This document shows positions 1-64,000 of a DNA stretch of 64,000 nucleotides, one piece after another. The stretch lies in assembly GCA_009837205.1 (NCBI GenBank), contig VXTZ01000026.1, positions 7,200-71,199 of the forward strand, read 5' to 3'. The stretch comes from Candidatus Dadabacteria bacterium. Lineage in GTDB: Bacteria; Desulfobacterota_D; UBA1144; Nemesobacterales; Nemesobacteraceae. Positions within the stretch are counted from its first letter, which is position 1, and each line of letters starts with the position of its first letter. The notes below the pieces were generated by a model, which made no database searches, was not told the DNA's origin, and was given only the letters and a program-made list of their open reading frames with translations. Made by a program: the position numbers and the translations under genes.

Positions 1-1
1 G

Positions 2-871
2 GCGGTCGCAGGAGTACCGTTTACCCCGACAACCGGCCCGAGGATAATCGTTCACAAAGACTACGATTATGAAACATGCGCGCAGGCACTCATAAAGAAA
101 CTGGTTGAAGTATGTTCTCTTAAAAGCCTCTCTTCAATACATTTTCTGTTCGTAACAGAAGAAGAGCAGGAACTGCTCTCTGACTGCGGATTTCTCTCAA
201 GACTCACTCACCAGTACCACTGGCATAATTCGGGTTATCTCTGTTTCGATGACTTTCTCGGAGACCTTCGCTCTGGAAGAAGAAAACAGATAAAGAAGGA
301 AAAACGCCGCCTCGGCGATCTGGGCGTTGAGATCTCGGTGCTTGAGAAAGAGCATATACAACGCGAGCACATAGACTCTATCTGGGAATTCTATGTGAAC
401 ACCAACTCGAGGAAATGGGGAAGCGCCTATCTTAACAGGGAGTTTTTCGACTCGGTGTTCGAGACGTACAGGGAAAAAACTGTACTTGTGATCGCGCAGA
501 TAGATGGCCATCCGGTCGGCGGCACCATAAATTTCAGAAAAGGCGACAAGCTCTACGGCAGGTACTGGGGATGCAACATAGAGATTCCGTACCTTCATTT
601 CGAGTGCTGTTACTACAGACCGATAGAGTTTGCCATAGATAACGGAATAAATGTCTTCGAGGCTGGCGCGCAGGGCGAACACAAGTTCCTCCGCGGTTTT
701 GAAGCGGTACCGGTTTACAGTTCCCATCTGTTTTTCAACCCCGGGGCGCAGAGATCCATAGACAACTTCCTTCGGGAAGAAAGACCCTACATGCGATCGC
801 TTATCTCTGAGTACAACAAACACTCCCCGCTTAAGCGGGCCCGCGGTGGCAAACCGGAAAAAATCGTATAA
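2..871 (+). CDS. GNAT/FemAB-like acetyltransferase-fold protein (DUF482/COG3146 type), 5' end outside window
   Basis: Reading frame is open from base 2 with no stop and runs into track ORF 338..871. Motifs GGTINFRKGDKLYGRYWG and FEAGAQGEHK resemble the DUF482 family. Confidence 0.55.
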   Translation, partial: AVAGVPFTPTTGPRIIVHKDYDYETCAQALIKKLVEVCSLKSLSSIHFLFVTEEEQELLSDCGFLSRLTHQYHWHNSGYLCFDDFLGDLRSGRRKQIKKEKRRLGDLGVEISVLEKEHIQREHIDSIWEFYVNTNSRKWGSAYLNREFFDSVFETYREKTVLVIAQIDGHPVGGTINFRKGDKLYGRYWGCNIEIPYLHFECCYYRPIEFAIDNGINVFEAGAQGEHKFLRGFEAVPVYSSHLFFNPGAQRSIDNFLREERPYMRSLISEYNKHSPLKRARGGKPEKIV

Positions 872-881
872 AATATTGCAC

Positions 882-1217
882 ATGTCTGAGCGCGAGAATC
901 CGACTCATACTAGGGACCCCCAGCAGGTCGTCAGGGAGGATATCCGGGTAAAAAGGCCGGATATGTATATGATAGTCCTGCTGAACGACGACTACACCCC
1001 GAGGGACTTTGTAGTCTGGGTTCTAATGAAAGTGTTCTTCAAAAATGAAAACGACAGCAGAACCATAATGCTCGAAGCTCACACCAAGGGAAAAAGCGTC
1101 GTCGACTGCTATACCTACGACATAGCTACCACGAAGATAAGACAGGTAAAAGACCTGGCGGAGAAATACGAACATCCGCTAAAATGCATACTTGAAATCC
1201 AAAAGGCGGGAAGTTGA
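882..1217 (+). CDS. clpS: ATP-dependent Clp protease adaptor ClpS
   Basis: Core YMIVLLNDDYTPRDFVVWVLMKVF...AHTKGKSVV is typical ClpS. I chose the ATG at 882 over the GTG at 846, which overlaps the upstream gene. Sits directly upstream of clpA. Confidence 0.9.
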   Translation: MSERENPTHTRDPQQVVREDIRVKRPDMYMIVLLNDDYTPRDFVVWVLMKVFFKNENDSRTIMLEAHTKGKSVVDCYTYDIATTKIRQVKDLAEKYEHPLKCILEIQKAGS

Positions 1218-1218
1218 C

Positions 1219-3474
1219 ATGGTGGCATCAGAAGAACTCGAAAAAACCCTCTACCGAGCCTACCAGCAGGCAAAAGACCGCAAGCACGAGTTTATCACAC
1301 CGGAGCATATACTCCTTGAACTCACAAGGGACAAAATCGCCGCGGAAGTGCTGATAGAATGCGACGTTGACACCGGGCTTCTCGCAAACGATCTTGAGGA
1401 GCACCTCACTAAAAACATATCCTCGATCGACTCCCCCCATCTCCCCGAACCGACCTACTCCGAAGGAAGCAAGTACATCTTCAGGGTGGCTTCAATGCAC
1501 GCCGAAAGCGCGGAAAAAAAAGAAATATCCGGGGCTAACATACTGGTCGCCATGTTCAGGGTTCCCGAATCGCACGCCGTGTACTTCCTGAACCGCCAGG
1601 GACTTACCCGGTTTGCCGTTATAAAGCAGGTATCCCACGGAAAAGGCGAGGAGGACGAAGAACAGCAGGAAAAACCGGCAACCACCAAGGAGCAACAGAA
1701 GGAAACAAAAAAGGCCGAGACCAAAAACCCCCTTGAGCTTTACTGCACGGACCTGATCGAAAAAGCCCGGAATGGAAGCATCGACCCCCTCATAGGAAGA
1801 GAGAAAGAGGTCCAGAGGATAATCCACATTCTCGGCAAGAGAAAAAAGAACAACCCCGTGCTTGTCGGGGACGCGGGGGTGGGGAAAACGGCGATCGTTG
1901 AAGGAGTGGCTCACCGCGTGGTTTCCGGGGAAGTCCCCGAAGCGATGAAAAACCTCAAGATACATCTTCTAAACATAGGAACCCTCACGGCCGGAACGAA
2001 ATACAGGGGAGACTTCGAGGAAAGGCTTAACGCCGTCATAGACGAAACCAAGAGGGACCCGGACAACGTGCTTTTCATAGACGAGATCCACACGGTCATA
2101 GGAGCCGGAGCAGTTTCCGGCGGAAGCCTTGACGCGTCTAACATGCTAAAGCCCGCCCTTGCCGGAGGAGACATAAAATGCATAGGAACGACGACGCTTA
2201 AGGAATACAGGATCATCTTCGAGAAAGACCACGCGCTTTCAAGAAGATTTCAGAGGGTAACCGTGGATGAGCCGTCGGTTGAGGATTGCGGAAAAATTCT
2301 GTTCGGACTTAAGCGCCATTACGAAAAATACCATAACGTGAAATACTCCCGGGGAGCGATAAGAGCGTGCATAGAACTCTCAGACAGGTACATAATGGAC
2401 AGAAAGCTTCCGGACAAGGCTATCGACATCATGGACGAAGCCGGAGCCGCCGTGAAGCTCCGCAACCCCGACCCCGAGATAACGAGACAGGTAAAAGTGT
2501 CCGACATGGAAAAGCTGGTCGCAAAGATCGCGAAAATCCCCACCAAGTCGGTAAAAGTCGAGGACCGAAACCTCCTCCACGACCTCGGGGACAATCTAAA
2601 AGAATTCATCTACGCCCAGGACGAAGCCATAGACAAACTGGTAAACGCCATACAGATGTCGCGAGCCGGCATAAGCGAGCCGGAAAAGCCCGTGGGCTCT
2701 TTCATGTTCTCAGGACCTACGGGAGTTGGTAAAACGGAGCTTGCGAAAAAGCTCGCAGAGATCCTTGGGGTTGAATTCATACGCTTCGACATGAGCGAAT
2801 ACATGGAAAAACACACCGTCTCCCGCCTCATAGGCTCGCCGCCGGGATATGTCGGCTATGACCAGGGAGGACAGCTTACCGAAGCCATATACAAATCTCC
2901 TCACTGCGTCCTTCTACTCGATGAGATCGAGAAGGCGCACGAGGACATATACAACATACTGCTTCAGGTGATGGACCACGCGACGCTCACGGATTCAAAC
3001 GGAAGGAAGGTGGACTTCCGCCAGGTAATTCTGATTCTGACGACGAACACCGGTTCGAGGGAAAGCATGAACAGGAACGTCGGGTTCGCGAAAAAAGAGT
3101 TTGAGGATAAAAGCCCGGAAGCCATAGACAAGTACTTCTCTCCGGAATTCAGAAACAGGCTGAATGAAATCATCAGGTTTAACCCTCTTGATATAAAAAT
3201 AGTGGAGAGAATAGTCGACAAGATGATCGGAGAGCTTCAGCAGAGGCTCGTCCCGAAAAAAGTAACGATCAGCCTCACGCCGGAAGCGAGGCTTTTTCTC
3301 GCACGCAAGGGCTATGATCCCCAGCTCGGCGCAAGACCCGTGCAGAGAGTAATAAACTCCGAGGTGGCGGAGAAGCTTTCAAAGGAAATTCTCTTCGGCG
3401 AACTCTCAGGCGGCGGCAAGGCGATTGTCTCCCTTGAAGATGAACAGATAGTTCTTCGAGCGGAAACTGACTGA
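1219..3474 (+). CDS. clpA: ATP-dependent Clp protease ATP-binding subunit ClpA
   Basis: Two AAA+ modules with Walker A motifs GDAGVGKT and GPTGVGKT. Has a Clp N-domain, ~750 aa and no ClpB middle domain. ATG at 1219 lies just after the clpS stop. Confidence 0.9.
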   Translation: MVASEELEKTLYRAYQQAKDRKHEFITPEHILLELTRDKIAAEVLIECDVDTGLLANDLEEHLTKNISSIDSPHLPEPTYSEGSKYIFRVASMHAESAEKKEISGANILVAMFRVPESHAVYFLNRQGLTRFAVIKQVSHGKGEEDEEQQEKPATTKEQQKETKKAETKNPLELYCTDLIEKARNGSIDPLIGREKEVQRIIHILGKRKKNNPVLVGDAGVGKTAIVEGVAHRVVSGEVPEAMKNLKIHLLNIGTLTAGTKYRGDFEERLNAVIDETKRDPDNVLFIDEIHTVIGAGAVSGGSLDASNMLKPALAGGDIKCIGTTTLKEYRIIFEKDHALSRRFQRVTVDEPSVEDCGKILFGLKRHYEKYHNVKYSRGAIRACIELSDRYIMDRKLPDKAIDIMDEAGAAVKLRNPDPEITRQVKVSDMEKLVAKIAKIPTKSVKVEDRNLLHDLGDNLKEFIYAQDEAIDKLVNAIQMSRAGISEPEKPVGSFMFSGPTGVGKTELAKKLAEILGVEFIRFDMSEYMEKHTVSRLIGSPPGYVGYDQGGQLTEAIYKSPHCVLLLDEIEKAHEDIYNILLQVMDHATLTDSNGRKVDFRQVILILTTNTGSRESMNRNVGFAKKEFEDKSPEAIDKYFSPEFRNRLNEIIRFNPLDIKIVERIVDKMIGELQQRLVPKKVTISLTPEARLFLARKGYDPQLGARPVQRVINSEVAEKLSKEILFGELSGGGKAIVSLEDEQIVLRAETD

Positions 3475-3520
3475 ACCGCTTCCGGAGCGCACGCCGCGGC
3501 GGAGAGCGGCCAGAAAACCC

Positions 3521-4543
3521 ATGATCTCCATAGGCGAAACTGCTAACAAAATGGTCCAGTACGTGCTTCCCGAACACTCCAACAATCACGGGACCCTGCA
3601 CGGCGGAATACTCATGGACTGGATTATGCTCACTGCCAGCATCACGTCTTTTAAGTTCGCAAACGGGCCTGCGGTCCTGGGAGCCACAGACAGCATAGAT
3701 TTTCTTAACCCAGTAAAGATCGGGGAGATAGTAGTTCTTGAAAGCTGGGTTGAGTACGCGGGAAACTCGTCCATTGAAGTCGCGGTACGCGTGCACTCAG
3801 AAAACGGGGAAACCGAAGAGAAAAAGCTTATAACCCTCTCCTATATGGCCTTCGTCGCCGTGGACGAAAATGTAGGACCGAGAAAAATAGAAGCAAAACT
3901 AAGCGCGTCCAGCACGGTTGAGCGGGAGATCATAACCTTGGCCGAGGAAAGAAAGGTGCGAAGACTTCCGGAGATAAAAAGAAGGAAAAGAAATCTCTCC
4001 AACGTAGCGGATGAGACGGAAAGTTCGAGGCTTATTTTCAATACCACCAAAATGGTGCTCCCGGAAGACGCCTTCTACGGGAAATTCATGTCCGTAGGAA
4101 AGCTCATGAAGTACATTGATGAGAGCGCCGCCATTTTGGCGAAAAGGTTTACCAAAGGTGTTCTGGTTACGGGATCTCTTGACGACCTTTTCTTCTACTC
4201 GCCGCTTAATGTAGGGAATTTGATTGAATTCAAGGCGGGTATCACCCATGTGGGGACAAGGTCGCTTGAATTGGCGATCAAGGTTGATTCGTATGATACC
4301 CAGACCGGAGAGTCATCCCACGCGTGCACGGCGTTTCTCACCTACGTGAAAGTCGACGAAGCCGGAAACCCCGTCCCGGTCCCCGAGTTCACCCCTGAAA
4401 CTCCCTACGAAATCCGCCTCTGGAAAGAAGCGGAAAAAAGGAAGGTAAAGAGAAAAGCGAGGGTGGAGAGAGCCAAAAGTCTTGCCGATGATTACCTAAA
4501 CGAATACAAAAAAGTAAGCTCAAGATCAGAGAAGAAAAGTTAA
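3521..4543 (+). CDS. acyl-CoA thioesterase with two tandem hotdog domains
   Basis: N-terminal NNHGTLHGGILMDWI motif of acyl-CoA hydrolases. A second hotdog-like half follows (LPEDAFYGKFMSVGKLMKYIDESA), then a Lys-rich tail. Confidence 0.7.
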   Translation: MISIGETANKMVQYVLPEHSNNHGTLHGGILMDWIMLTASITSFKFANGPAVLGATDSIDFLNPVKIGEIVVLESWVEYAGNSSIEVAVRVHSENGETEEKKLITLSYMAFVAVDENVGPRKIEAKLSASSTVEREIITLAEERKVRRLPEIKRRKRNLSNVADETESSRLIFNTTKMVLPEDAFYGKFMSVGKLMKYIDESAAILAKRFTKGVLVTGSLDDLFFYSPLNVGNLIEFKAGITHVGTRSLELAIKVDSYDTQTGESSHACTAFLTYVKVDEAGNPVPVPEFTPETPYEIRLWKEAEKRKVKRKARVERAKSLADDYLNEYKKVSSRSEKKS

Positions 4544-4618
4544 TTGTCTTCTCCGGCGGAATTTAAAATCCGTTTTTTCCCATCCCCGGAGTAAGCACAC
4601 AGCCACGGCGGCAGGATT

Positions 4619-5431
4619 ATGGAAGAGAGAAAAAACTGGCCAATAGGGATTTTTGACTCGGGAATAGGAGGACTTACGGTCTCAAAGGAGATAATGAACC
4701 TTCTTTGCGAGGAGAATATCGTATATCTCGGCGACACGGCCAGAGTCCCTTATGGAACGAAATCCCAAAGAACCGTAAGAAAATACGTTGAGAGCACCAC
4801 TAATTTCCTTCTATCAAAGAACATAAAGCTCCTGGTCGTGGCGTGTAACACCGCGTCTGCCTACGCGATAGAAATGCTGAAAGAAAATCTCGAAATTCCC
4901 GTTGTGGGAGTGGTGGAACCGGGAGCGAAAAGGGCCTCGGAACTCACTGTTAACGGAAAAATAGGGGTAATAGGAACCCAGGCGACCATAAAAAGCGGCT
5001 CCTATGAGAAAAAACTGCGGGAAATCTGCTCCTCTTCAATAGAGATACACTCAAAACCCTGCCCGCTTTTCGTCCCGCTTGCAGAGGAAGGATGGGAAAA
5101 TGATGAAACCGCCGTCCTTATAGCCGAGAAGTATCTTGGAGATCTTAGGGAATCCGGAATAGATGTGCTGATACTAGGCTGCACACACTACCCTATTCTT
5201 AAAAACACGATCGCCGGGGTTATGGGAGAAGGGATAAGTCTTGTCGACTCAGCTGAAGAAACCGCAAAGCAGACCGAAAACATACTAAGATCTCAGGAGT
5301 TGCTTAGAGAAGACGGCAAGGCGCGGGAGATGTCGTTTTACCTTACCGACGATTCGGAAACCTTTACCTCAATCGCATCCAGGTTCCTCGGCAGACCCAT
5401 GGAAAAAACGGAAGTCGTCGATATAGTGTGA
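4619..5431 (+). CDS. murI: glutamate racemase
   Basis: IGIFDSGIGGLTV, VVACNTAS and LGCTHYP motifs containing both catalytic Cys residues. Confidence 0.9.
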   Translation: MEERKNWPIGIFDSGIGGLTVSKEIMNLLCEENIVYLGDTARVPYGTKSQRTVRKYVESTTNFLLSKNIKLLVVACNTASAYAIEMLKENLEIPVVGVVEPGAKRASELTVNGKIGVIGTQATIKSGSYEKKLREICSSSIEIHSKPCPLFVPLAEEGWENDETAVLIAEKYLGDLRESGIDVLILGCTHYPILKNTIAGVMGEGISLVDSAEETAKQTENILRSQELLREDGKAREMSFYLTDDSETFTSIASRFLGRPMEKTEVVDIV

Positions 5432-5440
5432 CGGGTTCCG

Positions 5441-6424
5441 CTACTCGGACAAGGCTTTTTTGAGTTCCTCAGTAAGCGGGGGAAGAACTTGGAAAAGGTC
5501 TCCGCAGATTCCATAATCGGATTTCGCGAAAATCGGGGCTTCCGGATCCTTGTTTATGGAAACTATCACTTTTGATGAACCCATGCCGGAGAAATGCTGT
5601 ACCGAACCGGATATGGCAACCGCGACGTAAAGCACTGGAGACACCGCCTTTCCGGTCTGACCGACCTGCATGTCATATGGACAGTAACCCGCGTCGACTG
5701 CGGCTCTTGTCGCCCCAGCGGCCGCGCCAAGCAGATCCGCGAGATCGTATATGTGATTGAAATTCTCCTCGCTTCCAAGTCCTCTGCCGCCGGAAACCAC
5801 CCTCTCGGCCTCGGTAAGCTCGGGCCGGTCAGATTCCTTGGTTTTCATTTCAATGACTTTGATCTTTATGTCGGCATCCGTAACCCCTGCATCTTCGTTC
5901 ACTACCTGCACTGCACCGGCCGACTCTTCCTCCTTAAAGGAATTGGGCCTTACGGTGGCGATCATCGCGCTTCCGTCGCCGTTGAATTCCTGTGTGGATA
6001 TCGCCCTGCTTGAGTGTGAATACCTTTTTATCTTAAGCCTTCCGTCGTCGGTCATGCCTATATCTACGCAGTCCATGGCAAGCCCCGAACCCACGCCAGA
6101 AGCGACTCTGGGCATGTAATCCTCGGCGAAAGCCGTGTTGCCTGAGAGCACAACCGCCGGAGAGTGTTTCTTTATAAGTTCGCAAAGGGCTTTCACGTAA
6201 CCGTCAGGATTAAAATCCTTGAGGTTGGGGTTATCCACCACGTAGACTTTCTCCGCTCCGTAGCTTGCAAGCTCAGAAGCCCTGTCCGAAACGCCGCTTC
6301 CGAGCAGCACTGCGCAGACAGAACCTGCAAGTTTTCTTCTGGCCTCGGAAAGAACCTCAAACGTCACCTTTCTTATCTGTCCGTCAGCCTTTATATCAGC
6401 AACAACCCAGATTTCACTACTCAT
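5441..6424 (-). CDS. etfA: electron transfer flavoprotein subunit alpha
   Basis: C-terminal FAD-binding region VVSGGRG...QVGQTGKAVSPVLYVAVAISGSVQH. Paired with etfB immediately upstream on the same strand. Confidence 0.9.
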   Translation of the reverse strand: MSSEIWVVADIKADGQIRKVTFEVLSEARRKLAGSVCAVLLGSGVSDRASELASYGAEKVYVVDNPNLKDFNPDGYVKALCELIKKHSPAVVLSGNTAFAEDYMPRVASGVGSGLAMDCVDIGMTDDGRLKIKRYSHSSRAISTQEFNGDGSAMIATVRPNSFKEEESAGAVQVVNEDAGVTDADIKIKVIEMKTKESDRPELTEAERVVSGGRGLGSEENFNHIYDLADLLGAAAGATRAAVDAGYCPYDMQVGQTGKAVSPVLYVAVAISGSVQHFSGMGSSKVIVSINKDPEAPIFAKSDYGICGDLFQVLPPLTEELKKALSE

Positions 6425-6479
6425 TTAATTCAAGCCTCCTAGCGATACTTTCTGATAAAGCAATCCCGAATATTCCGGA

Positions 6480-7322
6480 TTATATGACCTTCGCGTCATC
6501 TCTTAAAAGCTTAACGAGTTCCTTTGCGGACTCGGCAATCTCGTCTCCCTTGACCGTAGCCTCGTCACTTCCCTTTATGATTCTCAGCTTTCTCTCCACC
6601 TCGGGAACCTCAAGACTCACTGTTTTTATCTTCGCCCCGGACTTGCCCACGGCATCCCTGCTGATGCCGAGAGAACCGAAATCCACATCGTCTAGGGAAA
6701 CGATTTTCATCGGTTTTCTCTTCGCCTTCATTATGTTGGGAACGGACGCGTAGCGGGGCTCGTTCATAGCGTCGGGACAAGTTATAAGGACCGGGAGAGA
6801 TACCTCGACGGAAACGCTTCCGCCATCGATCTCTTTCTGGCAGACAAGTTTTTTCTCATCCGGCTTTACGTCAATTACTTTGCTTACAAGCGCAAGGTGC
6901 GCAATCCCCAGTTCTTCGGCTATTTGTATGCCCACCTGCACGGATTCCTCGTCAATGATCTTCATCCCCGTGAAAATCAGGTCCACCCCCTCGATATTCC
7001 CAAGTTCCGACGCGACTAGTTTTGAAATGACAAGGGAGTCAACGGTCTCCCCGAGAGCTTCATCCGAGATATGGACCGCGGAATCGGCGCCCATCGCAAG
7101 CCCCTGAAGCAACGCCTGTGAAGCGCGTTGCGGGCCCGCTGTGATCAGAACAACTTCTCCCCCGTATGCTTCCTTGGTCCTGATGGCCTCCTCAACGGCG
7201 AACTCATCGTATGGATTCATGATCCACTTCATGCCTTCTGTGTCTATGGAATCGCCGGAGGAACCGACCTTTATCCTTGCTTCGGTGTCCTGCGTCTGTG
7301 TTATAAAAACCACTATCTTCAC
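6480..7322 (-). CDS. etfB: electron transfer flavoprotein subunit beta
   Basis: MKIVVFI...NPYDEFAVEEAIR...GADSAVHISD pattern of EtfB, adjacent to etfA. Confidence 0.9.
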   Translation of the reverse strand: MKIVVFITQTQDTEARIKVGSSGDSIDTEGMKWIMNPYDEFAVEEAIRTKEAYGGEVVLITAGPQRASQALLQGLAMGADSAVHISDEALGETVDSLVISKLVASELGNIEGVDLIFTGMKIIDEESVQVGIQIAEELGIAHLALVSKVIDVKPDEKKLVCQKEIDGGSVSVEVSLPVLITCPDAMNEPRYASVPNIMKAKRKPMKIVSLDDVDFGSLGISRDAVGKSGAKIKTVSLEVPEVERKLRIIKGSDEATVKGDEIAESAKELVKLLRDDAKVI

Positions 7323-7552
7323 CTGATACTACCTCCATGCTGGACTGATTTAATCGAGATGTAAATCTTATAAAGAAAAAGCAGCTAAAGAACCCACTCC
7401 TTGTTAAGCGTATCATTATAAATACTAGGGAATTGCTGTCAAGAACAGAAAGCCCCCTGCAGAGAGTTATCCTCGGAGAAAAACCCCATTTCCCCACCCG
7501 CACCGCAGGCGCCCGGAATCATCAATCGTTGTTCCGAGGCTCAGGAGCACTG

Positions 7553-9466
7553 CTATAGATCAGTTCGATAGAGGTAGCGGATATCCCAAAGCCCGTACAA
7601 CGTGGGCGTCGTGTTGCCGAAGATGTTTCGGACTGCGGTCAGCCGTTCCGAATGCGTTGTGTAGATGAGCGGCACGTTCTCGGCAACGATTTCCTGAGCA
7701 CGGTGGTATAGCGCTATGCGTTCGTTACGATTCAGTTCCTGGCTCGCCCTTATGTAAAGACTATCTATTTCGGCTTCCCAGTCCGTTGCCGGCTGCATCT
7801 GATTCGGATACCAAAGGTGCAGATTCTCACTGCTATGCCAGACATTAATGCCGCCATGAGGGTCCGGCCCCCCGCTTAAGCCAATGACTATAGCTTCCCA
7901 GTCATAAGAGCGTGTCAACTGGGAAACGAGTTCGCCGAACTCGATCAGTCTGAAATCCGCCTTGATACCGACCTCCTCAAGATTCTGTTGGATGATCTTT
8001 CCAATCCTTTCACGTACGTTGGCCTGGGTTTGGGTTACCAGAGAAAACGCAATCGTATTACCTGCTTCGTCTTCACGAATCCCGTCCCCGTCGGTATCAA
8101 CCCAGCCGAGATTATCTAGGATGCGGTTGGCTTCGGCGATGTCGTACTCGTACCGTCGCACGTTGGGATTGTGAAAGTCACCTGCGGCCGGACTGATGGA
8201 GGACCACTTCGGGTAGCCGAGTCCATGCTGTACGTCGCGTATGATCGCGTCTTTGTCAACGATGTGTGCGACAGCCTGGCGGAACTGCGTATTCCGGAAC
8301 CACTTAAGCTTGGTGGCCGCTACATAGGGTTCCATTGTATCCGGGTTTTGGTCGGGGTTCATGTTAAAAGCCAGAAATGTCGACCCGAAGTTGGGACCTC
8401 TCCTGTGGATAGTGAAATTCCCCTCCGCCTGCAGCGGTTCGAGTTCCGCGAATTCCTCGCCCAGCACACCATGAATGTCTGAGTCCCCTTCCTTGAACCT
8501 AGCGAGTTCGGTCTCTAGGGACGGGACGATAAGGTGAACGATTTTGTCCAGGTACGGCAGACTGTTGCCCGTTTCATCCTTTAACCAGTAGTTCGGGTTG
8601 CGGCTCAGGACCAAGCGTTCCCCGGGGACATAGCGTTCGATGGTAAAGGGACCGGTGCCGATGACTTCGGCCGGCTCCGTGTCTATACCCCATACCTCGT
8701 TGAAAGTGCCGTCGTCCACGTACGGCTCCAGAATATGCTTGGGATAGATAGCGGTACCCATGGAGCGCAGGAACGGTGCAAACGGCACCGGCAAGACGCA
8801 CTGTACCGTATAGTCGTCAAGCGCCGTAACGGTCATCCTCTCCTGCGTCCAAGTTCCTGTAGCCTCGTCCAGAAACCGGAAGTTGAACGTTGCCCCGGCG
8901 CTGGATTTTATGTCCTCGTTGTATACGATGCGGTTGAAGGTGAACTCCACGTCATGCGCCGTAAAAGGTGTTCCGTCGTGCCAAGTCACGTCCTTGCGCA
9001 GGGAAAAAGTCCAGGTCAGACCGTCATCCGAATGGGTCCAAGACTCGGCCAGCAACGGTTTGACTTCGTCAGTGAGCCACGAGGTCTCGGTCAGGCCCTC
9101 GAAGAGATACCCCAGAACTCCTGTCGACCCGGTATCGTTCGCAATAGCCAAGTTCAGGGTAAGCGGCTTGGAGGTGGTCGCGACCGTCAGCACCCCACCG
9201 GTCTTGCCAATCGTGTACTCAAACGCCTCGGCATTTCTTCTGAGCTGGTCGGCAATGCTGCCCGGGCGGTCGCTGTCGTGCAAGCAGGCAAGCAAGGCCA
9301 GCGTTGCGAAAACGGCTAAAGCGGCAAAAAGAACACCGGTCTGAGCGCATGACCGCAGTAATTGTCTTCCTCTGTGGAGTACACGGCCTCCAACAAGCTT
9401 GCTACGCCAAGAACTGCCGGGAAAAATGTAAGTTTTTAACTTTCGTTGTTGAGACATATCTTTCAC
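7553..9466 (-). CDS. ABC-transporter substrate-binding protein, family 5 (peptide/nickel type), probable lipoprotein
   Basis: About 630 aa with family-5 SBP features (VTWHDGTPFTAHDVEFTF, RNPNYW) and an N-terminal hydrophobic segment ending LALLAC (lipobox-like). The start codon is uncertain. No permease or ATPase genes lie nearby. Confidence 0.75.
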   Translation of the reverse strand: MKDMSQQRKLKTYIFPGSSWRSKLVGGRVLHRGRQLLRSCAQTGVLFAALAVFATLALLACLHDSDRPGSIADQLRRNAEAFEYTIGKTGGVLTVATTSKPLTLNLAIANDTGSTGVLGYLFEGLTETSWLTDEVKPLLAESWTHSDDGLTWTFSLRKDVTWHDGTPFTAHDVEFTFNRIVYNEDIKSSAGATFNFRFLDEATGTWTQERMTVTALDDYTVQCVLPVPFAPFLRSMGTAIYPKHILEPYVDDGTFNEVWGIDTEPAEVIGTGPFTIERYVPGERLVLSRNPNYWLKDETGNSLPYLDKIVHLIVPSLETELARFKEGDSDIHGVLGEEFAELEPLQAEGNFTIHRRGPNFGSTFLAFNMNPDQNPDTMEPYVAATKLKWFRNTQFRQAVAHIVDKDAIIRDVQHGLGYPKWSSISPAAGDFHNPNVRRYEYDIAEANRILDNLGWVDTDGDGIREDEAGNTIAFSLVTQTQANVRERIGKIIQQNLEEVGIKADFRLIEFGELVSQLTRSYDWEAIVIGLSGGPDPHGGINVWHSSENLHLWYPNQMQPATDWEAEIDSLYIRASQELNRNERIALYHRAQEIVAENVPLIYTTHSERLTAVRNIFGNTTPTLYGLWDIRYLYRTDL

Positions 9467-9738
9467 TCCATTTTCAAGTTGCTTATCTTGTCTTAACGAC
9501 AGATCATTTTACAATATCACACATTCTAGAGTATTTCGAAATTGAGCTTCACTGTCAGTACCAACCAGAAGCTAAGCGTTATATTAATCCTATCAAACAT
9601 TCTGCAGACGGAAGACACTTCTTTAAGGCGATAACCCCAGCAGGTCGTTTGACCCGTGATGTCGCCGCCATATTATGGTATAGACTTATATAAAAATGAA
9701 TCGGCATGGTTTTCGATCTGAGAAAGGAGATCCCGAAG

Positions 9739-10191
9739 ATGAAGATCGCTGTTGGAAGTGATGAAAAAAACGCTCTTACCGACGAGGTAATAGAAGAGCT
9801 TCGCAAAAGAGACATGGACGTTGAGCTCTTCGGACCGCTTGCGGATGAAAACGTGGAATGGGCGGAAGTCGCAGAGCAGGTGGCCGAGAAGGTCTCTGAA
9901 AAAGAGTGCGACCAGGGAATACTGTTCTGCTCGACGGGAACGGGGGTAAGCATTGCCGCGAACAAGGTTCCCGGAATACGGGCAGCCCTGTGCACGGATT
10001 CAAAGACGGCCGCGGGCGCGCGCATGTGGAACGACGCGAACATACTTGCCATGAGCCTGCGTCTGATATCCCCCGACGTAGCGAAGGAAATCCTCGACGC
10101 GTGGTTCCAGAGCGAACCGGACCCCTCTGAGAAGGAAAACATAGAAAAAGTAGCCGGAATCGAATCAAAGTATCGCAGCCGGACAGACTGA
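9739..10191 (+). CDS. rpiB: ribose-5-phosphate isomerase B (RpiB/LacA/LacB family)
   Basis: MKIAVGSD...CSTGTGVSIAANKVPGIRAAL motif. ATG at 9739 is preceded by AGGAGA at 9725..9730. Confidence 0.85.
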   Translation: MKIAVGSDEKNALTDEVIEELRKRDMDVELFGPLADENVEWAEVAEQVAEKVSEKECDQGILFCSTGTGVSIAANKVPGIRAALCTDSKTAAGARMWNDANILAMSLRLISPDVAKEILDAWFQSEPDPSEKENIEKVAGIESKYRSRTD

Positions 10192-10198
10192 CAGGAAA

Positions 10199-11230
10199 AT
10201 GGAAAGAAAAGAAAAATACAACGTGGCGATAGCGGGAGCCACGGGCGCCGTGGGACAGGAGATGATGCAGATACTCGAGGAAAGGAATTTCCCCGTGGGA
10301 GAACTGCGCCTTCTCGCTTCCGAGCGCTCCAGCGGGAGAAAATATAGTTTCTGCGGAAGGGAGATAATCGTCTCGGTGCTGGGTGAGGACTCCTTTCGTG
10401 GCATAGACATAGCTCTTTTCTCCGCCGGCTCCGAAAGAAGCAAAAAATACGCGGACCGCGCCGTTGCAAGCGGAGCGGTGGTTATTGACAACAGTTCGGC
10501 GTTTCGGATGGACCCCGAAATTCCCTTGGTAGTACCCGAGATAAACGCCCAAGCGGCCGCACTTCACGAAAAAAAAGGGATAGTTGCCAACCCAAACTGC
10601 ACGACTGCGGTAGCTATTATGGCGCTCAAGCCCATTCATGAAGTATCAAGAATAAAAAGGGTGGTTGCGACGAGCTTTCAGGCGGTCTCGGGAGCGGGAG
10701 CCGGTGGGATAGCTGAGCTTGAAAGCCAAGTGCGAAGCTGGTCTGAGAGCGAAGAGCCCCCGCGCGAAATAAACACGTTTCCCCATCAGATAGCCTTTAA
10801 CGTGATTCCTCACGTAGATTCCTTTACAGAGAGCGGCTACACGAAGGAAGAAATGAAGCTTCACAACGAAACGCGCAAGATACTGGGGGATGATTCCATA
10901 GTCCTCACGGCGACGACCGTGAGGGTTCCGGTTTTTCGGTCCCACTCGGTTTCACTTAATCTGGAAACGGAAAGAAAAGTGACTGTCGAGGAGGCAAGGG
11001 AGGCGATCAGGGATTTCCCCGGGGTTTCGCTCGTTGACGACCCGGAGAATTCCGACTACCCGATGCCGGTTGAAAGTTCCGGGAAAGATGACTGCTTTGT
11101 CGGAAGAATCAGGGAGGACTACACGGTCAAGAACGGTCTTTCCCTGTGGGTGAGCGGAGACCAGTTAAGGAAAGGCGCGGCTCTTAACGCAGTGCAGATA
11201 GCTGAGCTTCTGGTTAGAAACCATGTCTGA
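10199..11230 (+). CDS. asd: aspartate-semialdehyde dehydrogenase
   Basis: GATGAVGQ Rossmann motif, active-site NPNCTT, ~340 aa. Confidence 0.9.
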   Translation: MERKEKYNVAIAGATGAVGQEMMQILEERNFPVGELRLLASERSSGRKYSFCGREIIVSVLGEDSFRGIDIALFSAGSERSKKYADRAVASGAVVIDNSSAFRMDPEIPLVVPEINAQAAALHEKKGIVANPNCTTAVAIMALKPIHEVSRIKRVVATSFQAVSGAGAGGIAELESQVRSWSESEEPPREINTFPHQIAFNVIPHVDSFTESGYTKEEMKLHNETRKILGDDSIVLTATTVRVPVFRSHSVSLNLETERKVTVEEAREAIRDFPGVSLVDDPENSDYPMPVESSGKDDCFVGRIREDYTVKNGLSLWVSGDQLRKGAALNAVQIAELLVRNHV

Positions 11231-11750
11231 GAGAGGTGTTTTGAAAAAGCTTTCGGATTTTTTCCTTGCGCCGCCAAGGATCGACTCCGATGAACTGAAG
11301 GAGCTGCTCGGGGAAGACGATTCCGTGCTGCTCACGGTTCAGACCCTCAGCTGCACTTACAAACCGAGGGCATGGGTAGACAGAAACACTTTTTTCAGAA
11401 GCATACTGATACTTACGAAAAAAAGGATCCTGTTACTTAAAAACAGCTCCAAAGTGAACGTTCTAAGGGACATAGAGCTTGACACCATAACGCATCACAA
11501 GTTCGGTTCCACCAGAAGCAAGGGGCTCAAGCTTGAAATAAAGACAGTCGACGCGGAAGACTCGATTATGTTTCACCAGCAGTACAGAAAAGAGTTTGAA
11601 GAGCTTTCGGGGAAATTCGAAGAGGTGATGGCCCAAGCCATTGAACTCTCCGCGGGAACCGGAGAGACTTTCTTCTGCATGCACTGCGGAGCGAGAATTC
11701 CCGCCGCGAGCGTCTTCTGTTCTTCCTGCGGCAAAAAAGTTAGGGTATAG
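11223..11750 (+). CDS. hypothetical protein: PH-like N-terminal domain plus C-terminal zinc ribbon
   Basis: C-terminus CMHCGARIPAASVFCSSCGKK is a CxxC...CxxC ribbon. The N-terminal ~130 aa resemble bacterial PH (YokE-like) domains. Overlaps the asd stop by 8 nt. Confidence 0.5.
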   Translation: MSERGVLKKLSDFFLAPPRIDSDELKELLGEDDSVLLTVQTLSCTYKPRAWVDRNTFFRSILILTKKRILLLKNSSKVNVLRDIELDTITHHKFGSTRSKGLKLEIKTVDAEDSIMFHQQYRKEFEELSGKFEEVMAQAIELSAGTGETFFCMHCGARIPAASVFCSSCGKKVRV

Positions 11751-11774
11751 CAGCCTCTTGGGACGGAGAGAAAA

Positions 11775-12650
11775 TTGATACACGGTTCTATAGTAGCGAT
11801 AGTGACGCCGTTTGAAGACGGCGCCGTTGACTACGGAAATCTAGAAGAGTTAATAGAGTTCCATATAGAGAGCGGAACCCACGGCATAGTTCCGGTCGGA
11901 ACCACAGGAGAATCCCCAACCCTCTCTCACGCTGAGCATGAAGAAGTAATAAAATTCACCGTGGATACGGTAAAGGAGAGGATTCCCGTGGTCGCGGGCA
12001 CCGGGTCAAACAGCACCGAGGAAGCCCTGCGACTCACGAAATTCGCGGAGAAGGCCGGTGCGGACGCGGCTCTGGTGGTAACTCCTTACTACAACAAGCC
12101 GACTCAGGAAGGAATCTATAGGCATTTCCGCACAATTGCAGACAAGACTTCGATTCCCCTGATACTCTACAACGTGCCGGGGCGCACGGTCGTAAACATA
12201 GAGCCGGAAACCGTGGAGAGACTTTTTTGCGACTGCGAGAGCATAATCGGCATCAAAGAAGCCTCGGGCTCGCTTGAGCAGGCAAGCAGAATCATTTTTC
12301 TCTGCGGAGAGGATCTGATTCTCCTCTCGGGAGACGATGTGGTTAACTATCCCCTTCTAACGGTCGGGGGGAAGGGCTTCATAAGCGTGACAGCGAACAT
12401 AGCTCCCGCGGACGTATCGGAAATGTACAACTCCTTTGCAAGGGGGGAACCTGAGAGGGCCAAAGAGATTCACTACCGCCTTCTCCCGCTTAGCAGAGTT
12501 CTCTTCGTGGAATCAAACCCGATACCCGTAAAGGCCGCTCTTGCCGTGATGGGGAAAATAAGCCCCGGGATAAGAGCCCCGCTTTATGAGCTTTCGGGAG
12601 AAAACCTCGAGAGACTGAAAAGAGAACTTGAGAGCTACGGGCTCACGTAA
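11775..12650 (+). CDS. dapA: 4-hydroxy-tetrahydrodipicolinate synthase
   Basis: GSIVAIVTPF...GTTGESPTLS...YNVPGRT motifs. TTG start with GGAGAG upstream. Confidence 0.9.
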   Translation: MIHGSIVAIVTPFEDGAVDYGNLEELIEFHIESGTHGIVPVGTTGESPTLSHAEHEEVIKFTVDTVKERIPVVAGTGSNSTEEALRLTKFAEKAGADAALVVTPYYNKPTQEGIYRHFRTIADKTSIPLILYNVPGRTVVNIEPETVERLFCDCESIIGIKEASGSLEQASRIIFLCGEDLILLSGDDVVNYPLLTVGGKGFISVTANIAPADVSEMYNSFARGEPERAKEIHYRLLPLSRVLFVESNPIPVKAALAVMGKISPGIRAPLYELSGENLERLKRELESYGLT

Positions 12651-12658
12651 AACGGAAA

Positions 12659-13261
12659 TTGTCTGAATCCGACTGCCTTTTACACACTGAAGATAGAGTC
12701 TCGGGATCCGGGAGAATCGTGGCCGGCGTCGACGAAGCCGGAAGAGGATGTCTGGCGGGGCCGGTCGTGGCAGGCGCCGTAATACTTGATGAGAACCGGC
12801 CTATTCACGGACTCAGGGATTCCAAGGCACTTTCTGAAAAAAGGCGCAATGAGCTTTTTGAGCAAATCCGGGAAAAGGCTCTCGCCTACTCGGTCGGCAT
12901 GACCGCGGCCGAGGAGATCGATCGCATAAACATCCTGCGGGCGGCGCTTCTGGCAATGGAAAAAGCTGTTCTGGCCCTAGGGAGAAAACCGGACTGTCTT
13001 CTCATAGACGGCAACTCGAAGACTTCTCTTCCCATCCGGCAAAAGGCGATAATAAAGGGTGACTCAAAGTGCGCCTCAATAGCGGCCGCTTCAATTGTCG
13101 CAAAAGTGACAAGAGACCGCATCATGACCGAGATTGAAACAGAATACCCCGGATACGGCTTTTCCCGTCATAAGGGTTATCCCACAAAAGAACACCTCGG
13201 CGCTCTGCGAAATCTGGGGCCCTGCCCGATACATAGAAAATCCTTTAAAGGTGTCTTATAA
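12659..13261 (+). CDS. rnhB: ribonuclease HII
   Basis: GVDEAGRGCLAGPVV catalytic motif and DSKALSEKRR, ~200 aa. Confidence 0.9.
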   Translation: MSESDCLLHTEDRVSGSGRIVAGVDEAGRGCLAGPVVAGAVILDENRPIHGLRDSKALSEKRRNELFEQIREKALAYSVGMTAAEEIDRINILRAALLAMEKAVLALGRKPDCLLIDGNSKTSLPIRQKAIIKGDSKCASIAAASIVAKVTRDRIMTEIETEYPGYGFSRHKGYPTKEHLGALRNLGPCPIHRKSFKGVL

Positions 13262-13281
13262 CTGATTGACATAATTATATC

Positions 13282-13311
13282 TTGACTTTTTCCCGCTATT
13301 GAAATGATAAT
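13282..13311 (+). promoter_or_regulatory. candidate sigma70-type promoter of the MerR-family gene
   Basis: TTGACT at 13282..13287, an 18-nt spacer, then GATAAT at 13306..13311. The ATG at 13318 lies ~7 nt downstream, so the transcript may be leaderless or near-leaderless. Confidence 0.35.
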
Positions 13312-13317
13312 ATAAGT

Positions 13318-13668
13318 ATGTCTGGGATGCTTTCAGATCTGTCTCTGCCGGACAAGCTTTATTTCAAGATAGGAGAAGTAAGCGAGATCATAGGAGTGAA
13401 ACCCTATGTTCTCAGATACTGGGAAACCGAGTTCAAAGAAGTAAGGCCTATCAGGAGGAAGTCCCAGAGACTTTACGACAAGGACACGATTTATCTCTTC
13501 CACAAGATAAAGCACCTGCTCCACGATCAGAAATTCACCATAGCGGGGGTTCAGAAAAGACTCAGGGATGAGAAAAGCGGAAGCGGAAATATATCCCCCA
13601 TCTATTCGGACAAAGTACTGTTGCGCGAAATTCTAAATGAGTTAAAATCCCTGAGGCGGGATCTCTGA
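13318..13668 (+). CDS. MerR-family transcriptional regulator (small, no metal-binding Cys)
   Basis: N-terminal winged HTH YFKIGEVSEIIGVKPYVLRYWETEF typical of the MerR family. Confidence 0.8.
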   Translation: MSGMLSDLSLPDKLYFKIGEVSEIIGVKPYVLRYWETEFKEVRPIRRKSQRLYDKDTIYLFHKIKHLLHDQKFTIAGVQKRLRDEKSGSGNISPIYSDKVLLREILNELKSLRRDL

Positions 13669-13718
13669 ACGGGCCACTTCGCGTCCTGTTCGCCTCTGAT
13701 CCGGTTTCTTGTTAAATA

Positions 13719-13794
13719 CGGGGTGTGGCGCAGTTGGTAGCGCACCGGTCTGGGGGACCGGGGGTCACCGGTTCAAGTCCGGTCACCCCGACCA
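13719..13794 (+). tRNA. tRNA-Pro (anticodon GGG)
   Basis: Hand-folded cloverleaf. Acceptor CGGGGTG/CACCCCG and anticodon arm CCGGT-CTGGGGG-ACCGG. Has a TTCAAGT T-loop and an encoded CCA. Confidence 0.9.
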
Positions 13795-13916
13795 AATCAA
13801 ACCCGCAAGTCAGTTTTCAAGCCAAATTCAGTTGTCCATATGACTTTCTCAGTGTGCCGGGATTGGCTGTTGCGAGAAATCCCTGATGGGTTAAAATCTA
13901 GCCGGAACTTTTTGTT

Positions 13917-13993
13917 CGGGGTGTAGCGCAGCTTGGTAGCGCACCGGCTTCGGGAGCCGGGGGTCACCGGTTCGAATCCGGTCACCCCGACCA
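13917..13993 (+). tRNA. tRNA-Pro (anticodon CGG)
   Basis: Hand-folded cloverleaf. Anticodon arm CCGGC-TTCGGGA-GCCGG, same acceptor stem as the first tRNA-Pro, encoded CCA. Confidence 0.9.
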
Positions 13994-14002
13994 TTCCCAG
14001 AC

Positions 14003-14761
14003 ATGAAACCTAAAATACTGCTCTCAAACGATGACGGGGTAAATTCAGAAGGCCTGAAAGCTCTGGGAGAGGCCCTCTCTCACTTGGGAGAAGTCTACAC
14101 CGTGGCTCCTGACCGCGATCAGAGCGCCTCGAGTCATTCGCTTAACCTCATGAGACCTCTTAGAATCGAGGAAATTTCAGAGAGGGTATTCTCCGTGGAC
14201 GGAACTCCAACGGACTGCGTGAATCTCGCCGTGAACGGAATTCTGGGCGAGAAGAAACCTGATCTCTTAGTCTCTGGAATAAACATGGCCGCCAATATGG
14301 GAGATGACATAACCTATTCGGGAACCGTAAGCGCCGCGATAGAGGCAACTCTTATGAAAATCCCCGCAATAGCGGTATCGCTCGCGGCGAAAAAAGACTT
14401 TCTGTTCCGAACCGCAGCCCACTATTCAAGAGTGGCCGCGGAATTCGTCCTTAAAGCAGGTCTCCCCGAAAACACCCTGCTAAACGTAAACGTGCCTAAC
14501 CTTCCCCTCGAAGAAGTAAAGGGAATACGGGTTACGCGCCAGGGCAAAAGGGTTTATCAGGCGCCAATAGTGGAAAAAACCGATCCCCGGGGGAAGAAGT
14601 ATTACTGGATAGGCGGAAACGAGCTTGATTCCCTTAGAATTGAAAACTCAGACATAGTATCCATCCTTGAAGGCTACGTCTCGATAACCCCGATAAAGCT
14701 TGATATGACGGATTACGAGTACCTCGAAGAGCTCAGGGAAAAACTAGAGAACCATGCTTAA
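14003..14761 (+). CDS. surE: 5'/3'-nucleotidase SurE
   Basis: ILLSNDDGVNSEGL...SGINMAANMGDDITYSGTVSAA motifs. Confidence 0.9.
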   Translation: MKPKILLSNDDGVNSEGLKALGEALSHLGEVYTVAPDRDQSASSHSLNLMRPLRIEEISERVFSVDGTPTDCVNLAVNGILGEKKPDLLVSGINMAANMGDDITYSGTVSAAIEATLMKIPAIAVSLAAKKDFLFRTAAHYSRVAAEFVLKAGLPENTLLNVNVPNLPLEEVKGIRVTRQGKRVYQAPIVEKTDPRGKKYYWIGGNELDSLRIENSDIVSILEGYVSITPIKLDMTDYEYLEELREKLENHA

Positions 14762-15335
14762 AAGCCTCTACGACTGGGTTCTGGGCTGGGCGGACAGAAA
14801 GCATGGTCCCTTTGCCCTTTCTCTGGTTTCCTTCGCGGAAGCGTCTTTTTTCCCCATACCCCCAGATCCACTTCTCATGGCTCTTTGTCTCGGAAATCCC
14901 AGAAAGTCATACCGCTTCGCTCTTTACTGCTCCGTTTTCTCCATACTGGGAGCGGCGGCCGGGTATCTCATAGGATACTGGGTATGGGAGCTTGTCGGGG
15001 ACTTTTTCACATCGCACATCATAACTGCAGAGACGCTAGCTGCGGTAAGTAACAAATACTCGGAAAATGTATTTGAAGCCGTTCTGGCCGCAGCCTTCAC
15101 CCCCATACCCTTTAAGGCGTTCACCGTGACGGCGGGAGTCTTCAAGGTCGACTTCCTCGCCTTCATAGCCGCCTGTGCCGTGGGAAGAACAGCCAGATTC
15201 GCAATAATCGCCTTCCTTCTTTCGGTTTTCGGAGAAAAAGTAAAATTGCTTATCGATAAATATTTCAACATATTTACGGTTATATTTTTCATACTGCTTC
15301 TGGTTGGGGTATTGCTTCTAAAGAAACTGGGCTGA
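14754..15335 (+). CDS. YqaA/DedA-type (VTT domain) membrane protein
   Basis: Polytopic membrane protein with an FPIPPDPLL motif characteristic of the YqaA/DedA family. Overlaps the surE stop by 8 nt. Confidence 0.65.
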   Translation: MLKSLYDWVLGWADRKHGPFALSLVSFAEASFFPIPPDPLLMALCLGNPRKSYRFALYCSVFSILGAAAGYLIGYWVWELVGDFFTSHIITAETLAAVSNKYSENVFEAVLAAAFTPIPFKAFTVTAGVFKVDFLAFIAACAVGRTARFAIIAFLLSVFGEKVKLLIDKYFNIFTVIFFILLLVGVLLLKKLG

Positions 15336-15406
15336 AGTGCCTGGCAAAAGCTTCGCGGACATGCGGACACGGAAAGTGATTTGTTGGCACGTAACTTGCC
15401 GCATAA

Positions 15407-15420
15407 GAACATATATGTTC
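15407..15420. promoter_or_regulatory. perfect 14-bp palindrome GAACATATATGTTC upstream of the IDH-family gene
   Basis: Read directly from the sequence, 41 nt upstream of the ATG at 15461. The binding protein is unknown. Confidence 0.25.
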
Positions 15421-15460
15421 CATAGAAACCTGGTTTCAAACCGTATCACACGTACAGATT

Positions 15461-16489
15461 ATGAGCGCTAGAAAAGTCGTTTTAATCCCGGGAGACGGTA
15501 TCGGTCCGGAAATCGCCGAAGCGACAAAGGACGTAATCGCCGCTTCCGGAGCCAAGATCGAATGGGTCATAAGAGGGGCCGGCGTATCGGCTATAGAAAA
15601 ATACCGGGAAGCTCTGCCGGGAGTCACTCTGGACGCCATAAGGGAACATAAAGTCGCGCTCAAGGGCCCATGCACGACCCCGATAGGAGAGGGGTTCTCA
15701 TCGGTAAACGTGGAACTGAGAAAAAAACTTGACCTGTACGCGGCCGTAAGGCCGGTACGAAGCATTGAGGGCGTGAAGACCAGATTCTCTGACGTTAACA
15801 TAGTCATCGTGCGCGAGAACACCGAAGGTCTTTACAGCGGCGTTGAAAACACGGTTTCCCCTGGAGTCGTGATGAGCATGAAGGTCGCGACCGAGAGAGC
15901 GTGCGAGCGAATCGCCAGATGGGGTTTCGAATATGCGAGAAAAAGAGACAGAAAAAAGGTGACCGTGTTTCACAAGGCCAATATAATGAAGATCACAGAC
16001 GGTCTCTTTATCAGCAAGGCAAGGGAGGTAAGCGAGCAGTACCCGGACATAGGGTATGAAGAGTACATCATAGATGCGGGGTGCATGAGACTGGTTCAGG
16101 ATCCGGGCATGTTTGACACCCTGTTGCTTGAAAACCTCTACGGCGACGTGATGAGCGACCTCTGCGCCGGCCTTGTCGGAGGACTCGGCGTTGTTCCCGG
16201 TGCCAACATAGGAGATGAATACTCGGTCTTTGAAGCGGTACACGGGTCTGCACCGGATATAGCAGGACTCGAAATAGCAAATCCGCTCGCTCTAATAATG
16301 TCAGCGGTAATGATGCTCAGGTATCTGGCCGATTCAGAAGGAAGAGAGGACATGAGAGAAGCGGCCGACAAGATAAAGACGGCTTACAACATAGCCCTTT
16401 CAAACGGCGACAAGACCCGGGATCTGGGAGGCAACCTCAAGACGGCCGACTTTGCCAGGGTTCTTATACAGAATATACTGAAGATATAA
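15461..16489 (+). CDS. isocitrate/isopropylmalate dehydrogenase family protein (NAD-isocitrate dehydrogenase-like)
   Basis: [23 protein letters not shown] and [10 protein letters not shown] motifs of beta-decarboxylating dehydrogenases. The ~340 aa size fits the NAD-IDH/homo-IDH subgroup. Confidence 0.8.
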
Positions 16490-16531
16490 ACAGTCCCCGC
16501 CTCCCGCGCGGCAAAATGCTGGTAAACCCCG

Positions 16532-17428
16532 ATGAACAGAAACAGAAAAGTCCCTTTTCCGGTTTTTCTTCTGATCTCAACCGTGCTGAATTTCATACTG
16601 ATTCAGTTTCTTTTCTCAGAGATACTTCCAGACCCCGAAAGTCTTAAGGACTCGCTTGAGAGAACGTACATAGAACTTATCGAGATACCAGTTAAAGAGA
16701 CTGAACCTCCCGACAAACCGTCAAGGCTCGCCGATAAGTCTCACAGGGCGGAAAAAGAAACTACGATAGATGACACGACAAAACTCTCAAGGTCCGCCCC
16801 GCAGCCGACAAAGAAAAGCACGGCGCAAAGAAAACCCGCGGGAGCGATTCAACCCGGAGAACAGAAAAAGAGCACGGAGAGGTTCTCTCCCGAAAAAGAC
16901 CGGGTCGCCATCATACCCGAAGGGGAAAAAGACAAACCAGAAAAAAGAAAGGCCAGTCCCAATCAACTGCCCAGAAGCGACCCGAGCGCTTCCGCTTCCC
17001 AGATGGTAAATCCCAGCATAGTGGACGTTCCGTTCGACTACAATACAGAGGAGCAACTTCTTGGCACCAAAGACGTCGAGAAGGAAATCACCGTTGATCT
17101 AAACACGACGGAATACAAGTACATCTCCTATTTCACGAAACTGAAAGAGAGAATTTACCAAGTCTGGAAATACCCCAAGGAATCGCAGGTAAGAAGGGAG
17201 CAGGGAAACGTACGGATCGTTTTCACTCTCAGAAAAGACGGATATCTTGAAAACGTGAGGATAATCCAGCCCTCCGGTTTCGAGAATTTGGACAGGGAAG
17301 TGTTGCGCACAATAAGGGTGGCTTCCCCCTACAACCCCTTCCCCGAGAGCTGGGAGGAAGAAAGACTCAAAATACCCGCCACCTTCGATTACAAGCTTCC
17401 CACCTGGGTAAGAAGGTACTACAACTGA
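16532..17428 (+). CDS. TonB-family energy transducer
   Basis: N-terminal TM segment, Pro/Lys/Glu-rich spacer, and a C-terminal TonB domain (GNVRIVFTLRKDGYLENVRIIQPSGFENLDREVLRTI). Confidence 0.75.
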   Translation: MNRNRKVPFPVFLLISTVLNFILIQFLFSEILPDPESLKDSLERTYIELIEIPVKETEPPDKPSRLADKSHRAEKETTIDDTTKLSRSAPQPTKKSTAQRKPAGAIQPGEQKKSTERFSPEKDRVAIIPEGEKDKPEKRKASPNQLPRSDPSASASQMVNPSIVDVPFDYNTEEQLLGTKDVEKEITVDLNTTEYKYISYFTKLKERIYQVWKYPKESQVRREQGNVRIVFTLRKDGYLENVRIIQPSGFENLDREVLRTIRVASPYNPFPESWEEERLKIPATFDYKLPTWVRRYYN

Positions 17429-17438
17429 ACCCGCACTC

Positions 17439-18482
17439 TCAGAGAATGCGGACTCTGGGACCAGGGGAGTCAGCTTCTTTTATCTCGCCGACAAGATAAG
17501 CCGTTTCCGGTAGATCCCGTGCGAAGGACAAGGCTTCTTCAGCCTGCTCCCGCGGCAGTACCGCTATCATTCCTACTCCGCAGTTAAACGTCGAGTACAT
17601 CTCGTCGCGGGTTATGTTCCCGGTTTTCATTATCAGGTCAAAAACAGGAGGTTCAGGCCAGTTTTGGCCTTCAATTGCTGCAAAAAGTCCGTCAGGAATG
17701 ACTCTTGAGAGGTTTCCAGGAATCCCGCCGCCCGTCACGTGGGCAAGAGCCCTTACGTCGAATTCTCCGCAGAGTCCGAGAACAGTCCTTGAGTATATGA
17801 CCGTGGGTGTGAGAAGTTCCTCTCCAATGGTTTTTGAGAGGCTTGGGGGTTTCGAATCAATCGAGTAGTCTCCGATATCGAAAAGCAATTTTCTCGCAAG
17901 TGAGTAGCCGTTTGAATGAAGACCGCTTGAAGCAAGACCGATGACCGCGTCGCCCGGCCCTACCCCGGCACCGTCAATATAAAGATCTTTTTCCACCACT
18001 CCGACACAGAAACCCGCAAGATCAAACTCCCCTTCGGCGTAAAATCCAGGCATCTCAGCCGTCTCGCCCCCGATAAGCACGCATCCAGCTTGGATACATC
18101 CCTCGCAGATACCTTTTACCACCTCGGCCGCCTGCTCTGAATCGAGCTTCGAGGTAGCCAAGTAGTCAAGGAAGAACAGAGGTTTCGCGCCGTACGTAAT
18201 CACGTCGTTAACGCTCATGGCAACCAGATCTATGCCTATCGTATCAAATCTGCGTGCGGAAAAGGCCGTTTTGAGCTTCGTGCCGACGCCGTCTGTGGCC
18301 GATACAAGCAGGGGCTCGCGGAAAGCATCCGCATCAAGCGGAAAAGCACCTGCAAAACCCCCGAGCGGGCTTACTTTGCTTTCGCCGTAGGTCGACTCGA
18401 CCAGAGGTTTTATAAGCCGCACGAACCTCTCGCCTTCCTCCACGTCAACTCCGGCGCTTTTGTAAGTAATCTCTTCCGACAC
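17439..18482 (-). CDS. purM: phosphoribosylformylglycinamidine cyclo-ligase (AIR synthetase)
   Basis: YKSAGVDVEEG...ATDGVGTKL...GGETAEMPG motifs. Confidence 0.9.
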   Translation of the reverse strand: MSEEITYKSAGVDVEEGERFVRLIKPLVESTYGESKVSPLGGFAGAFPLDADAFREPLLVSATDGVGTKLKTAFSARRFDTIGIDLVAMSVNDVITYGAKPLFFLDYLATSKLDSEQAAEVVKGICEGCIQAGCVLIGGETAEMPGFYAEGEFDLAGFCVGVVEKDLYIDGAGVGPGDAVIGLASSGLHSNGYSLARKLLFDIGDYSIDSKPPSLSKTIGEELLTPTVIYSRTVLGLCGEFDVRALAHVTGGGIPGNLSRVIPDGLFAAIEGQNWPEPPVFDLIMKTGNITRDEMYSTFNCGVGMIAVLPREQAEEALSFARDLPETAYLVGEIKEADSPGPRVRIL

Positions 18483-18500
18483 GAAAAAAGAGACCGTCTG

Positions 18501-19115
18501 TTAATTGACGACCTTCATGGACAAAATAGACACCGTCTCGACGGGAACATCTCCCGGTCTGGTCTGAACAACGGCTATTTTATCAACAACTTCGATTCCC
18601 TCAGCCACTTTTCCAAACACCGCATAACCGAAATCACGGACACCATGATCAAGGAAAGGATTGTCCCTGTGATTTATAAAAAACTGCGACGTAGCGGAAT
18701 TAACATCGGCGGTCCTGGCCATTGCTATGGTGCCGCGTTCATTTTTAAGGCCGTTTTCAGCCTCGTTTTTTATCGGGGCTTTAGTCGGCTTCTGTTTCAT
18801 GTCCGCGGTGATACCGCCACCCTGTACCATGAAATTATTTATCACCCTGTGAAATATGGTGTTGTCGTAAAAACCCTCTTCCACATAGGAAAGAAAATTC
18901 GCCACGGTAATCGGCGCCTCTTCTTCATAAAGCTCAAGTTTTATGTCACCTAGTGAAGTCGAAATAAGAACCATTGGTTTTCTCCTTTCTTTCTTGCCGC
19001 TCGATTCAGCGGACGTTTTTTTGTTCTTACTAGAATCAGAATTAGAGTACCCATCTCCGGGAAAAGCAATCAAAGCGAAAATAAAGCATAGAGCGAAAAC
19101 AACTGCGTTTTTCAT
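18501..19115 (-). CDS. cyclophilin-type peptidylprolyl isomerase, exported
   Basis: [13 protein letters not shown] and GTIAMAR...SATSQFFIN motifs, with an N-terminal signal peptide. Confidence 0.9.
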
Positions 19116-19375
19116 TGGAAACCTCTGGATCGTAGATTTAAGAAGAAATGGAATTCGTTCTATTTAAAACAGGCGGTAAAAAGTTCCTCAGACACTGTGG
19201 GCTTTCTTCTTCCCGTCGCCCGTAATGATAGCACAAAGAAGTGAAACAGTGAACTTTTATTTCCCTGCCCAAGCAAGCGAAGGGGCGCTACCATGTTTAC
19301 AGCATCCTCAGCTAAAGGGATAATTACCCGTGCGCTTTACAACCCTGCGCGAACACCAAAAAACGGAGACAGACA

Positions 19376-20308
19376 ATGGGCAGACCCGAATTCGGAGTAA
19401 TGCTGAGACAGCAAAAAATAGATTTTGAAGACATAAAGGCTGCGGCGCAGTTATGCGACTCGACCGGATATGATTCCGTTTGGTTCTACGATCACGTTCT
19501 AGGTCAGGGAATAATCGGTATCGACATCTATGAACCCTGGACTCTAATGTCCGCACTCTCGACAGTAACGGAGAACGTTAAGCTCGGAACGATGGTGCTC
19601 TGCAACCCATTCAGGTACCCTCCCCTGCTCGCCAAGATGGCTTCAACGCTTGACGTGATAAGCAACGGACGCTTGGAATTCGCAATAGGAGCCGGGTGGT
19701 TTGAAGAGGAATTTCGCGCTTACGGATATCCCTTCCCCTCAACGAAAGAAAGGATAGAGATGCTGAGAGAAGCGGTCACGATACTCAAACTGATGTGGGC
19801 GGATGAAACCGCCTCTTTTGTCGGCAAACATTACAAAGTGGAAAACGCGTTTTGCAACCCCAAGCCCGTTCAGCGTCCCAGCATTCCAGTATGCATCGGA
19901 GGTTCCGGAGAAAGATTTCTCTTAAGAGCAGTGGCAGAACTCGCCGATGAATGGAACTGTCCCGCGACAAGCGCAATTGAATTCGACCGCAAGTACTCAA
20001 TACTCCGCAGGCACTGCGAGGAAATCGGGAGAGAGATAGAAGATATAACGATATCTCAGCAGACCGTCTGCGTTCTGGTTGAGGACAGAAAAGATCTCCC
20101 CGAAAAACTCGAAAAGGCCCAGAGACGCTACGGGTTCTTCGGAGACATAGAAAAACTCGGGATCGTGGGAACTCCCGAAGACTGTGTAGGGAAGATCAAC
20201 GCGGATCTGGAGAAGGGAATATCCAAATACACGATTTTCTTCTCTGACGTGATGAATCCCAAGACCATAGAGCTTTTCGCAAAGGAAGTAATACCCGAAT
20301 TCAGATAA
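19376..20308 (+). CDS. LLM-class (luciferase-like) flavin/F420-dependent oxidoreductase
   Basis: TIM-barrel LLM signature (DSVWFYDH...LGTMVL...GRLEFAIGAGW), ~310 aa. Confidence 0.7.
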   Translation: MGRPEFGVMLRQQKIDFEDIKAAAQLCDSTGYDSVWFYDHVLGQGIIGIDIYEPWTLMSALSTVTENVKLGTMVLCNPFRYPPLLAKMASTLDVISNGRLEFAIGAGWFEEEFRAYGYPFPSTKERIEMLREAVTILKLMWADETASFVGKHYKVENAFCNPKPVQRPSIPVCIGGSGERFLLRAVAELADEWNCPATSAIEFDRKYSILRRHCEEIGREIEDITISQQTVCVLVEDRKDLPEKLEKAQRRYGFFGDIEKLGIVGTPEDCVGKINADLEKGISKYTIFFSDVMNPKTIELFAKEVIPEFR

Positions 20309-20365
20309 AGACAATTTATTGCAGTTCTTCATTAATTTGCAAACACTCCTGCGTAATCTGTTTCT

Positions 20366-20392
20366 TTCGAACTTCTGCCATTGAAGTTTGAA
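20366..20392 (+). promoter_or_regulatory. imperfect inverted repeat TTCGAACTTC-N7-GAAGTTTGAA upstream of the metal operon
   Basis: 9 of 10 arm positions are complementary. A TATAAT hexamer lies at 20409..20414 and a TTTGAA -35-like hexamer overlaps the right arm. Confidence 0.3.
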
Positions 20393-20429
20393 AGAAAAGT
20401 GAATAGTTTATAATTAGGACGTGAGCACT

Positions 20430-20771
20430 ATGAAGACAGCATTTCTACTGGCAACATGCATCGCATTGTTTCTTACCGGCGGCATTGCGAACGCCCTCTC
20501 CACATGTCCAATGAACATGGACGAGGCTTCCGCCGAAATGCAGATGGACGCCGACATGGACATGCCTTGCCATGAAACAAAAGATTCGGAAGATCGAAGC
20601 TCCGACCAGTGCGATGGCTGTGATTGCCAGCACTGCGTCCAGATAAACGCGCTGCCGGTTGAAGAGTTAAAGAATCATCATGGGGAAACTGCCGTTGGAA
20701 TTCTTGCCGGTCAGCTCCTGTCCTCCCGCCAGATCGAAACCCTTTTCCGACCTCCAAAACACATCTCCTGA
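20430..20771 (+). CDS. small exported Met/Asp/Cys-rich protein (putative periplasmic metal-binding peptide)
   Basis: Signal peptide MKTAFLLATCIALFLTGGIANA, then MNMDEASAEMQMDADMDMPCHE and CDGCDCQHC. The C-terminus ends FRPPKHIS. First gene of a 4-gene same-strand cluster. Confidence 0.5.
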   Translation: MKTAFLLATCIALFLTGGIANALSTCPMNMDEASAEMQMDADMDMPCHETKDSEDRSSDQCDGCDCQHCVQINALPVEELKNHHGETAVGILAGQLLSSRQIETLFRPPKHIS

Positions 20772-20849
20772 GAAAATTGCGCACACCTGCGCGCTATAAG
20801 CGGCTTCGCTTCGGCGTCGCCAAGCCATAATTGATACTCAGGAGGAAAC

Positions 20850-21497
20850 ATGAAATTAACAGTTTTCACTTTATGTTGCGTGATCCTGATGGGATACGCC
20901 CCTCAGTCACTGTCTCGTCCGGTCTCATATCCGGGCGGCTGGACGGTTATGCAGAAAAACGACAAGAACGCGCATTCTCTTCACGTTCATTATTCGCCGA
21001 CGGCTAAGTATTCAATAGGATACAGGACCGAATACTGGCGCGAGGAGGAGTGGCAGTTCCACGGTGCACAGTTTAACTATCTGGTAAAGCGCCATAATGC
21101 GTCGGACTCACAGGCAAACTTTTATCTTAAAAGCGGTCTTGGCATGGCCTACGGTGATCTTGGAGTGCCCGACGGCGAACCCCAGCCTGCCGTCTTTGCC
21201 GATATCGCCCTTGACTGGGAAACTCGACGGTACTTTACGAGTTATGAGAACCGCGTCTACTACGCCGAAGACATAGCGAAGTTCTTCAGGCAGAAAGCGC
21301 GGGTGGGAATCGCTCCTTATCTCGGGGACTACGGCGATATCCACACTTGGCTCATGCTACAAGTTGACCACATCACGGGAGAGAGAGATAACATCTCGTT
21401 TACACCTTTTGTACGGTTTTTTAAGAACGAGTATCTCGCTGAAGTCGGAATCAGCGACAAAGGTGGGATTTTGTTCAATTTAATAATAAGATTTTAA
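20850..21497 (+). CDS. putative small outer-membrane beta-barrel protein
   Basis: Signal peptide, alternating hydrophobic/polar strand pattern with aromatic girdle residues, and a C-terminal ...LIIRF (terminal Phe). AGGAGG RBS at 20840..20845. Confidence 0.45.
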   Translation: MKLTVFTLCCVILMGYAPQSLSRPVSYPGGWTVMQKNDKNAHSLHVHYSPTAKYSIGYRTEYWREEEWQFHGAQFNYLVKRHNASDSQANFYLKSGLGMAYGDLGVPDGEPQPAVFADIALDWETRRYFTSYENRVYYAEDIAKFFRQKARVGIAPYLGDYGDIHTWLMLQVDHITGERDNISFTPFVRFFKNEYLAEVGISDKGGILFNLIIRF

Positions 21498-21507
21498 GGA
21501 GAAAACT

Positions 21508-21891
21508 ATGAAAATATCAATCACAGCGATTTTTCTTATGACACTTTTTTTCGCGTTCCCAAGCCTTGCGCAACATGGAGAACACGAACATAACCATGAA
21601 GGTCAGGTGGTGGAGCCCTCTGCCGTTTCAAACGACATGGGAAACGCCGCCTGTGAAGACACCGTCAATATCAAGGTCAGCGGACTTGTATGCGATTTCT
21701 GCGCCCGTTCCCTGGAAAAAGTCTTCCTAAAACGCGGCGATGTTGCCGGGATCAAGGTTGATCTTGGCAAAGGCTCCGTAGTGGTTGCCATGAAACCCGG
21801 ATTGACCGTTGACGATGCAACGCTTACGAAGCTTATCACGGACTCCGGGTACAACGTGAGTGCCATTCAGAGGGGGTGCGAACATGGATAA
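21508..21891 (+). CDS. exported heavy-metal-associated (HMA) domain protein, MerP/CopZ-like, with His-rich N-terminus
   Basis: Signal peptide ...PSLA/QH, then QHGEHEHNHEG. The beta-alpha-beta-beta-alpha-beta HMA core has GLVCDFC in the metal loop, and the C-terminus is RGCEHG. Confidence 0.7.
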   Translation: MKISITAIFLMTLFFAFPSLAQHGEHEHNHEGQVVEPSAVSNDMGNAACEDTVNIKVSGLVCDFCARSLEKVFLKRGDVAGIKVDLGKGSVVVAMKPGLTVDDATLTKLITDSGYNVSAIQRGCEHG

Positions 21892-22279
21892 CACAAATTC
21901 CGGGTATGGAGTGAAGCAAACGCTTCTCCCCTCGCTCAGTCTGCTTACGTCCGCTGGAACACTGGTGTGCTGCGCCCTTCCCGCATTATTAGTGACGATC
22001 GGCGCCGGCGCCGTTCTGGCGGGAATCGTAGGAACCGCACCCTGGCTGATTGCGTTGTCAGAATACAAAGTCTGGACGTTCGGAATCTCAGGCGCAATGC
22101 TTCTAATCGCCGGATTCGCGCTCTGGAATTCCAGAAACGCTCCCTGCCCGATTGACCCGGCGAAGGCAATGGCATGTGCCAGATTACGAAAGACAAGCAA
22201 CTGGATATACCTGTTATCCGTGCTTCTATGGTGCGTGGGCTTTTTCTTCGCTTTTCTCGCCGTGAGAGTCTTTTACTGA
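21884..22279 (+). CDS. MerT/MerC-like membrane transporter (CC motif in TM1)
   Basis: TM1 GTLVCCALPALLVTIGAG matches the Mer-transporter CC-x2-P pattern. A second Cys pair follows at APCP...MACA, with 3-4 predicted TM segments. ATG at 21884 overlaps the HMA gene stop by 8 nt. Confidence 0.55.
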   Translation: MDNTNSGYGVKQTLLPSLSLLTSAGTLVCCALPALLVTIGAGAVLAGIVGTAPWLIALSEYKVWTFGISGAMLLIAGFALWNSRNAPCPIDPAKAMACARLRKTSNWIYLLSVLLWCVGFFFAFLAVRVFY

Positions 22280-22308
22280 TTTCTTTCGGATAGTCAGATT
22301 AGGGAAAT

Positions 22309-22324
22309 GCCGGGGAAACCCGGC
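22309..22324. terminator. GC hairpin GCCGGG-GAAA-CCCGGC between convergent genes
   Basis: Perfect 6-bp stem with a GAAA tetraloop, located between the + strand metal operon and the - strand GldC-like gene. The flanking T-run is weak. Confidence 0.35.
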
Positions 22325-22359
22325 GTTCCCCTAGCCTGCAGGGTACCAAAGGGTGTTGG

Positions 22360-22710
22360 TCAGGAATCTTTCTGACCTCCGAAAGACTCAAGGACCATCT
22401 CGGCAAACTCGCCCGCGAATTCTCTCATTCTGTTCGATATCTGCTTCTCGGAGGTAGCCCTTTCATATGTGTCGGCCATTTTCATCATCGTATAGTAAAA
22501 ATGATAGTTCATCTCCCCCACTTCCATTTTCTTTGTCCAAAGATCTATTACAAGAGATTCCTTCTTCTCGGCATCCCACATGGAGAGAAAAGCCGCCTCG
22601 CAGCGCTTCTCTCCCGGTTCCTCAGATTGGGAAGCCTCCCAGAAAAGCCCCTCGGGAACATTGTCGTCCCCTAACACTACCTTAAGCTTGATTTCGGCGT
22701 CTTTGGACAT
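22360..22710 (-). CDS. GldC-family protein (gliding-motility-associated GldC-like)
   Basis: From memory of Flavobacterium GldC: the blocks EIKLKVVLGDDNVPE, FLSMWDAEKKESLVIDLWTKKMEVGEM and MADTYERAT line up. ATG at 22710 has GGAG upstream. Confidence 0.55.
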   Translation of the reverse strand: MSKDAEIKLKVVLGDDNVPEGLFWEASQSEEPGEKRCEAAFLSMWDAEKKESLVIDLWTKKMEVGEMNYHFYYTMMKMADTYERATSEKQISNRMREFAGEFAEMVLESFGGQKDS

Positions 22711-22842
22711 GGAAAACTCCTTAGAAGATTTTTTATGAAAAACGGGGAAATCCCGCACGGAAATTATATCCGGTTTCAAGCAAAGCGTCTTAAGGCATAT
22801 TCTGCATCGCCCATTTAACGCGCAATGAAAGGAAAGAAGGAA

Positions 22843-22992
22843 TTACCAGGGAAGTTTGCCCATCAATGGGGCTATCTTGGTGCCGAAAAGTGCTACGGTG
22901 GCCACTATACCTATAAAAGCCGCGATACCAATAGCCACTTTCACAGTGAAAAGCAGAACTATTTTGTCAAGCTGCTCAGGAGTAAGTCTCAT
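22843..22992 (-). CDS. 49-aa single-TM protein translationally coupled to actF (possible extra ACIII subunit)
   Basis: The ATG at 22992 lies 1 nt after the actF TAA stop. A strong AAGGAGGAGG RBS sits inside the actF 3' end, with one hydrophobic helix (VAIGIAAFIGIVATVALF). Confidence 0.5.
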   Translation of the reverse strand: MRLTPEQLDKIVLLFTVKVAIGIAAFIGIVATVALFGTKIAPLMGKLPW

Positions 22993-22993
22993 C

Positions 22994-24172
22994 TTAATGT
23001 CCTCCTCCTTTTGACTTGCCGTCAAAGTACGGGTCACCGAAAGGTATTACCGGGAACCTGTTTATAAACAGAAGAAAAGTCGCCACAAATCCCGCAAGAA
23101 AACCGAGAGTGATCAGGAAGTGATTGATACTGAAAACCAACTCGTTGGTAAGCGAAGGGATAACCAGCAGGAATTTGTCCATCCAGAGACCCGAGAAAGA
23201 AACCGTAGCGATAAAGACGACTATGGGCGTAACTATCTTGTGCGTGCGGGGCAACAGGGAAACAAAAGGAAATATGAAGCAGCAGGTGAGGATAGCCCAC
23301 GCAAGCGAGCGGAAAGGCTCATCCACCACCCTTTTTATCACAAACCCGGTCTCTTCGGGCATGTTCGCGTACCAGATCGTAAGAAGCTGGGAGAACATGA
23401 GGTAAACCCAGAAAAGAGAAAAGCCTTGGAGTATCTTTCCCATGTCCCAGTAATGATTAACGGAAAGGTAGTCGTCAAGTCCCAGGTAACGCTTGAGGGG
23501 GACCGAAAGTATTATCGTCGCTCCTATGGCCGCTATGAGGCTCCCAATAAAATAGTAGGGTCCGAAAAGCGTGCTGAACCAGTGAGGATCAAGCGACATC
23601 ATGAAATCCCAGGCGAAAAGGGAAAAAACAAGAGCGTAGACCCCGATTACGGCAGGAGCCAACTTCTTTAACCTGACGATCCTCTCCTTGCCGTTTAGGT
23701 CCTGTTCAATTGAGGTTTTGAGGTAGAAGTAGTTCAGAACGAGAAGGATCGAGAAACCTATCACGTTTCTCGCCATTACGAAGTTCATATTAAGCCATAT
23801 GTCCTTGGGACTGTGGTAGTGATGATGCGCATAAGGAAGGACAAATTCCTGTCCGATGAAAAGAACCAGCAGGAGCACTAAGGAGACTAAAGTGAAGCTC
23901 GCAAAACCCTCGCTTATGCGAAGAAGCCCCCTGCCCCACCTGGCGTTGGTTATCCTCAGTATGCAGGAGAACACAAGCCCGCCCTGGGCAACCCCCGTCC
24001 AGAAAAGGAAATTCACCAGGAAAAGCTGCCAGACCTCCTCGGCCCTCTCCCCCCTGGCGTTAATTACAAAAGCCACTACACCCACAGCCGCCAGAGCGAG
24101 GAAAACCTTGAATACCCAGCCGGGTATCTGGTTTCTTTTAGCGAGTATCTCTTGGCTTATGGACTGATCCAT
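22994..24172 (-). CDS. actF: Alternative Complex III subunit ActF (NrfD-like membrane subunit)
   Basis: Polytopic NrfD/PsrC-like membrane protein, the second such subunit in the operon, placed after actE as in canonical ACIII. Confidence 0.75.
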   Translation of the reverse strand: MDQSISQEILAKRNQIPGWVFKVFLALAAVGVVAFVINARGERAEEVWQLFLVNFLFWTGVAQGGLVFSCILRITNARWGRGLLRISEGFASFTLVSLVLLLVLFIGQEFVLPYAHHHYHSPKDIWLNMNFVMARNVIGFSILLVLNYFYLKTSIEQDLNGKERIVRLKKLAPAVIGVYALVFSLFAWDFMMSLDPHWFSTLFGPYYFIGSLIAAIGATIILSVPLKRYLGLDDYLSVNHYWDMGKILQGFSLFWVYLMFSQLLTIWYANMPEETGFVIKRVVDEPFRSLAWAILTCCFIFPFVSLLPRTHKIVTPIVVFIATVSFSGLWMDKFLLVIPSLTNELVFSINHFLITLGFLAGFVATFLLFINRFPVIPFGDPYFDGKSKGGGH

Positions 24173-24176
24173 CGTT

Positions 24177-24761
24177 CTACTGACTCTCCTTGACAGAGCC
24201 CGGGTTCTGAAGCTTCCTCAAGTAATTGACCACGTGCCATGCGTCCTGCTCCGATATGTTCTCGCTGTAAGAAGGCATCATCACCTTGCCCCCGTAACGT
24301 ATATAGGCATAGATGTAACCGTCGGTTCTCTGCGCCACGGTCGGCGTGGTAAGGTTAACCGGGTAAAAACCGAGCCCTTTCTTTATTATGATTCCGTCTC
24401 CCAATCCCCCGGGGCCGTGACACACGGCGCATTGCTCTTTGTAAACTTTCGCTCCCCTGGCTACCGACTCACCGCTTCCGGGAACCGGTCCCTTTTTTAT
24501 CTGCTCGACCTTGCCCCTGTCTTCAAGCTTTGTTTGCTTCCCGTCGGTGGAAATCGAATTGCGCGGAAAAAGCACGGGCTCTTCGTAGGGCTGAATCGAG
24601 TCCTGAGACCACATGTCCCACGACCACGGAAGCGAGTGGGCAGAGGAAATGGAAAGCGCGACCGCAAAAGCAACGGCGGTACATACTTTTAATCCCCCGA
24701 GGAAGTTAATATCCCAAACTCCCCCTAGAACTGTCCGAAAAAACTTTTTATGCCTCATCAA
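24177..24761 (-). CDS. actE: Alternative Complex III subunit ActE (monoheme cytochrome c)
   Basis: Single CAVCHG heme-binding site and an N-terminal membrane anchor/signal. Confidence 0.75.
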   Translation of the reverse strand: MMRHKKFFRTVLGGVWDINFLGGLKVCTAVAFAVALSISSAHSLPWSWDMWSQDSIQPYEEPVLFPRNSISTDGKQTKLEDRGKVEQIKKGPVPGSGESVARGAKVYKEQCAVCHGPGGLGDGIIIKKGLGFYPVNLTTPTVAQRTDGYIYAYIRYGGKVMMPSYSENISEQDAWHVVNYLRKLQNPGSVKESQ

Positions 24762-25254
24762 ACTTGATTTCTTCAGCTCCCGTAGAATTTAATATCGCTT
24801 CAACCGCACCTATATTTTCCTTCTCACATATAACGGCGACCCCGAACTTGTCATCCGAAAAACGCTCGTCATAAAGCCTCACCGGGGTTCTCTGTCTTAT
24901 AAGGGAATTCACTATCAGCCCCAAAAAGGTTGAAAGCGCGCCGAAAAGCACCGTAAGCTCAAAAACGATGACCATGTAGGGAATTATCGAAACTATGGGC
25001 TTGGCGCTCACCGCTATCGGCCAGGAGCTTGAAGTAAGAACCGTAAAACCGATTCCGCAGGTCGCCCCCAGCAGACCTCCGAAGAGGGTAAAAAACCGCA
25101 CGGGGCTCTCAGGCAGATCAACCGCCGCCTCAATTTCATGGTCCGGAAACGGGGAGAACACCCTCATGTTGCGGTAACCCGCTTCCTTGAGCTTGCCAAT
25201 GGCTTCAAGAACCGAATCCTGATACGAGTAAATTCCGATTACGCCCTGATCCAT
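24748..25254 (-). CDS. actD: Alternative Complex III subunit ActD (DUF3341-type)
   Basis: ~170 aa with a soluble N-terminal domain and two TM helices. Position between actC and actE matches ACIII. Confidence 0.75.
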   Translation of the reverse strand: MDQGVIGIYSYQDSVLEAIGKLKEAGYRNMRVFSPFPDHEIEAAVDLPESPVRFFTLFGGLLGATCGIGFTVLTSSSWPIAVSAKPIVSIIPYMVIVFELTVLFGALSTFLGLIVNSLIRQRTPVRLYDERFSDDKFGVAVICEKENIGAVEAILNSTGAEEIKFDEA

Positions 25255-25260
25255 TTCCTG

Positions 25261-26592
25261 CTAACCTCCCTTCTTCGGCACCGGAAGTATCTCCTTCATC
25301 TCCGCTATGGAAACTGCCGGAAGAGTTTTCACAAACAGTAAGAAGAACATGAAGAACCACGCGAAACTTCCGATCGTTATGCCGGCCTCGACAAACGATA
25401 TCTTGTATATGCCCCACGCGCCGGGCTCAAAATCTCTTGAAAGCGATATCACGATGATATTGAACCGCTCGAACCACATCCCTACGTTTATCAGTATGGA
25501 AATGGCGAAAAGCGCCTTTATGTTTTTTCTAACCTTCTCCCACCAAAACGCTATCGGAACAACGCAGTTGCACACCACCATCGTCCAGTAGAAAAACGCG
25601 TACTCTCCAGTCATCCTGTACACAAACTGTCCCCATTCATAAGGACTTCCACTGTACCACGCCATGAAAAGTTCCGCCGCGTACGCGTAGGTGACTATGC
25701 AGGAGGTCAGAATTATGAGCTTCGCCATGCCGTCGTAGTTATCAAGCGTTATGTAGTCCTCGAGGTGGAAAATCTTCCTTATAGGGATGGTAAGCGTGAT
25801 AACCATCGCCAGTCCCGAGAAAATGGCTCCCGCAACGAAGTACGGGGGGAATATGGTTGTGTGCCATCCGGGAACGTTACCCATCGCGAAGTCCCAGGAC
25901 ACGACGCTGTGAACTGAGAGAACAAGCGGCGTGGCGAGAGCCGCGAAATAAAGATACGCCCTCGTGTAGTGAAGCCACTCCTTGTTTGAACCCTTCCATC
26001 CGAAGGAGAGAATCGAGTATATGATCTTTCTCGGAACTTCCTTCACCTTGTCCCTTATCGCCGCTATATCGGGAATCATTCCGACCACGAAAAACACCGA
26101 ACTCACCGTAAGATAAGTACCCACCGCGAACACGTCCCACACAAGCGGGGACTTGAAGTTTATCCACAGCTCCCTTGAATTCGGATATGGTATGAGCCAC
26201 AGGAAGTTCCATGGTCTTCCGAGGTGGATTATGGGGAAAAGTCCCGCCGTGAGAACCGCGAAGACCGTCATGGCCTCGGCGATTCTGTATATGGACATCC
26301 TGAACCTTGCGCGGAACAGATAAAGTATGGCCGAGATAAGGGTTCCCGAGTGCGCTATTCCAACCCAGAAAACAAAATCGGTTATGTAGACTCCCCAGAA
26401 AACCGGGTGACGATAGCCGGCAACTCCAAGTCCCGTAGCCACCTGATAGAAAAAGCACGTGACGCCGAGTCCCACGAGCGCCACCGTGGGAAGAAAAAGC
26501 GCCCACCATTTCGCAGACGGCTTGTCGACCATCCTGACTACATCTTCAGTTATTCTCGCGTAAGTTAAAGGTGTCTGCTGCGTCTGGCTCAT
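25261..26592 (-). CDS. actC: Alternative Complex III subunit ActC (NrfD-like quinol-interacting membrane subunit)
   Basis: ~440-aa polytopic NrfD/PsrC-family protein immediately after actB, with a 1-nt overlap. Confidence 0.85.
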   Translation of the reverse strand: MSQTQQTPLTYARITEDVVRMVDKPSAKWWALFLPTVALVGLGVTCFFYQVATGLGVAGYRHPVFWGVYITDFVFWVGIAHSGTLISAILYLFRARFRMSIYRIAEAMTVFAVLTAGLFPIIHLGRPWNFLWLIPYPNSRELWINFKSPLVWDVFAVGTYLTVSSVFFVVGMIPDIAAIRDKVKEVPRKIIYSILSFGWKGSNKEWLHYTRAYLYFAALATPLVLSVHSVVSWDFAMGNVPGWHTTIFPPYFVAGAIFSGLAMVITLTIPIRKIFHLEDYITLDNYDGMAKLIILTSCIVTYAYAAELFMAWYSGSPYEWGQFVYRMTGEYAFFYWTMVVCNCVVPIAFWWEKVRKNIKALFAISILINVGMWFERFNIIVISLSRDFEPGAWGIYKISFVEAGITIGSFAWFFMFFLLFVKTLPAVSIAEMKEILPVPKKGG

Positions 26593-29531
26593 TACACTCT
26601 TTCCTGTTTGACTTTCTTAAGATAGGTAATCGCGGGCTTGGTGTTTACCACTTCGAGAACCTTGTAGCCCCTATCGTCCTCGGACAGCACCGACGCCCTG
26701 CTCTTGTCGTCAAGCAGGTTGCCGAACACTATCGCATCGCTCGGGCAAGCCTGCTCGCAGGCCGTGAGAACCTCTCTGTCGCGAAGAAGCCTTCCTTCAT
26801 CCTTGGCGAGGTCCTTCCCGTAACTTATTCTCTGAACGCAGAAAGTGCATTTTTCCATGATTCCCTTCGACCTTACCGTCACGTCGGGATTAAGCTGCCA
26901 GTTAAGAGGCTCGGGGAACTTGTAGGTATACCAGTTGAACCTTCTTACCTTGTAGGTGCAGTTGTTCGCGCAGTACCTGGTGCCCACGCAGCGGTTGTAT
27001 ATCATGCCGTTTAGGCCCTCGTGGTTGTGGTAAGTCGCGAAAACCGGACACACGGGCTCGCAAGGGGCGTTTCCGCACTGCTGGCAGAGCATGGGCAGAA
27101 ATCTCACGTCAAGGCTTCCGTCGCTGTTTTTCTCAAAGAATCTCTCTATGCGAATCCAGTTCATCTCGCGGCGTTTCGCCATCTGCTTCTTCCCGACAAA
27201 GGGAATGTTGTTCTCTGCGGAACACGCGGTCACGCAGGCCCCGCAGCCGGTGCACTTGTTAAGGTCTATGGCCATTCCCCATCTGTATTTCGAGTATTCT
27301 ATTTCCGGGTAGAAGTCAGGGTGCTCCGAGTGGTGCGCTCCATGGGCGCCGTTATGATGGCCAATCTGGTCAAGAGCGATGGTCTTGGCGACGTGCCTGT
27401 CTCCCTGGCTCTTTGTGTACTGTGTCCTTACAAGCAGGTCTCTTTTCCTAAGGGATGAAACGTTCGCCTTGGTTGAAAGCAGCGAGGGTCCACCTGAAAG
27501 CGCATCGGTAGCCGCCGGCAGCAGAGCAAAGGGATTCACCCCTCTTCCCTTCGCGTACCTTCCGTAGGAAGTGTGTCCCTGCCCAATTGGAATGGCAATT
27601 GTATCCGGCCTTATTCCCTCATAGACGAAAACCTGTACCTCGAAACTTCCCCCGGGGGTATCAACCTTCACGTAAGAGCCATCCTCAAGGCCCATTTTGG
27701 CCGCGACGGCGGGATTTATCTCAAGCCACGAATCCCACACCGAAGTGGTAAGGGCATCGGGAAGTTCCTGAAGCCAAGGCTTGTTCGCCCCTCTTCCGTC
27801 AAGAAACCTGTGGGACGGATAAGCAATCAAGTGGAAATCTCCTTCTCCCCGGAACTGCGGATCGCTGAAAGAAACGGAACTTACCCCGGATGAAAGAGCG
27901 ACATTGACAGGAGCGGGGGTGGTCGTCACCGAACCTTTTACAAGAAGTTTTTTCCAGAATTTCTCGAAGCTTGTTCCGGGAGAGAGAGCCTCGGCCCTTT
28001 TCTTCCAGGCGCTTCTTAGATAGTCATAGTATTTTTTCTCTGCGAACGTGTTTTTAAGCGCCTCGACATTCTTTGAAACAGATATCAGCGTATCGCCCGC
28101 GGATTTGGTATTGAAAACTGGTCTCATGACGGGCTGAGTGATGCCGGTCACGCTCTTTTTCGGGCTGTAGTCTCCCCAGCTCTCAAAGGAAGTACTTTCG
28201 GGAAGTACGAGATGCGCCTTCTCGGAAGTCTCGTCAAGGAATGAAGAGAGGCTTACGACAAACGGCACTTTTTCAAGAGCCTCGGCAACTTTCAGTTCTC
28301 CCGGAAGCGTGAAAACCGGGTTCACGTTATGAACGATAAGAACTTCCACCTTGCCCGACCTCATTTCCTCCACCAGCTTCTTCATGTCACTGAAGCTGTT
28401 TGCATCCGAGATTGAAAGAGAATCGGAGAAATCAACCGTCTTGCCGATGTTTCCGGCAAGGTAGTTAAGTATGTTCACGGCAACCATGGTTTCGGTCGCG
28501 TTTGATCCCGTGTTGGCTGCTCCGCCCCCTATTGCCAGGCTTTTTGAAGACGCGAAGTCCCGGGCGATTTTCTCTATGGTGTCCGTGGACACGTCGGTGA
28601 GCGCTGCAACTTTTTTGGGCGTGTAGCCCGAAACCATTCTGGCTATCGGCCCCGGGGCAAACTTGTTAAGACCCTTTGAGATCATAACGTTGGCAATCCC
28701 GAGAGCAAGGTACTGCTCCGTGCCCGGTTTCGCCGCAACCCACGTATCGGCGTTTGAAGCGGTCATTCCGGAGCGCGGCTCTATATGAACGACCTGACCG
28801 GTTTTCCCGTGATCTATATCTCTTAGCTTTGAATATCCTATGGAGTTTGAAACCGCAGAAAGCCACGTTTCAAGGTAATCAGCCCCGAATGAGAGAAGGT
28901 AGTCCGCTTTGTCTATCCTGTAAGAGGGGATTTCGTCTCTTCCGAAAACAATTGAATTCGCCTTTCTGATGGGTTCATGGGAGAAAGTCTCGTAAACGTA
29001 ATGCTTTCCTCCAAGAGGCCTCAGGAACTCCGCCACGAACTTCGAGTAAGTTCCCGACACGTTGTTGCTCAGATAGACGATCTTCCCCGAGCCGAGAGAA
29101 TTTAATTTTTCTGTGAGTATCCCTTCACCCCTCTCCCAGCCTATGGCCTCGAGTCTCTGGGTTTCAGTGTTGCGTACAAGCGGGGAGCGGACCCTGTCGG
29201 GGTTGTAGAGACCCTGTAGGGAAGCCTGGCCCATGGCGCACGTCTTTCCCCTGTTTATAGGGCTCTCGGGATTGCCTTCAACCTTGATGGCCCGTCCCTC
29301 GCGGTTTTTCACCACGAGACCGCAGCCCGACGAGCACTCCCTGCAGGTCGTCGCGTAGAACTTGGGTACTCCGGGAATAATATTTTCAGGAGGAATAACG
29401 TAAGGGATTATCTGCTCCACCGGCTCCGAACAACTTCCGGCAACAGCTGCCGTACCGCCGGCTACCCCGATCACTTTCAGGAAATCCCTTCTCTTCATGC
29501 CGTTTTTTCCTTTATTTTCTTTCCGAGACAT
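26592..29531 (-). CDS. actB: Alternative Complex III subunit ActB (molybdopterin-oxidoreductase-like domain fused to 4Fe-4S ferredoxin domain), Tat signal
   Basis: Twin-arginine motif KRRDFLKV and an N-terminal CRECSSGC...C cluster motif. The C-terminal third has several CxxCxxCxxxC ferredoxin motifs. ATG at 29531 has GGAGGGG upstream. Confidence 0.85.
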   Translation of the reverse strand: MSRKENKGKNGMKRRDFLKVIGVAGGTAAVAGSCSEPVEQIIPYVIPPENIIPGVPKFYATTCRECSSGCGLVVKNREGRAIKVEGNPESPINRGKTCAMGQASLQGLYNPDRVRSPLVRNTETQRLEAIGWERGEGILTEKLNSLGSGKIVYLSNNVSGTYSKFVAEFLRPLGGKHYVYETFSHEPIRKANSIVFGRDEIPSYRIDKADYLLSFGADYLETWLSAVSNSIGYSKLRDIDHGKTGQVVHIEPRSGMTASNADTWVAAKPGTEQYLALGIANVMISKGLNKFAPGPIARMVSGYTPKKVAALTDVSTDTIEKIARDFASSKSLAIGGGAANTGSNATETMVAVNILNYLAGNIGKTVDFSDSLSISDANSFSDMKKLVEEMRSGKVEVLIVHNVNPVFTLPGELKVAEALEKVPFVVSLSSFLDETSEKAHLVLPESTSFESWGDYSPKKSVTGITQPVMRPVFNTKSAGDTLISVSKNVEALKNTFAEKKYYDYLRSAWKKRAEALSPGTSFEKFWKKLLVKGSVTTTPAPVNVALSSGVSSVSFSDPQFRGEGDFHLIAYPSHRFLDGRGANKPWLQELPDALTTSVWDSWLEINPAVAAKMGLEDGSYVKVDTPGGSFEVQVFVYEGIRPDTIAIPIGQGHTSYGRYAKGRGVNPFALLPAATDALSGGPSLLSTKANVSSLRKRDLLVRTQYTKSQGDRHVAKTIALDQIGHHNGAHGAHHSEHPDFYPEIEYSKYRWGMAIDLNKCTGCGACVTACSAENNIPFVGKKQMAKRREMNWIRIERFFEKNSDGSLDVRFLPMLCQQCGNAPCEPVCPVFATYHNHEGLNGMIYNRCVGTRYCANNCTYKVRRFNWYTYKFPEPLNWQLNPDVTVRSKGIMEKCTFCVQRISYGKDLAKDEGRLLRDREVLTACEQACPSDAIVFGNLLDDKSRASVLSEDDRGYKVLEVVNTKPAITYLKKVKQERV

Positions 29532-29545
29532 ATATCCCCTCCGGC

Positions 29546-30148
29546 CTAGTAATGGCAGGTCAGACAATCCTTAAGTTCGGTCTTATGTTCCTCGTTGTCG
29601 GCGTTTTCTTCGTGACACGATATGCAGAATCCCATCGTCAGGTCCTCTGCCTTGTGCACCACGTCCATCTTCTCAACTTCCCCGTGACAGGTGCTGCACT
29701 CAAATCCGCGCTTTATATGCCTTTTATGGTTAAAACGTACAAACTCCGGCATTCCCGCGGAGGTCGTGCCGTACATTCCGGTAACCTTTACCCACGGTAT
29801 CGGTTCCTGCCTGCGCCAATAACCCTTTACCTTGTTTATTTCCTCTCTTATGTTGATCGTCTGCCCCCCTTGCGTTGTGTACTCAACGTCCCTTCCGGCA
29901 ACATAAGAATGACATCCCATGCACTTCTGCACCGAGGGGATACCGGGATGGGGGGAAACTTCCGTGTAGCTGTGGCAGGTCTGACACTGTATCTGGTTGT
30001 CATCAGCGTGTATCTTGTGGCTGAAAAGAACCGGCTGCGCGGGGCCCTTGTCGCTACTCTCGGCAGTTTCCGCATAAAGGTAAAGACCCGCCGTCACAAG
30101 TAAAACGGTCATAGCGATACGCAAGAATCTGTGTGTATCTCTCTTCAT
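29546..30148 (-). CDS. actA: Alternative Complex III subunit ActA (pentaheme cytochrome c)
   Basis: Five CxxCH sites (CQTCH, CMGCH, CSTCH, CISCH, CLTCH) and an N-terminal membrane anchor. Confidence 0.85.
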   Translation of the reverse strand: MKRDTHRFLRIAMTVLLVTAGLYLYAETAESSDKGPAQPVLFSHKIHADDNQIQCQTCHSYTEVSPHPGIPSVQKCMGCHSYVAGRDVEYTTQGGQTINIREEINKVKGYWRRQEPIPWVKVTGMYGTTSAGMPEFVRFNHKRHIKRGFECSTCHGEVEKMDVVHKAEDLTMGFCISCHEENADNEEHKTELKDCLTCHY

Positions 30149-30171
30149 CCTAAATTTGCTGAAAAACGGGT

Positions 30172-30197
30172 TTATTAATCAGGAAGCAGATTAATAA
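30172..30197 (-). promoter_or_regulatory. perfect 9-bp inverted repeat TTATTAATC-N8-GATTAATAA in the actA leader
   Basis: Read directly from the sequence. It lies between the candidate promoter (30207..30235) and the actA ATG at 30148, so it could be an operator or an AU-rich 5'-UTR hairpin. Confidence 0.3.
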
Positions 30198-30206
30198 TGG
30201 GGTAGT

Positions 30207-30235
30207 ATTATTAGCAAGTTCTTCAAATCTGTCAA
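30207..30235 (-). promoter_or_regulatory. candidate sigma70-type promoter of the act operon
   Basis: On the minus strand: TTGACA (30235..30230), a 17-nt spacer, then AATAAT (30212..30207). Confidence 0.4.
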
Positions 30236-30314
30236 GAACTCAGAAACCGCTCTGGAAAAACCGCGAAACTCTAAAGAAAAAAGCCGGCGGAGACTGGTTA
30301 CAGCCCGGGGAAAA

Positions 30315-31073
30315 TCACCGCCGTGTTTTCTCCGAAAGCTCGCTCAAAAAGGCATCCGCTGAGAATTTTCCACCGAAAAGCGGGGAAAAACAGTTCTCCC
30401 CAATACCCTTGAGTCCCGAAAAGGAGCCGCCTTCTACGTCAAGCCCCGGCAAATGGGGCAGGACCCCGAGTATGTTCACCGAGAAAACATCCCTCAAGAC
30501 GGCTGGGTTGGTCGCTGAAGCCACGTCCGCAGGTTCTGGAAACCCGTTTATCACTACCCCAAGCACACGTGCGCCCCTTTGCCTCGCGTACTCAAGAGAA
30601 AGGGCGGTATGGTTAAGGGTGCCGAGCCCCGGACGCACGACTATAACCATCGGGGCACCAAGATCAACGGCAAGGTCGGCCATCATGTAGCTCTCGGTAA
30701 CGGGCACGCAGAGACCTCCTGCGCCTTCAACGAGGGTTACGTCGTTTCGGGATATATAATCCCGCGTATGTTCTATTATGTCCTCAAGAGGAATATCAGC
30801 CCCTTCAATCGAGGCAGCTCGATAGGGAGAAAGGGGAACTTTCAGGCGGCAGGGAGAAACCTCCGAGAGCACGCAGTCTTTTCCCAGAAATGCGTAGATG
30901 AACTCGGCGTCGCTCAGGCCTTCGAGATCCGTTCCAGTCTGAAACGGCTTTATTACTCCGGTCACAAGACCTTTTTCCCGGAGAAGAGCCGCAAGCGCCG
31001 CAGTGACCGCGGTTTTCCCCACTCCCGTGTCGGTACCGGTTATGAAAACGGCTTTGGGAAGATCCTTCATCAA
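30315..31073 (-). CDS. bioD: dethiobiotin synthase
   Basis: FITGTDTGVGKT P-loop, ~250 aa, and a BioD-like EGAGG motif. Confidence 0.85.
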   Translation of the reverse strand: MMKDLPKAVFITGTDTGVGKTAVTAALAALLREKGLVTGVIKPFQTGTDLEGLSDAEFIYAFLGKDCVLSEVSPCRLKVPLSPYRAASIEGADIPLEDIIEHTRDYISRNDVTLVEGAGGLCVPVTESYMMADLAVDLGAPMVIVVRPGLGTLNHTALSLEYARQRGARVLGVVINGFPEPADVASATNPAVLRDVFSVNILGVLPHLPGLDVEGGSFSGLKGIGENCFSPLFGGKFSADAFLSELSEKTRR

Positions 31074-31089
31074 ATTCGCGGCAGGAAAA

Positions 31090-31554
31090 CTACAAACCCA
31101 GTTCTCTTACCTTCTCGGTTACCTCTTCAGCGTGAGACGAGGTCTTTACCTTTTTCCAGATATGGGCTATCCTGCCACCTTTTTCTATAAGGAAAGTAAC
31201 CCTGCGGGCGGTATCGAACTTGCTTTTTATCCCGTACAGATCCACTATCTCCCTGCTTTTATCGCTCAGCAGCGGGAAATTGAGTGAAAACTTGTTTCTG
31301 AAGTTCTCATGGGACTTAACCCCGTCTGTGCTTACCCCCAGGACCTGCACTCCAAGAGACATAAGTTCCTCCTCCGCATCGCGAAGCGAGCAGGCCTCCT
31401 TGGTACAGCCAGAAGTGTTGTCTCTGGGATAGAAGTAAAGAGCTACGGTCCCTTTAGAGTAAAAGTCGCTCAGTCTTACCTTCTCCGCCCCATAGGTTTC
31501 GGCTTCAAAATCAGGGGCCTGGCTCCCTACCTCAAGATTTTCTCCCATCTCCAA
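31090..31554 (-). CDS. bcp: peroxiredoxin Bcp (thioredoxin-dependent thiol peroxidase), copy 1
   Basis: FYPRDNTSGCTKEAC, i.e. PxxxTxxC with the resolving Cys five residues downstream. Confidence 0.85.
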   Translation of the reverse strand: MEMGENLEVGSQAPDFEAETYGAEKVRLSDFYSKGTVALYFYPRDNTSGCTKEACSLRDAEEELMSLGVQVLGVSTDGVKSHENFRNKFSLNFPLLSDKSREIVDLYGIKSKFDTARRVTFLIEKGGRIAHIWKKVKTSSHAEEVTEKVRELGL

Positions 31555-31586
31555 CCTCCTTGGTCACGGCGGAAAAGCACGGGGAA

Positions 31587-31910
31587 TCAGAACATCCCCA
31601 AGCTTTCCTTTGCCGCTTCGCTCATCTTTCCTGGATCCCAGGGAGGATCCCACACGATCTCGATGTTTACCTCGGAGACCCCGTCAAGCTCCTCGACAAG
31701 GTACTTGGCCTCGGCAACTATCTGCGTTGCGGCGGGACATCCGGGAGACGTCATAGTCATATCGATATTCACCCGGGAATCTTCTATGGCAACCCGGTAA
31801 ACAAGCCCCAGATTGACTATATCTATCGGTATCTCGGGATCGTATATGTCGCCGAGGACCTCCATCACGTCATCTTTGGTCACTTCGAATTTTTCAGTCG
31901 TCTCGCTCAT
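31587..31910 (-). CDS. DUF59/MIP18-family Fe-S cluster assembly protein (SufT-like)
   Basis: VMEVLGDIYDPEIPIDIVNLGLVY...MTMTSPGCP motif. Confidence 0.75.
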   Translation of the reverse strand: MSETTEKFEVTKDDVMEVLGDIYDPEIPIDIVNLGLVYRVAIEDSRVNIDMTMTSPGCPAATQIVAEAKYLVEELDGVSEVNIEIVWDPPWDPGKMSEAAKESLGMF

Positions 31911-31937
31911 CGAAAAAAGACCTTTACTTAAAAAATA

Positions 31938-32195
31938 TCATTCCCCAGCCTGCAACTCAACACCGCATCTGGGACAGAAACCATCAGACTCTCGGTATTC
32001 GTAGTATTCGCCACAGTAAGAACAAAGCTTTACCTTGGGTCTCGTGATAAGCCACAGCGGCAGAAACAATATGAGGACGAAAAACACGCCGAGGAACCAT
32101 AAAAACGCCTTCCCAGTGCTCTTACCCCTGTTTTTCGCATCCGTATAAACCCAGAAAGCGGCTATAAACGCGATCGCCAGTCCAAGAAATTGCAT
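31938..32195 (-). CDS. small membrane protein with C-terminal zinc ribbon
   Basis: Two hydrophobic helices followed by CSYCG...CPRCG. Confidence 0.45.
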   Translation of the reverse strand: MQFLGLAIAFIAAFWVYTDAKNRGKSTGKAFLWFLGVFFVLILFLPLWLITRPKVKLCSYCGEYYEYRESDGFCPRCGVELQAGE

Positions 32196-32240
32196 GGTAA
32201 TCCCTATTTCCTATAGAAAATTATATGCTTTGTTCACCGT

Positions 32241-32705
32241 TTAAAGACCTAGTTCTTTTACCTTGATGAGTATCTCTTCGGCATGGGACGAGGGTTTAAC
32301 TTTGTGCCAAATATACGCTATCCTGCCACCTTTTTCTATAAGGAAGGTGGTCCTGCGAGCAACGAAGGGGATGAGCCTCCACCTTGCCCCGTACAGATCC
32401 ACTATCTTCCTTCTTTTGTCGCTCAACAACGGGAAATTGAGTGAAAACTTGTCTCTGAACTTCTCATGGGACTTTACCCCGTCTGTGCTTACCCCCAAGA
32501 CCTGTACTCCAAGAGATGCAAGTTCCCGCTCCGCATTGCGAAGCGAACAAGCCTCCCAAATACAGCCCGTACTGTTGTCCCTAGGATAAAAGTAAAGCAC
32601 CACGGTACCTTTAGAATAAAAGTCGCTCAACCTTACCTTCTCCGCTCCGTAGGTTTCGGTTTCAAAATCAGGGGCCTGGCTCCCTACCTCAAGATTTCTT
32701 CCCAT
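32241..32705 (-). CDS. bcp: peroxiredoxin Bcp, copy 2 (diverged paralog)
   Basis: FYPRDNSTGCIWEAC. About four-fifths of residues are identical to copy 1 by eye, and long near-identical nucleotide runs are visible. Confidence 0.85.
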   Translation of the reverse strand: MGRNLEVGSQAPDFETETYGAEKVRLSDFYSKGTVVLYFYPRDNSTGCIWEACSLRNAERELASLGVQVLGVSTDGVKSHEKFRDKFSLNFPLLSDKRRKIVDLYGARWRLIPFVARRTTFLIEKGGRIAYIWHKVKPSSHAEEILIKVKELGL

Positions 32706-32718
32706 AATAATTCCCCCT

Positions 32719-33231
32719 CTATCCTGTTGATTTTATCACCTCAAGCGCCGCATTGTAATCTGGCTCGTTCACTATGTCTCCAACGTACTCAACGTGCTCA
32801 ATAACATTATCACGACCCACAACGAAAATCGCGCGGGCAAGAAGCCTGTTCTCCTTTATGAGCACCCCGTAGGCCTCTCCGAAAGAGGCGTACTGGTAAT
32901 CTGACGCCGTCCTTACCCTCTCCACTCCGGCGGCCGCGCAGTAGCGGCTCTGCGCGAAAGGAAGATCCATGCTCACCGTTATTATCTGGACCGAATCAGA
33001 AAGCGCCGCCGCTTCCTCGTTGAACCTTCTGATCTGGACATCGCAGACCGGCGTATCCACCGAAACCACCACGTTGAACACCTTCACGTCATCGCCGAAA
33101 TTCTCAAGGCTTACCTCGCTTCCCAAGGTTTCCACGCACCTGAAATCGGGAGCCTGATCGCCTTTTTTCAGTTCAGGACCGATAAGGGTAATCGGATTGC
33201 CTTTCATCTTTACCGCATCATCTCTTTCCAT
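32719..33231 (-). CDS. tpx: thiol peroxidase Tpx
   Basis: VSVDTPVCDVQIRRFN peroxidatic Cys motif, ~170 aa. Confidence 0.85.
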   Translation of the reverse strand: MERDDAVKMKGNPITLIGPELKKGDQAPDFRCVETLGSEVSLENFGDDVKVFNVVVSVDTPVCDVQIRRFNEEAAALSDSVQIITVSMDLPFAQSRYCAAAGVERVRTASDYQYASFGEAYGVLIKENRLLARAIFVVGRDNVIEHVEYVGDIVNEPDYNAALEVIKSTG

Positions 33232-33246
33232 CTGGCTTTTTCCTCC

Positions 33247-33597
33247 TCAAAGCTGTTTTTCTTCAATATCAAGATTTATTTTCTTGGCCGTCACGTTCGC
33301 GTCGTAAATCGATATCCCCGCAATGAAAAGCGTCGCAAGAGAGTACCCCGCAACGAGAGTAAGCGTAGAACGGGGAATATCTTCGAGTGTCTGAGTATCC
33401 GCAAACTCAAGGAAAACCTCAAGCGGTTCGCGCGAGAGGATATTCACTATTATTATAAGGGCGAATATCGAGATGCCCTTAGCAAACTGCCCGTTATAGA
33501 GCTGTCCCAGTCCCGGGAAAAAAAGGGAAAGCAAAACTGCCAGCCAAGGTCTTTTTCTTCCTTCTCCACGCATGCTCCACAAGCACTCCATCAGCAA
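33247..33597 (-). CDS. hypothetical membrane protein
   Basis: Hydrophobic helices with an FFPGLGQLYNGQ motif. Overlaps the trpC stop. The start codon is uncertain. Confidence 0.4.
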   Translation of the reverse strand: MLMECLWSMRGEGRKRPWLAVLLSLFFPGLGQLYNGQFAKGISIFALIIIVNILSREPLEVFLEFADTQTLEDIPRSTLTLVAGYSLATLFIAGISIYDANVTAKKINLDIEEKQL

Positions 33598-34364
33598 AGA
33601 AAACCGCGAAGAGCCTCCCCGGGGCTTTTGGCTTTCATAAATGTTTCTCCTATAAGAAAAGTGTCTATACCGCAGGCCATAAGTCCTTCCATATCGTTGA
33701 CCGACGATATGCCGCTTTCGCTTATTATGATTTTTCCTTCAGGCACCATGCCGGAAAGCCTCTTTGACACGTCAAGTGAAACGTCGAATGTCCGAAGGTC
33801 TCTGTTATTTATGCCGATTATTTCGCTTCCCGCCAGCAGGGCGGTCTCGAGTTCCTCCTCGCCGTGCACCTCCACGATGCAGTTCATTCCTAGGGAACCT
33901 GAGAGAGAAAGATATTCCTCTATTTGCCCGCGGTCCAAGACGGCGACTATAAGAAGCACGAGGTCAGCCCCGTGGCACCTTGCCTCGTAGACCTGGTAGG
34001 GGTCTATGGTGAAATCCTTTCTCAGAATCGGAAGCGCCGAGTGAGTTCTTATATCGGAGAGATAGGAGATATCGCCTCCGAAAAACTTGCGGTCGGTAAG
34101 AACTGAAAGCGCAAAAGCCCCCGAGGCTTCATACTCCCGGGCAATAGAGAAATGATCGAAATCATCCCTTATGACTCCCTTGGAAGGAGAAGCCCGTTTT
34201 ATTTCCGATATTATCTTCACCCCCCGGGTCTCTGCGTGAAGAGCGGCAAAATCAATTGCCGGGGAACGGTCCGCGGCGGCGGACACGAGTTCTTCAAGAG
34301 GAAGCTTTTTTTTCGCCTCATCCAGTTCCTGCCTTTTATACGCAACTATATCGTCAAGAATCAT
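33591..34364 (-). CDS. trpC: indole-3-glycerol phosphate synthase
   Basis: IISEIKRASPSKG...LRKDF...GINNRDL motifs. Confidence 0.9.
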   Translation of the reverse strand: MILDDIVAYKRQELDEAKKKLPLEELVSAAADRSPAIDFAALHAETRGVKIISEIKRASPSKGVIRDDFDHFSIAREYEASGAFALSVLTDRKFFGGDISYLSDIRTHSALPILRKDFTIDPYQVYEARCHGADLVLLIVAVLDRGQIEEYLSLSGSLGMNCIVEVHGEEELETALLAGSEIIGINNRDLRTFDVSLDVSKRLSGMVPEGKIIISESGISSVNDMEGLMACGIDTFLIGETFMKAKSPGEALRGFLC

Positions 34365-35388
34365 TCGGCTGGTTCCGGTTGGTAATTTCGATCAGCATCT
34401 CAAGCTTTCCAAGCGCGGCCCCGCTTAAAAGAGAATCTTTGGCCAGAGCTAGTGCTTCCGCAAGGCTCGCCGCCTTACCCGAAACGTATATGGCCGCCAT
34501 CGCGTTAAGTAGGCTCGCGTCTGTCTTCGCACCGTTCTCCCCTCCTCTCAGTACAGAAAGGGTTATCTCCGCGTTTTCGGCCGCGCTCGCGCCGCCCCTG
34601 AGTTCTTCCTGCGAGCCGGTTTTTACACCAAAATCTTCGGGGTGCAGATCGTACTCGGCGATTTCGCCGTCTCGAAGTTCGGCCACTTTGGTGCTTCCCG
34701 TAACGGTTATCTCGTCCATGCACCCTTCTCCATGAACCACCATGACCTTTTGCGAACCCAGGTTTTTAAGCACTTCGGCGACGGGAACGAGAAGCTGCGG
34801 TGAGTAGACTCCCATAACCTGATTTTTTACTCCCGCGGGATTTACCACGGGACCTATCAGGTTAAAAACAGTCCTTATTCCGAGTTCCTTTCTGCACTTT
34901 GCTACATTTCTCATGGCGGGGTGATATACGGGAGCGAAAAGAAAAGCTATGCCCGTTTCCGAAAGACATTTCTGCGCAAGAGACGGAGAAATACCTATTT
35001 TCACCCCAAGTGCTTCCAGAACGTCCGCGCTTCCGACCGGGCTTGAAACCGACCTGTTGCCGTGCTTTGCAACCGTGACTCCCGCTCCTGAGACTATGAA
35101 GGCAGCGGTTGTGGATATGTTAAATGTCCCGCTTCCGTCACCACCGGTCCCGCAGAGATCCACTGCGGTTTCCCTGTCGCAGTCTATCTTTTCGGCCTTA
35201 CCCAAAAGGGCCTTCGCAACGCCGGTTATCTCGGAAACGGTTTCCCCCTTCATGCGAAGCGCCGTAAGAAAGGCAGCCATCTGGCTTTCGGGAAGTTCCC
35301 CCTCCATCATAAGGTCAAAGACCGCGGCCACCTCTTTTTCCGAGAGATCCCCGCCTTCCACAAGCTTTGAGATTACCTCAGTTATCAT
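34354..35388 (-). CDS. trpD: anthranilate phosphoribosyltransferase
   Basis: DLCGTGGDGSGTFNIST and KHGNRSVSS motifs. Confidence 0.9.
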   Translation of the reverse strand: MITEVISKLVEGGDLSEKEVAAVFDLMMEGELPESQMAAFLTALRMKGETVSEITGVAKALLGKAEKIDCDRETAVDLCGTGGDGSGTFNISTTAAFIVSGAGVTVAKHGNRSVSSPVGSADVLEALGVKIGISPSLAQKCLSETGIAFLFAPVYHPAMRNVAKCRKELGIRTVFNLIGPVVNPAGVKNQVMGVYSPQLLVPVAEVLKNLGSQKVMVVHGEGCMDEITVTGSTKVAELRDGEIAEYDLHPEDFGVKTGSQEELRGGASAAENAEITLSVLRGGENGAKTDASLLNAMAAIYVSGKAASLAEALALAKDSLLSGAALGKLEMLIEITNRNQPNDS

Positions 35389-35833
35389 TGCTTAACTCGC
35401 CTTTTTCCATGCCTTTTCCGATTTTATCGAGAATGCCGTTTATAAACGCGGCGGAGGTCTCCGACCCGAACTCCTTGGCCACTTCGATCGCCTCGTTTAT
35501 AGTAACAGGCAGGGGTATATCGCTCAAGAAAACGATCTCGTAAACCGAGAGGCGCAGAATGTTCCTGTCTATCATGGACATTCTCGACACCCTCCAGTGT
35601 TCAGAAGATCTGTTTAAGATGCTGTCTATGGCGTCGATATTTTCCAAAACGCCCTGGCAGAGCAGAAACGCAAATTCAAGCGTTTCGCCGTCCGCCGCTT
35701 CGTGATGAAGTAAACAGAAAGACTCAAAATCGGAACGCGGGTTGGATAAACGTGGGGAACCGTCCCCTGAGGCTGAATCAACCTGATAGAGAAACTGAAG
35801 GGCGGTTTCTCTTGATAACCTTCTCTTCCCCAT
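35378..35833 (-). CDS. nusB: transcription antitermination factor NusB
   Basis: RRLSRETALQFLYQ...INEAIEVAKEFG pattern, downstream of ribH as in many bacteria. Confidence 0.85.
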   Translation of the reverse strand: MGKRRLSRETALQFLYQVDSASGDGSPRLSNPRSDFESFCLLHHEAADGETLEFAFLLCQGVLENIDAIDSILNRSSEHWRVSRMSMIDRNILRLSVYEIVFLSDIPLPVTINEAIEVAKEFGSETSAAFINGILDKIGKGMEKGELSNDN

Positions 35834-35842
35834 CTGGTAAAT

Positions 35843-36310
35843 CTAGGAAAGCGCTTTTACGAGGTTAACCATCTCAAGCGCGCTGAGAGCGGCCTCGCTT
35901 CCCCTGTTTCCCGCCTTGACCCCTGCCCTTTCAATGGCCTGCTCGGTGGTCTCAGTGGTTATTATGCCGCAGCAGACGGGCACTCCGGTCTCAAGAGCCA
36001 CCGCTGCGAGGTCCTTTGTCACCTGCGAAGCGAGAAAATCAAAATGGGAAGTCTGCCCCCTTATTATGGCTCCAATCGCCACAACAGCATCGTATTTTCC
36101 TGACAGCGCCGCCTTTTTCACCGCCAAAGGCACCTCGAAAGAGCCGGGCACCTTTATCACGTCTATTGACCTCTGGCCCGCACCGTGGCGAACAAGGGTA
36201 TCGATCGCTCCCTCCGTCATGGGGTTCGTGACAAAGCTGTTTACCCTGCTTGACACTATGGCGAAGCGGAATTTCCCGGCGCTCAGTTTTCCTTCTATCG
36301 TTTCAGGCAT
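35843..36310 (-). CDS. ribH: 6,7-dimethyl-8-ribityllumazine synthase
   Basis: FAIVSSRVN...VPGSFEVP...GAIIRGQTSHFDF motifs. Confidence 0.9.
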   Translation of the reverse strand: MPETIEGKLSAGKFRFAIVSSRVNSFVTNPMTEGAIDTLVRHGAGQRSIDVIKVPGSFEVPLAVKKAALSGKYDAVVAIGAIIRGQTSHFDFLASQVTKDLAAVALETGVPVCCGIITTETTEQAIERAGVKAGNRGSEAALSALEMVNLVKALS

Positions 36311-36321
36311 CTACTCCCCTC

Positions 36322-37521
36322 TTACTTTGATATTGAGACAATATTACTGTAATCAGCACTTTTTCCCATTGCAATTTCCTTTTCCGTGTAATCCGAAATA
36401 TCTATGGGAACGCTCCCGACCATCCTGAGCCCGAATCCCTCAAGCCCCTTTACCTTTATCGGATTGTTAGTGAGAAGCCTTATGTCGCGCACTCCAAGAT
36501 CCCTGAGTATCTGGGCCCCCACTCCGTAATGCCTGAGTTCAGCCTTGAGTTCTTGTCTCTCCGAAACAAGGGCGGGTATCTCCTTTATTTTTCCGTTTGA
36601 ATAGCGCTTTATCTTTTTCGCAAATCCCCCGTTGCTTGACTCCTGGTTTATGTAGACGAGAACCCCGGAGCCGTTTGCCTCTATCATCTTTAGGGACTGG
36701 GTAAGCTTTGCCCTGCTGTGGCAGTAAAGCGAACCGAAAATATCGCTTATGGCGCAGTCGGAGTGCACCCTAACGAGCGTGTCCTCCTCGGAGCTTGGTT
36801 CCCCCTTCACAAAGGCCATGTGCTGAAGACCGTCTATTTCATTTTCAAAAGCGATGGCACGAAAAACCCCGTACTCGGTAGGCACCTCCGCCTCTGCCAC
36901 CCTGCGCACGAAGCTCTCCTTGCCTATTCTGTACCTTATCAGATCCGCTATAGTGGCGATCTTTATGCAGTGCTTTTTCGAGAAAGCCATCAGATCCTCA
37001 AGACGCGCCATGTCGCCGTTTTCCTTCATTATCTCACAGATAACCGACGCCGGATGGAAACCCGCCAGCCTTGATATGTCGACTGAGCCTTCTGTGTGGC
37101 CGGCGCGGACAAGCACCCCGCCCTTTTTCGCTATGAGTGGAAAAATATGCCCGGGACGCACGAAATCCTCAGGTCTTGAGCCTTCGGATATGGCCTGTCT
37201 TATCGTTGAGGCCCTGTCATGGGTCGATATGCCGGTCGTAACCCCCTTTTTCGCGTCTATGGGGACGGTGAAAGCCGTGTGTTCGGGAGCTTCGTTGTAC
37301 TCGGGCTTTATGGGCTGAAGAGCCAGACGGTCCGCGTCTTCCTGAGTAAGGGAGAGACAGATAAGACCACGGCCGTGAGTAGCCATGAAATTGATCATTT
37401 CCGCGGTAGCATTTTCGGCGGGTATGACGAAATCTCCCTCGTTCTCCCTGTCTTCGTCATCGACCAGTATTACGAGTTTGCCCTGTTTTACGTCATCAAT
37501 AATTTCTTCGATGGAGTTCAT
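36322..37521 (-). CDS. ribBA: bifunctional 3,4-dihydroxy-2-butanone-4-phosphate synthase / GTP cyclohydrolase II
   Basis: DDEDRENEGD (DHBP synthase) in the N-terminal half and a GTP cyclohydrolase II-like C-terminal half, ~400 aa. Confidence 0.9.
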   Translation of the reverse strand: MNSIEEIIDDVKQGKLVILVDDEDRENEGDFVIPAENATAEMINFMATHGRGLICLSLTQEDADRLALQPIKPEYNEAPEHTAFTVPIDAKKGVTTGISTHDRASTIRQAISEGSRPEDFVRPGHIFPLIAKKGGVLVRAGHTEGSVDISRLAGFHPASVICEIMKENGDMARLEDLMAFSKKHCIKIATIADLIRYRIGKESFVRRVAEAEVPTEYGVFRAIAFENEIDGLQHMAFVKGEPSSEEDTLVRVHSDCAISDIFGSLYCHSRAKLTQSLKMIEANGSGVLVYINQESSNGGFAKKIKRYSNGKIKEIPALVSERQELKAELRHYGVGAQILRDLGVRDIRLLTNNPIKVKGLEGFGLRMVGSVPIDISDYTEKEIAMGKSADYSNIVSISK

Positions 37522-37624
37522 TTTCTCACATACTCTTCCGTCGCGAAAAACGTCATAAACACAAACAATTTCTTTAAGCAGGATATAGAATAGACAGCGT
37601 CTCTGTCAACAAACACGCGGAGCT

Positions 37625-38668
37625 TTACGTGCGGAAAAGACCAACCTTCTCCTTTATCTCCTCCATGTTCTCTTCGGCTATCCGTTTCGCCTTGAGGGTT
37701 CCCTCGCGGAGTATGTCCCTTACCTCGTCCGTCCTTTTTTCATACTGCACTCTTTTTTCCCTAACGGGCTCAAGGAGAAGGTTTATGGCGCGGGCGAGTT
37801 TCTTCTTCACCTCTACATCCCCGACGTTTCCTGTCTTGTAGCGGTCCTTGAGGTCCTCTATCTCCTCGGTATCGTCGTTGAAAAGATCGTGGTAGATAAA
37901 AACCGGATTGCCTTCCACGGTGCCCGGTATGTCGGCCCTTATCCTCTTCGGGTCGGTATACATGCTCCTTACCTTGCGCTCAACTTCCTTTTTACTGTCG
38001 CTGAGGTATATGCAGTTGTTAAGGCTCTTGCTCATCTTCCTGTTCCCGTCGGTGCCTACGAGGCGAGACGCTTCGCTAATGAGCGGTTCAGGCTCTCCGA
38101 AGTAATCGCCGTAGAGAAAATTGAACCTCCTGGCAAGCTCCCTGGTGAGTTCCACGTGACTCAGTTGATCCTCGCCCACGGGGACCTTAGTCGCCCGGAA
38201 CATCAGTATGTCGGCCGCCATCAGCACGGGGTATCCGAGAAGCCCGGCAGAGTAGTTGTCCCCCACTCCCATATCCTGAATTTTCTCCTTAAGGGTGGGG
38301 ATTCTCTGGAGCCTCGGCACAGGGCAAAGCATCGAGAGTATGGTAAAGAGTTCGGTTATCTGAGGCACTTGGGACTGGACATAAAAAACCGAGCTCTCCG
38401 GGTCCATTCCCACCGAAAGCCAGTCGCATACCATCTCGATCGTGTTTTCCTCAACCTCAACAGCCCTGTCGTAATGCGTGGTCAGCATGTGGAGGTTGGC
38501 AACCAGAAAAAAACAGTCGTATTCGCTCTGAAACCTGATGCGGTTTTGAAGCGAACCCACAAGGTGTCCCAGATGAAGTTTTCCCGTCGGTCTGTCTCCG
38601 GTAACCAGAATGGGTCTTGAGCTCACTTTAACCTCCGAAAATCGATGCGTGGCGGTAATGTTACTCAA
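37625..38668 (-). CDS. trpS: tryptophan--tRNA ligase
   Basis: Class I HIGH-type motif (TGKLHLGH) and KMSKS, ~345 aa. Confidence 0.9.
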
Positions 38669-38823
38669 ACAGCGAAGATACTCAACACGAGGTATGGGAT
38701 TAAGGGCCGTCGGCCCAGGCTCTTGTTAGATTCCTGCAGGAAATAAAATCCCACCACGCCGAAACCGAAGACCTCACCGGCCTCGATCACATCATTGACA
38801 CGGTACTTTCTTGTGTGGTAGGG

Positions 38824-38846
38824 TAAATGATAATATTTCTCATTTA
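38824..38846 (+). promoter_or_regulatory. Fur-family (Zur-like) operator, copy 1: TAAATGATAATATTTCTCATTTA
   Basis: 7-9-7 palindrome (TAAATGA...TCATTTA) containing the Fur-type AATGATAAT core. It lies just downstream of TTGACA (38795..38800) and directly upstream of the small ORF. Confidence 0.55.
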
Positions 38847-38855
38847 CCCATGCAG

Positions 38856-39140
38856 ATGAGCAGAACATTTTCCTTATCGCTTACAATCGCCTTTCTGGGA
38901 GCGCAGATGCTCTCCTTTGCCCATGCGGCCGAGTACGGTTCCTGGGAACACGAGCATGAGGGAATTGCCTGCGAGATATGCCTGAGCGCCAAGTATCAGG
39001 ACTTCTCAAGTCCCGACGCCGCGAGCGGGCCCAGTGTTCTTCGCCACGCGGAATACGTCTCTCAGTCACCCGCTAGCGCTACCATCGTTCGGGACAATTA
39101 CGATGAGGGAATTACCCGCGGACCTCCCATCCCATCCTGA
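38856..39140 (+). CDS. 94-aa exported/anchored His-Cys protein (EHEHE...CEIC...RGPP), paralog 1
   Basis: N-terminal hydrophobic segment LSLTIAFLGAQMLSFAHA, then EHEHEGIACEICL and a C-terminal ITRGPPIPS. May belong to the DUF2946-like class (not verified). Start chosen by analogy with paralog 2. Confidence 0.5.
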   Translation: MSRTFSLSLTIAFLGAQMLSFAHAAEYGSWEHEHEGIACEICLSAKYQDFSSPDAASGPSVLRHAEYVSQSPASATIVRDNYDEGITRGPPIPS

Positions 39141-39163
39141 CTCTGTAAACAGACTTTTTATTC

Positions 39164-39181
39164 CCCGCGCATACGTGCGGG
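39164..39181 (+). terminator. conserved hairpin CCCGCGC-ATAC-GTGCGGG (possible attenuator/partial terminator), copy 1
   Basis: 7-bp stem (one G-U pair) followed within 6 nt by a T-rich run AATTTTCTTTT. Identical in copy 2. Confidence 0.3.
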
Positions 39182-39218
39182 CAGCGGAATTTTCTTTTCA
39201 AACTTTAAGGAGGAAAAA

Positions 39219-40751
39219 ATGAATATATTGCGTTTCGCGGTAATAACTGCGTTTTTTGCCGTCTTGCCGTTTTCTCATATCCCCGCCTTCGCCGCTTCTG
39301 ATCAGGAGATAGAAGCTTTGAAGAAGGAAATACAGGAAATGAGGTCAGAATATGAGAACCGGATTTTAAAGATGGAGGAAAAACTTGCCGAGATGAAGAC
39401 TGCGGCAACCGTGGATAAAACGAAAACGACTTACTCAAAGAGCAGGGACAGCGTCTACCCCGGCAGAGCCATTTACAACAGCACCCTTAATCCTTCAATC
39501 GGAGCGGTACTGGGCGGACGCTTCGCCGCATTCTCTTCTGACGAGGGCGAGATTCCAGGGTTTGTCCTAGGACACGAAGGAGAACGCGGAGCGGAAGGAA
39601 TTTCCCTCGGAGAAACCGAACTTAATCTTTCGACAAGTGTTGACGATAAATTCTACGGCCACATAACCACGGCCCTTGCAGACCATGGAGACGGGGTTGA
39701 GATAGAGCTTGAGGAGGCATACGTGGAAACCCTTCCAGGTCTCGGGCTTCCAACGGGAGCGACGATAAGGATGGGACGCGCGTTCTGGACTTTTGGATAC
39801 CTGAACGAGCATCACGCCCACGCTGACGATTTCGCCGATCGTTCCCTGCCTTACAGGGTGTACCTTGACAAGGGCTTTAATGATACCGGAGCGCAGATTT
39901 CATACGTGCTTCCAACAGATTTCTATGTTGAGGCGGGAGGCGGTATTTTCCGCGGAGACGATTTCCCGTTTGCGGGAGCTGAGGGTAGCGACATAAACTC
40001 ATTCAGTGCCTTCCTGCGGGTAGGCGGTGACATAGGAAATAATTCATCCTGGAGAATCGGGGGTTATTTCCTTGACGGAGAGGCAAGCGGTCGCGCCGGC
40101 GGACACGGACATGGACACGAAGACGAGCATGCCCATATGGATGACCACATGGATGATCACGATGACGACCACATGGATGATCACGATGATGACCACATGA
40201 ATGACCACGATGATGACCACATGGATGACCACGCGGGTGAACACATGGATGACCACGATGATGACCACGCGGATGAACATGGACATGAGGAGTTCTTCAG
40301 CGCCGGCATGTTTACGGGCGACACGAGGCTTTACTCGGTTGATTTTCGCTACGTTTGGGCCCCCACTGGAAACATCCGCCAAAAAGAGGTGCTTCTCCAG
40401 GGTGAGTATTTCTGGCGTGAAGAAGAAGGCATCTACACTCTTGAGGAAGGAGGCGAGGTCCACGAAGAGCACCTCGACGGAGGAAGCCACGGCTGGTATG
40501 CACAGGGGGTTTTCAAGTTCTCGCCGAAATGGAGAATCGGAACCCGCTATTCCCAGATCTACTCTCCTAAGGATTCAGGGATAGATCATGACCCCTACGC
40601 GGTAGCAGTCATGGGAGACTGGTCAAACAGTGAATTCTCGCGCATACGCCTTCAGTACAACTACGAGAAACTGGGTGAGGACCTGAGCGACAACCAGATC
40701 CTGCTCCAGTACATAATGAGCATAGGCGCACACGCCGCGCATAAATACTAA
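39219..40751 (+). CDS. porin-like outer-membrane protein with N-terminal coiled coil and internal His/Asp-rich repeat loop
   Basis: Signal peptide MNILRFAVITAFFAVLPFSHIPAFA and a heptad-like SDQEIEALKKEIQEMRSEYENRILKMEEKLAEMK. Beta-strand-like alternation runs through the rest. AAGGAGG RBS upstream. The coiled coil plus barrel layout resembles the phosphate-selective-porin (O/P) family. Confidence 0.55.
   Translation: MNILRFAVITAFFAVLPFSHIPAFAASDQEIEALKKEIQEMRSEYENRILKMEEKLAEMKTAATVDKTKTTYSKSRDSVYPGRAIYNSTLNPSIGAVLGGRFAAFSSDEGEIPGFVLGHEGERGAEGISLGETELNLSTSVDDKFYGHITTALADHGDGVEIELEEAYVETLPGLGLPTGATIRMGRAFWTFGYLNEHHAHADDFADRSLPYRVYLDKGFNDTGAQISYVLPTDFYVEAGGGIFRGDDFPFAGAEGSDINSFSAFLRVGGDIGNNSSWRIGGYFLDGEASGRAGGHGHGHEDEHAHMDDHMDDHDDDHMDDHDDDHMNDHDDDHMDDHAGEHMDDHDDDHADEHGHEEFFSAGMFTGDTRLYSVDFRYVWAPTGNIRQKEVLLQGEYFWREEEGIYTLEEGGEVHEEHLDGGSHGWYAQGVFKFSPKWRIGTRYSQIYSPKDSGIDHDPYAVAVMGDWSNSEFSRIRLQYNYEKLGEDLSDNQILLQYIMSIGAHAAHKY
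40098..40289 (+). repeat. in-frame tandem repeat encoding GGHGHGHEDEHAH(MDDHDDDH)n...ADEHGHEE
   Basis: Roughly 24-nt units (cacatggatgatcacgatgacgac and variants) are repeated about six times. They lie inside the porin-like CDS at about aa 294..357. Confidence 0.85.
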
Positions 40752-40928
40752 GAGCAACCGTAGCGTGAAACGCTACCTGGTTTTTCTCTCTACCCTCATG
40801 CCGGGGCTGCTTTTCGCGGCCCCGGCATATTTTTTGGCAGCTGGCCCAGGGAATCGGTGGAACTGACGGCCCGAAGTACATACACAAGTACATACATCAT
40901 TGACATCGCACTTTTTCGTGTGGTAGGC

Positions 40929-40951
40929 TAAATGATAATATTTCTCATTTA
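40929..40951 (+). promoter_or_regulatory. Fur-family (Zur-like) operator, copy 2: TAAATGATAATATTTCTCATTTA
   Basis: Identical 23-mer to copy 1. Confidence 0.55.
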
Positions 40952-40960
40952 CCCATACAG

Positions 40961-41245
40961 ATGAGCAGAACATTTTCCTTATCGCTTACAATCGCCTTTC
41001 TGGGAGCGCAGATGCTTTTCTTTGCCCATGCGGCCGAGTGCGGTTCCCGGGAACACGAGCATGAGAGAGTTTCCTGCGAAATCTGCCTGAACGCCAAGTA
41101 TCAGGACTTCTCAAGTCCCGGCGCCACGAGTGAAGTCCGTGTTCTTCACCGCGCACAGCACGTCCCGCAGCCGCTCGCTGACGTTATCTTCGTTCGGGAC
41201 ACTTGCGAAGCGGGAATTACCCGCGGACCTCCCATCTCCTCCTGA
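40961..41245 (+). CDS. 94-aa exported/anchored His-Cys protein (EHEHE...CEIC...RGPP), paralog 2
   Basis: MSRTFSLSLTIAFLGAQMLFFAHAAECGSREHEHERVSCEICL...ITRGPPISS. Same length as paralog 1. Confidence 0.5.
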   Translation: MSRTFSLSLTIAFLGAQMLFFAHAAECGSREHEHERVSCEICLNAKYQDFSSPGATSEVRVLHRAQHVPQPLADVIFVRDTCEAGITRGPPISS

Positions 41246-41267
41246 GCTGTAAACAGACTTTTTATTC

Positions 41268-41285
41268 CCCGCGCATACGTGCGGG
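41268..41285 (+). terminator. conserved hairpin CCCGCGC-ATAC-GTGCGGG, copy 2
   Basis: Identical to copy 1 and followed by the same T-rich run and AAGGAGG RBS. Confidence 0.3.
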
Positions 41286-41322
41286 CAGCGGAATTTTCTT
41301 TTCAAACTTTAAGGAGGAAAAA

Positions 41323-42234
41323 ATGAATATATTGCGTTTCGCGGTAATAACTGCGTTTTTTGCCGTCTTGCCGTTTTCTCATATCCCCGCTTTCGCCGCT
41401 TCTTATCAGAAGGTAAAAGTATTTGCCTGCGAACCGGAATGGGCGGCACTGGCCCAAGAAATCGGCGGTGACAAGGTGGAAGCGTTTTCAGCCACCTCGG
41501 CCACACAGAATCCACACTACATAAGGGCACGCCCAAGCCTGATATCCAAAGTGCGCAAAGCCGATCTGCTGATCTGCTCGGGCGCAAGTCTTGAGGTAGG
41601 CTGGCTTCCGGTTCTGCTCAAGAAGGCAAGTTCTGATCTCCAGCCCGGCTCCGCCGGTTACCTTATGGCTGCAAATCTGGTCACCATGCTCGAAGTACCG
41701 GTTGTGGTCGACCGCAGCATGGGAGATATACATCCGGAAGGCAATCCCCACTTGCACCTGAATCCGTACAACCTGATAATTGTAGGCGAAGTGCTTGCCG
41801 ATCGCCTTTCGGAAATCGACCCTGGGACCGCCTCTTTTTACAAAAACCGATTCCAGGATTTTTCATCACGCATGCAAAAGGCCATCTCCCGGTGGGAATC
41901 CGAGGCCGCCGAGCTTAAAGGGAAGCCGGTGGTGGTTCATCACAAATCGTTTAGTTATCTGATTGACTGGCTCGGAATGAAAGGAGTGGGGGCGCTTGAA
42001 CCGAAACCCGGAATTCCCCCCACAGCTTCTCACCTGAAGAATCTGCTGCAGCAGTTAAGAAACAGCCCGGCGGATGTGATTATCCGTACCCCTTACGATC
42101 CGGCTGGCGCGAGTGAATGGTTCTCGGAGAAAACCGGGACAAGGGCAGTCGTGCTTCCTTACACCATTGGCGGTGACAGCCAGAGCGGCGACCTGTTCGC
42201 GCTGTTTGACAGGATTATAGCTTTGTTAAAATAG
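41323..42234 (+). CDS. znuA: metal (Zn/Mn-type) ABC transporter substrate-binding protein, ZnuA/TroA family
   Basis: DIHPEGNPHLHLNP motif with cluster-9 SBP layout. The signal peptide is identical to that of the porin-like protein. No long His-rich loop. Confidence 0.75.
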   Translation: MNILRFAVITAFFAVLPFSHIPAFAASYQKVKVFACEPEWAALAQEIGGDKVEAFSATSATQNPHYIRARPSLISKVRKADLLICSGASLEVGWLPVLLKKASSDLQPGSAGYLMAANLVTMLEVPVVVDRSMGDIHPEGNPHLHLNPYNLIIVGEVLADRLSEIDPGTASFYKNRFQDFSSRMQKAISRWESEAAELKGKPVVVHHKSFSYLIDWLGMKGVGALEPKPGIPPTASHLKNLLQQLRNSPADVIIRTPYDPAGASEWFSEKTGTRAVVLPYTIGGDSQSGDLFALFDRIIALLK

Positions 42235-42241
42235 ACATATA

Positions 42242-43003
42242 ATGTTAAGCGGTGAACTTCTGGAAATCATCGGGCCGGCAGTGGCTGCGGGCCTCATGAT
42301 TGCGCTTACCCACGCTCCCTTGGGCATCGAGGTGCTGCGCCGCGGCATCATCTTCATTGATCTTGCGGTGGCGCAGATTGCGGGACTCGGGCTTGTGGTC
42401 GGCAACATGTTTATCCATGATCCTTCTCCGTTGCTGATCCAGTTCATGGCTCTTAGCTGCGCGGTCGCGGCAGGGCTGTTTTTCCGCAAGGTGGAAACGG
42501 CGATGCCCGAGCGACAGGAAGCGGTCATAGGGTGCACTTTCGTACTTGCCGCATCGCTGGCGCTTCTGCTGCTGGCCGACCACCCCCACGGCGGAGAAGA
42601 GGTAAAGCACCTGCTTTCGGGACAGATGCTGTTTGTGACATGGACAGACGTGGCGAAACACTCGCCCATTTACGCGTTGATACTGCTGGTCTGGTTCTTC
42701 AGGCCCGAGGTGCGGAACAACATTGGATTTTACCTGCTCTTCGCCCTTGCCATCACTTCGTCGGTTCAGCTGGTCGGCGTCTATGTAGTCTTTGCGAGCC
42801 TCATACTGCCGGCTCTGGCCGCCGTACGCGTAAGACAGCCTCATCTTGTCGCATGGCTCTGCGGGGTGGTGGCGCTTCTGTCAGGCATCGCCTTCGCCGT
42901 AGCGTTCGATATGCCCGCCGGACCGATTATTATCCTGTCATACACCGCGACGGCCCTGACTATACGAGGGGTCAGGATGGCAAACCGGGATCAGAGAACT
43001 TAA
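42242..43003 (+). CDS. znuB: metal ABC transporter permease (ABC-3 family, ZnuB-like)
   Basis: ~250-aa polytopic protein with ABC-3-like segments (GIIFIDLAVAQIAGLG, VYVVFASLILPA), located 7 nt after znuA. Confidence 0.75.
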   Translation: MLSGELLEIIGPAVAAGLMIALTHAPLGIEVLRRGIIFIDLAVAQIAGLGLVVGNMFIHDPSPLLIQFMALSCAVAAGLFFRKVETAMPERQEAVIGCTFVLAASLALLLLADHPHGGEEVKHLLSGQMLFVTWTDVAKHSPIYALILLVWFFRPEVRNNIGFYLLFALAITSSVQLVGVYVVFASLILPALAAVRVRQPHLVAWLCGVVALLSGIAFAVAFDMPAGPIIILSYTATALTIRGVRMANRDQRT

Positions 43004-43093
43004 CAAGAGTTTAATGCTCTATATCAGGAATGTTTAATGAAACAGTTATCGTTAAGTCATCCTTTCGATATGAAACATTAGGAGATCAGAGAG

Positions 43094-44212
43094 ATGAGAC
43101 AATTTGATGTTGTCATTGTTGGAGCCGGTCCGGCAGGGATAGGGGTTGCCGCTATGCTTAAAGATCTGGGTATAAAGCGAATGATTGTTCTTGAGAGAGA
43201 AGAAGTCGGCGCGACCTTCGACAAATGGCCGAAGGAAATGCAACTCTTAACCCCCTCATTTACCACTAATTTTTATGGTCATCTTGACCTTAATGCGGTT
43301 ATATCCGGAACCTCGCCAGCATATATGCTTCAAAAGGAACACCCTACCGGCAAAGAGTATGCGCTGTATTTAAGAACTGTATCAGAATATTTTGATTTGC
43401 CGGTTATGGAACATACAAATGTAGAGGAGGTACTTTATTCTGAAGGCTCTTTTAAGGTTCACATCACTGAAGGAAAGCCGATAGAGTCTCGCTTTTTGAT
43501 TTGGGCGGCCGGAGAATTTCAATACCCGAATACAAATTCCATTTCAGGTGCTGAACTGTGTTTGCATAACAGCCGGGTGAAAAGCTGGGAACAGGTTGAA
43601 GGCGATGAAATTTATATTATCGGCGGTTATGAGAGTGGCATTGATGCAGCCATCCATTTAAGTCGATTAGGCAAGAAGGTTCGTGTATTAGATCGCGATG
43701 CGCGTTGGAGTAGAAAAACAACTGACCCAAGTGAAAACTTATCACCTTTTACGTTGGAGAGATTGAAGCAAGAAATAATTTATAACAGGATTGAGCTTGT
43801 TGGTAAATCCATGGTTAGGGAGATAAGGTTGGAGCAGGACAAGTATTTGATTTATGTCAGAGGCAAATCATTACCTTATCAAAGTGCCACACCACCCATT
43901 TTGGCAACAGGATTTAAAAGTAGTTTGGTCGTCATTAAAGAGTTGTTTGATTGGGAAAAGGAGAAAGATTACTGTTTGCTGAATGAGCAGGATGAATCAA
44001 CCAGAACTCCTGGATTGTTTCTCGTTGGTCCACAAGTTCGTCATGATGATCTTATTTTTTGTTTTATTTATAAGTATCGGCAGAGGTTTGGTGTTGTCGC
44101 TAATGCAATTGGAAAACGATTGGGTATGGATACAACGCTGCTTGAGCCATATCGTAATGAAGGTCTCTACCTAGATGATTTGAGCTGCTGCGGAGAGGAG
44201 TGTGTTTGCTGA
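43094..44212 (+). CDS. FAD/NAD(P)-binding oxidoreductase (two dinucleotide-binding motifs) with Cys-rich C-terminal tail
   Basis: VVIVGAGPAGIG (FAD) and IYIIGGYESGIDAA (NAD(P)) motifs. The tail is DDLSCCGEECVC. AGGAGA RBS upstream. The gene is AT-richer than its neighbours. Confidence 0.65.
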   Translation: MRQFDVVIVGAGPAGIGVAAMLKDLGIKRMIVLEREEVGATFDKWPKEMQLLTPSFTTNFYGHLDLNAVISGTSPAYMLQKEHPTGKEYALYLRTVSEYFDLPVMEHTNVEEVLYSEGSFKVHITEGKPIESRFLIWAAGEFQYPNTNSISGAELCLHNSRVKSWEQVEGDEIYIIGGYESGIDAAIHLSRLGKKVRVLDRDARWSRKTTDPSENLSPFTLERLKQEIIYNRIELVGKSMVREIRLEQDKYLIYVRGKSLPYQSATPPILATGFKSSLVVIKELFDWEKEKDYCLLNEQDESTRTPGLFLVGPQVRHDDLIFCFIYKYRQRFGVVANAIGKRLGMDTTLLEPYRNEGLYLDDLSCCGEECVC

Positions 44213-44403
44213 TGCAAGAAGAGTTAGTTCAGAAAAAAGTTAAGGCCAATATAAACGTACAATGGTTATGCCAGTTAATTGCCAGTTTGTCTTGGTTCGC
44301 TTCCGTTTTTGCTTACGGATCATTTGAACTGGGTGATTGCCTGCAATTGTCAGCTGCATCCGCATGGACCGTATCTAATATTATGAACTATCTTAGCCAA
44401 TAA
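44212..44403 (+). CDS. 63-aa putative two-TM protein, start overlaps the flavoprotein stop (TGATG)
   Basis: The ATG at 44212 shares one base with the upstream TGA. Two hydrophobic stretches are present. I found no recognisable homolog. Confidence 0.35.
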   Translation: MQEELVQKKVKANINVQWLCQLIASLSWFASVFAYGSFELGDCLQLSAASAWTVSNIMNYLSQ

Positions 44404-44629
44404 AAATTATGTCATAAGCCAAAGCACGTGGCGGTGGAGGCAGGAGGCCAGTGTCAACAGAAGTGGCTTCTGGCGCATACGACGCCTTTAAGTTTGGAAC
44501 TCTTGAACAAAGACGCCGGTTGGTGAACTTTGTATCTTCGAACCTAGAGCTAAAGGGATTAACCCTTTTTTATACCTCGCCCCTTGAAAAAACCGTGATA
44601 GGTTCGTAAATGCGTCTAATATTGAAGAA

Positions 44630-44706
44630 TGGCGCGCCCGGAGGGATTCGAACCCCCAACCTCTTGATCCGTAGTCAAGCGCTCTGTCCAGTTGGGCTAC
44701 GGGCGC
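44630..44706 (-). tRNA. tRNA-Arg (anticodon ACG)
   Basis: The reverse complement folds as a cloverleaf. Acceptor GCGCCCG/CGGGCGC and anticodon arm CTTGA-CTACGGA-TCAAG. Has a GGTTCGAATCC T-arm and an encoded CCA. Confidence 0.9.
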
Positions 44707-44835
44707 AGAAAAGCGACGTTTCCTAATGGTTCCTGAGCCAAGTGGCGCAGTCAACCCGGAAAACGGCAGGGACGATTAACAATACGGATTTCTGTATTAT
44801 AATAGTCGTTCTGAATTTTATTTCGGGAAAAACTA

Positions 44836-45456
44836 ATGGAAAAGCTTGAATCGCTTCTTGACATCGAAGTCGAAACCTATCTTCGCAGGGTGAAAGACAA
44901 AGAGGAGATAAAGAATCTTGTTTCCGGGAACCTAACCCGGAAAACCTACGCAAGATTCCTGTTCACTTTTTATATAATCGAATTTCTGAGTCAGAGAGCG
45001 GTTAACATGGCAAGCATAAACACTAAAGACTCCGATCCCTACCTAAGCAAAAGGTTCCATTCCTGCGCACAGGGAGAACTCGGACATGCCGAGATTGCCC
45101 TTCGTGACCTAAAGGATCTCGGGGAAAAGGAGATCAACCCTTTCTGCCTTGAGATCGTACGGGAATACGACGAGTTCCTGCAGAATGCCGCCGAGCAGTT
45201 TCCTCTCGCGATACTCGGACACTCCTATCTGTTTGAAAACGTATCGGGACTTCTTTTTCCTGAGGTAGAAACAGTTCCCGACCCCTCAACTTTCATAGAG
45301 GTTCACGCCAAGGAAGATCCCGCGCACTCCTTAGCGATAAAAAAAACGGTAAGAAGAATCGAAAAAGATCTCGGCAAGGAAAAGATCGAAAAAATTGTCC
45401 AGTTCAGCAGGGAAAGCGGAGATTACCTGATGCGGCTATTTGATTCCCTTGCCTAG
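44836..45456 (+). CDS. heme-oxygenase-like fold protein (possible di-iron oxidase/iron-containing redox enzyme family)
   Basis: All-helical ~205 aa with candidate ligand motifs GELGH and EDPAH. The assignment rests on motif resemblance only. Confidence 0.4.
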   Translation: MEKLESLLDIEVETYLRRVKDKEEIKNLVSGNLTRKTYARFLFTFYIIEFLSQRAVNMASINTKDSDPYLSKRFHSCAQGELGHAEIALRDLKDLGEKEINPFCLEIVREYDEFLQNAAEQFPLAILGHSYLFENVSGLLFPEVETVPDPSTFIEVHAKEDPAHSLAIKKTVRRIEKDLGKEKIEKIVQFSRESGDYLMRLFDSLA

Positions 45457-46038
45457 ACCTAGGATCTCTTCATAGCGAAAACACGAGACCAGATGATCGT
45501 TCACCACCCCCGTCGCCTGAAGATGGGCGTAGACGATAGTGGGACCCATGAAGCGGAAGCCTCGTTTCTTAAGGTCGCGACTGACCGTCACTGAAAGTTC
45601 CGTAGAGGCCGGTATTTCCGATAGTTCCTCCCAGGTGTTCGTAACCGGAACTCCGCCGGTAAATCCCCACAAATAATCGGAGAAGCTCCCGAACTCATCC
45701 CGTATTTCCAAGAACCGGGCAGCGTTATTTATAGAAGCCTCTATTTTCTTCCGGTTGCGTATTATTCCGCTGTCCGACATGAGCTCCTGTATCTTTTTCT
45801 CTCCGTAGCAGACAACTTTTTCCGGATCGAACCCGTCGTAAAGGCGCCTGTAGTTCTCCCTTTTGCGAAGAACCGTAAGCCAGCTCAGCCCGGCTTGGGC
45901 GGACTCGAGGACCAGAAATTCAAACTGCTTTTCGTCGGAAAAAACGGGAACTCCCCACTCCTTGTCGTGATAAGCTCTCTCAAGATCGGTGTGCTCGCAC
46001 CAAGGGCATCTTCGCATTCTATTTACTCCTAGGTTCAA
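45436..46038 (-). CDS. tag: DNA-3-methyladenine glycosylase I
   Basis: RCPWC...YHDKEWGVP...FEFLVLESAQAGLSW motifs. Confidence 0.9.
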   Translation of the reverse strand: MNLGVNRMRRCPWCEHTDLERAYHDKEWGVPVFSDEKQFEFLVLESAQAGLSWLTVLRKRENYRRLYDGFDPEKVVCYGEKKIQELMSDSGIIRNRKKIEASINNAARFLEIRDEFGSFSDYLWGFTGGVPVTNTWEELSEIPASTELSVTVSRDLKKRGFRFMGPTIVYAHLQATGVVNDHLVSCFRYEEILGLGKGIK

Positions 46039-47066
46039 AGGAAAATGTTGTAGAGAAACCCAAAGAAAAGCACCTGAGGGACGGCCACCACTGGAAGGAG
46101 CAAAGCTGTCTTTCTGCCTATGTTAGTCCAGAGAAGTCCGATCTCCGTATAGTCGGTCACAACCCCCGCCATCAGGAAAACGAAGGGATTTCCAAACGCC
46201 TGGACCTTGTCATAGATCTCAAACGCAATAACCGAACTTCCCTCGCTGCAGACCTCAATCACGGTAGCTCCCACAAGGGTGAGCAAAAGACCCCCGGCGT
46301 CCGGACCCAGATAACGCATGAAAAATTCCCCGGGGACGTATACGTCTATCAGGACCGCCGCGATAAGCCCGATTATAAGCCACCAGAGAACCATGTTGGA
46401 AAGACTGAGACTTCCCCTGAGAACTCCCGGAACAGTTTCCCTCAGGGAAAAATTCTTTATCTTTTCCCACTCGTATCCTTCTCCCAAGCCAGTGAAGTCG
46501 TTTTTCTCCACGTAGCCGCCCCGCTCAAGTGCCTCGAAGATAAGGCCGGTAATAATGGCGATAAATCCCGCCGTGACTATGAACAGAACACCTTTCCACC
46601 CGAAAAAGCTTATGAGAAGAATGGTTACGGGGAAATTCGCCCATGGAGAAGCGAGCAGAAATGTTATCACAGCCGGGATGCTCGCCCCTTTTTTGTAGAT
46701 CTGGATCGCTATTGCAAGTATTCCGTGGGAACAGGAAGACATTACAAAACCTCCCGCGAGCGCGTAGAAAAGCGATGGCTTGCCCGTTTTGCCAAGGTAT
46801 CTGTATATAAACCCTTGGGGAACGAAGTAATCTATTGCCCCTCCCAAAAGAAAGCCTAAAGCAAGCGGAATGGCGAGCAGTCGGAGATAGCCCAGCAGAG
46901 AAGCATTAAGGGCCGAAAGAGGCGACAGGAAGGAAACGGCAACCAAGCACAGAAGCAACGCGAGAGAGATCTTAAGGTTTCGGCTGACTCGAAGCGGTTC
47001 GCCGGGAGGGGGGACATGGCAACATGAGGCCTGATCAGTATCCGTGTTAGAAACCGTATGGACCAC
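46035..47066 (-). CDS. permease of the DUF318/ArsP-like family (possible metal/metalloid transporter)
   Basis: Internally duplicated polytopic protein with SSCSHG and EVCSEGSS motifs plus an N-terminal SCCH. Overlaps the tag start by 4 nt. Confidence 0.65.
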   Translation of the reverse strand: MVHTVSNTDTDQASCCHVPPPGEPLRVSRNLKISLALLLCLVAVSFLSPLSALNASLLGYLRLLAIPLALGFLLGGAIDYFVPQGFIYRYLGKTGKPSLFYALAGGFVMSSCSHGILAIAIQIYKKGASIPAVITFLLASPWANFPVTILLISFFGWKGVLFIVTAGFIAIITGLIFEALERGGYVEKNDFTGLGEGYEWEKIKNFSLRETVPGVLRGSLSLSNMVLWWLIIGLIAAVLIDVYVPGEFFMRYLGPDAGGLLLTLVGATVIEVCSEGSSVIAFEIYDKVQAFGNPFVFLMAGVVTDYTEIGLLWTNIGRKTALLLPVVAVPQVLFFGFLYNIFL

Positions 47067-47312
47067 TAGACAATTCCCGAATTCACTTTTTATCCGCCTT
47101 CAACGAAAAACTAAAGCAAATTTAATCCTTACTACGCATCTGCCGAGAAACCCACGCGCGCAGAGAACTTTCCTCTCATTATTTCGCGAAAATCGAAAAA
47201 ACTCAGCTGATTAATATTCTCCGCTCTCGCGCTGTTATGATGTGATAGTATACCCTGAATAATGCGATTCGGATTAACCAGAATCCCATACATTCCAAGG
47301 AGGTTTTTCATC

Positions 47313-47633
47313 ATGCGATCAAGAAGTTTCGGTGTTTTGTTTTTGTCATCGGTGTTTTGCATTGCGGGACTGCTCCTGCTTTCATCTTGTGGAGATGATG
47401 ATAAGACGGAACCGATGGAGATGAGAGGATTTTTTCTCAGCATTACTGAGGCAAATACATTAGATTGCGGCTATGAAAACGCCAACGTATTTTTAAGGGG
47501 AGATGAATCCACCGGTAGGCTTGACGTTGAAATTGTCTCCACAAGCCCTACTTTTCCGGACTCCGAATTCAAGTATAAGGGATCAAAAATCATCAAGGGA
47601 GAGGGGGGGGGAACGTGGAAAAAACTATTGTAG
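47313..47633 (+). CDS. lipoprotein, N-terminal fragment (reading frame ends just after a G9 tract)
   Basis: AAGGAGG RBS at 47297..47303 and signal peptide with lipobox LLSSC. A stop occurs 20 nt after the G9 run. Confidence 0.5.
   Translation: MRSRSFGVLFLSSVFCIAGLLLLSSCGDDDKTEPMEMRGFFLSITEANTLDCGYENANVFLRGDESTGRLDVEIVSTSPTFPDSEFKYKGSKIIKGEGGGTWKKLL
47603..47611 (+). repeat. homopolymeric G9 tract at the junction of two out-of-frame ORFs
   Basis: Counted directly: gag ggggggg g aac. Adding one G fuses 47313..47633 with 47615..47971 into one ~219-aa ORF. Confidence 0.9.
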
Positions 47634-47971
47634 CCTCCTACGTAATTGAAAGTGATGATGGAAATCTCTCCCCGGCAACAGTAAATGTCGTTTCAAAAAC
47701 CGACGATGAAATCGGCAACGGGGCCACCATCTTTACCGGTTACTGGACCGGCAACGCTGTCCGGCCTGCTGGCAACCCTATAGTGATGTGTCCATATGTA
47801 CTCGTACCGAGAGAAGCATTAGATGGAGACAGCTGTGGGGAGGAAGTATCGCAGATGGCCGCGGGGTTGAGAAAATATTTTGCCGACGACGCAGACAATC
47901 CAACTAAGTTGGGAGATTGCTACAGGCAGCTTACTCCTGAAGGCAGGCTGTCTCCAATGAAATTCGAATGA
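47615..47971 (+). CDS. lipoprotein, C-terminal fragment
   Basis: The ORF opens right at the G9 tract in the adjacent frame (the frame reached by adding one G). It has no RBS or signal peptide of its own. Confidence 0.45.
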   Translation: MEKTIVASYVIESDDGNLSPATVNVVSKTDDEIGNGATIFTGYWTGNAVRPAGNPIVMCPYVLVPREALDGDSCGEEVSQMAAGLRKYFADDADNPTKLGDCYRQLTPEGRLSPMKFE

Positions 47972-48067
47972 AGAAGATCTCTCATATTGTGATCAAGAGT
48001 TGACTTTGCCGGAAATCCGGATTTTTCCGTTTGTCCGCCTTTTTTTCTAGGGTAGAATCCTTGCGTT

Positions 48068-49141
48068 ATGGGAAAGAGAATAGTGGTAGCCATGAGCGGA
48101 GGGGTAGACAGTGCCACCACAGCCGCCCTTCTTAAGTCCCAAGGGCATGAAGTCATAGGAATGACCATGCAGCTTTGGGATTATGGAGAGAGTGAAGGAG
48201 GATGTTGCTCCGCGGATGAGGTCTGCGACGCCAGAAGAGTCGCATACGAGATAGGCATACCTCACTACGTGGTAAATTACATGGACTCCTTCAGGGAACT
48301 CGTGGTCTCCGATTTCGTAAGCAAGTACGATTCGGGAGAAACTCCCATACCCTGCGTGCTGTGCAACCAGTTCATGAAGTTTGACTTCCTTCTGAAGCGG
48401 GCTCTTGAGCTTGACGCGGATTTTCTCGCCACGGGCCACTACGCGAGGATATCCCGAAGCGCCGAAACCGGCGAGTACTCTCTTGAGCAGGCAGTTGATC
48501 CCGCCAAGGATCAGTCTTACTTTCTCTTCACTCTAGGCCAGAGAGAACTTCAAAGGCTCATTTTCCCTCTGGGAGACAAAACGAAAACCGAAGTGAGAAA
48601 AATTGCCGAGAATATGGGACTCAGAGTCGCCACGAAGGCCGAGAGCATGGGCGTCTGCTTCATCACGGGAGACGGCTACAGGGAATTTCTCGAGCCCTAC
48701 CTTGAAAGAGGAAAAATAGAGGGCGACATAGTGGACATGGAGGGAAATCCTATCGCCAGGCACAGGGGAATCGCTTCTTTTACCATCGGCCAGAGACGCG
48801 GGCTCGGTTTCGCGAAGGGAAGGCCTATGTACGTTGTCGGTATCGACGCGGAGCGAAATGAAGTCAGGGTCGGAGAGGAAAAGGACCTTTACAGCAGCTC
48901 CCTCGCCGCGGGAAATCTCTCTTGGGTAAGCGGGCCTCCCGAAGGGGAAATCGAGGTGCGCTCGAAAATAAGATATCGCCACGGCGCGGTCCCCTCCAGA
49001 GTGACCGTCACGGACGACGGGGAGGCAATAGTCAGTTTCTCAGAACCGCAAAAAGCCGTGACTCCCGGCCAAGCGATCGTTTTCTACAAGGACGAGGCCG
49101 TGATGGGCGGGGGCTGGATAAAAGGAGCGTGCGTCCAGTGA
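48068..49141 (+). CDS. mnmA: tRNA 2-thiouridine(34) synthase
   Basis: VVAMSGGVDS PP-loop, ~355 aa, MnmA-like C-terminal domains. Confidence 0.9.
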   Translation: MGKRIVVAMSGGVDSATTAALLKSQGHEVIGMTMQLWDYGESEGGCCSADEVCDARRVAYEIGIPHYVVNYMDSFRELVVSDFVSKYDSGETPIPCVLCNQFMKFDFLLKRALELDADFLATGHYARISRSAETGEYSLEQAVDPAKDQSYFLFTLGQRELQRLIFPLGDKTKTEVRKIAENMGLRVATKAESMGVCFITGDGYREFLEPYLERGKIEGDIVDMEGNPIARHRGIASFTIGQRRGLGFAKGRPMYVVGIDAERNEVRVGEEKDLYSSSLAAGNLSWVSGPPEGEIEVRSKIRYRHGAVPSRVTVTDDGEAIVSFSEPQKAVTPGQAIVFYKDEAVMGGGWIKGACVQ

Positions 49142-50427
49142 AGAGGATCTCCGTCGTAACTCTGGGGTGCAAGGTTAACCAGTACGACACTGCCGCCCTG
49201 CTTAACCATCTGCCATCCTCCGAGTTCGTAAAGAACGAAAAATTCGACGAACCGGCTGAAGTGTACGTAATAGACACTTGCACCGTCACGCACAAGGCGG
49301 ATTCGGAAGCAAGAAACTATATATACAGGGCGAAACGATCAAATCCTCGCGGCGTGGTAATAGTGACGGGCTGCTACGCACAGGTCTCCCCCGAGCAACT
49401 CTCGGCCATGGAGGAAGTCGACTACGTAATAGGAAATTCCCACAAGTTCTCATCCCTTCTAGGAGTCATACGCCGGGGAAAGGTTCAGAGCGAGCCAAAG
49501 GTTCTCATATCCGATATCTTCAAAGAAAAGAAAAGGAAATTCGACACCCCGGATATCAGATTCTTTCCCGACAGGACAAGGGCATTTCTCAAGGTGCAAG
49601 ACGGGTGCAACTATGCCTGCACGTTCTGCGTGATACCGAGGGCGCGCGGGCGGTCCCGCAGCCTAGAGGCGAATGAAGTTATCTCTAGGCTAAGAACTCT
49701 CGCGCATGCGGGCTACAGGGAAGTGGTCCTCACAGGTGTTCACTTGGCAAGCTACGGAAGGGACATAGGCTCTGATCTCGTCGGCCTGCTTGAAAAAATT
49801 GAGGAATCCGGGGCAGTACGCAGGATAAGACTGAGCTCGCTTGATCCCGCGGATACCACAGAAGAGCTGATCAACTTCGTCTCGGAATCGGAAATTGTCT
49901 GTCCAAGCTTCCACGTAGCGCTTCAAAGCGGAGACAGAGAAGTCCTCAGAAAAATGAGAAGAAGATACAGCCCCGAGCAATTCCTTGAGTGCACGGACAC
50001 TATACGTAGCGTTTTACCGGAGGCCTCGATCGGTACAGACATAATGGTCGGATTTCCCGGGGAAACGCAGGAACAGTTTGAAAATTCCCGTGATGTCGCT
50101 GCCGCTTCGGAACTCACTTATTTCCACGTGTTTCCCTATTCGATAAGAAAAATGACCCCTGCTGCGAATATGAAAGACCAGATTTCCCCACAGGTAAAAA
50201 AGGAAAGAGCGGCGGAGCTTCGCGCGCTTGGAAAAACGAAAAAAGAAAACTTTTACAGAACGTTCATAGGCAAAACCCTTGACGCCATTGTCGAGAGCAA
50301 ATCAAACTGTACCACGGAAAACTACATACACGTAAAACTGACTGAAGGTGCAATCGATACCGGGACGGAGATAAAGGTAAAAATAGAAGATGTAAGAAAC
50401 GAAGTTGCCTACGCAATTGCTGTGTAA
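49138..50427 (+). CDS. mtaB: radical-SAM methylthiotransferase, MtaB-like (MiaB/RimO family)
   Basis: ISVVTLGCKVNQYD N-terminal UPF0004 motif and CNYACTFC radical-SAM cluster, with a TRAM-like C-terminus. GTG start overlaps the mnmA stop (GTGA). Confidence 0.8.
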   Translation: MKRISVVTLGCKVNQYDTAALLNHLPSSEFVKNEKFDEPAEVYVIDTCTVTHKADSEARNYIYRAKRSNPRGVVIVTGCYAQVSPEQLSAMEEVDYVIGNSHKFSSLLGVIRRGKVQSEPKVLISDIFKEKKRKFDTPDIRFFPDRTRAFLKVQDGCNYACTFCVIPRARGRSRSLEANEVISRLRTLAHAGYREVVLTGVHLASYGRDIGSDLVGLLEKIEESGAVRRIRLSSLDPADTTEELINFVSESEIVCPSFHVALQSGDREVLRKMRRRYSPEQFLECTDTIRSVLPEASIGTDIMVGFPGETQEQFENSRDVAAASELTYFHVFPYSIRKMTPAANMKDQISPQVKKERAAELRALGKTKKENFYRTFIGKTLDAIVESKSNCTTENYIHVKLTEGAIDTGTEIKVKIEDVRNEVAYAIAV

Positions 50428-50489
50428 AGAATTTTCTGAAAAACTATCTTCGGTTTCATAGTCCCCTTAATACACCCATTATTTTTCTG

Positions 50490-51584
50490 CTATTTTCCTA
50501 TTACAGTCGCTAGCCGTTCCACATTGGCACGAGCAGTGTGATAGCGTCTTAATGAATCGTAATACTGAGATCTTGCATCAAATAAGGTGCGTTGCGCATC
50601 AAGCACTTCATGATAGGAGAACCTGCCTTTAACAAACCCGATGCGGGCCAGCTTAAACGCCCTCTTTGCAGACGGTAACAATTTAGTTTTCAGCCTCTGC
50701 GCCTCCGAATAATAAGTGCCCCATTGCTCCCAGCTCTCCGTAAGCTGATGCTCCAGAATCAATTTGGCTTGCCGGGAATCATTTGCCGCCTGTTTAACTT
50801 CCGCACGCGCTCTAGTGATATTTCCCCTGTTCCGATTAAAAACAGGTATTGGAAGTGAAACGGAAAAAATAAATGCCTGGTCACCGCTTACTTTAAAATC
50901 CCTCACTCCAAGACTAAAGCTCGGATCTGGAATAGCCCGCGCCCGCTCAAGATCTAAAAGCGATTCCTTCTCCATTTTTACATGGAAAAATCTTTGGATA
51001 TCGGGAATACGGGCTAGGTTCTCACGGTAGCTCTCTATGGAAGCGGGAGGTTTGAGCTCAAAGAAGTGAGCGTGGTCAAGCGAACTGTCCAATGTGGAAG
51101 CTCCCAATAATTTTGCGAGCTTTTCTTTGGCTATTTTTAGTTCATGCTCCTTTCTTTCACGTGCTATAGTACTGGTAGCATAAGCCACTTCCGCCTTGCT
51201 TAGCTGAATCCCCTGTTCCACCGCGGCCTGCATTTGTTCAGATACGGTTTGCAGAACATCCTTGGCTAACTGCTCCTGCTCCACCGCGAGTTTGACTGCC
51301 TCGTCCTTGGCCAACGCATCGTAATATGCTACACGAACGTCGCGTTTAATATTCAGTTGTTCGGCCATTAAGGCCGTGCCGGCTGCTCCACGGGCTGCTT
51401 TTGCAGCATTTCTGCGCGCTGAACGCTCACCGCCAATCTCAACAGTCTGCGTCAGGCTGTAGGTTAGCTCAGCCGAGTCTGTTCCACCGAATCCGCCACT
51501 GCCGACAACATTTCCAGCCTCGAATCCGATCTCTGGATTCGGCAGGTACCCCGCTTGGTTTTCCACACCCTTCGCAGCTTCCAC
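50490..51584 (-). CDS. TolC-family outer-membrane efflux protein, CzcC-like; N-terminus appears frameshifted
   Basis: TolC repeat architecture. The frame stays open upstream to 51749 (..LTLPDAIQNALDYSPRLKS..) with no start codon. A signal-peptide-like ORF (MLSQLCVFCTIVLLMGVLS, ATG 51792) sits in another frame. Confidence 0.6.
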   Translation of the reverse strand: MEAAKGVENQAGYLPNPEIGFEAGNVVGSGGFGGTDSAELTYSLTQTVEIGGERSARRNAAKAARGAAGTALMAEQLNIKRDVRVAYYDALAKDEAVKLAVEQEQLAKDVLQTVSEQMQAAVEQGIQLSKAEVAYATSTIARERKEHELKIAKEKLAKLLGASTLDSSLDHAHFFELKPPASIESYRENLARIPDIQRFFHVKMEKESLLDLERARAIPDPSFSLGVRDFKVSGDQAFIFSVSLPIPVFNRNRGNITRARAEVKQAANDSRQAKLILEHQLTESWEQWGTYYSEAQRLKTKLLPSAKRAFKLARIGFVKGRFSYHEVLDAQRTLFDARSQYYDSLRRYHTARANVERLATVIGK

Positions 51585-51955
51585 GCTGGCAACAGCCGAT
51601 TTAAGGCGTGGTGAATAATCCAGAGCATTTTGAATCGCGTCTGGCAGGGTAAGTACAGAACTGCCGCTATAAATGCACTCCGCGTGTTTATGAGCTTCAG
51701 GTAAGTGCGGTTCTTCCGCCCTTAATGGATGGATGCGACAAAACTCCCATCAATAAAACAATCGTACAGAACACACATAATTGCGAAAGCATCTTTGTTC
51801 CTCTGCATCTCCATAAAAAACGCCTAAAAATTAACGTAGGTAAAAAAATTATTTTAGGCTTGTCTAAATTTATTCTTAACTCTAATAGAAATGGGCTTAG
51901 TGTCAAGTAAAAATTACGGGAATGCAGACAGTCGTTTGATAATGGAGACAGTAAA

Positions 51956-52047
51956 TGGCGGAGAGAGTGGGATTCGAACCCACGAAGGGGCTTTCACCCC
52001 TTACTCGATTAGCAATCGAGCGCCTTCGACCACTCGGCCACCTCTCC
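51956..52047 (-). tRNA. tRNA-Ser (anticodon GCU)
   Basis: The reverse complement GGAGAGGTGGCCGAGTGG... has anticodon arm CTCGA-TTGCTAA-TCGAG. Has a long variable arm and an encoded CCA. Confidence 0.9.
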
Positions 52048-52112
52048 CCGCTCGGTGAAAAAATCATAACTCAACGGAAAACAGAGTCAAAATTCCGCTC
52101 CGCATGTTTTTT

Positions 52113-53465
52113 TCAACCTCTAACGGAAAAAACCTCAAGAATGATCAGGATATCGTCTGTCTTGTTTTCGACAGCGTAGTTGGCCCCGTCTTCAAGAAAA
52201 ACGGTTTGCCCAAGGCCAAGTTTATCGCCGCCTTTATCGCCGATTATCAGAGCTTCTCCCTCGAGAACTAGGAGTCGGAGATCATGAGAAGAGGTGTTCT
52301 CCGTCCTTGCCGTTTTGCCGGAAAAAACAGTTGTTTTCGTTACTTTCGAGAGTTTTCCTTTTTCAATTTCTTCCCTGCTACCCCAAGGATAGTGAACTAC
52401 CTTCGGGCGGTCTGCCTCATCCCTCCCCCGCTCTCTTAATTCCTTCGCAAACTCGCCCGCCTCATTCGAACGGTCAAGATCGGAGATAAAAACGGCGTCC
52501 CTAGTTTCAATCACGGCAACGTTGCGAAGACCGGATACGCAGACAAGCCTCGAGCCGCTTTTTACAATGGAATCCTGCGTGCCCTTCAAGATTACGTCTC
52601 CTTCAAGCACGTTGCCCTCGGAATCTTTCGGGAAAAACTCGTAGAAAAGCCGCCATGACCCTATGTCGCTCCACGGAAAAGAAGACGGTATTACGGCTCC
52701 GCGCGAGGTCTTCTCCATTACCGCTCGGTCAACGGGAACGGAAGGAAGCCCGCCATAAATATCCCTGCTGATTTTCCCGCGGGAAGTTTCGTGGATCGGC
52801 TCATACAGGTCGGGGCAAAAAGCCGCGTATTCATCAACCATGGTCCGGGCCCGGAAAACGAACATTCCGCTGTTCCAGAAGAAATTTCCTGAAAGCAGGT
52901 ATTCGCTCGCAACTTCGGCACTAGGCTTCTCAACAAACCTTTTTATTCTAAGCCCGCCGTCGCGAAGCGGCTCCCCTCCCTCGATGTAGCCGTATCCGGT
53001 CTCGGGAACAGAGGGGGTGATTCCAAAACACACTATGTAATCGTCTTCGGCAAGCGAAACCGCCCTTCGCACGTGATCACGGAAATTCTCATCGTCCCCG
53101 ACCACATGGTCCGAGGGGAAAACCATTATTACCGCGTCCTCGTCTTCTGAGGCAATTTCTCGAGTCCCGAGCAAAATCGCCGGAGCAGTGTTTCTGCCCA
53201 CAGGCTCGGTCACAATTTTTATCTTTCCCAGAGAATCCGTGGAACGAAGGTTCTCTTCAATCAGCGAGCGCTGTTCTTCCTCAAGCACAACAAATATGTT
53301 TTCTTCAGCGACAAGACGGGCGGCACGTTTAAGCGTCGCAAGCAGAAGTGATTCATCCCCGTTTATGGTTAGGAACTGCTTGGGCAAAGACCGCCTTGAG
53401 AGAGGCCAGAGCCTGGTTCCCCGTCCCCCGGCAAGAATAAGGCAGTAAAGATTTTCTTTAGGCAT
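52113..53465 (-). CDS. manC: mannose-1-phosphate guanylyltransferase / mannose-6-phosphate isomerase
   Basis: ILAGGRGTRLWPLSR nucleotidyltransferase motif and a C-terminal cupin. I preferred the ATG at 53465 to the 24-codon extension that overlaps the upstream gene. Confidence 0.85.
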   Translation of the reverse strand: MPKENLYCLILAGGRGTRLWPLSRRSLPKQFLTINGDESLLLATLKRAARLVAEENIFVVLEEEQRSLIEENLRSTDSLGKIKIVTEPVGRNTAPAILLGTREIASEDEDAVIMVFPSDHVVGDDENFRDHVRRAVSLAEDDYIVCFGITPSVPETGYGYIEGGEPLRDGGLRIKRFVEKPSAEVASEYLLSGNFFWNSGMFVFRARTMVDEYAAFCPDLYEPIHETSRGKISRDIYGGLPSVPVDRAVMEKTSRGAVIPSSFPWSDIGSWRLFYEFFPKDSEGNVLEGDVILKGTQDSIVKSGSRLVCVSGLRNVAVIETRDAVFISDLDRSNEAGEFAKELRERGRDEADRPKVVHYPWGSREEIEKGKLSKVTKTTVFSGKTARTENTSSHDLRLLVLEGEALIIGDKGGDKLGLGQTVFLEDGANYAVENKTDDILIILEVFSVRG

Positions 53466-53500
53466 TTTGAGAACCGAGTTCGCAGAACAGCTTCTGAGTC

Positions 53501-54979
53501 TTACTCTACCTGATGGGGCTCCTTCAGGAGATCCCATACGGTTTTCACGGGATTAAACGTTGTGGAGGGAACTTCCACGAAAACAGTTATCCAGCCGGAC
53601 ATGGAACCGTTCCAGAGCCCGGGAAGCTCAAGCGCCTTTATCTTCTTTGTGCCTAAGATTTTTTCAGTAATAATTCCGGCTTCCGGGTCGACAAAGCCAG
53701 TCAGATTAAACTTCTCCCCCCTAAAATCCTTTACTCCGCAGACAATATCCACAGGATTAAAATGGGTTGAGTTCTCCCAGATATGCCGTTGGGAAGAGGA
53801 ATCTCGGTCAACCTCGGCACTTTCAACTATCTGAAGCAACTCTCCCCTTTCTCCTGCTCCTTCCACCCAGAACGGACCGCCGCCCGGTTCACCCACGTTC
53901 TTTACGACACCGCATACCCTGATGGGCCTGTGAAGCGTCCGAAACAAGAACTCCCTCCTGCCAGCTCCAGACAGCCCTGAAAGTTCCTGGGAAAGGTCCA
54001 TGAAAAGCTTTTCCCGGCAAAAGGAAATTATCTCCCGCTCAAATGCCTCAGAGGTCCAGGAGGAAGAAAGAGCTTCTGTGTAGAGGAAAACCCTTTTCTG
54101 GATAGAGAAGAGAGCTCCCCCCAGGGTCTTTTTCCACTTAACTGTATCGGGGAGAAGCTCCTCTTTCGCCACGTTATCTATGTTCTTTACGAAAATACAG
54201 TCATAGGAAAGTTCATTCAGGTTCTTCAGCAGCGCTCCGTGCCCAGCGGGCCTTCTGAGCAGAGATCCGTCGGCGCCAGTAACAGGCGTGTTGTCCATTG
54301 CGACCGCGATTGTATCCGTTTCGGGGTCCTGAACCGAGTACGTTACGTCAAATGAAACCCCTTCATAGGACAGAAGAGAAGCTGTCTCCTTCTCCTCCAG
54401 AGCGAACCGCTTCGCAAAGGCAGGGGGAATTGTAAAATGCATTGAGACTGTACCGTGTGAGTTTGTATACCCTATGGCTTCCCTGAAATGCTCGCAAAAA
54501 GCTGTCCTCCGTTCCCCGCCGTAGCTATGAAAAGGCACAAGCCCTTTGGGAACGTTTCCGTAACCCAGGCCATCGGTTCCCAAAAGGGTGTCGAAAACAA
54601 GTCTGAAATTCCCCGAAGAGGCAATCTTTTCTATTTTTTCCCCGAGCCTTTGCTCAAGCAGGTCCGCAAAGGGAAATCTTGCCGCGTTTGAGAGGAATTT
54701 CTCAAGTATCTTTTTCTCTTCGGGATCCAAAGCCTCTTCGTCCGAGGAAAAAGTTTCCCGAAGCATACTGAGGTCCCGAAACATTCTCGAGGCCGCTCCC
54801 GATGCCGGAATGAATTTGCACACACTAATTTCAGGAAGGGCGTCCTCGTATTGCTGCTGAAGCACCCGGGACTCATCCTCTTCCAGTTTTCTTATGCCGT
54901 CGCCGACTGTCGCGGGGCGAAGGAGCCTGCGGAAGGGGTAACCCTTTTTGAAGCGTTCAATCTGTTTTTGAATATCCAA
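53501..54979 (-). CDS. DUF4301-like protein (nucleotide-sugar pyrophosphorylase-like fold?)
   Basis: ~490 aa. The FIPASGAASRMF motif near the N-terminus matches my recollection of the DUF4301 family, which is common in Bacteroidota. Confidence 0.45.
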   Translation of the reverse strand: MDIQKQIERFKKGYPFRRLLRPATVGDGIRKLEEDESRVLQQQYEDALPEISVCKFIPASGAASRMFRDLSMLRETFSSDEEALDPEEKKILEKFLSNAARFPFADLLEQRLGEKIEKIASSGNFRLVFDTLLGTDGLGYGNVPKGLVPFHSYGGERRTAFCEHFREAIGYTNSHGTVSMHFTIPPAFAKRFALEEKETASLLSYEGVSFDVTYSVQDPETDTIAVAMDNTPVTGADGSLLRRPAGHGALLKNLNELSYDCIFVKNIDNVAKEELLPDTVKWKKTLGGALFSIQKRVFLYTEALSSSWTSEAFEREIISFCREKLFMDLSQELSGLSGAGRREFLFRTLHRPIRVCGVVKNVGEPGGGPFWVEGAGERGELLQIVESAEVDRDSSSQRHIWENSTHFNPVDIVCGVKDFRGEKFNLTGFVDPEAGIITEKILGTKKIKALELPGLWNGSMSGWITVFVEVPSTTFNPVKTVWDLLKEPHQVE

Positions 54980-55083
54980 GATACGAATTTCCCGCGGCGG
55001 ACTCCGACACGAAAACTATACATAAAAAAGCTAAAAACTCCCCTAGTCCCTAAGCGGAATTCCGTGCGATTCTTCAATCGGGG

Positions 55084-55161
55084 TGGCGGGACCGACGGGA
55101 TTTGAACCCGCGACCTCTGGCTTGACAGGCCAGCGTTCTAACCAGGCTGAACTACGGCCCC
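55084..55161 (-). tRNA. tRNA-Asp (anticodon GUC)
   Basis: The reverse complement GGGGCCGTAGTTCAGCCTGGTTAGAAC... has anticodon arm CTGGC-CTGTCAA-GCCAG and an encoded CCA. Confidence 0.9.
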
Positions 55162-55173
55162 GTTTAAATCAGA

Positions 55174-55248
55174 TGGTGGGCGGTACAGGATTCGAACCTG
55201 TGACCCCCTGCTTGTAAGGCAGGTGCTCTCCCGCTGAGCTAACCGCCC
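55174..55248 (-). tRNA. tRNA-Val (anticodon UAC)
   Basis: The reverse complement GGGCGGTTAGCTCAGCGGGAGAGC... has anticodon arm CCTGC-CTTACAA-GCAGG and an encoded CCA. Confidence 0.9.
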
Positions 55249-55322
55249 GCAAAAACGCAAAAAAACAGGCAATCTGTATAACCGAATAAAAACTCTTTGT
55301 CCAAGACTAAGACACGGAACGG

Positions 55323-56282
55323 TCAAAGTCCATGCTCTTCTATGAACTTTTCCGCGTCCATAGCCGCCATGCACCCGCTTCCCGCCGCCGTTATAGCCTG
55401 TTTGTATCTTATATCTTGTATGTCTCCGGCGGCAAAAACGCCGGCGACGCTTGTTTCAGAAGTGCCGTTATTAGTAATCAGGTAACCATTATCGTCCATT
55501 TCAAGCTGTCCCTTGAAAATTTCGCTGTTGGGAGTGTGCCCGATCGCTACGAACATACCCTGACATTCCTTAACGTAACTCTCCCCGGTCACGACATCCT
55601 TTATCCTCACCCCAGTTACTCCATCCTCCCTTGAACCCAGCACATCTTCAACGACACCGTTCCATATAAAATCTATTTTTTCGTTTTCTCTGGCACGCTG
55701 CTGCATTATCACCGACGCTCTGAGCTTGTCGCGTCTGTGAACCACCGTAACCCGGGTTGCGAACTTGGTAAGGAAGATGGATTCCTCCATGGCGCTGTCA
55801 CCTCCCCCGACAACCACAAGCTCCTTATCCCTGAAAAAAAATCCGTCGCATGTGGCGCATGTGGAAACCCCGTAACCCACAAGCTCACGTTCGGAAGGCA
55901 GGCCGAGCATCCTTGCCGTGGCACCCGAGGAAATAATGAATGTTGAGGCAAGTATCTGCTCATCTTCCGTCGACACGAGAAACGGCCTTTTGGAAAAATC
56001 GACGGCAGTTACGGCCTTATGTACGCACTGCGCCCCGAAACGTTCGGACTGCTCTCTCATAAGATCCATAAGCTCAGGACCCATGATTCCGTTTGGAAAC
56101 CCCGGGAAATTCTCAACATCGGTAGTCGTGGTAAGCTGCCCTCCGGCTTCCGGACCTTCAAATACAAGCGGCTCAAGATTCGCTCGCGCCGTGTAGAGGG
56201 CCGCGGTCAGTCCCGCCGGGCCGGAACCCATGATGACCACCTTGTAGCTTTCTTTCAGTTCTTTCACTTCGCACTCCTGCAA
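55323..56282 (-). CDS. trxB: thioredoxin-disulfide reductase
   Basis: GSGPAGLTAA FAD motif, redox-active CATCDG and GGGDSAMEE NADPH motif. Confidence 0.9.
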   Translation of the reverse strand: MQECEVKELKESYKVVIMGSGPAGLTAALYTARANLEPLVFEGPEAGGQLTTTTDVENFPGFPNGIMGPELMDLMREQSERFGAQCVHKAVTAVDFSKRPFLVSTEDEQILASTFIISSGATARMLGLPSERELVGYGVSTCATCDGFFFRDKELVVVGGGDSAMEESIFLTKFATRVTVVHRRDKLRASVIMQQRARENEKIDFIWNGVVEDVLGSREDGVTGVRIKDVVTGESYVKECQGMFVAIGHTPNSEIFKGQLEMDDNGYLITNNGTSETSVAGVFAAGDIQDIRYKQAITAAGSGCMAAMDAEKFIEEHGL

Positions 56283-56389
56283 TTTCTTTTTAGAACAGGG
56301 ACTTTATACTACATTCAGGCAGTGGTTTTTCAAGAGACAAAACAAACGAAGGAGGCGGCCAAAACCCTCCTCCGCAAGTGCTTACGCTA

Positions 56390-57481
56390 ATGGAATCCGC
56401 AAAGAAAACTCCGCTTTATGAAAGACACGCAGCCCAGGGAGCCGTATTCGGCGAGACGGGCGGATTTTTTCTTCCAAAAAGCTACGGTGACCCGGAAGGG
56501 GAAGCAAAAGCCGCAAGAGAATCTGTGGGCGTTATAGATATTTCAAGCAGGGGAAAACTCATGCTATCGGGAGCCGACCACATAAAATTCCTGCAGGGGG
56601 TGCTCACAAACGACGTAAAGGAGAAAATCCCCGGGACAGGGGTCTACGCGACAATACTCACCCCCAAGGGGAAAATGGTTTCAGACATGAGGGTCTTTAA
56701 AAACGAAGGCTCTGTCTACATGGATGCTGAACCCGGCACGGGCGGGAACCTAGCGGAGTTTCTCCGCAAACTCAGGCTTTCATACAAAGCCGAGGTGCTT
56801 GACGTTACTGAAGATTGCTGCGTTTTTCACGTCTGCGGTCCCGGCTGCGGGGAATTAATCGAAAAGCGCCTCGGCGTCAACGTTAAACAGATGAAGGAAT
56901 ATGATCACCGGGCTTGCGGAGAGGCAACCTTAATGAAACTCAACAGAACGGGAGAAACCGGTTTTGACGTTCTTTTTGAAAACCGCGGGGCTAAGAAAAT
57001 CTGGGAACTTCTTCTTGAAAATCCACCGGTCCCCGGACTTTGCGGACAAGAGGCTCTCGAAACCCTGAGAATAGAAGCCGGAATCCCCGTTTACGGAAAG
57101 GACATGGACATCTCCACCATACCTATTGAAGCCGGCATATGGGATGCTCTTGACTTTGAAAAGGGTTGCTACGTGGGACAGGAAGTAATAGCAAGGATAA
57201 AGTGGAGAGGAAGAGTAAACTGGCACCTCGCGTATTTCGAGGCACAGCAAGACGGCAGCGCACTACCAGGGAACACGCTTTGGGTTAAGGAGAAAAAAGT
57301 GGGGAGAATAACCTCTTCAACATACTCTCCCACTCTGGGGAAAAACATCTCCATCGGCTATATAAGAAGGGAATTCCGCGATTTCCAGGGAGAAATATCC
57401 GTTGGCGGAGAAGACCTCGCCGACAAAACGCCGAACACCGTAAAAACAACGGGAAAGCCTTTTTATAGCCGCTTTGAATAA
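56390..57481 (+). CDS. aminomethyltransferase (GcvT) family folate-binding protein
   Basis: TPLYERH...GVIDISSRGKL...EALETLRIEAGIP pattern. No gcvH or gcvP adjacent. The start (ATG 56390 versus GTG 56378) is uncertain. Confidence 0.75.
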   Translation: MESAKKTPLYERHAAQGAVFGETGGFFLPKSYGDPEGEAKAARESVGVIDISSRGKLMLSGADHIKFLQGVLTNDVKEKIPGTGVYATILTPKGKMVSDMRVFKNEGSVYMDAEPGTGGNLAEFLRKLRLSYKAEVLDVTEDCCVFHVCGPGCGELIEKRLGVNVKQMKEYDHRACGEATLMKLNRTGETGFDVLFENRGAKKIWELLLENPPVPGLCGQEALETLRIEAGIPVYGKDMDISTIPIEAGIWDALDFEKGCYVGQEVIARIKWRGRVNWHLAYFEAQQDGSALPGNTLWVKEKKVGRITSSTYSPTLGKNISIGYIRREFRDFQGEISVGGEDLADKTPNTVKTTGKPFYSRFE

Positions 57482-57492
57482 TTTAAAAAAAA

Positions 57493-57501
57493 TGCTATAA
57501 T
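57493..57501 (+). promoter_or_regulatory. extended -10 element TGCTATAAT upstream of mreB
   Basis: Read directly from the sequence. It would give a ~100-nt mreB leader. Confidence 0.35.
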
Positions 57502-57608
57502 TTAGAGGTTAACTATTTGGCCGTAGACTCGTCTGGTTTACAATTACATAAGGCGAGTATTTTCGGGTTTGATTATAGTTTAACTTAAAGAAGAGGTAGT
57601 TGTAAATA

Positions 57609-58649
57609 ATGATACTGAACAAGATTCTGGAATATTTTTCAAACGATCTGGCGATCGACCTCGGAACTGCGAACACCCTTGTATACCTCAAAGGCAAAGG
57701 GATAGTGTCTAACGAACCATCGGTTGTAGCAGTGCAAAACATTCCGGGACAGAAATCAAAACTCATCGCTGCAGGAAAACACGCTAGGGAGATGGTAGGA
57801 AGAACTCCCGAGTCAATCAGGGCCATAAGACCTCTTCGTGACGGTGTTATCGCCGATTTCGAAGCGGCTCAGAAAATGATCGAGTACTTCATAAAAAAAT
57901 CCAATGGCCATAAAAAAAGCTTTGTGCGCCCGAGAGTAGTAATATCGGTTCCCCTTGAGATTACCGAAGTAGAGAAAAGAGCCGTAAAAGAATCGGCCGA
58001 GGCGGCAGGAGCCCGTAGAGTATATCTTATTGAGGAAACAATGTGCGCCGCCCTAGGGTCTGGGATAGAAGTGCATAGACCCTCGGGTAACATGGTGGTC
58101 GACATAGGAGGCGGTACTACGGGAATAGGCGTTATCGCACTGTCCGGGATAGTTGTGAGTAAATCAATCAAAACCGGCGGAGACAAGATGGATGAAGCCA
58201 TACAGCAGTGGCTGAGAAGAAATCACAACATAATAATTGGACACAGGACAGCCGAAGAACTTAAGAAAAAGTTCTCTGCACACCCGGAAATAAGCAGCGG
58301 CAAAAAGATGCAAATGAAAGTAACCGGAAGAAACAACATTTCCGGTGTTCCCTCAATGCTTACAATTGACGCGGAAGAAATCGGAGAGGCAGTAGAAGAA
58401 ACCATAAACCAGATAGTCGATGCAATTATGCAGACTTTGGAGAGAACCCCGCCTGAACTCTCTGCAGATGTCTTTGAGTCGGGAATAATGCTAGCCGGAG
58501 GCGGTTCGCTTCTAAGAGGGCTGCGCAACCGCATAGAGCAAAAAACCGGTATACATATAAAAAGGGCCGAGCAGCCCCTCGATTGCGTCGTTATGGGTTC
58601 CGGAAAAGCTCTCGAAAATATAGATCTTCTAACCTCCGTCGCTATATAA
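57609..58649 (+). CDS. mreB: rod shape-determining protein MreB
   Basis: DLAIDLGTANTLVY, DIGGGTT and actin-fold motifs. Confidence 0.95.
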   Translation: MILNKILEYFSNDLAIDLGTANTLVYLKGKGIVSNEPSVVAVQNIPGQKSKLIAAGKHAREMVGRTPESIRAIRPLRDGVIADFEAAQKMIEYFIKKSNGHKKSFVRPRVVISVPLEITEVEKRAVKESAEAAGARRVYLIEETMCAALGSGIEVHRPSGNMVVDIGGGTTGIGVIALSGIVVSKSIKTGGDKMDEAIQQWLRRNHNIIIGHRTAEELKKKFSAHPEISSGKKMQMKVTGRNNISGVPSMLTIDAEEIGEAVEETINQIVDAIMQTLERTPPELSADVFESGIMLAGGGSLLRGLRNRIEQKTGIHIKRAEQPLDCVVMGSGKALENIDLLTSVAI

Positions 58650-58928
58650 TTATAGAAAACCCGTGATATCAGGCAGATTCCGTAATGTCTCGATTATTGA
58701 GTCGCAAGTGCCGAGTTCGGCCTTGATTTGTGTCTGCTCTCACAATCAGCCTTCAAGACGGATTGCCCCTTGCAACCTGAATTGTTTTGTGTTATAGTGG
58801 TTTGGCAACGGTTTTTTGTTTTAGTATCCTGTAACCCCTTGCAATGGCTGTCATTATAACGTGGACGTGATTTTTTCCGCCACTTGTGAGAATCGAAATT
58901 AAGTATCTCCGACCGGAAGGGAAACTTA

Positions 58929-59735
58929 ATGAAGAAGTTTTTTAGCAAAAATCAGCTATTTCTGTCCTTTATCCTCATAATTGCTCTAATTCATCTATTG
59001 CCCGTCACTTTTGACTTGGCAAAAAAAGAAAATAATTACACAACAAAGTTGATGCTTAGCATTAACTACGGCTCCGGCGCTTTCGCAAACTACGTTAAAG
59101 ATGGAGTGAGATACTACTGGGACCATTATATCGACCTCGTCGATACAAGCGTTGAAAATTCCCGCCTGAAAGCAAAGCTACAGGAAATGGAAGCACAAGA
59201 GTTGATGCTAACGGAAATAAGACTTGAAAATGAAAGGTTAAGAAGTCTTCTTAACTACAGAAGTTCCTTTAAGGGAGAAGTGGTGGGAGCAAGGGTCATA
59301 GGGAGCAGTCCTTCGCTAGTGGGGCCTGGCTTCCTTATAATAGACAAAGGATCGTCTTCCGGGATAAATGAGGGGGCCCCGGTGCTTAACAACGTCAGGG
59401 CCATAGGAACCGTGCACTCGGTAAATGAAAAAACCTCCTTGGTAATGCTAATGACGAATCCCTCAAGTGTGGCGGATGCACTTGTACAAAGGAGCCGTGC
59501 ACGAGGCATAATTGCCGGAGCGGGAAACCATTACGTTATGAAGTACATTGAGCAAGAGGAAGATATTATAGTCGGAGACAAGATCATATCATCCGGAAAA
59601 GACAATGTTTTCCCAAAAAATATTGTTATAGGAACCGTAATAAGAATTGAGCCGGATAAAGGACTTCAAAAGGCCATCATAAAACCGGTAATCGATGTGA
59701 GCAGGGTTGAAGAGGTGCTCATACATCTCAATTAG
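58929..59735 (+). CDS. mreC: rod shape-determining protein MreC
   Basis: N-terminal TM, coiled coil (ENSRLKAKLQEMEAQ) and beta-rich C-terminal domain. Positioned between mreB and mreD. Confidence 0.85.
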   Translation: MKKFFSKNQLFLSFILIIALIHLLPVTFDLAKKENNYTTKLMLSINYGSGAFANYVKDGVRYYWDHYIDLVDTSVENSRLKAKLQEMEAQELMLTEIRLENERLRSLLNYRSSFKGEVVGARVIGSSPSLVGPGFLIIDKGSSSGINEGAPVLNNVRAIGTVHSVNEKTSLVMLMTNPSSVADALVQRSRARGIIAGAGNHYVMKYIEQEEDIIVGDKIISSGKDNVFPKNIVIGTVIRIEPDKGLQKAIIKPVIDVSRVEEVLIHLN

Positions 59736-59762
59736 CTCTCCCCAACTGGACCCAGTTGGAAT

Positions 59763-60269
59763 ATGATGAGAATAAACTTCTCTTTTCTTTTCTATCTACT
59801 CTGCTCTTTTCTTTTCATCATTATCCAGATGTCGGTAATCTCGACATCTTCTCTGGGCAAGTTCACCCCCGATCTCAATCTGATCTTAATAATATGCTTG
59901 GTAATCAGAACCGAAATACCTTATCTGTTCACACTTGCCATGCTGAACGGGTTTTTAATGGATGTTTTTTCGGCCGGAGCTTTGGGGCTCCATACGATCA
60001 CAAGATTCGCCGTGTTTCTTGCTCTGCGAGTGGGCATGCACAATCTTAATTACCACCGCAACAACCTCTTTTTCCTACCTCTGGCGCTTTTTATAGGAAC
60101 CCTGCTCATGCACTTGCTGCTACTGGTACTGCTTCTGTTTAGACAAGACAGCGGACAGGCGGCATTTCTCAGTGTTGAGCTAGCTTTTTATCAGGCTATC
60201 ATTAATACAGTGGTCGGCGTTCCGATAATAATGCTTCTGAGGAAACTGGATGGGATTCCTAAAACATAG
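59763..60269 (+). CDS. mreD: rod shape-determining protein MreD
   Basis: ~165-aa polytopic membrane protein in the canonical mreBCD position. Confidence 0.75.
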   Translation: MMRINFSFLFYLLCSFLFIIIQMSVISTSSLGKFTPDLNLILIICLVIRTEIPYLFTLAMLNGFLMDVFSAGALGLHTITRFAVFLALRVGMHNLNYHRNNLFFLPLALFIGTLLMHLLLLVLLLFRQDSGQAAFLSVELAFYQAIINTVVGVPIIMLLRKLDGIPKT

Positions 60270-62055
60270 ATTCACAATAGCCTCATCCCTAATCGTGCTG
60301 TTTTTTGTCGTCTTCTCGGCGAGGTTGTTCTACCTCCAGATATACAAGGGCGAGGAATACAGAAATTTTTCGGAAAGAAATATCCTGAGAGCACTTGAAC
60401 TTCCTGCGCCCAGAGGACGGATTTTCGATAGAAACGGCGAAAAAATTCTCTATAACAAACCGTCTTTTAACATACGAGTATTTCCGAGAGAAATAACGGA
60501 TGTCGAGGAGCTCGCGGAAAAACTTGCGGAGATAATAAACGTTCCAGAGAAAGAACTCCTGGAAAAACTTCGGAAAATAGAAACCCTCAAAAGCTTCTAT
60601 CCCGTTACAATCGCCAAGGACATAAGCAGAGAGGAGCTTCTTCTGGTCGAAAAAAACAAGGAAAGGCTAGAGGGCATATTTCTTGAAGTGGGGCACAAGA
60701 GATTCTATCCGCATGGAGAGGCAGCCGCCGTTCTTCTGGGATACACGGGGATCGCCGACGCAGAAGAGGTAAGAACCTACGGTCGGATCAAGGCGGGGAA
60801 CGAACTCGGAAAAATGGGTGTCGAAAAGGTCTTTGACAGTGAACTCAGAGGAACAAACGGTCTTGAATACGTCATGGTAAACGCACACGGAAAGGTGATC
60901 TCAGACTCTGTTGCCACACTATTGCCAGCTCGCAAGAACAGGGAAATGGTCCAGGGAAAAGATATCCACCTCACCATTGACGCGCAACTGCAGCAGTTCG
61001 CCTATGAAGCTTTGGGTAAAGAGAAAGGGGCCATAGTCGCAATGGACGTAAGAAGCGGAGAGATTCTGGCGATGGTAAGTCGTCCATCCTATCGTCCCGA
61101 GCACATCTCGAAGGAGCTTTCCCCTAAGGAAAGAAGAAAAACAAAAAAGAAAAAATCTTTTTCCCTTCTAAATCGCTCAACCCAAGGAACCTATCCGCCC
61201 GGGTCAGTACTCAAAATAATCACGGCCTTTGCGTTGCTAGAGGAAAAAACTGCTGATCCGAAGTCGTCCGTATACTGCCCGGGCCATTATTTCATAAACA
61301 AGAAACGTTTTAACTGCTGGCGCGAAGAAGGCCATGGGGATATAAACCTCTACAAAGCGATTGTCGAATCGTGTGACGTATACTTCTATAAACTTTCCCA
61401 GAAGCTTGGTGTTGACGGCCTTTACCCCTACATGAAAAAATTCGGGCTTGGAGAAAGAACCGGCATAGCGCTGCCCGAGAAACGGGGAGTGAACCCATCA
61501 AAGACATGGAAAAGAAAGCATCTGAAAGAACCTTGGTACCCAGGCGAAACTGCAATCCTAGCAATAGGTCAGGGATACGTTACCACAACCCCTCTTCAGA
61601 TAAGTGTTATGACTTCAGCAATAGCAAACGGAGGCATTATAGTCAAACCGAAGATAAGAAAAACGGATGAAAAAAAACCACTGCGGATAACCGAGGGAGG
61701 TCGGCGCCTTAACGCAAAATCAGTATCTTTTCTGAAAAAAGCACTTTACGGTGCCGTAAACGAACACCGAGGCACCGGGATTTACGCAAGATCAAAAATC
61801 ACGTCCGTTTCGGGGAAGACGGGTACGGCTCAGGTCGTGTCGGCAAAATTCGAGTCGACCGAAAAACGGTTTCAGGACCACGCTTGGTTCACATCCTACG
61901 CACCGTCGGATTCGGCGGAGATATCCGTAACCGTCCTCGTTGAGAACGGGGGGAGCGGAAGCGTGGCCGCAGCCCCAATAGCAAAAGAAATCATTGAAAC
62001 CTATTTCAAACTCAAGAAGGAACGAGATGAAGTTCGAATTGCCATATCTGAGTAG
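60250..62055 (+). CDS. mrdA: penicillin-binding protein 2 (elongasome transpeptidase)
   Basis: PBP dimerisation domain plus transpeptidase motifs (PPGSVLK = SxxK, SCD, KTGTAQ). Confidence 0.9.
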   Translation: MGFLKHRFTIASSLIVLFFVVFSARLFYLQIYKGEEYRNFSERNILRALELPAPRGRIFDRNGEKILYNKPSFNIRVFPREITDVEELAEKLAEIINVPEKELLEKLRKIETLKSFYPVTIAKDISREELLLVEKNKERLEGIFLEVGHKRFYPHGEAAAVLLGYTGIADAEEVRTYGRIKAGNELGKMGVEKVFDSELRGTNGLEYVMVNAHGKVISDSVATLLPARKNREMVQGKDIHLTIDAQLQQFAYEALGKEKGAIVAMDVRSGEILAMVSRPSYRPEHISKELSPKERRKTKKKKSFSLLNRSTQGTYPPGSVLKIITAFALLEEKTADPKSSVYCPGHYFINKKRFNCWREEGHGDINLYKAIVESCDVYFYKLSQKLGVDGLYPYMKKFGLGERTGIALPEKRGVNPSKTWKRKHLKEPWYPGETAILAIGQGYVTTTPLQISVMTSAIANGGIIVKPKIRKTDEKKPLRITEGGRRLNAKSVSFLKKALYGAVNEHRGTGIYARSKITSVSGKTGTAQVVSAKFESTEKRFQDHAWFTSYAPSDSAEISVTVLVENGGSGSVAAAPIAKEIIETYFKLKKERDEVRIAISE

Positions 62056-63109
62056 CTACTCCTGGCTGTTGCTGCTGGCTGCTTTGCTTTGCTTAGCGGG
62101 GCTCATGAATCTCTACAGCGTCTCGCTGTTGGCCGGCTTGGGTGCATTCAAGAAACAACTCGTATGGGTTCTCGCGGGACTTTTGACTGTGGCGGTCATT
62201 AGTCGCTTAAGACCCCATACGCTGGAAGCCCACTCGGTTACTTTCTACCTGTTCTTCCTCGCGTTGCTGGGGCTACTTTTCGTATTCGGAAAAACGGTAT
62301 CGGGGTCTAGAAGCTGGTTCCAGATAGGTCCGGTCTCCGTTCAACCCTCCGAATTTATTAAAATCGGCATAATAATGGTGCTTGCCAATTACTACGCAAA
62401 CGATGTGGCCGCAAAGGAAAATTACAATTCGGTGGAACTCCTCAAGCCTCTGGCTCTTTTGCTTGTTCCCACCGCAGCAGTAATTGCCCAGCCCGACATG
62501 GGAACCGCAATTACCATTCTTCTCATAGGTTCAAGCATCATTTTGCTTATGGGAATCAGCAGAAAAGCACTGCTTAGAATAATAATCATAGCGATGATAT
62601 CCATCGTGCCGACCTGGCATCTTCTGATCAAGGACTACCAGAAGGAGAGAATATATTCCTTTATGGACACTTCCTCCGATCCTTTTGGTGTAAGCTACAA
62701 CTCGATTCAGTCCCAGGTTGCCATAGGTTCCGGCATGGGTTACGGAAAAGGTTTTTCTCTGGGTTCGCAGTCCAACTTGAATTTTCTTCCCGCACACCAT
62801 ACGGATTTCGCATTTTCGGTGATTTCCGAGGAATGGGGATTTCGGGGTTCAGTGTTTATACTTCTTCTGTATTTCTCCATAATTCTTTTTATTCTTAGAA
62901 TCGCAACATCCCTAGAAGACCGCTTTGCAATGATCGCATGCTTTGGAATTGCGGCCATGCTCTTCTGGCACGCCGTGATAAATATCGCTATGGTAACGGG
63001 ACTTATGCCGATCGTCGGTACTCCTCTTTTCTTTATCAGTTACGGCGGTTCCTCTACCCTCACTGCCTTCATCGGAATCGGTATAGTTCTTTGCCTGAGA
63101 AAAAAATAA
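62027..63109 (+). CDS. rodA: peptidoglycan glycosyltransferase RodA (SEDS family)
   Basis: FtsW/RodA/SpoVE polytopic pattern (QPSEFIKI, LPAHHTDFAF, PLFFISYGGSS), following mrdA. Confidence 0.9.
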   Translation: MKFELPYLSSYSWLLLLAALLCLAGLMNLYSVSLLAGLGAFKKQLVWVLAGLLTVAVISRLRPHTLEAHSVTFYLFFLALLGLLFVFGKTVSGSRSWFQIGPVSVQPSEFIKIGIIMVLANYYANDVAAKENYNSVELLKPLALLLVPTAAVIAQPDMGTAITILLIGSSIILLMGISRKALLRIIIIAMISIVPTWHLLIKDYQKERIYSFMDTSSDPFGVSYNSIQSQVAIGSGMGYGKGFSLGSQSNLNFLPAHHTDFAFSVISEEWGFRGSVFILLLYFSIILFILRIATSLEDRFAMIACFGIAAMLFWHAVINIAMVTGLMPIVGTPLFFISYGGSSTLTAFIGIGIVLCLRKK

Positions 63110-63279
63110 ACAGAGCCCGAAAACCCAAATAAGCGTAAAGAAAACGAATTCTTGACAGAGAATTAACATCAGATAGAATCTACGCCTATTTGAGGCGTGG
63201 GAAAGGGAAAATTCCTCTCCCCTGAGTCCTCCAAACAATTATTTTCATTTAAAAAAACAGCCAAAAAACGGCTCCTTTC

Positions 63280-64000
63280 ATGTGGAGGTTCTTCATTTTT
63301 CTCAGTGTTATGTATCTCTCAAGCACGGTTCCGGCTCTCTTCACATCGGACGTTCAGGCGCTTTCTAACGTAAACGACGTAGAAGAAATAGGTTTTGATG
63401 AGAAACTTGCGTCTTCCATAGATCTTGACACTGAATTTCGCGGGGAAAGCGGAGAAGCGGTAAGTATTTCCTCTTTTTTCGGGCAAAAAAAACCGGTGGT
63501 TCTGAGTCTCGCCTACTTCACATGCCCAAGACTCTGCCTTCTTGGGACAGACGGAGTTCTGGAAGCCATAAACCAGATGGATGCCTTCAGGCCGGGGAAG
63601 GACTACACCGTGGTGACCGTAAGCTTTGACCCGGAAGAACCCCTTGATGTTATCAGCGAGAAATCCGCAAGATACAAAAAAGCGCTTGCGGGCGGGGCTG
63701 AAGAGGCCAAAAACTGGCACTTTCTAACAGCGACTGCAGAAAACATACTGAGGCTTACCGATTCAGTGGGATTCCGTTTCAAAAAAGACGGCGAGGAGTT
63801 CGCCCACCCTTCGGGAATAGTCATACTCACGCCGGATGGGACAATCTCGCGATACCTCTACGGAGTTCAGTATGATCCCCGTAACTTCAAGTTATCTCTA
63901 ATAGAGGCTTCCGAGGGAAAGATAGGCTCCTCGGAACTGCTTAATAAAGTGCTTATGTTCTGTTATCAGTTTGACCCTGTGGGGAAAAGATATGCGCTTG
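63280..64000 (+). CDS. SCO1/SenC-family copper chaperone, 3' end outside window
   Basis: Not in the ORF track because it has no stop. My own translation from the ATG at 63280 gives MWRFFIFLSV...VVLSLAYFTCPRLC...FAHPSGIVILTPDG, a thioredoxin fold with CxxxC plus a conserved His. Confidence 0.75.
   Translation, partial: MWRFFIFLSVMYLSSTVPALFTSDVQALSNVNDVEEIGFDEKLASSIDLDTEFRGESGEAVSISSFFGQKKPVVLSLAYFTCPRLCLLGTDGVLEAINQMDAFRPGKDYTVVTVSFDPEEPLDVISEKSARYKKALAGGAEEAKNWHFLTATAENILRLTDSVGFRFKKDGEEFAHPSGIVILTPDGTISRYLYGVQYDPRNFKLSLIEASEGKIGSSELLNKVLMFCYQFDPVGKRYAL

Follow-up and report, generated by a model that had tools for sequence, protein, structure and literature searches.

How copper crosses the Gram-negative envelope, in either direction, is poorly understood, and what CopB/PcoB and CopC/CopD do is still debated. 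The operon considered here raises a related question: what is the task of genes that resemble the mercury-transport hardware of mer operons, lack a reductase, and are accompanied by genes for an outer-membrane barrel and for a small, exported Cys/His protein? It lies within a 64,000-nucleotide stretch of DNA from Candidatus Dadabacteria (hereafter, the window), and a sequence-only reading had proposed that Mer-type import hardware is used there for uptake of a nutrient metal, most plausibly Cu(I), possibly for respiratory-enzyme biogenesis. The features are as follows:

20430-20771, + strand: g1, ORF of 113 aa with an ATG start (an in-frame GTG lies at 20421)
20850-21497, + strand: g2, ORF of 215 aa
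21508-21891, + strand: g3, ORF of 127 aa
21884-22279, + strand: g4, ORF of 131 aa counted from ATG
20765-20844, + strand: RNA stem predicted to mask the g2 ribosome-binding site (fold calculation and comparison across loci)

The ORFs confirm the arrangement of four + strand genes with gaps of 78 nt (g1-g2) and 10 nt (g2-g3) and an overlap of 8 nt (g3/g4), and all motifs quoted earlier were found (MNMDEASAEMQMDADMDMPCHE, CDGCDCQHC, QHGEHEHNHEG, GLVCDFC, RGCEHG, VCCALPALLVTIGAG, and APCP...MACA). The start coordinate given earlier, 20366, falls in the untranslated leader, approximately 60 nt 5' of g1. Rfam and consensus scans of 20200-22450 yielded nothing useful. An antisense ORF at 21727-22200 was rejected as a gene because its recurrence in related loci reflects nothing but the conserved coding of g3/g4 on the other strand.

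In g4, a Cys pair (C29, C30) lies in TM1 and two further cysteines (C88, C98) lie in the positively charged TM2-TM3 loop; C29, C30, and C98 are invariant in the family, and C88 is nearly so. MerT is likewise built of three transmembrane helices with a CC in the first, and a further cysteine pair lies in the cytoplasmic loop joining TM2 and TM3, although its spacing is C-x5-C in MerT vs. C-x9-C in g4. Direct scans of g4 gave no NCBIfam match and no Pfam match at E<=1, the curated threshold of MerT (PF02411) remaining unreached; a profile search against PDB sequences returned chance-level matches only, and the AlphaFold model, which has three helices and low confidence (pLDDT 63), found no meaningful match in Foldseek. 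An hhalign comparison with six annotated MerT proteins, in turn, gave a probability of 87.4% (E=3.6e-6, 93 columns, CC aligned on CC). MerT is also the sole Pfam family that recurs among g4 relatives, with weak matches in 7 of 18 close relatives (best E=0.0015) and matches in 14 of 34 divergent ones (best E=1.2e-5). The hhalign result and the weak matches in relatives support the Mer-family homology that had been proposed for g4, which would be a divergent member of the superfamily, i.e., a remote relative of MerT and not a member by the curated Pfam model. At least 1488 homologues were found (802 clusters at 50% identity), none with a recorded Pfam domain.

The neighbouring g3 passes the Pfam HMA threshold (PF00403; 25.4 bits vs. 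a cut-off of 24.8, residues 55-115), and its loop VnGLVCDFCAR is invariant in 76 loci, where an RGC tail is frequent and many members have a His-rich N-terminal extension. The threshold and the conservation bear out the exported HMA-fold protein with a GLVCDFC loop that had been read from the sequence. Tn21 MerP matches g3 in tblastn (E=2.5e-4). Among NCBIfam models, g3 scores 24-31 bits with CopZ and 19 bits with MerP, which is below the cut-offs of the CopZ-type models as well as that of the MerP equivalog (TIGR02052, 92.55). Thus scored, g3 appears to be an exported periplasmic metallochaperone of the HMA fold that is nearer to CopZ than to MerP. The Asp inside the CDFC loop and the frequently His-rich N-terminus would also suit divalent metals.

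The AlphaFold model of g2 (pLDDT 86.8) consists of a signal helix and 12 β-strands, and the sequence ends ...IIRF. Its best Foldseek matches are KdgM, NanC, the intimin/invasin β-domain, and autotransporter barrels (top entries 4fqe, 4pr7, and 2wjr), with E=3.7e-4 and TM 0.54/0.66 for 4fqe; the model shares the 12-stranded fold of the KdgM/NanC porins as a fold likeness only, without a sequence-family match (KdgM/NanC sequence identity 7-9%). Direct scans gave no Pfam match at E<=1, including CopB/PcoB (PF05275), and no NCBIfam match, and a profile search against PDB sequences remained at chance level (best E 0.061, unrelated proteins). The model and the fold matches uphold the earlier description of g2 as a signal-peptide outer-membrane barrel ending in Phe; it is confidently modelled as a 12-stranded barrel of a family that has no Pfam model. 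At least 1076 homologues were found, all of them unnamed, and no relatives were found in the plasmid collection. KdgM and NanC resemble g2 in size and strand number, but their substrates are acidic sugars, whereas conserved His, Met, and Trp are predicted in the lumen of g2. Strand alternation on the family alignment would place the conserved polar residues H45, H47, H165, W167, M169, D122, E124, D173, E198, R151, and R189 towards the lumen.

The genes g2-g3-g4 lie side by side on one strand, as a cassette, in all 78 loci with upstream DNA, and a survey of the gene set, as the sequence-only reading had suggested, found g1 to be missing from some of them. At least 481 species-level genomes carry the cassette, which ranges over Dadabacteria, Alpha-, Beta-, and Gammaproteobacteria, and Bdellovibrionales; one carrier is Marinibactrum halimedae NBRC 110095 (locus L056). 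The literature searched contained no description of a MerT-like/MerP-like copper cassette, in agreement with the earlier view that the four-part architecture is uncharacterised. Clustering and a pooled Pfam scan of 110 flanking ORFs revealed no conserved fifth gene outside Dadabacteria and no conserved reductase, P-type ATPase, or oxidase; therefore, both a hidden MerA substitute and a fixed link to respiratory genes were rejected. Searches of the window by tblastn with Tn21 MerR, MerT, MerP, MerC, MerA, MerD, and MerE found no merA and no merR, the only matches being those of HMA domains to g3, and neither gene is a recurrent neighbour in 80 related loci. The linked merA and merR of a mer operon are thus absent, as had been claimed. 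With regard to respiration, Alternative Complex III genes adjoin the operon in Dadabacteria only, and the heme-copper oxidase genes presumed to lie nearby do not occur in the window. An ORF with a SCO1/SenC-like CPRLC...AHPSG does start at 63280, where SCO1 had been placed, but it has no Pfam match at E<=1e-5; positions 56378-63109 encode gcvT, mreB, mreC, PBP2, and rodA. In two loci, the cassette adjoins ZnuA/ZnuB/Zur genes, and a relative on a Vibrio plasmid is a MerT-like/HMA fusion beside a MerR-type regulator and a GDCCVxC protein.

Compared with the MerT/MerP pair of Tn21 and Tn501, the cassette shares a periplasmic HMA CxxC protein encoded beside a small 3-TM inner-membrane protein and, with mer operons in general, what appears to be induction by the metal that is handled. 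It differs in that g4 and its close relatives fall under the Pfam MerT threshold, in the order of the genes (HMA then MerT-like, the reverse of merT-merP), in the lack of MerA, MerR, and MerD, and in the addition of an outer-membrane barrel and a putative leader-peptide sensor. Moreover, its regulators (see below) indicate Cu(I), not Hg(II).

The role of g1 is of a different kind. It has a signal peptide (judged by eye; a hydrophobic N-terminus ending ...GIANA) with a Cys directly after the cleavage site, the motifs MPCH and CDGCDCQHC, and a C-terminal RPPKHIS-stop, and it is also Met-rich. In an alignment of 42 family members (19% mean identity), H48, P108, and P109 are invariant, and C26, C47, and C66 are nearly so. 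All four Pro codons are in use at both positions of the Pro-Pro, which sits four residues before the stop in 28 of the 42 loci. Neither the NCBIfam CopL_fam model (NF033807; E=5.7e-4, 20.5 bits, cut-off 40) nor DUF2946 (PF11162; weak matches in 3/42 family members, best E=0.0012) reached its threshold, and a profile search retrieved unannotated proteins only, with no bridge to annotated DUF2946 or CopL proteins; membership in these families was therefore rejected. By a published rule (PMC9973294), a CutF-like leader is shorter than 150 aa, begins with a signal peptide, contains a Cys motif, has PP among its final 15 residues, and is followed on the same strand by a gene at a distance of less than 1000 nt; g1 conforms to it with 113 aa, its signal peptide, RPPKHIS-stop, and g2 at 78 nt downstream. 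A second type of small exported Cys ORF, with the tail GPPxDWP...LLTTQRLR, is not recognised by NCBIfam.

As in CutF-like leaders, a stem-loop appears to hide the ribosome-binding site of the next gene. Its 5' arm CUCCUGAG (20765-20772), which includes the g1 stop TGA at 20769-20771, pairs with the 3' arm CUCAGGAG (20837-20844), which overlaps the g2 Shine-Dalgarno AGGAGG; the segment between them folds into two small GC-rich hairpins, and the fold energy of the region is -31.9 kcal/mol (z = -2.35). The 3' end of g1 pairs with the g2 Shine-Dalgarno in most of 58 loci, with sequences that vary between lineages, and loci in which the C-terminal codons of g1 differ have the pairing sequence directly past the stop codon instead. 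In 27 of 40 non-Dadabacteria loci, the duplex energy falls within the best 5% of null windows (p = 5e-26). Because the end of an upstream ORF also masks the Shine-Dalgarno in ordinary translational coupling, the stem alone would be no proof of metal sensing.

A leader mechanism has been published for CutF-cutO of Rhodobacter capsulatus (PMC9973294; bioRxiv 10.1101/2025.02.05.636593). With the CutF/DUF2946/CopL leaders, g1 shares a small Sec-exported Cys-motif protein, a Pro-rich C-terminus, a short spacer, the stem over the next ribosome-binding site, and a position at the head of a metal-homeostasis operon. It differs as a separate sequence family below the DUF2946/CopL thresholds, in its motif (xPPK-x-x-S-stop vs. 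PPP in CutF), in a stem for which the g1 ORF supplies the 5' arm with its own last codons, stop included, and in the downstream barrel/HMA/MerT-like genes, a class of neighbours absent from those named in the text of PMC9973294. On this evidence, g1 is most likely a regulatory leader, i.e., a co-translationally exported translational sensor of the CutF/CopL type that would respond to copper, because it combines an invariant Pro-Pro near the C-terminus with a 3' end that pairs with the g2 ribosome-binding site and because nine loci without g1 carry a CsoR-like or CueR-like regulator. It is most likely not a transport partner, so the earlier placement of the Met/Cys-rich peptide as a fourth component of the system should be revised.

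In these nine loci, the other copper regulator is a CsoR/RicR-like repressor (seven loci) or a CueR-like activator (two loci), and g1 is missing from all nine loci that have such a gene next to the cassette (Fisher p = 6e-7). RicR is the better match for the CsoR-like proteins (85 bits vs. 36 for RcnR), and CueR is the best one for the CueR-like proteins (140 bits vs. 90 for MerR and 74 for ZntR); judged by eye, these MerR-family regulators keep the two-Cys loop CPGNxxPxCP, and a Ser stands where CueR has the residue that makes it selective for +1 ions. The CsoR-like loci have, 19-120 nt upstream of g2, palindromes of the form ATACCCC-N4-GGGTAT that lie across a TTGACA...TATAAT promoter, and palindromes of such strength are confined to g2 promoters within the 856 kb examined. 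The CueR-like loci have TTGACC, a 19-bp spacer with a dyad, and then TATAxT. Four loci (L022, L038, L044, and L055) have no recognisable regulator. When Cu(I) rises, CsoR derepresses and CueR activates. In the Micavibrio locus L061, copA (a multicopper oxidase), copB, g2, g3, and g4 follow one another on one strand, g3 and g4 standing in place of copC and copD; another locus (L027) has copB and DUF305 within 3 kb, and the CopB proteins of L061 and L027 are true ones (PF05275, E=1e-73 and 7e-87, respectively). As L061 has both copB and g2, g2 is not simply a substitute for CopB. The regulators, the operators on the g2 promoter, and the gene order in L061 together point to a cassette induced by excess Cu(I). 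For the Dadabacteria operon and the other g1-bearing lineages, we infer the sign of regulation from these genomes, since the related uORF CruR works in the opposite sense: through this DUF2946 uORF, copper represses a TonB-dependent copper uptake system (PMC9426467).

It is reasonable to assume, and we regard it as fairly probable, that the genes form a self-contained operon that handles Cu(I) in the cell envelope and is switched on by copper excess. Copper stress, rather than scavenging, is probably its context because the regulators found elsewhere respond to excess copper. The same CueR/CsoR-type regulators support Cu(I), the metal favoured by the sequence-only reading, as the one most likely handled; Ag(I) may be a co-substrate. 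Likewise, the view of Mer-like hardware with its own outer-membrane barrel is sustained by the g2 model, the HMA domain of g3, and the divergent MerT-type g4. In the proposed mechanism, g1 would be exported during translation, and its Cys/His motifs would sense periplasmic copper. Sensing would make ribosomes pause longer at the invariant Pro-Pro that precedes the stop by four codons. A ribosome stopped there would cover the end of g1 and keep it from pairing with the g2 Shine-Dalgarno, thereby allowing translation of g2, g3, and g4; such a mechanism has been published for CutF and cutO. The barrel g2 might provide the passage for copper across the outer membrane, and Cu(I) might be relayed among g2-g4 by ligand exchange, as Hg(II) is from MerP to MerT and as has been proposed for copper between CopC and CopD. 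At the inner membrane, the most likely direction would be from the periplasm to the cytoplasm, so that reactive Cu(I) is cleared from the periplasm into a buffered cytoplasm, in which CopZ-type chaperones, P1B-ATPases, and CsoR/CueR sensors act. A broader version, which we hold only tentatively, is that this is a widespread copper system with a "mercury logic" that dispenses with the reductase, i.e., an energy-independent relay into the cytoplasm that is induced by rising periplasmic or cytoplasmic Cu(I), serves as defence, runs through a Met/His-lined barrel, a CDFC HMA chaperone, and a MerT-like family, and in most lineages would be controlled by a new clade of nascent-peptide metal sensors, the stop-codon region of which hides the ribosome-binding site of the following gene.

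Against the copper-stress model it must be said that importing Cu(I) into the cytoplasm under copper stress has no obvious benefit. To our knowledge, the benefit of cytoplasmic copper import by CopCD under stress has never been fully explained either; inner-membrane import in a stress context, as for MerT and CopD, may nonetheless occur here. The CopB-CopC-CopD and PcoB-PcoC-PcoD systems share with the cassette an outer-membrane barrel, a periplasmic copper chaperone, an inner-membrane protein thought to import copper, and expression under copper stress, and in L061, the cassette occupies the usual copC-copD site. There is, however, no sequence relationship: g2 lacks PF05275, g3 has the HMA fold vs. 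the CopC fold, and g4, with three TM helices and Cys ligands, is not CopD. PcoB, an outer-membrane barrel, belongs to Cu-induced operons (PMC9210255, PMC12509749). In Caulobacter, PcoB is required for copper efflux (PMC12509749). One might envisage an outward route in which periplasmic Cu(I), delivered by a P1B-ATPase or by g4, is taken up by g3 and exits via g2, as a low-cost alternative to Cus-type RND efflux. Copper-induced regulation and the conserved His, Met, and Trp in the g2 lumen would suit this route, and an outer-membrane barrel is hard to explain by transfer from periplasm to cytoplasm alone. Nonetheless, we consider the outward route unlikely: the operon has no energy-coupling component, the gradient under external copper stress is inward, inward transfer would be expected from a relative of MerT such as g4, and E. 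coli PcoB conducted copper inward in vitro (PMC9210255).

Cytoplasmic routing of copper for oxidase assembly is known from the CcoA pathway of Rhodobacter. It lends some support to nutritional uptake, in which the barrel, HMA, and MerT-like proteins scavenge Cu(I) to the cytoplasm for respiratory cuproenzymes and g1 either captures the metal or represses the operon at copper sufficiency, like CruR, which represses uptake when copper is present (PMC9426467). The inward metal movement implied by MerT and MerP homology, the adjoining Alternative Complex III genes, and the SCO1-like ORF in the window are in line with this proposal. Yet the CsoR operators or CueR-type promoters of nine loci, both switched on at high Cu(I), and the position of the L061 cassette after copA-copB conflict with the original claim of uptake for oxidase biogenesis; the masking of the Shine-Dalgarno resembles CutF, which copper induces, and not CruR, which has a long spacer and Rho termination; and the Alternative Complex III adjacency is restricted to Dadabacteria, in a window without a heme-copper oxidase gene. 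Nutritional uptake thus seems quite unlikely. Finally, it is highly improbable that the genes are a mer operon remnant, a Zn/Cd module, or some other system for thiophilic metals (Hg, Ag, Cd, or Zn), even if the similarity to MerT and MerP, the fusion beside a MerR-type regulator in Vibrio, the Asp and His residues of g3, and the two ZnuA/ZnuB/Zur neighbourhoods could be read in that way. The absence of merA/merR from the window and from recurrent neighbours, the preference of the adjacent MerR-family regulators for the CueR model, their CPGNxxPxCP loop and +1-ion Ser, and the match of the CsoR-like proteins to the copper sensor RicR all speak against it.

In the copper-stress model, three families for which neither Pfam nor NCBIfam has a curated model (those of g1, g2, and g4) come together in one compact and widely distributed system. 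Three copper sensors (the leader peptide, CsoR, and CueR) appear to be interchangeable across lineages, which makes the regulation directly testable. If the model is true, the nascent-peptide metal sensors exemplified by CutF and CruR would be joined by a new clade whose RNA mechanism is clear, MerT-type Cys-relay transporters would serve metals besides mercury, and a candidate outer-membrane copper channel would be added. Besides Dadabacteria, the carriers include many uncultured Alpha- and Gammaproteobacteria from marine and host-associated settings, for all of which copper tolerance is ecologically relevant.

The four genes g1 to g4 form an operon on the + strand, with gaps of 78 nt between g1 and g2 and of 10 nt between g2 and g3, and an overlap of 8 nt between g3 and g4:

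20430-20771, + strand: g1, ORF for a small exported Cys/His protein, with an in-frame GTG at 20421
20850-21497, + strand: g2, ORF for a predicted outer-membrane barrel
21508-21891, + strand: g3, ORF for an HMA protein
21884-22279, + strand: g4, ORF for a MerT-like protein

The four genes, spacings and peptide motifs described by the sequence-only reading are all present in these ORFs, and its start coordinate, 20366, falls within the leader 5' of g1. Its statement that merA and merR are missing agrees with a tblastn search of the 64 kb using Tn21 MerR, MerT, MerP, MerC, MerA, MerD and MerE, which found neither gene and matched g3 through HMA domains only (MerP, E=2.5e-4; MerA, E=0.002). An antisense ORF over g3/g4 (21727-22200, - strand, 157 aa) reappears in 37 related loci, where it only shadows the conserved + strand coding sequence, and was judged not to be a gene.

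The operon is flanked upstream by a luciferase-like (LLM-class) oxidoreductase gene (19376-20308, + strand) and downstream by a GldC-like gene (22360-22779, - strand), both of which are kept within Dadabacteria only; among public genomes, the nearest are ~2-Mb MAGs of Candidatus Dadabacteria, which NCBI places under Thermodesulfobacteriota. Beyond the GldC-like gene, on the strand opposite to the operon, lies a complete-looking cluster of Alternative Complex III (ACIII, act) genes (22994-30148), which adjoins the g2-g3-g4 cassette in Dadabacteria only, an adjacency specific to that lineage:

29546-30148, - strand: multihaem cytochrome c7-like gene
26592-29567, - strand: molybdopterin/FeS subunit
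25261-26592, - strand: NrfD-like gene
24748-25254, - strand: ActD
24177-24761, - strand: mono-haem cytochrome c
22994-24172, - strand: 392-aa membrane protein without a Pfam match

At 63280, where SCO1 had been proposed, a + strand ORF running off the window end (63280-64000) does carry a SCO1/SenC-type CPRLC...AHPSG pattern; truncated at 239 aa, it has no Pfam match at E<=1e-5. However, the heme-copper oxidase genes expected nearby are absent from the window, and the ORF comes after mreB-mreC-PBP2-rodA (56378-63109 holds gcvT, mreB, mreC, PBP2 and rodA), not after oxidase genes.

With one genome scanned for each GTDB species, at least 481 loci with a g4 relative were found, the best 80 of which were kept. 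Every locus with upstream sequence (78/78) has co-oriented g2 and g3 homologues directly 5' of g4. The carriers comprise Dadabacteria, Rickettsiales-like and Micavibrio-like Alphaproteobacteria, several Gammaproteobacteria, a few Betaproteobacteria and Bdellovibrionales; one of the carriers is Marinibactrum halimedae NBRC 110095 (L056). Since no further conserved neighbour gene was found beside the cassette outside Dadabacteria, the cassette is a self-contained unit.

The Mer-like character assigned to this hardware is borne out by g3 and g4. The g3 protein scores above the Pfam HMA threshold, and within NCBIfam the CopZ models score it higher than MerP does; across 76 loci its loop VnGLVCDFCAR and C-terminal tDSGYNV motif are essentially invariant, and the His-rich N-terminal stretch and RGC tail are frequent, not universal. 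The g4 family (at least 1488 proteins, 802 clusters at 50% identity) has no direct family match for g4 itself. Nevertheless, Pfam MerT is the sole family to recur in one-by-one scans of its relatives (7/18 close, 14/34 divergent, best E=1.2e-5). When its profile was compared with that of six annotated MerT proteins from plasmids, the probability was 87.4% across 93 columns, and the CC pairs fell on each other. Its four cysteines vary little or not at all, and the topology is that of MerT, with three helices and the second Cys pair within a positively charged TM2-TM3 loop. On these grounds, g4 is placed in the MerT superfamily, as a divergent branch outside the curated MerT model. For the g2 protein, no sequence match was found in Pfam, NCBIfam or the PDB; its family has at least 1076 members, all unnamed. 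The AlphaFold model of g2, built with 26 homologues, is confident (pLDDT 86.8, pTM 0.76) and places 12 strands after a signal helix; the first Foldseek matches are 12-stranded outer-membrane barrels (KdgM, NanC, invasin/intimin beta-domains, autotransporter barrels, FapF). Judging from strand alternation on the alignment, the conserved residues, including H45, H47, H165, W167, M169 and several Asp/Glu/Arg, probably line the polar face.

More distant arrangements were also seen. On a Vibrio diabolicus plasmid (NZ_CP069194.1, 4215-6350 of locus L088), a divergent g4 relative is a MerT-like/HMA fusion annotated 'heavy metal-associated domain-containing protein', accompanied by a helix-turn-helix regulator, a 'GDCCVxC domain-containing (seleno)protein' and an unnamed 243-aa protein, without merA, and in Variovorax megaplasmids a g4-like gene overlaps an unnamed 104-aa gene.

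A small ORF lies 5' of g2 in 58 of 77 loci, the window counted in, and a g1 with the Pro-Pro (PP) tail is absent from 19, seven of which have a CsoR/RicR-like gene. Copper-sensor-type genes (locus labels refer to other genomes) are placed as follows:

L049, L057, L058, L063, L065: CsoR/RicR-like gene, same strand, just 3' of g4
L066, L078: CsoR/RicR-like gene, divergent, upstream
L050, L071: CueR-like MerR-family gene, divergent, upstream

Cassettes without a recognisable g1, CsoR-like or CueR-like gene, or operator also occur (L022, L038, L044, L055); in L022, from a Dadabacteria-like genome, the luciferase-like gene directly abuts g2, as if g1 had been lost. In the nine loci with a CsoR/RicR-like or CueR-like gene, g1 is never present (0/9, Fisher p = 6e-7). 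The CueR-like proteins score 140-141 bits on CueR vs. 81-90 on MerR and 74 on ZntR, and the CsoR-like proteins 85 bits on RicR vs. 36 on RcnR and FrmR. At the CsoR loci, palindromes of the form ATACCCC-N4-GGGTAT (two copies each in L058 and L065) overlap a TTGACA...TATAAT promoter 19-120 nt 5' of g2, and palindromes as strong are found at these g2 promoters only in the 856 kb of loci examined. The CueR loci show the MerR-type promoter layout, i.e., TTGACC, a 19-bp spacer with the dyad CCTTAACGTTAGGG, then TATAxT. When cytoplasmic Cu(I) rises, CsoR lets go of DNA and CueR activates. Taken together, the regulator swap, sensor scores, operators and known responses indicate that g1 holds a regulator's place, that the cassette responds to Cu(I) and possibly to Ag(I) as well, and that it is switched on by excess, not shortage. 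Thus, copper, the metal first thought likeliest, holds, given copper-sensor regulators and operators in nine loci, and the purpose of nutrient uptake is not supported, because CsoR/CueR-type control acts at copper excess.

Although g1 sequences have a mean identity of only 19%, they share a signal peptide, a Cys just past the predicted cleavage site, (M)PCH, a CxC(xx)C cluster and an invariant PP near the C-terminus, four residues before the stop in 28/42 loci. All four proline codons occur at both PP positions, which indicates that selection acts on the g1 peptide. These features are the criteria that define CutF-like proteins (PMC9973294). Copper on nascent exported CutF lengthens stalling at its Pro-rich C-terminus, and this stalling melts a stem-loop masking the cutO ribosome-binding site (PMC9973294; bioRxiv 10.1101/2025.02.05.636593). 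The stem predicted in the window joins CUCCUGAG (20765-20772, including the g1 stop codon) to CUCAGGAG (20837-20844, the g2 Shine-Dalgarno (SD) region), and the SD-masking fold has -31.9 kcal/mol (z = -2.35). Likewise, in most of the 58 loci the 3' end of g1 is predicted to base-pair with the g2 SD, through differing sequences such as AUUUCCUAA with UUAGGAAAU or CCUCGGCUGACG with CGUCAACCGAAGG; where GCUAACUCCU pairs with AGGAGUUAC, the pairing sequence lies directly past the g1 stop. The duplex is among the best 5% vs. random same-locus windows in 27/40 non-Dadabacteria loci (p = 5e-26). Between the stem arms, the g1-g2 spacer (20779-20830) contains two short GC-rich hairpins (GCGCAC...GCGC; GGC..GCG....CGC..GCC) kept in all Dadabacteria loci, which may act as a spacer, add stability or form a site for a protein. 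Sequence models find g1 weakly CopL/DUF2946-like; it is treated here as a new clade that would work like CutF, outside the DUF2946/CopL families. The CutF-like features, SD pairing and regulator swap speak against the exported peptide as part of the import hardware, as had been supposed.

Copper genes accompany the cassette in two further loci. In L061, from Micavibrio sp. UBA5703, one strand carries, in this order, a small exported Cys ORF, copA (multicopper oxidase), copB, g2, g3 and g4, so that, compared with copABCD operons, g3 and g4 take the positions of copC and copD; in L027, DUF305, a glutaredoxin-MauE fusion and copB lie no more than 3 kb from g4. A membrane protein of the MauE/DoxX type, marked by a conserved KCAC(V/L)G motif and absent from the window, accompanies the cassette in five unrelated loci and may keep its Cys ligands reduced:

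L017:6418-7146, L027:6671-7411, L062:6448-7176, L065:6677-7180, + strand: just 3' of g4 or csoR
L066:3877-4800, - strand

By Pfam, the L027 and L066 copies are glutaredoxin fusions; that of L065, with 167 aa, is shorter. Another kind of small exported Cys-rich ORF, which has the C-terminal tail GPPxDWP...QTQPS.LLTTQRLR, is not recognised by NCBIfam:

L061:2186-2590: upstream of copA
L067, about 3367-3792: upstream of g2; similar in L054 and L064

In leader position, it precedes copA in one locus and g2 in others, and may be another family of leader-peptide regulators.

In g1-bearing lineages, including that of the window, periplasmic copper would lengthen a ribosome pause at PP, and the paused ribosome would cover the anti-SD arm and allow translation of g2-g4. 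Copper would cross the outer membrane through g2; periplasmic g3 would bind Cu(I) and deliver it by exchange to the Cys pair in TM1 of g4, which would hand it to the cytoplasmic Cys pair, as with Hg(II) in MerP/MerT. Inward transfer over the inner membrane is favoured, if unproven, on the direction of the homologues and a comparable import branch in cop operons. CopC and CopD alone, when expressed in Pseudomonas syringae, cause copper hypersensitivity and accumulation. However, it is hard to see what a stressed cell would gain by importing copper, and an outward route, from a P1B-ATPase to g3 and then g2, is a serious rival; papers on PcoB are themselves divided, with import in one (PMC9210255) and efflux in another (PMC12509749). 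Nutritional copper uptake, the model of the sequence-only reading, is disfavoured because cassette regulation speaks against it, although the CruR uORF provides a precedent for the opposite regulatory sign (PMC9426467), and such uptake is possible for the Dadabacteria lineage. Overall, the original observation is confirmed and its interpretation partly supported.

No description of the four-gene architecture was found in the searchable literature, and HMA, MerT or barrel neighbours go unmentioned in the main text of the CutF survey (PMC9973294). Membership tests placed the proteins outside the curated MerT, MerP, DUF2946/CopL and CopB families. The cassette would work like MerTP and CopBCD and be regulated like cutFOG. 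The operon holds three protein families without a curated Pfam/NCBIfam model and would represent a type of copper homeostasis built from metallochaperone relays.

Follow-up and report, generated by a model that had tools for sequence, protein, structure and literature searches.

The stretch of DNA analysed (the window, 64 kb from a Candidatus Dadabacteria genome) contains two co-oriented copies of a repeat, referred to as cassettes A and B, placed in front of two envelope genes (Table 1). The original prediction of a repeat of about 516 bp (38789..39306 and 40895..41410), forming a complete expression-and-export cassette before two unrelated envelope genes, was supported by pairwise alignment. 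Comparison of 38789-39315 with 40894-41419 gave 475 identical positions in 528 aligned columns (90%), and the similarity extended through the signal-peptide codons. Within 38789-39299 there were 50 differences at 511 sites, and the longest identical run, 144 nt, was matched by none of 20000 shuffles. The TTGACA hexamer, the 23-bp palindrome, the 94-aa ORF, the hairpin and the AAGGAGG expected in each copy were all located. The small ORF is indeed free of indels, since the single 1-nt indel between the copies sits just 3' of its stop codon. The shared first 27 codons were also verified: both cassettes encode one 27-residue signal peptide, MNILRFAVITAFFAVLPFSHIPAFAAS, a single synonymous base apart. 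The stretch common to both genes comprises 31 codons in most relatives, with four extra residues (SDQE), and in the second window copy one codon of this stretch has been lost (SYQ-K). Four features described below had escaped the original prediction: the RGPP arrest motif, the anti-SD tail of the small ORF, the pseudogenised remnant of the native signal peptide with the terminator-like hairpin that it supplies, and the mosaic make-up of both copies.

Table 1. Positions of the features of the two-cassette locus in the window
Feature	Position	Strand	Description
Cassette A (repeat copy 1)	38789..39315	+	promoter, operator, uORF-A, intergenic hairpin, SD, barrel codons 1 to 27-31
Putative sigma-70 promoter A	38795..38824	+	-35 TTGACA 38795-38800, 18-nt spacer, TG-extended -10 TAGGGT 38819-38824
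Fur-family-type palindromic operator	38824-38846 / 40929-40951	+	23 bp, TAAATGATAATATTTCTCATTTA, identical in both cassettes
uORF-A	38856..39140	+	94 aa, 285 nt; signal peptide, H23, H32-x-H34, C39-x-x-C42, R88-G-P-P91
Predicted arrest codons, uORF-A	39117-39128	+	CGC GGA CCT CCC, encoding RGPP
Proposed anti-SD tail, uORF-A	39129-39140	+	ATC CCA TCC TGA, 12 nt, within the footprint of a ribosome stalled at RGPP
Intergenic GC hairpin	39163-39181 / 41267-41285	+	CCCCGCGCATACGTGCGGG, 7-bp stem, ATAC loop, identical in both cassettes
Shine-Dalgarno (SD)	39207-39213 (barrel gene) / 41311-41317 (znuA)	+	AAGGAGG; predicted pairing with the uORF tail
Predicted outer-membrane beta-barrel gene	39219..40751	+	510 aa; signal peptide 39219-39299, N-terminal helix, about 18 strands
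His/Asp-rich insert of the barrel gene	40105-40296	+	HMDDHDDDH-type
Decayed relic of the native znuA 5' end	40752..40868	+	start codon position, native signal-peptide codons, part of the mature N-terminus
Terminator-like hairpin	40798..40836	+	13-bp stem, 10 G-C pairs, T-run; inside the znuA relic
Cassette B (repeat copy 2)	40894..41419	+	promoter, operator, uORF-B, hairpin, SD, signal-peptide codons
Putative promoter B	-35 40900-40905, -10 40924-40929	+	-35 TTGACA
uORF-B	40961..41245	+	94 aa, 285 nt, B-type paralogue; RGPP codons 41222-41233, tail ATC TCC TCC TGA 41234-41245
Chimeric znuA	41323..42234	+	barrel-type signal peptide 41323-41403 fused to ZnuA-family mature protein (PF01297, 6.9e-39)
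znuB-like ABC-3 permease	42242..43003	+	co-oriented, 8 nt after znuA

The two cargo genes are unrelated, as had been claimed. The 510-aa product of the first matched no Pfam family and is predicted to be an outer-membrane beta-barrel: its AF2 model (pLDDT 69) gave OprP, OmpT, AlgE, OprO and DcaP as the best Foldseek matches (E about 1e-10). The second gene encodes a ZnuA-family protein. The barrel gene always adjoins ZnuA and ABC-3 genes, distant taxa included, and the whole module of uORF, barrel, ZnuA and ABC-3 was found again in distant lineages. No ABC ATPase gene was detected after znuB or elsewhere in the window, and no Fur/Zur gene within the same 64 kb.

The -10 hexamers, TAGGGT and TAGGCT, have TG just upstream. 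Neither promoter was called by a standard consensus scan, because the -10 fits only 3 of the 6 consensus positions. Every one of the 35 cassettes from related genomes keeps the promoter elements, whose sigma-70 function is regarded as putative. The palindrome TAAATGATAATATTTCTCATTTA occurs at these two sites only in the 64 kb (0 expected by chance), overlaps the -10 element and the expected transcription start, and is kept in the cassettes of related genomes.

The two-cassette layout was found in 15 related species-level Candidatus Dadabacteria genomes, many of them chromosome-level, besides the window. An independent assembly (L096), from what is at strain level the same organism, has the same overall structure and is otherwise identical to the window (1 SNP in about 5.6 kb), the exception being 42 positions, all within uORF-B, with the cassette-A base at 40/41. 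This means that at least one assembly or strain carries a different uORF-B. That the second cassette is an assembler chimera across the repeat, as these mostly A-ward departures might suggest, is extremely improbable: the window uORF-B is orthologous to the B-type of other genomes and so could not be built from its own A copy, and conservation throughout the clade extends to both the relic and the chimeric N-terminus of ZnuA. Judged from these comparisons the repeat is not an artefact, because its layout is common to the 15 related genomes and to the independent assembly.

The synteny comparison also bears on the age of the duplication. Five outgroup genomes, which fall outside the two-cassette clade, have a single cassette and a native ZnuA signal peptide, MKRLLTFLSILLPGLLFVAPAFSFA, cut before KVKV. 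The window relic aligns base for base with the live znuA 5' end of two single-cassette genomes (L004 and L011) and also with the longer relic of L009; it has a 38-nt internal deletion. Such a relic is kept in every two-cassette genome, with clade-specific deletions. The B-type uORFs form an orthologous clade kept across the two-cassette genomes, and in the variable half of the small ORF a B copy resembles the B copies of other genomes (identity 0.89) more than the A copy of its own genome (0.76). Since the two-cassette state is clade-wide, the B-type uORF is orthologous and a decayed znuA relic is present throughout, the cassette duplication is, on these genomic comparisons, old, and the earlier suggestion of a recent duplication has to be given up. 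A recent tandem or segmental duplication, in which relaxed or diversifying selection rather than conversion changed the middle of the ORF, would account for the nearly identical 3' ~170 bp of the two window copies and for a dN/dS of about 0.9-1.2 between their uORFs, but its chance is next to negligible in view of this distribution and of the hairpin and intergenic regions, which differ between A and B in unconverted genomes.

The alternative offered in the original prediction, homogenisation by gene conversion, proved to be the right one. Both window cassettes are A/B mosaics according to segment trees and 23 diagnostic sites. The string of cassette A reads BB aaaaaaaa.aaa BBBBBB aaa, with B-type tracts at 38879-38882 and 39138-39182, while cassette B is B-type for the most part but has an A-type tract, which corresponds to 38952-39010 on the alignment coordinates of cassette A (about 41057-41115 in B). 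Elsewhere, conversion has affected the A copies of L007 and L014 (L007_A, L014_A), L002 has its hairpin types swapped relative to the usual arrangement, and in L019 and L014 a derived indel is present in both copies of each genome. These patterns show that the cassettes have been kept alike by recurrent gene conversion, and repeated exchange of tracts explains the near-identical ends and divergent middle. The intergenic hairpin of the window cassette A has B-type sequence and reached it by conversion; the identity of the two hairpins is thus secondary, because A and B differ there in unconverted genomes.

In the origin that we propose, the four-gene module (uORF, barrel, znuA, znuB behind a promoter with a Fur-type operator) would have been rearranged in the ancestor of one Dadabacteria clade. 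Its first ~525 bp, from the -35 box through barrel codon 31, would have landed in frame inside the znuA 5' end, so that znuAB gained a promoter, operator, uORF and SD of its own, and the native ZnuA signal peptide was swapped for that of the barrel. The simplest route would begin with a tandem duplication that took in the cassette, the barrel gene and znuA codons 1 to ~48. The second copy would then have lost, in frame, the stretch from barrel codon 32 to znuA codon ~25; no intermediate of this route was observed. Such events would strand a piece of the native znuA 5' end ahead of cassette B and double the KVKV...AQEIGG codons, exactly as the window shows. The cassettes then split into A and B types and have since repeatedly swapped tracts by gene conversion. 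The stranded fragment would have decayed, and its inverted repeat and T-run now resemble a terminator of the barrel gene. The hairpin in the relic (-45.7 kcal/mol, z -4.5) is the strongest terminator-like site in 38.6-43.2 kb and probably ends the barrel transcript. The same hairpin lies within the live native signal-peptide codons of L011, and it derives from an inverted repeat in that coding DNA.

The small ORF was intact in all 35 copies examined, with dN/dS values of 0.19-0.6, and is therefore coding. It has no Shine-Dalgarno upstream. Its spacing is strict: CxxC, exactly 45 residues to RGPP, then 3 residues to the end, the values given for Bp2923/CruR. The window uORFs fell below the threshold for Pfam DUF2946, and among distant 94-aa relatives, about 100 of which terminate in RAPPxFS, 6 of 44 matched it (best E 2.4e-5). 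Through these intermediate sequences and the motif geometry, the ORF is assigned, as a divergent member, to the metal-sensing arrest-peptide uORFs of the CruR/CutF (DUF2946) class (PMC9426467; 10.1101/2022.11.11.516240). Among arrest motifs assayed with reporters and in the PURE system, RGPP is the most robust. The statement that no such case had been described does not hold: the leader gene fits this published class, and a shared promoter/operator plus leader peptide has a precedent in the Borrelia Erp or 'upstream homology box' genes, where recombination has given unrelated surface proteins these elements in common (PMC10016077).

The 3' end of the uORF is constrained at the codon level, the tail Ser codons being TCC in 54/58 cases as against 93/241 elsewhere in the uORF. 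Pairing of the tail with the SD was predicted in 10 of the 11 cassettes folded, with P(SD unpaired) of 0.00-0.06, and 88.5% of the cells of this helix were paired versus 51-60% for the whole structure in slid controls. In cassette B, P(SD unpaired) is about 0 and the centroid structure joins UCCUCCU to AGGAGGA. The tail of the window cassette A (IPS, AUCCCAUCCUGA) has weaker complementarity (P(SD unpaired) 0.5); here the Pro codons, through CCUCC, are predicted to offer the SD an alternative partner. Since the helix is almost invariant inside Dadabacteria, covariation support is limited to three distant lineages (L026, L097 and L099) with different tails and SDs, where pairing is kept (P(SD unpaired) 0.11, 0.03 and 0.21, respectively). 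In the intergenic hairpin 80-83% of cells are paired versus 38-60% in slid controls, and compensatory changes altered four pairs on both sides.

From these data we infer arrest, export, metal binding, a repressor and the transcripts of the cassettes. At plentiful metal a Fur-family repressor, most likely Zur, would close both promoters. On transcription the uORF would be translated and its N-terminus exported, and the ribosome would arrest at R-G-P-P, its P and A sites occupied by the two Pro codons. Stalled there, it would cover the 12-nt tail, a geometry borrowed from the CruR toeprint (PMC12992588), and the downstream gene would be translated; without arrest, or after release, the tail would pair with the SD across the scaffold hairpin and shield it. 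Metal occupancy of the HxH/CxxC motif, which precedes the arrest site by 45 residues, may tune arrest, and for uptake genes the expected polarity, by analogy with CruR, is that metal relieves arrest. The uORFs of this kind are reported to act only in cis, therefore a second gene could be brought under such control only by copying the uORF, which would explain why the whole cassette was duplicated. The entire account, from ancient copying into znuA through upkeep by conversion to the arrest-peptide switch, seems to us probable.

The small ORF might instead be a periplasmic or secreted metal-binding protein acting in trans (a metallochaperone, or zincophore-like), A serving the barrel and B serving ZnuA. 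This agrees with its signal peptide, with the invariance of its His and Cys residues and with the purifying selection seen over the entire mature part, and the A/B-specific sequences at residues 51-85, conserved across genomes, could reflect partner specificity. We consider it quite unlikely, because the exact placing of RGPP, three residues before the end and 45 after CxxC, the codon-level tail constraint and the tail-SD complementarity in four lineages have no rationale in a simple chaperone; moreover, CruR reportedly has little structure, low translation and probably a short life, and neither CopL nor CutF acts in trans. Roles in trans and as a cis arrest peptide are compatible.

The arrest-peptide switch could also differ in its output or its metal, since the published members are copper-responsive and CruR uses Rho-dependent termination, whereas SD shielding is proposed for the window cassettes. 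With the same uORF assignment, the arrested ribosome would block Rho or a pause/terminator, and SD shielding would be incidental. This mechanism has been demonstrated for the founding member, and the C-rich 3' end of the uORF, the conserved hairpin followed by a U-rich tract before the next gene, and a small hairpin with U6 lying 17 nt into the downstream ORF in 35/35 cassettes would suit it. It is nevertheless unlikely: the intergenic region is short (78 nt, whereas B. pertussis has 162), A-type cassettes have 6-8 nt between the stem and the U-tract, which was not scored as a terminator, the hairpin within the signal-peptide codons shows G-U to G-C changes only, with no excess synonymous constraint found on these codons, and tail-SD pairing is conserved across lineages. 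Rho-type output and SD shielding could coexist.

With respect to the metal, the three-His ZnuA, ZnuB, the His/Asp-rich barrel and the Fur-type operator point to zinc, a signal not described for the CruR/CutF family. A response to copper, manganese or iron is possible but not favoured. Copper is the metal to which every characterised DUF2946 uORF responds, and CxxC is a classic Cu(I) motif; the ZnuA-like protein has its top PDB sequence matches among Mn-binding proteins of the PsaA/MntC type, and sequence alone cannot tie Fur-family boxes to a metal. However, the conserved sensor residues of this subfamily are three or four His and one Cys, most distant members being without the second Cys. The metal site of the ZnuA-like protein is of the His-His-His type, with His at the PsaA Glu205 position. 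His in place of this Mn/Fe-type Glu ligand is typical of zinc binders among cluster A-I binding proteins, and the top NCBIfam match is the zinc protein AztC. The His/Asp-rich insert of the barrel argues in the same direction, and in an unrelated organism from a metagenome a ZIP zinc-transporter gene has an identical operator 21-mer in front of it.

Local alignment recovered the direct repeat at both intervals named in the original prediction, with 475 of 528 columns identical (90%). The longest identical run measured 144 nt, a length that was reached in 0 of 20000 shuffles of the 50 differences over 511 sites, and the duplication of the cassette is real and exceeds chance. Every part that had been listed was found at its place in both copies, namely the TTGACA hexamer, the 23-bp palindrome, the 94-aa small ORF (uORF-A and uORF-B in cassettes A and B, respectively), the GC hairpin, the AAGGAGG motif and the 27-residue signal peptide. 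The palindrome occurs twice in the 64 kb, both times within a cassette and in identical form, with 0 occurrences expected by chance; the GC hairpin and the signal peptide are also identical between the two copies. The copies differ most in the 3' half of the small ORF, where blocks of 30 have 20-21 identical positions, and least between the uORF stop codon and the end of the signal-peptide codons. Beyond the signal peptide the copies are unrelated, as had been predicted, cassette A leading into a 510-aa barrel protein and cassette B into a ZnuA-family protein.

Positions in the window of the two cassettes and of the features associated with them
Feature	Position	Remark
Cassette A	38789-39315	
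Putative arrest codons, uORF-A	39123-39128	
Signal-peptide hairpin with U6, cassette A	39236-39257	
Tandem repeat in the barrel gene	40105-40296	12-nt period, encodes (H-M-D-D / H-D-D-D)n
Relic of the native znuA 5' end	about 40752-40868	38-nt internal deletion
Open frame in the relic	40765-40866	33 codons, from GTG
Terminator-like site	40798-40836	inverted repeat of the relic and T-run; strongest in the region
Cassette B	40894-41419	
Segment of uORF-B differing in assembly L096	41017-41246	
Putative arrest codons, uORF-B	41228-41233	
Signal-peptide hairpin with U6, cassette B	41340-41361	

A second hairpin, CGCGGU-NAUA-ACYGCG followed by U6, begins 17 nt into the signal-peptide codons of 35 of 35 cassettes and could be a pause or attenuation element. 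It was rejected as a selected RNA element, its variation consisting of G-U to G-C changes only. Selection at the RNA level, as a reason for the signal-peptide codons to travel with the cassette, was rejected as well: their synonymous divergence (pS 0.28 and 0.21) is just slightly lower than in the remainder of the same genes (0.32-0.39 and 0.23-0.27), with no excess constraint.

The homologues of the uORF formed 81 clusters, and all of those with a source name were labelled Candidatus Dadabacteria. A scan of species-representative genomes, onto which the proteins of the window were mapped, yielded 21 loci, many of them from chromosome-level MAGs. The order uORF, barrel, uORF, znuA, znuB was found in 15 genomes, and a single cassette (uORF, barrel, znuA, znuB) in five (L004, L010, L011, L013, L020). 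The two-cassette genomes form one clade in a neighbour-joining tree of ZnuA and ZnuB, with the single-cassette genomes outside. Where there is a single cassette, the znuA start follows the barrel stop codon within a few bases, and the gene has a signal peptide of its own (MKRLLTFLSILLPGLLFVAPAFSFA followed by KVKVFACEPEW). Every two-cassette genome carries, between the barrel gene and cassette B, a relic matching this native znuA 5' end, in which the start codon is gone or stop codons have been gained and the deletions are clade-specific. The relic shows which way the event ran, the single-cassette state being the ancestral one; the original prediction had referred this question to synteny in related genomes. 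Deeper relics reach ...KVKVFAC...AQEIGG and the live gene restarts at KVKV, thus some 60 nt of znuA occur in duplicate. The simplest history would be a tandem duplication of the cassette, the barrel gene and znuA codons 1 to about 48, after which the second copy lost, in frame, the stretch between barrel codon 32 and znuA codon ~25.

The native signal-peptide codons, as the live L011 gene shows, contain an inverted repeat that persists in the relic, and part of the relic looks, judging by this repeat and its T-run, as if it had been re-used as a terminator. The relic also holds a short open frame (VKRYLVFLSTLMPGLLFAAPAYFLAAGPGNRWN, then stop) beginning where the native znuA start lay; this is probably not functional, since it is not kept as an ORF in the deeper genomes. 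One two-cassette locus of the Dadabacteria type, with cassette B partly N-masked, stands on a contig labelled Candidatus Poribacteria (L008, JAAXHL010000045.1), which is probably mis-binned.

Two explanations had been offered for the similarity of the copies, a recent duplication or homogenisation by gene conversion. Of these, conversion holds, as the mosaics present in both cassettes show, and a recent duplication does not, in view of the clade-wide layout and the decayed relic. In the variable 3' half of the uORF, the B copies of different genomes are 0.89 identical, whereas the A and B copies within one genome are 0.76 identical. Trees of separate segments placed B-type uORF halves at the A position in L007, L014, L015 and L016, a B-type intergenic hairpin at the A position in the window, L001, L002, L007, L014 and L015, and an A-type hairpin at the B position in L002. 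Derived changes are common to both copies as well: L019 has a 3-nt insertion in both its signal peptides, and the hairpin loops of L014 both have one base more. At 23 A/B diagnostic sites, defined on unconverted genomes, cassette A of the window reads BB aaaaaaaa.aaa BBBBBB aaa and cassette B reads BBBB aaaaaa BB.B BBBBBB aaa. Both cassettes of the window are mosaics with tracts transferred in both directions, hence the near-identical ends and the divergent middle of the repeat.

An independent assembly of essentially the same strain (L096; GCA_009845025.1, VYAJ01000113.1) has 1 SNP in ~5.6 kb outside the uORF. The 42 differences from the window all fall in uORF-B, with the cassette-A base at 40 of 41; they reflect either an error in the assembly of this short-read MAG or a conversion from A to B that is very recent and spans at least 230 nt. 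The uORF-B of the window is orthologous to the B-type uORFs of other genomes, and thus it is not a chimera of its own A copy. Tract exchange apparently continues even between near-identical strains. The B/znuA side has consistently less synonymous divergence between genomes (L001-L019) than the A/barrel side, with uORF dS of 0.22 and 0.44 and gene pS of 0.21-0.27 and 0.28-0.39, respectively, the genome sets being slightly different; recombination between lineages or differing constraint could produce this. In both segment trees, cassette A of L003, a two-cassette genome, clusters with the only cassette of L004, a grouping that hints at inter-lineage exchange or at an ancestral type retained in an otherwise converted subclade.

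The uORF evolves as a coding sequence, being intact in 35 of 35 copies, with a dN/dS of 0.19 in codons 1-50 and 0.5-0.6 in the remaining codons. It stands directly behind the promoter and operator, with a spacer of 78 nt (cassette A) or 77 nt (cassette B) to the next gene, and it is also the first gene at three distant loci (L026, L097, L099). By inspection it has an export signal (MSRTFSLSLTIAFLGAQMLSFAHA followed by AE) in which a basic n-region precedes a hydrophobic core of 13 residues and the cleavage motif is A-H-A. The N-terminal signal sequence, F21, H23-AAE, H32-x-H34, C39-x-x-C42 and the C-terminal G-I-T-R-G-P-P-x-S-S are conserved. The CxxC reads C39-E-I-C42, and both Cys residues are invariant in 28 aligned Dadabacteria sequences; in most of the distant 94-aa relatives the second is missing. 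RGPP (residues 88-91 of 94 in the window) is present in 80 of 81 Dadabacteria clusters and is followed by exactly three residues in 79 of these 80. The spacing from CxxC to RGPP is 45 residues (43-87) in the window and in all aligned Dadabacteria copies, the family criterion being about 45, plus or minus one or two. Together, this spacing and the three-residue end hold in 79-80 of the 81 Dadabacteria clusters, and 53 of the 102 more distant relatives have the spacing of 45 too.

A profile search of 1.8 billion representatives added ~100 distant proteins, nearly all of 92-100 aa, which have H-x-AEHG...H-x-H...C in common and end in R-A-P-P-x-F-S; their arrest motif is RAPP in 84 and RGPP in 16 cases. 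The subfamily heading the barrel-ZnuA-ZnuB module comprises about 180 clusters at the resolution of these searches. Pfam and NCBIfam scans of the uORFs returned nothing, and a search against PDB sequences nothing significant. Six of 44 profile-linked relatives scanned matched Pfam DUF2946 (PF11162; best E 2.4e-5), and the uORFs of the window gave no match to it at E<=0.1 or E<=1. Existing annotation leaves the small ORFs unannotated or 'hypothetical'.

CruR of Bordetella pertussis (DUF2946) is a uORF in which a CxxC senses copper and RAPP arrests the ribosome, and the arrest controls the transporter gene that follows (PMC9426467). In Rhodobacter capsulatus, the exported nascent sensor CutF melts, by stalling, a stem-loop shielding the ribosome-binding site of the next gene (10.1101/2022.11.11.516240). 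Among arrest-supporting variants RGPP is the most robust, and it is enriched near the C-termini of small secreted proteins (PMC12992588). The features by which CutF-like proteins are recognised were found here in a length of 94 aa, PP at residues 90-91, a signal peptide and a next gene less than 80 nt away. Since motif, spacing, position and context agree, the uORF is filed, by its sequence, as a divergent CruR/CutF-type arrest-peptide uORF, the copies of the window lying below the Pfam DUF2946 threshold.

For 11 cassettes, the stretch from the arrest codons up to the start of the next gene was folded. A long-range helix was predicted in which the tail, i.e. the last uORF codons and the stop (typically CUC-UCC-UCC-UAA), pairs with the downstream AAGGAGGAA and encloses the intergenic hairpin, and the predicted P(SD unpaired) was 0.00-0.06 in 10 of the 11. 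In an alignment of 30 sequences, 88.5% of the cells were paired in the tail-SD helix and 82.7% in the inner hairpin, compared with 51-60% in slid controls, and the inner hairpin has two-sided changes at 4 pairs. RNAalifold on the intergenic alignment alone gave 4 pairs only, the tail-SD helix requiring inclusion of the uORF 3' end. Of the serines in the last two uORF positions, 54 of 58 have the codon TCC, versus 93 of 241 elsewhere in the uORF, and the RGPP codons are nearly invariant. The three distant lineages have tails UUC-UCC and UCU-UCC, Shine-Dalgarno sequences AGGAGAA and AGGGAGAAA, and spacers of 77-137 nt. Their tail-SD pairing is kept in the MFE structures of L026, L097 and L099 (P(SD unpaired) 0.11, 0.03 and 0.21, respectively), and in the centroid structures it is full in the first two and partial in L099. 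Cassette A of the window, with the tail AUC-CCA-UCC-UGA, has a weaker predicted pairing (P(SD unpaired) 0.5), thus the two cassettes of the window may differ in leakiness.

In the CruR toeprint two Pro codons occupy the P and A sites (PMC12992588). A ribosome arrested at the putative arrest codons of uORF-A or uORF-B would cover the 12-nt tail and so free the Shine-Dalgarno sequence, an output of the CutF type, and metal binding by the conserved His/Cys ligands would release or stabilise the arrest. A Rho-dependent output, for which CruR is the precedent, might operate instead of this predicted unmasking. The intergenic hairpin was not supported as a canonical intrinsic terminator, the U-tract lying 6-8 nt off the stem in A-type cassettes and the terminator scan giving no score.

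The system resembles that of CruR (Bp2923; Roy et al. 2022, PMC9426467) in that a metal-uptake operon opens with a small gene whose product has a CxxC and, at its N-terminus, an export signal, and in the non-coupled intergenic spacer ahead of a regulated outer-membrane gene. It differs in its arrest motif and length (RGPP and 94 aa, compared with RAPP and about 145 aa), in the genes downstream (a porin-type barrel and ZnuA/ZnuB, compared with a TonB-dependent transporter and a PepSY protein), in the metal, which is likely zinc, and in the predicted shielding of the Shine-Dalgarno sequence by the tail where CruR acts by Rho-dependent termination. Transcriptional control by a Fur-type operator is added here, the uORF occurs twice at a single locus, and the phylum is Dadabacteria. 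With CutF it has in common an exported nascent sensor of <150 aa with a C-terminal proline-rich stalling motif; CutF acts in cis, and its authors consider some CutF-like clusters probably not copper-specific (10.1101/2022.11.11.516240; 10.1101/2025.02.05.636593). The CutF motif is of the PPP type and EF-P-dependent, whereas here the uORF itself supplies the anti-SD with its last codons. In the presence of copper, CutF induces a detoxification enzyme; since uptake genes are controlled here, the opposite polarity is expected. ApdA, ApdP, ApcA and SecM likewise have a C-terminal R-A/G-P-P core in a small secreted protein upstream of the regulated gene (PMC7897499, PMC10951233, PMC12992588), but they monitor Sec/YidC and are released by pulling force, while the conserved His/Cys suggest metal binding here.

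The 510-aa protein gave no family and nothing significant against Pfam, NCBIfam and PDB sequences, and its family of >2000 homologues is without a Pfam model. An AF2 model (pLDDT 69, pTM 0.63) shows an N-terminal helix and about 18 strands, and Foldseek matched it to OprP, OmpT, AlgE, OprO and DcaP (E 2.5e-11 to 1e-9, target-normalised TM 0.4-0.65), so it is predicted to be a porin-type outer-membrane beta-barrel with a signal peptide. The orthologues range from 466 to 514 aa, the length varying mostly in the His/Asp insert, which is absent from distant homologues of 447-450 aa (L026, L097, L099). The ZnuA-family protein matched PF01297 (6.9e-39) and the ABC-3 permease PF00950 (7.1e-19). A motif search of the 64-kb window for a ZnuC-type ATPase (Walker A and LSGGQ in one ORF) found none, the sole Walker A match being a 760-aa ORF which we take to be Clp-like, and no ABC ATPase was found next to the ZnuA/ABC-3 module in L022-L024, L026 and L097; thus the ATPase must be encoded elsewhere or shared. 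The module of uORF, barrel, ZnuA and ABC-3 is present in at least three further lineages. Three distant loci with barrel, ZnuA and ABC-3 (barrel homologues P0136, P0173, P0191) have no space upstream for the uORF, which is therefore not universal for this module.

In an alignment with PsaA, the ZnuA-like protein has His at both conserved His ligands, and His (VVVHHKSF) also at the Glu position of Mn/Fe binders. His at this position is typical of zinc-type cluster A-I proteins. The best NCBIfam match of the protein was AztC. The conserved sensor residues of the uORF subfamily are mainly His plus one Cys. In addition, a gene for a zinc transporter of the ZIP family (Pfam Zip 3.6e-11) is preceded by the operator 21-mer, with a further half-site of similar sequence (AAAATGAAAACATTTCC) beside it, at three loci with a GC content of about 0.35 (L071, L073, L075). 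Zinc is our best guess for the metal of the uORF and its uptake module, since the ligand pattern of ZnuA, the His/Asp insert of the barrel, the mainly His sensor residues and the 21-mer at the ZIP gene all favour it. Copper or another metal is possible; the metal-sensing arrest-peptide uORFs described in 2022-2025, CruR and CutF, concern copper only (PMC9426467; 10.1101/2022.11.11.516240; 10.1101/2025.02.05.636593), and zinc or ZnuA is not mentioned in the CruR, CutF and RGPP papers.

Tentatively, and at somewhat less than even odds, we read the whole as a zinc-responsive uORF of the CruR/CutF class in which stalling at RGPP unmasks the ribosome-binding site through the anti-SD tail, carried on a portable, conversion-maintained cassette with the A and B sensors retained. 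The two sensor versions may set different thresholds for the outer-membrane and the periplasmic steps of uptake. If the reading is true, this would be the first uORF of the class connected with the uptake of zinc and not with copper, and would stand in, as a protein, for the missing zinc riboswitch; the CruR authors noted that no Cu or Zn riboswitch was known (PMC9426467). With a zinc subfamily, the arrest-peptide mechanism would cover a second metal as well as uptake through both membranes. As the geometry is easy to read and the arrest site adjoins the anti-SD tail, the model is directly testable with reporter fusions in E. coli.

The original prediction had held that no such arrangement was described, which proved too broad. 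The leader gene falls in the published CruR/CutF class, and common promoter-plus-leader modules before unrelated surface proteins are known in the Erp genes of Borrelia (PMC10016077). In the 'upstream homology box' of the B. burgdorferi Erp genes (OspE/OspF/Elp), unrelated surface proteins acquired a common promoter/operator and leader peptide via recombination (PMC10016077, PMC12242104). Those are multicopy plasmid/prophage lipoprotein genes for host interaction, without a uORF or metal regulation, whereas here a single chromosomal operon holds two copies and the displaced native signal peptide is traceable. What appears to be new is the joining, in Dadabacteria and the relatives found, of this uORF class to a Fur-type operator and an uptake module of the zinc type; the simple design of arrest site and anti-SD tail; and the duplication of a whole cis-acting cassette, with the native signal peptide replaced, a traceable relic and ongoing bidirectional conversion. 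Promoter, sensor and gene start were copied as a block and the native signal peptide was displaced and left as a relic, which makes the locus a clean, datable case of a cis-only regulatory device spreading within a genome.

The 23-bp palindrome, AT-rich and of the Fur-family type, overlaps the putative promoter (TTGACA / TG-TAGGGT), where it covers the -10 and the expected start, and from this arrangement repression would occur by promoter occlusion. No Fur/Zur gene was found by a motif search of the 64-kb window. The operator differs in sequence from the proteobacterial Zur box. Zur-regulated znuABC systems (the Caulobacter Zur regulon, PMC4176598) similarly combine a ZnuA-family protein, an ABC-3 permease and an outer-membrane component with a Fur-type palindrome over the promoter, but here there is no adjacent znuC, the uORF forms an extra layer, and, in place of a TonB-dependent receptor, the outer membrane has a porin-type barrel whose N-terminus is a coiled coil. 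An exact search for the operator in metagenomes returned 67 loci, of which the Dadabacteria cassettes were two; since the others belong to low-GC organisms, the scan gave no metal for the regulator, save the one ZIP-transporter context. At ~20 low-GC (about 0.3) marine metagenome loci, TAAATGATAATATTTCTCATTTGCATATGCAAATGAAT, which contains the operator 21-mer, lies directly upstream of a class IV aminotransferase (ilvE-like) gene (among them L031, L033, L034, L039, L051, L054, L055, L057, L058, L063, L067, L068, L078 and L082), and this conserved element has a regulatory look by its sequence.

Follow-up and report, generated by a model that had tools for sequence, protein, structure and literature searches.

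Where no TonB-dependent receptor is involved, the passage of free zinc across the outer membrane is usually ascribed to unspecified general porins, and searching the open literature by phrase turned up no porin named as specific for zinc. ZnuD of Neisseria, a TonB-energised receptor with 22 strands and a plug, carries clusters of His, Asp and Glu in its extracellular loop 3 (HSHEYDDCHAD and HDDDNAHAHTH). This loop has been likened to a zinc 'fishing net' and is proposed to fish zinc and hand it on to a site further in; it collapses when zinc is present, and ZnuA also uses a His/Asp loop (PMC4557270). The concept of an ion-selective, starvation-induced diffusion channel comes from substrate-specific porins, namely OprP/OprO, the BBP2/OmpL-like proteins and MnoP of Bradyrhizobium, the last of which is cited in PMC6011978 as a high-affinity Mn2+ outer-membrane importer. 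CruR (Bordetella Bp2923) and CutF (Rhodobacter) are leader peptides, and CruR is defined by an export signal, a CxxC motif, R[AG]PP about 3 residues from the C-terminus, a spacing of about 45 residues between the two motifs, and the first position in the operon (PMC9426467).

The window (the whole 64 kb stretch of Candidatus Dadabacteria DNA that was analysed, from a sponge-associated bacterium) encodes a pore protein of 510 aa that can be compared with each of these systems. The observation made in the initial annotation is confirmed and its interpretation is supported, since each testable prediction held. Our best explanation is that it is a TonB-independent porin-type channel for a divalent metal, most probably Zn2+, that it forms a module with a ZnuA-like protein and a permease, that its loop L5 captures the metal, and that Zur-type and CruR-like elements control the module. 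We place the probability of this reading at about 0.55, and it is based on no experimental datum for any family member. The pore is a good candidate for a dedicated zinc entry channel because its family adjoins zinc-uptake genes and zinc-repressor sites.

The pore gene occupies 39219..40751 on the forward strand. As the initial annotation had proposed, its product has a signal peptide (aa 1-26), an N-terminal coiled coil (aa 28-66) and a membrane barrel, which in the AF2 model (pLDDT 77, pTM 0.71) consists of 16 strands over aa 93-503. A Foldseek search of the PDB returned 233 matches at E<=0.001 with porins on top, the best being OmpT (5e-12) and the 16-strand barrel OprP (2.6e-11); OmpT, OprP, OmpF and PorB span 1e-12 to 1e-9. 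The protein meets the description of the 16-strand porin-fold class, namely a signal peptide, an even number of strands, a long L3 with two helices and a terminal Tyr. The coiled coil is predicted to be periplasmic, and the order of periplasmic N-terminal coiled coil, linker and outer-membrane barrel is also that of FapF. However, the weak NCBIfam match to FapF (aa 10-77) covers only the coiled coil, at 14.5 bits against a cutoff of 700 bits, and the barrel of the window protein is porin-like. Trimer formation is inferred only.

Two further parts of the pore are strongly conserved. Loop L3 (aa 189-222; 39783..39884, forward strand) includes two short helices and is a candidate for the constriction and for a metal site. 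In the family alignment its residues N196, E197, H199, H201, D203, D204, F205, D207 and R208 are invariant, and the HxH motif is also found in distant superfamily members. By analogy with L3 of 16-strand porins, it is inferred to lie inside the lumen. The C-terminal GAHAAHKY (40725..40748, forward strand), with invariant G503, H505 and H508 and a terminal aromatic residue, is a superfamily signature at the periplasmic end of the barrel, and GxHxxHx[FYW]-COOH was found in 107 of 149 distant representatives. An intrinsic-terminator-like hairpin, with a 13-bp stem that includes 10 GC pairs and is followed by ATTTTTT, lies 3' of the gene (40798..40828, forward strand).

No TonB-receptor or plug family in Pfam matched the window protein or any of 65 aligned members, which agrees with the TonB-independent route suggested earlier. 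The criteria for a TonB-dependent zinc receptor of the ZnuD type are not met. Outer-membrane zinc entry under Zur regulation (inferred for the window pore) and flexible extracellular loops with His, Asp and Glu would be common to both, but the window pore has 16 strands in 510 aa and no plug, and its loop is a long, strain-variable tandem repeat. A porin O/P-type barrel had also been envisaged. The porin fold was recovered by Foldseek, but neither the window protein nor any of the 65 members matched the Porin_O_P profile (PF07396) at E<=1, and one distant relative reached 15 bits (cutoff 20.9). The BBP2/OmpL-like profile (PF07642) did not match the window protein, and only distant superfamily members gave sub-threshold scores (19-23.1 bits, cutoff 26.2), which suggest, at the level of sequence, no more than remote kinship. 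No family member reaches the Pfam threshold for either. Four features set the family apart from the substrate-specific porins: the N-terminal coiled coil, the HxH of L3, the C-terminal HxxH and the His-rich L5. The PcoB/CopB copper outer-membrane proteins (PF05275) also had no match in the window protein or the 65 members. The Pfam and NCBIfam matches that were obtained for this set (Phage_scaffold, the FapF N-terminus, ZrgA and ZIP) were rejected as coiled-coil or His-rich noise. A PDB sequence search returned only a spurious, His-rich match to pyridoxal kinase (6su9) and a coiled coil.

Codons 294-357 of the pore gene (40098-40289, forward strand) read GGHGHGHEDEHAHMDDHMDDHDDDHMDDHDDDHMNDHDDDHMDDHAGEHMDDHDDDHADEHGHEE, exactly as recorded in the initial annotation. 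The tandem units of about 24 nt described there correspond to an array at 40140-40276 with a period of 24 nt, 5.7 copies, 86 % matches and a score of 204 in Tandem Repeats Finder, which also detected a nested 12-nt period. A separate repeat search of the window gave the same 24-nt register. The array translates as (HMDDHDDD)n, and the 64 residues of the segment include 18 His, with i+4 spacing 13 times, far above chance. In the AF2 model, the repeat is a disordered loop, L5, that joins strands 9 and 10 (pLDDT <50 for aa 297-353). A loop from an odd to an even strand is extracellular when the N-terminus is periplasmic, so the repeat is inferred, from strand parity in a predicted model, to face the cell surface. 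The alternation of short turns and long loops along the barrel is consistent with this inference. The repeat is a true insertion, as three family members (P0094, P0096 and P0100) lack any insert there. Nor is it an artefact of one assembly: a Logan contig obtained independently, in another study (X4), covers the array from end to end and differs by three substitutions and no indels, and a contig from run X1 is identical.

Downstream of the pore gene are genes for a periplasmic binding protein of 304 aa (41320..42234, forward strand) and an ABC-3 permease of 253 aa (42242..43003, forward strand). The binding protein belongs to the ZnuA family (PF01297 at 134.3 bits, cutoff 29), AztC is its best NCBIfam match, and it satisfies the ZnuA/cluster A-I description of PF01297 together with a Zn-type set of three His. 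These residues, H66, H144 and H208, are invariant in the family and align with H67, H139 and E205 of PsaA, so that the third ligand is His here and Glu in the Mn-type PsaA. The presence of three invariant His at the ligand positions of the linked binding protein favours the zinc cargo put forward in the initial annotation, though the choice of Zn rather than Cu remains an inference. The His-rich loop of Gram-negative ZnuA in the narrow sense was not found: the window protein has no more than 3 His in any 30 aa, as had been remarked for this neighbour, and the same measure does not exceed 6 in any of 80 binding proteins of the family. The periplasmic loop of ZnuA is acidic, His-rich and disordered and is linked with Zn capture in the ZnuABC pathway, and L5 has a composition of the same kind. 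The difference is that the loop is on the outer-membrane protein here, and the partner ZnuA-like protein lacks it (80 of 80 members examined).

The permease is ZnuB/AztB-like (PF00950 at 68.8 bits, with AztB and ZnuB matches in NCBIfam). The order pore, ZnuA-like protein, ABC-3 permease was observed in about 76 of 83 loci and across Dadabacteria, Alpha- and Gammaproteobacteria, Poribacteria and Spirochaetia, and metatranscriptome contigs from coral and sponge samples span the entire module. A motif scan found no ABC ATPase gene in the 64 kb window and one nearby in only 5 of the 83 loci, which leaves the encoded inner-membrane step incomplete. The ATPase encoded beside zur at one locus (L042) was considered as a ZnuC and rejected as UrtE/LivF-like.

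A promoter-like element (38795..38824, forward strand), recognised by reading the sequence, consists of TTGACA (38795-38800), an 18-nt spacer and the extended -10 TGgTAGGGT (38816-38824). A simple promoter scan missed it, the -10 agreeing at only 3 of 6 positions; in 23 relatives from Dadabacteria, TTGACA and TGnTAnnnT are kept at the corresponding position. Overlapping the end of the -10 is the palindrome TAAATGATAATATTTCTCATTTA (38824..38846), a Fur-family or Zur-box-like operator. An identical second operator is found at 40929..40951, making exactly two copies in 64 kb against 0 expected. Of 24 relatives, 23 keep the operator in the form TAAATGAnAAyATTTCTCATTTA, although the flanks vary. 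Compared with GAAATGTTATANTATAACATTTC, which we take to be the Zur-box consensus, it shares the AAATG...CATTT arms and the 23-nt geometry. The inner half-sites of the window operator resemble a Fur box equally.

Evidence for Zur is stronger in the proteobacterial relatives, whose upstream regions show a 56-fold enrichment of Zur half-sites. At least 16 of the 22 positions of the presumed consensus are matched in 19 of 53 proteobacterial upstream regions and in 0 of 1016 control windows, which clearly meets the criterion for a Zur box. At three loci (L034, L042 and L075), a divergent zur gene adjoins the module, its product scoring 99-103 bits for Zur compared with about 30 bits for Fur. A tblastn search with E. 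coli Fur and Zur queries found no Fur or Zur gene in the 64 kb window. The Zur control assumed in the initial annotation is thus supported by boxes and zur genes in the proteobacterial relatives; for the window itself it rests on a conserved palindrome over the promoter that matches only 15 of 22 positions of the consensus.

Between the first operator and the pore gene is an ORF for a CruR/CutF (DUF2946)-like leader peptide (38850..39140, forward strand), identified from the ORF list and its motif spacing. It has a Sec signal (..SFAHA/AE), EHEHEG, CEIC and, after 45 residues, RGPP three residues before the stop. A second such ORF (40961..41245, forward strand) has CEIC, 45 residues and RGPPISS. 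Both meet the CruR/CutF sequence criteria, with an export signal, CxxC, the 45-residue spacing, R-G-P-P 3 residues before the stop and the first position in the operon. Across the family, at least 45 of the 83 loci have a CruR-like upstream ORF; the CxxC-to-R[AG]PP spacing is 45 in 28 of the 31 upstream ORFs with CxxC, and the tail after R[AG]PP is 3 residues in 42 of 47. In alphaproteobacterial upstream ORFs, a His-rich motif and a single Cys replace CxxC at the same 45-residue distance. The differences from CruR and CutF are that the motif is RGPP, not RAPP, in Dadabacteria, that there is an extra HxHxH, that neither ORF matches the PF11162 (DUF2946) HMM at E<=1, and that the window ORFs head a porin/ZnuA/permease module with a Zur-like operator, not copper genes. 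The leader RNA from the upstream ORF to the porin gene does not fold better than shuffled sequences (z = -1.31), and the GC hairpin and possible Shine-Dalgarno-sequestering stem seen in its fold are not significant.

The two operators and ORFs are parts of a duplicated cassette (38789..39315, forward strand, and 40894-41419) that includes promoter, operator, upstream ORF, leader and the first ~32 codons of the following gene, with identities of 86 % (D2) and 97 % (D3) in the repeat search. The signal peptide of the binding protein is a copy of that of the porin. The duplication is common to the relatives L004-L013, L015, L016, L027 and L029 and is absent in L014 and L017-L026. The locus of L004 lies on a closed chromosome (OZ244920.1) and is 97 % identical. 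The upstream ORF, the cassette duplication and the missing ATPase gene did not figure in the initial annotation.

The CruR-like ORFs raise the possibility that the metal is copper (or Ni, Co, Mn or Fe(II)), with the same architecture and mechanism, and that a genuine copper-responsive CruR heads a copper-acquisition module. The ORFs have the features that define CruR, and the characterised relatives, CruR and CutF, are copper sensors. One module (L003) follows a BufA1/MbnB/DoxX bufferin cluster, Met, a Cu(I)-type ligand in HMDDH, is present in 39 of 105 inserts, and the window operator cannot be distinguished from a Fur box. However, the three-His set of the binding protein is of the Zn type, Zur boxes and zur genes accompany the proteobacterial modules, and the regulators of copper are not Fur-family proteins. 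L5 has no Cys and most inserts lack Met. DUF2946 also includes CzcI of Zn/Co/Cd efflux, and one of its members, in Caulobacter, has a Zur box. Binding proteins of the cluster A-I ZnuA family are known for Zn, Mn and Fe but not for Cu. We regard a metal other than zinc as unlikely, though not to be dismissed.

The family of the pore is large, with at least 448 clusters (50 % identity) matching at E<=1e-30 and more than 2124 homologues, all labelled 'hypothetical', and it is covered by no Pfam or NCBIfam family. At least one family member is misnamed 'YabA' in GenBank; the other names of cluster members are 'hypothetical'. Searches of the literature for a named family for the pore, or for work on zinc in Dadabacteria, found nothing relevant. 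Nearly all members have an insert rich in His, Asp, Glu and Gly at the L5 site, with a length of 18-121 aa and a composition of 20.5 % E, 17.4 % D, 16.2 % H, 16.1 % G and 0.2 % K, without Cys. His residues are spaced i+4 in 44 % of cases and their count follows insert length (r = 0.94). The gene has its own tandem repeat at this site in 58 of 76 cases, with periods of 12-54 nt, nearly all in frame, and units that differ; judged from the sequences, the expansions are recurrent and independent. The HMDDHDDD unit itself recurs, in other codons, in a protein only 46 % identical. The expectation that copy number varies between strains was borne out by two proteins (P0142 and P0154) that equal the window protein minus one HMDDHDDD unit, so that near-identical strains are exactly one 24-nt unit apart, and lengths range from 488 to 516 aa in the cluster of at least 90 % identity. 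On/off phase variation by frameshift was rejected, as the repeat periods there are divisible by 3, and the frameshifts of P0045 and P0048 seem to be errors of assembly. The existence of members without an insert indicates that the loop is dispensable for basic function.

In the mechanism that we propose for zinc entry, L5 would be a disordered polyanionic tentacle with His at every fourth residue, inferred to capture scarce metal ions at the cell surface and to concentrate them at the mouth of the pore. Ions might then move inwards by ligand exchange, from L5 to the HxH and acidic residues of L3 within the pore, from L3 to the C-terminal HxxH on the periplasmic side, and from there to the binding protein that lacks a His-rich loop. 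That the loop binds metal, that transport runs inwards, that ions take this path and that the metal is zinc are all inferred. Units of the 24-nt repeat are gained and lost by slippage, which makes loop length, and presumably capture capacity, variable between strains. Control, likewise inferred, would be exerted at two levels, by a Zur-type repressor at the site overlapping the promoter and by the exported CruR-like leader, with metal ligands (HxHxH and CxxC) and an RGPP ribosome-arrest motif. A bolder version, in which the pore founds a TonB-independent zinc porin family, the slippage-tunable L5 antenna replaces the ZnuA loop, the HxH of L3 and the C-terminal HxxH form a relay to the three-His protein, control is by Zur and a zinc-sensing CruR-like peptide, and the permease has no ATPase gene of its own, is plausible but can be held only tentatively.

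The same loop could instead protect the cell when metal is abundant, either as a metal-dependent gate that, when loaded, collapses onto or into the pore and closes it, or as a surface buffer for excess toxic metal. Gating had been named as an alternative in the initial annotation. The zinc-dependent collapse of ZnuD loop 3 (PMC4557270) offers a precedent, 64 aa are long enough to reach the lumen, and the insert-less members show that permeation does not need the loop. Against this, control by a repressor and an attenuator is typical of starvation-induced uptake genes, and a gene under such control would be little expressed in excess metal. Free scaling over 18-121 aa and variable sequence also suit capture capacity better than a fitted plug, and we consider a protective role improbable. 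That L5 is merely a neutral or diversifying low-complexity surface loop with no metal role, arising by slippage at a tolerant site under phage, predator or host pressure, would fit its hypervariable length and sequence even in clusters of at least 90 % identity, the slippage that generates its repeats and the frequent use of outer-membrane surface loops as receptors by phages. This reading is nevertheless very improbable. Expansions that arose separately, from units and codons that differ, have all arrived at H, D, E and G in HxxxH spacing and leave out K, R, C and hydrophobic residues; His count tracks length, and the HMDDHDDD unit recurs in a protein of only 46 % identity. A constraint of this kind is not expected from neutral slippage or antigenic diversification alone.

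On our preferred reading, a TonB-independent channel for zinc, the family becomes a concrete, testable candidate for zinc entry, with conserved His motifs and links to ZnuA/ZnuB-like genes, Zur boxes and zur. Its antennae, which run from nothing to about 120 residues in length, also provide a ready-made set of natural alleles, among them forms with 0, 3, 4 and 8 units. Annotation would improve directly, as no Pfam or NCBIfam model exists and at least one member carries a wrong name. The CruR/CutF arrest-peptide mechanism would be extended to a zinc-type uptake operon, the regulatory logic being inferred, and, if this is true, a zinc-sensing CruR-like peptide would for the first time add a metal other than copper to that regulatory class and the four-part module would be widespread in uncultivated marine and sponge-associated bacteria. 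In sponge symbionts, tandem-repeat slippage acts on a surface loop for which metal binding is inferred, and it may matter for metal economy within the host.

The pore gene (39219..40751, + strand) encodes 510 aa, and its codons 294-357, nucleotides 40098-40289, translate as GGHGHGHEDEHAHMDDHMDDHDDDHMDDHDDDHMNDHDDDHMDDHAGEHMDDHDDDHADEHGHEE, reproducing the (HMDDHDDD)n tract, coordinates and reading of the initial annotation. Tandem Repeats Finder reported an array at 40140-40276 with a period of 24, 5.7 copies and 86 % matches (score 204), within which a 12-nt period is nested, and an independent repeat search gave the identical register. The window sequence is present in sponge metagenomes. 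One metagenome contig (X1) is identical to the window array, and another from a separate study (X4) covers the full array, from which it differs by three substitutions but no indel. As the array is intact in both, the repeat is real and an assembly-specific expansion can be ruled out.

Pfam and NCBIfam scans of the 510-aa protein returned only coiled-coil and His-rich noise. The AlphaFold2 model, for which a 65-sequence alignment of family members (A1) was the input (pLDDT 77, pTM 0.71), has a signal peptide, a single long helix (aa 28-66) and 16 beta strands spanning aa 93-503. Foldseek found 233 matches to it in the PDB at E≤0.001, and these were led by the porins OmpT of V. cholerae (5e-12) and OprP (2.6e-11), then AlgE, PorB and OmpF. 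This agrees with the porin-like barrel originally proposed. Strand 5 is followed by a long loop (aa 189-222) that contains two short helices and is predicted to correspond to porin L3, and the stretch linking strands 9 and 10 is disordered over aa 297-353. We know of no outer-membrane barrel in which the N-terminus is not periplasmic, and the turns (3, 9, 5, 4, 9, 2 and 4 residues) and loops (21, 4, 33, 16, 70, 12, 11 and 2 residues) of the model alternate as predicted for that orientation. Loops following odd-numbered strands would then lie outside, making the His/Asp tract the extracellular loop L5. The side on which the tract lies had been left to be determined, and this answer is inferred from strand parity in the model, the coordinates of which were not inspected.

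A word-indexed search returned over 2124 homologues, every one unnamed or 'hypothetical', from Candidatus Dadabacteria (filed in NCBI as Thermodesulfobacteriota), Alpha- and Gammaproteobacteria, Poribacteria and Spirochaetia MAGs, many of them from sponges. An exhaustive profile search, counted as representatives at 50 % identity, gave 448 at E≤1e-30 and 1870 at E≤1e-10. In profile-HMM scans, no member of A1 matched a porin Pfam family, and the matches of distant representatives stayed below threshold, BBP2/OmpL-like scoring at most 23.1 bits (cutoff 26.2) and Porin_O_P 15 bits. This makes the family a remote branch of the porin superfamily without a model of its own. Conserved positions are Y45, R48 and E53 in the coiled coil, N196, E197, H199, H201, D203, D204, F205, D207 and R208 in L3, and C-terminal G503, H505 and H508 with an aromatic residue, a motif seen in 107 of 149 distant representatives. 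GenBank lists the near-identical allele P0142 (MXW43903.1/MYB25982.1) as 'DNA replication initiation control protein YabA', a name almost certainly assigned in error because of the coiled coil.

Immediately 3' of the pore gene, about 76 of 83 loci have genes for a ZnuA-family binding protein (41320..42234 in the window; PF01297, 134 bits) and an ABC-3 permease. H66, H144 and H208 of the window binding protein are invariant and align (HMMER) with the PsaA ligands H67, H139 and E205. Three His ligands are of the Zn type, while Glu as the third is of the Mn type. As H208 aligns with E205, the third ligand is His and the set is therefore Zn-type. No His-rich loop was found in 80 family binding proteins, extending to the family what had been remarked of the window ZnuA homologue, and the His-rich element of the module is located on the pore. 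No ABC ATPase gene was found in the whole 64-kb window or beside 41320-43003, and an ATPase-like ORF lies within 6 kb in only 5/83 related loci, the single one checked being UrtE-like.

A Pyr_redox_3 flavoprotein gene (43094-44212, +; 372 aa, Cys-rich tail DDLSCCGEECVC) lies 3' of the permease gene both in the window and, at 88-97 % identity, in the most closely related Dadabacteria, and membership of the same unit is therefore possible. At the insert-less relative L003:4569-7488, the module lies directly 3' of a bufferin-type cluster (BufA1, MbnB/HvfC, DoxX) and is also preceded by an ECF sigma/NrsF pair, linking it to copper or metal-stress genes. Elsewhere in the window, a 991-aa ORF (26592-29567, -) includes a short His-rich run, HHNGAHGAHHSEH.

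A cassette of ~527 nt, made up of promoter, operator, upstream ORF, leader and the first ~32 codons, is duplicated (38789-39315 and 40894-41419), the copies being 86 % identical in the upstream-ORF part and 97 % in the leader and signal part. As a result, the binding protein bears the signal peptide of the pore (MNILRFAVITAFFAVLPFSHIPAFAAS). The duplication is limited to the nearest relatives, and more distant Dadabacteria lack it and retain a single operon. A strong terminator-like hairpin (40798-40828, +; 13-bp stem, T-run) separates the pore gene from the second cassette, so that the ancestral operon is divided into two units under similar control. Metatranscriptome contigs (92-97 % identity) span all four module genes, which suggests expression in situ, subject to the reservation that the evidence consists of contigs.

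The operator, TAAATGATAATATTTCTCATTTA, occurs in exactly two identical copies with no other matches in the window, each just preceded by a promoter-like TTGACA, 18-nt spacer and TGnTAnnnT. It is a 9-3-9 inverted repeat, and 23 of 24 Dadabacteria relatives share it in the form TAAATGAnAAyATTTCTCATTTA, with flanking sequences that vary. Relative to GAAATGTTATANTATAACATTTC, which we take to be the enterobacterial Zur box consensus, 15/22 positions are equal, as are the 23-nt geometry and the AAATG...CATTT arms. Across 53 non-Dadabacteria loci, the density of Zur half-site 7-mers is 4.08 per kb within 260 nt upstream and 0.073 per kb elsewhere, and 19/53 of these upstream regions contain a match of ≥16/22, compared with 0/1016 control windows. 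At three loci (L034, L042 and L075) the adjacent divergent gene scores 99-103 bits with NCBIfam Zur and about 30 bits with Fur. The enrichment, consensus matches and adjacent zur-like genes thus support Zur control. Such control, which the initial annotation proposed for the channel, is well supported for the family and plausible for the window.

The upstream ORF that heads the module (38850-39140, +) and its repeat (40961-41245, +) encode a Sec-type signal, EHEHEG, CEIC, exactly 45 residues, and RGPP three residues from the stop. An equivalent is found in at least 45/83 loci, with the 45-residue spacing in 28 of the 31 that bear CxxC, and the alphaproteobacterial versions have HxHxHDEHGxC in place of CxxC, with a single Cys at the 45-residue distance. 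The window ORFs did not match PF11162. They have the features that define CruR (Bordetella Bp2923, DUF2946), a copper-sensing upstream ORF that governs Rho-dependent termination through a RAPP arrest motif (PMC9426467), and also match CutF. Copper thus stays possible as the metal that is sensed, though the Zur and three-His evidence favours zinc. DUF2946 also contains CzcI of a Zn/Co/Cd efflux system, and a Caulobacter member carries a Zur box. This class is so far known for copper alone, and the upstream ORF may be a member that responds to zinc; judged from sequence, it would form a second regulatory layer that the initial annotation did not note.

A His/acidic segment is present at the identical site in nearly all family members, flanked by GGGHGHGH on one side and HGH-EFFS-G-F on the other; a few (P0094, P0096 and P0100) have no insert. 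Over 105 proteins, inserts are 18-121 aa (median 66), with E 20.5 %, D 17.4 %, H 16.2 %, G 16.1 %, K 0.2 % and no Cys. The nearest His-His spacing is i+4 in 44 % and i+2 in 23 %, and His count follows length (r=0.94). Tandem repeats were detected in the DNA of 58/76 pore genes, nearly all at the insert site, where the periods are 12-54 nt, all multiples of three. The units differ between genes, and the repeats are independent expansions converging on one composition. P0060, a relative only 46 % identical, has the identical HMDDHDDD unit in 7.9 copies using other codons. The suggested copy-number variation between strains was found, in that P0142 and P0154 are the window protein less exactly one HMDDHDDD unit and P0001 has one additional GH. 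Lengths range from 488 to 516 aa within one ≥90 %-identity cluster, every difference being in the loop, and from 489 to 531 aa in a neighbouring cluster. At the P0060/P0123 locus (L002:8001-9671), a second His/Asp-rich segment lies in the periplasmic linker between coiled coil and barrel, and there is a Zur-box-like motif upstream, but the ZnuA and permease neighbours are absent. P0235 carries another His-rich insert one extracellular loop further on.

The best-supported reading is that the pore is a zinc-acquisition porin. Fold, family, synteny, motifs and polymorphism are observed; metal binding and selectivity, the direction of transport and the regulatory logic are inferences. L5 would act as a disordered His/acidic antenna, raising the metal concentration at the mouth of the pore, and loop 3 of ZnuD and the ZnuA loop are its known analogues, and the conserved L3 HxH and C-terminal HxxH would be candidate relay sites toward the three-His binding protein. 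One rival reading is another metal, chiefly copper. A gating or buffering role for L5 is a second, gating having been offered initially alongside metal harvesting; that L5 is merely a hypervariable surface loop is a third. No name for a zinc-acquisition porin of this kind was found in the open literature searched. Such a porin would combine a substrate-specific porin with a His-rich capture loop.
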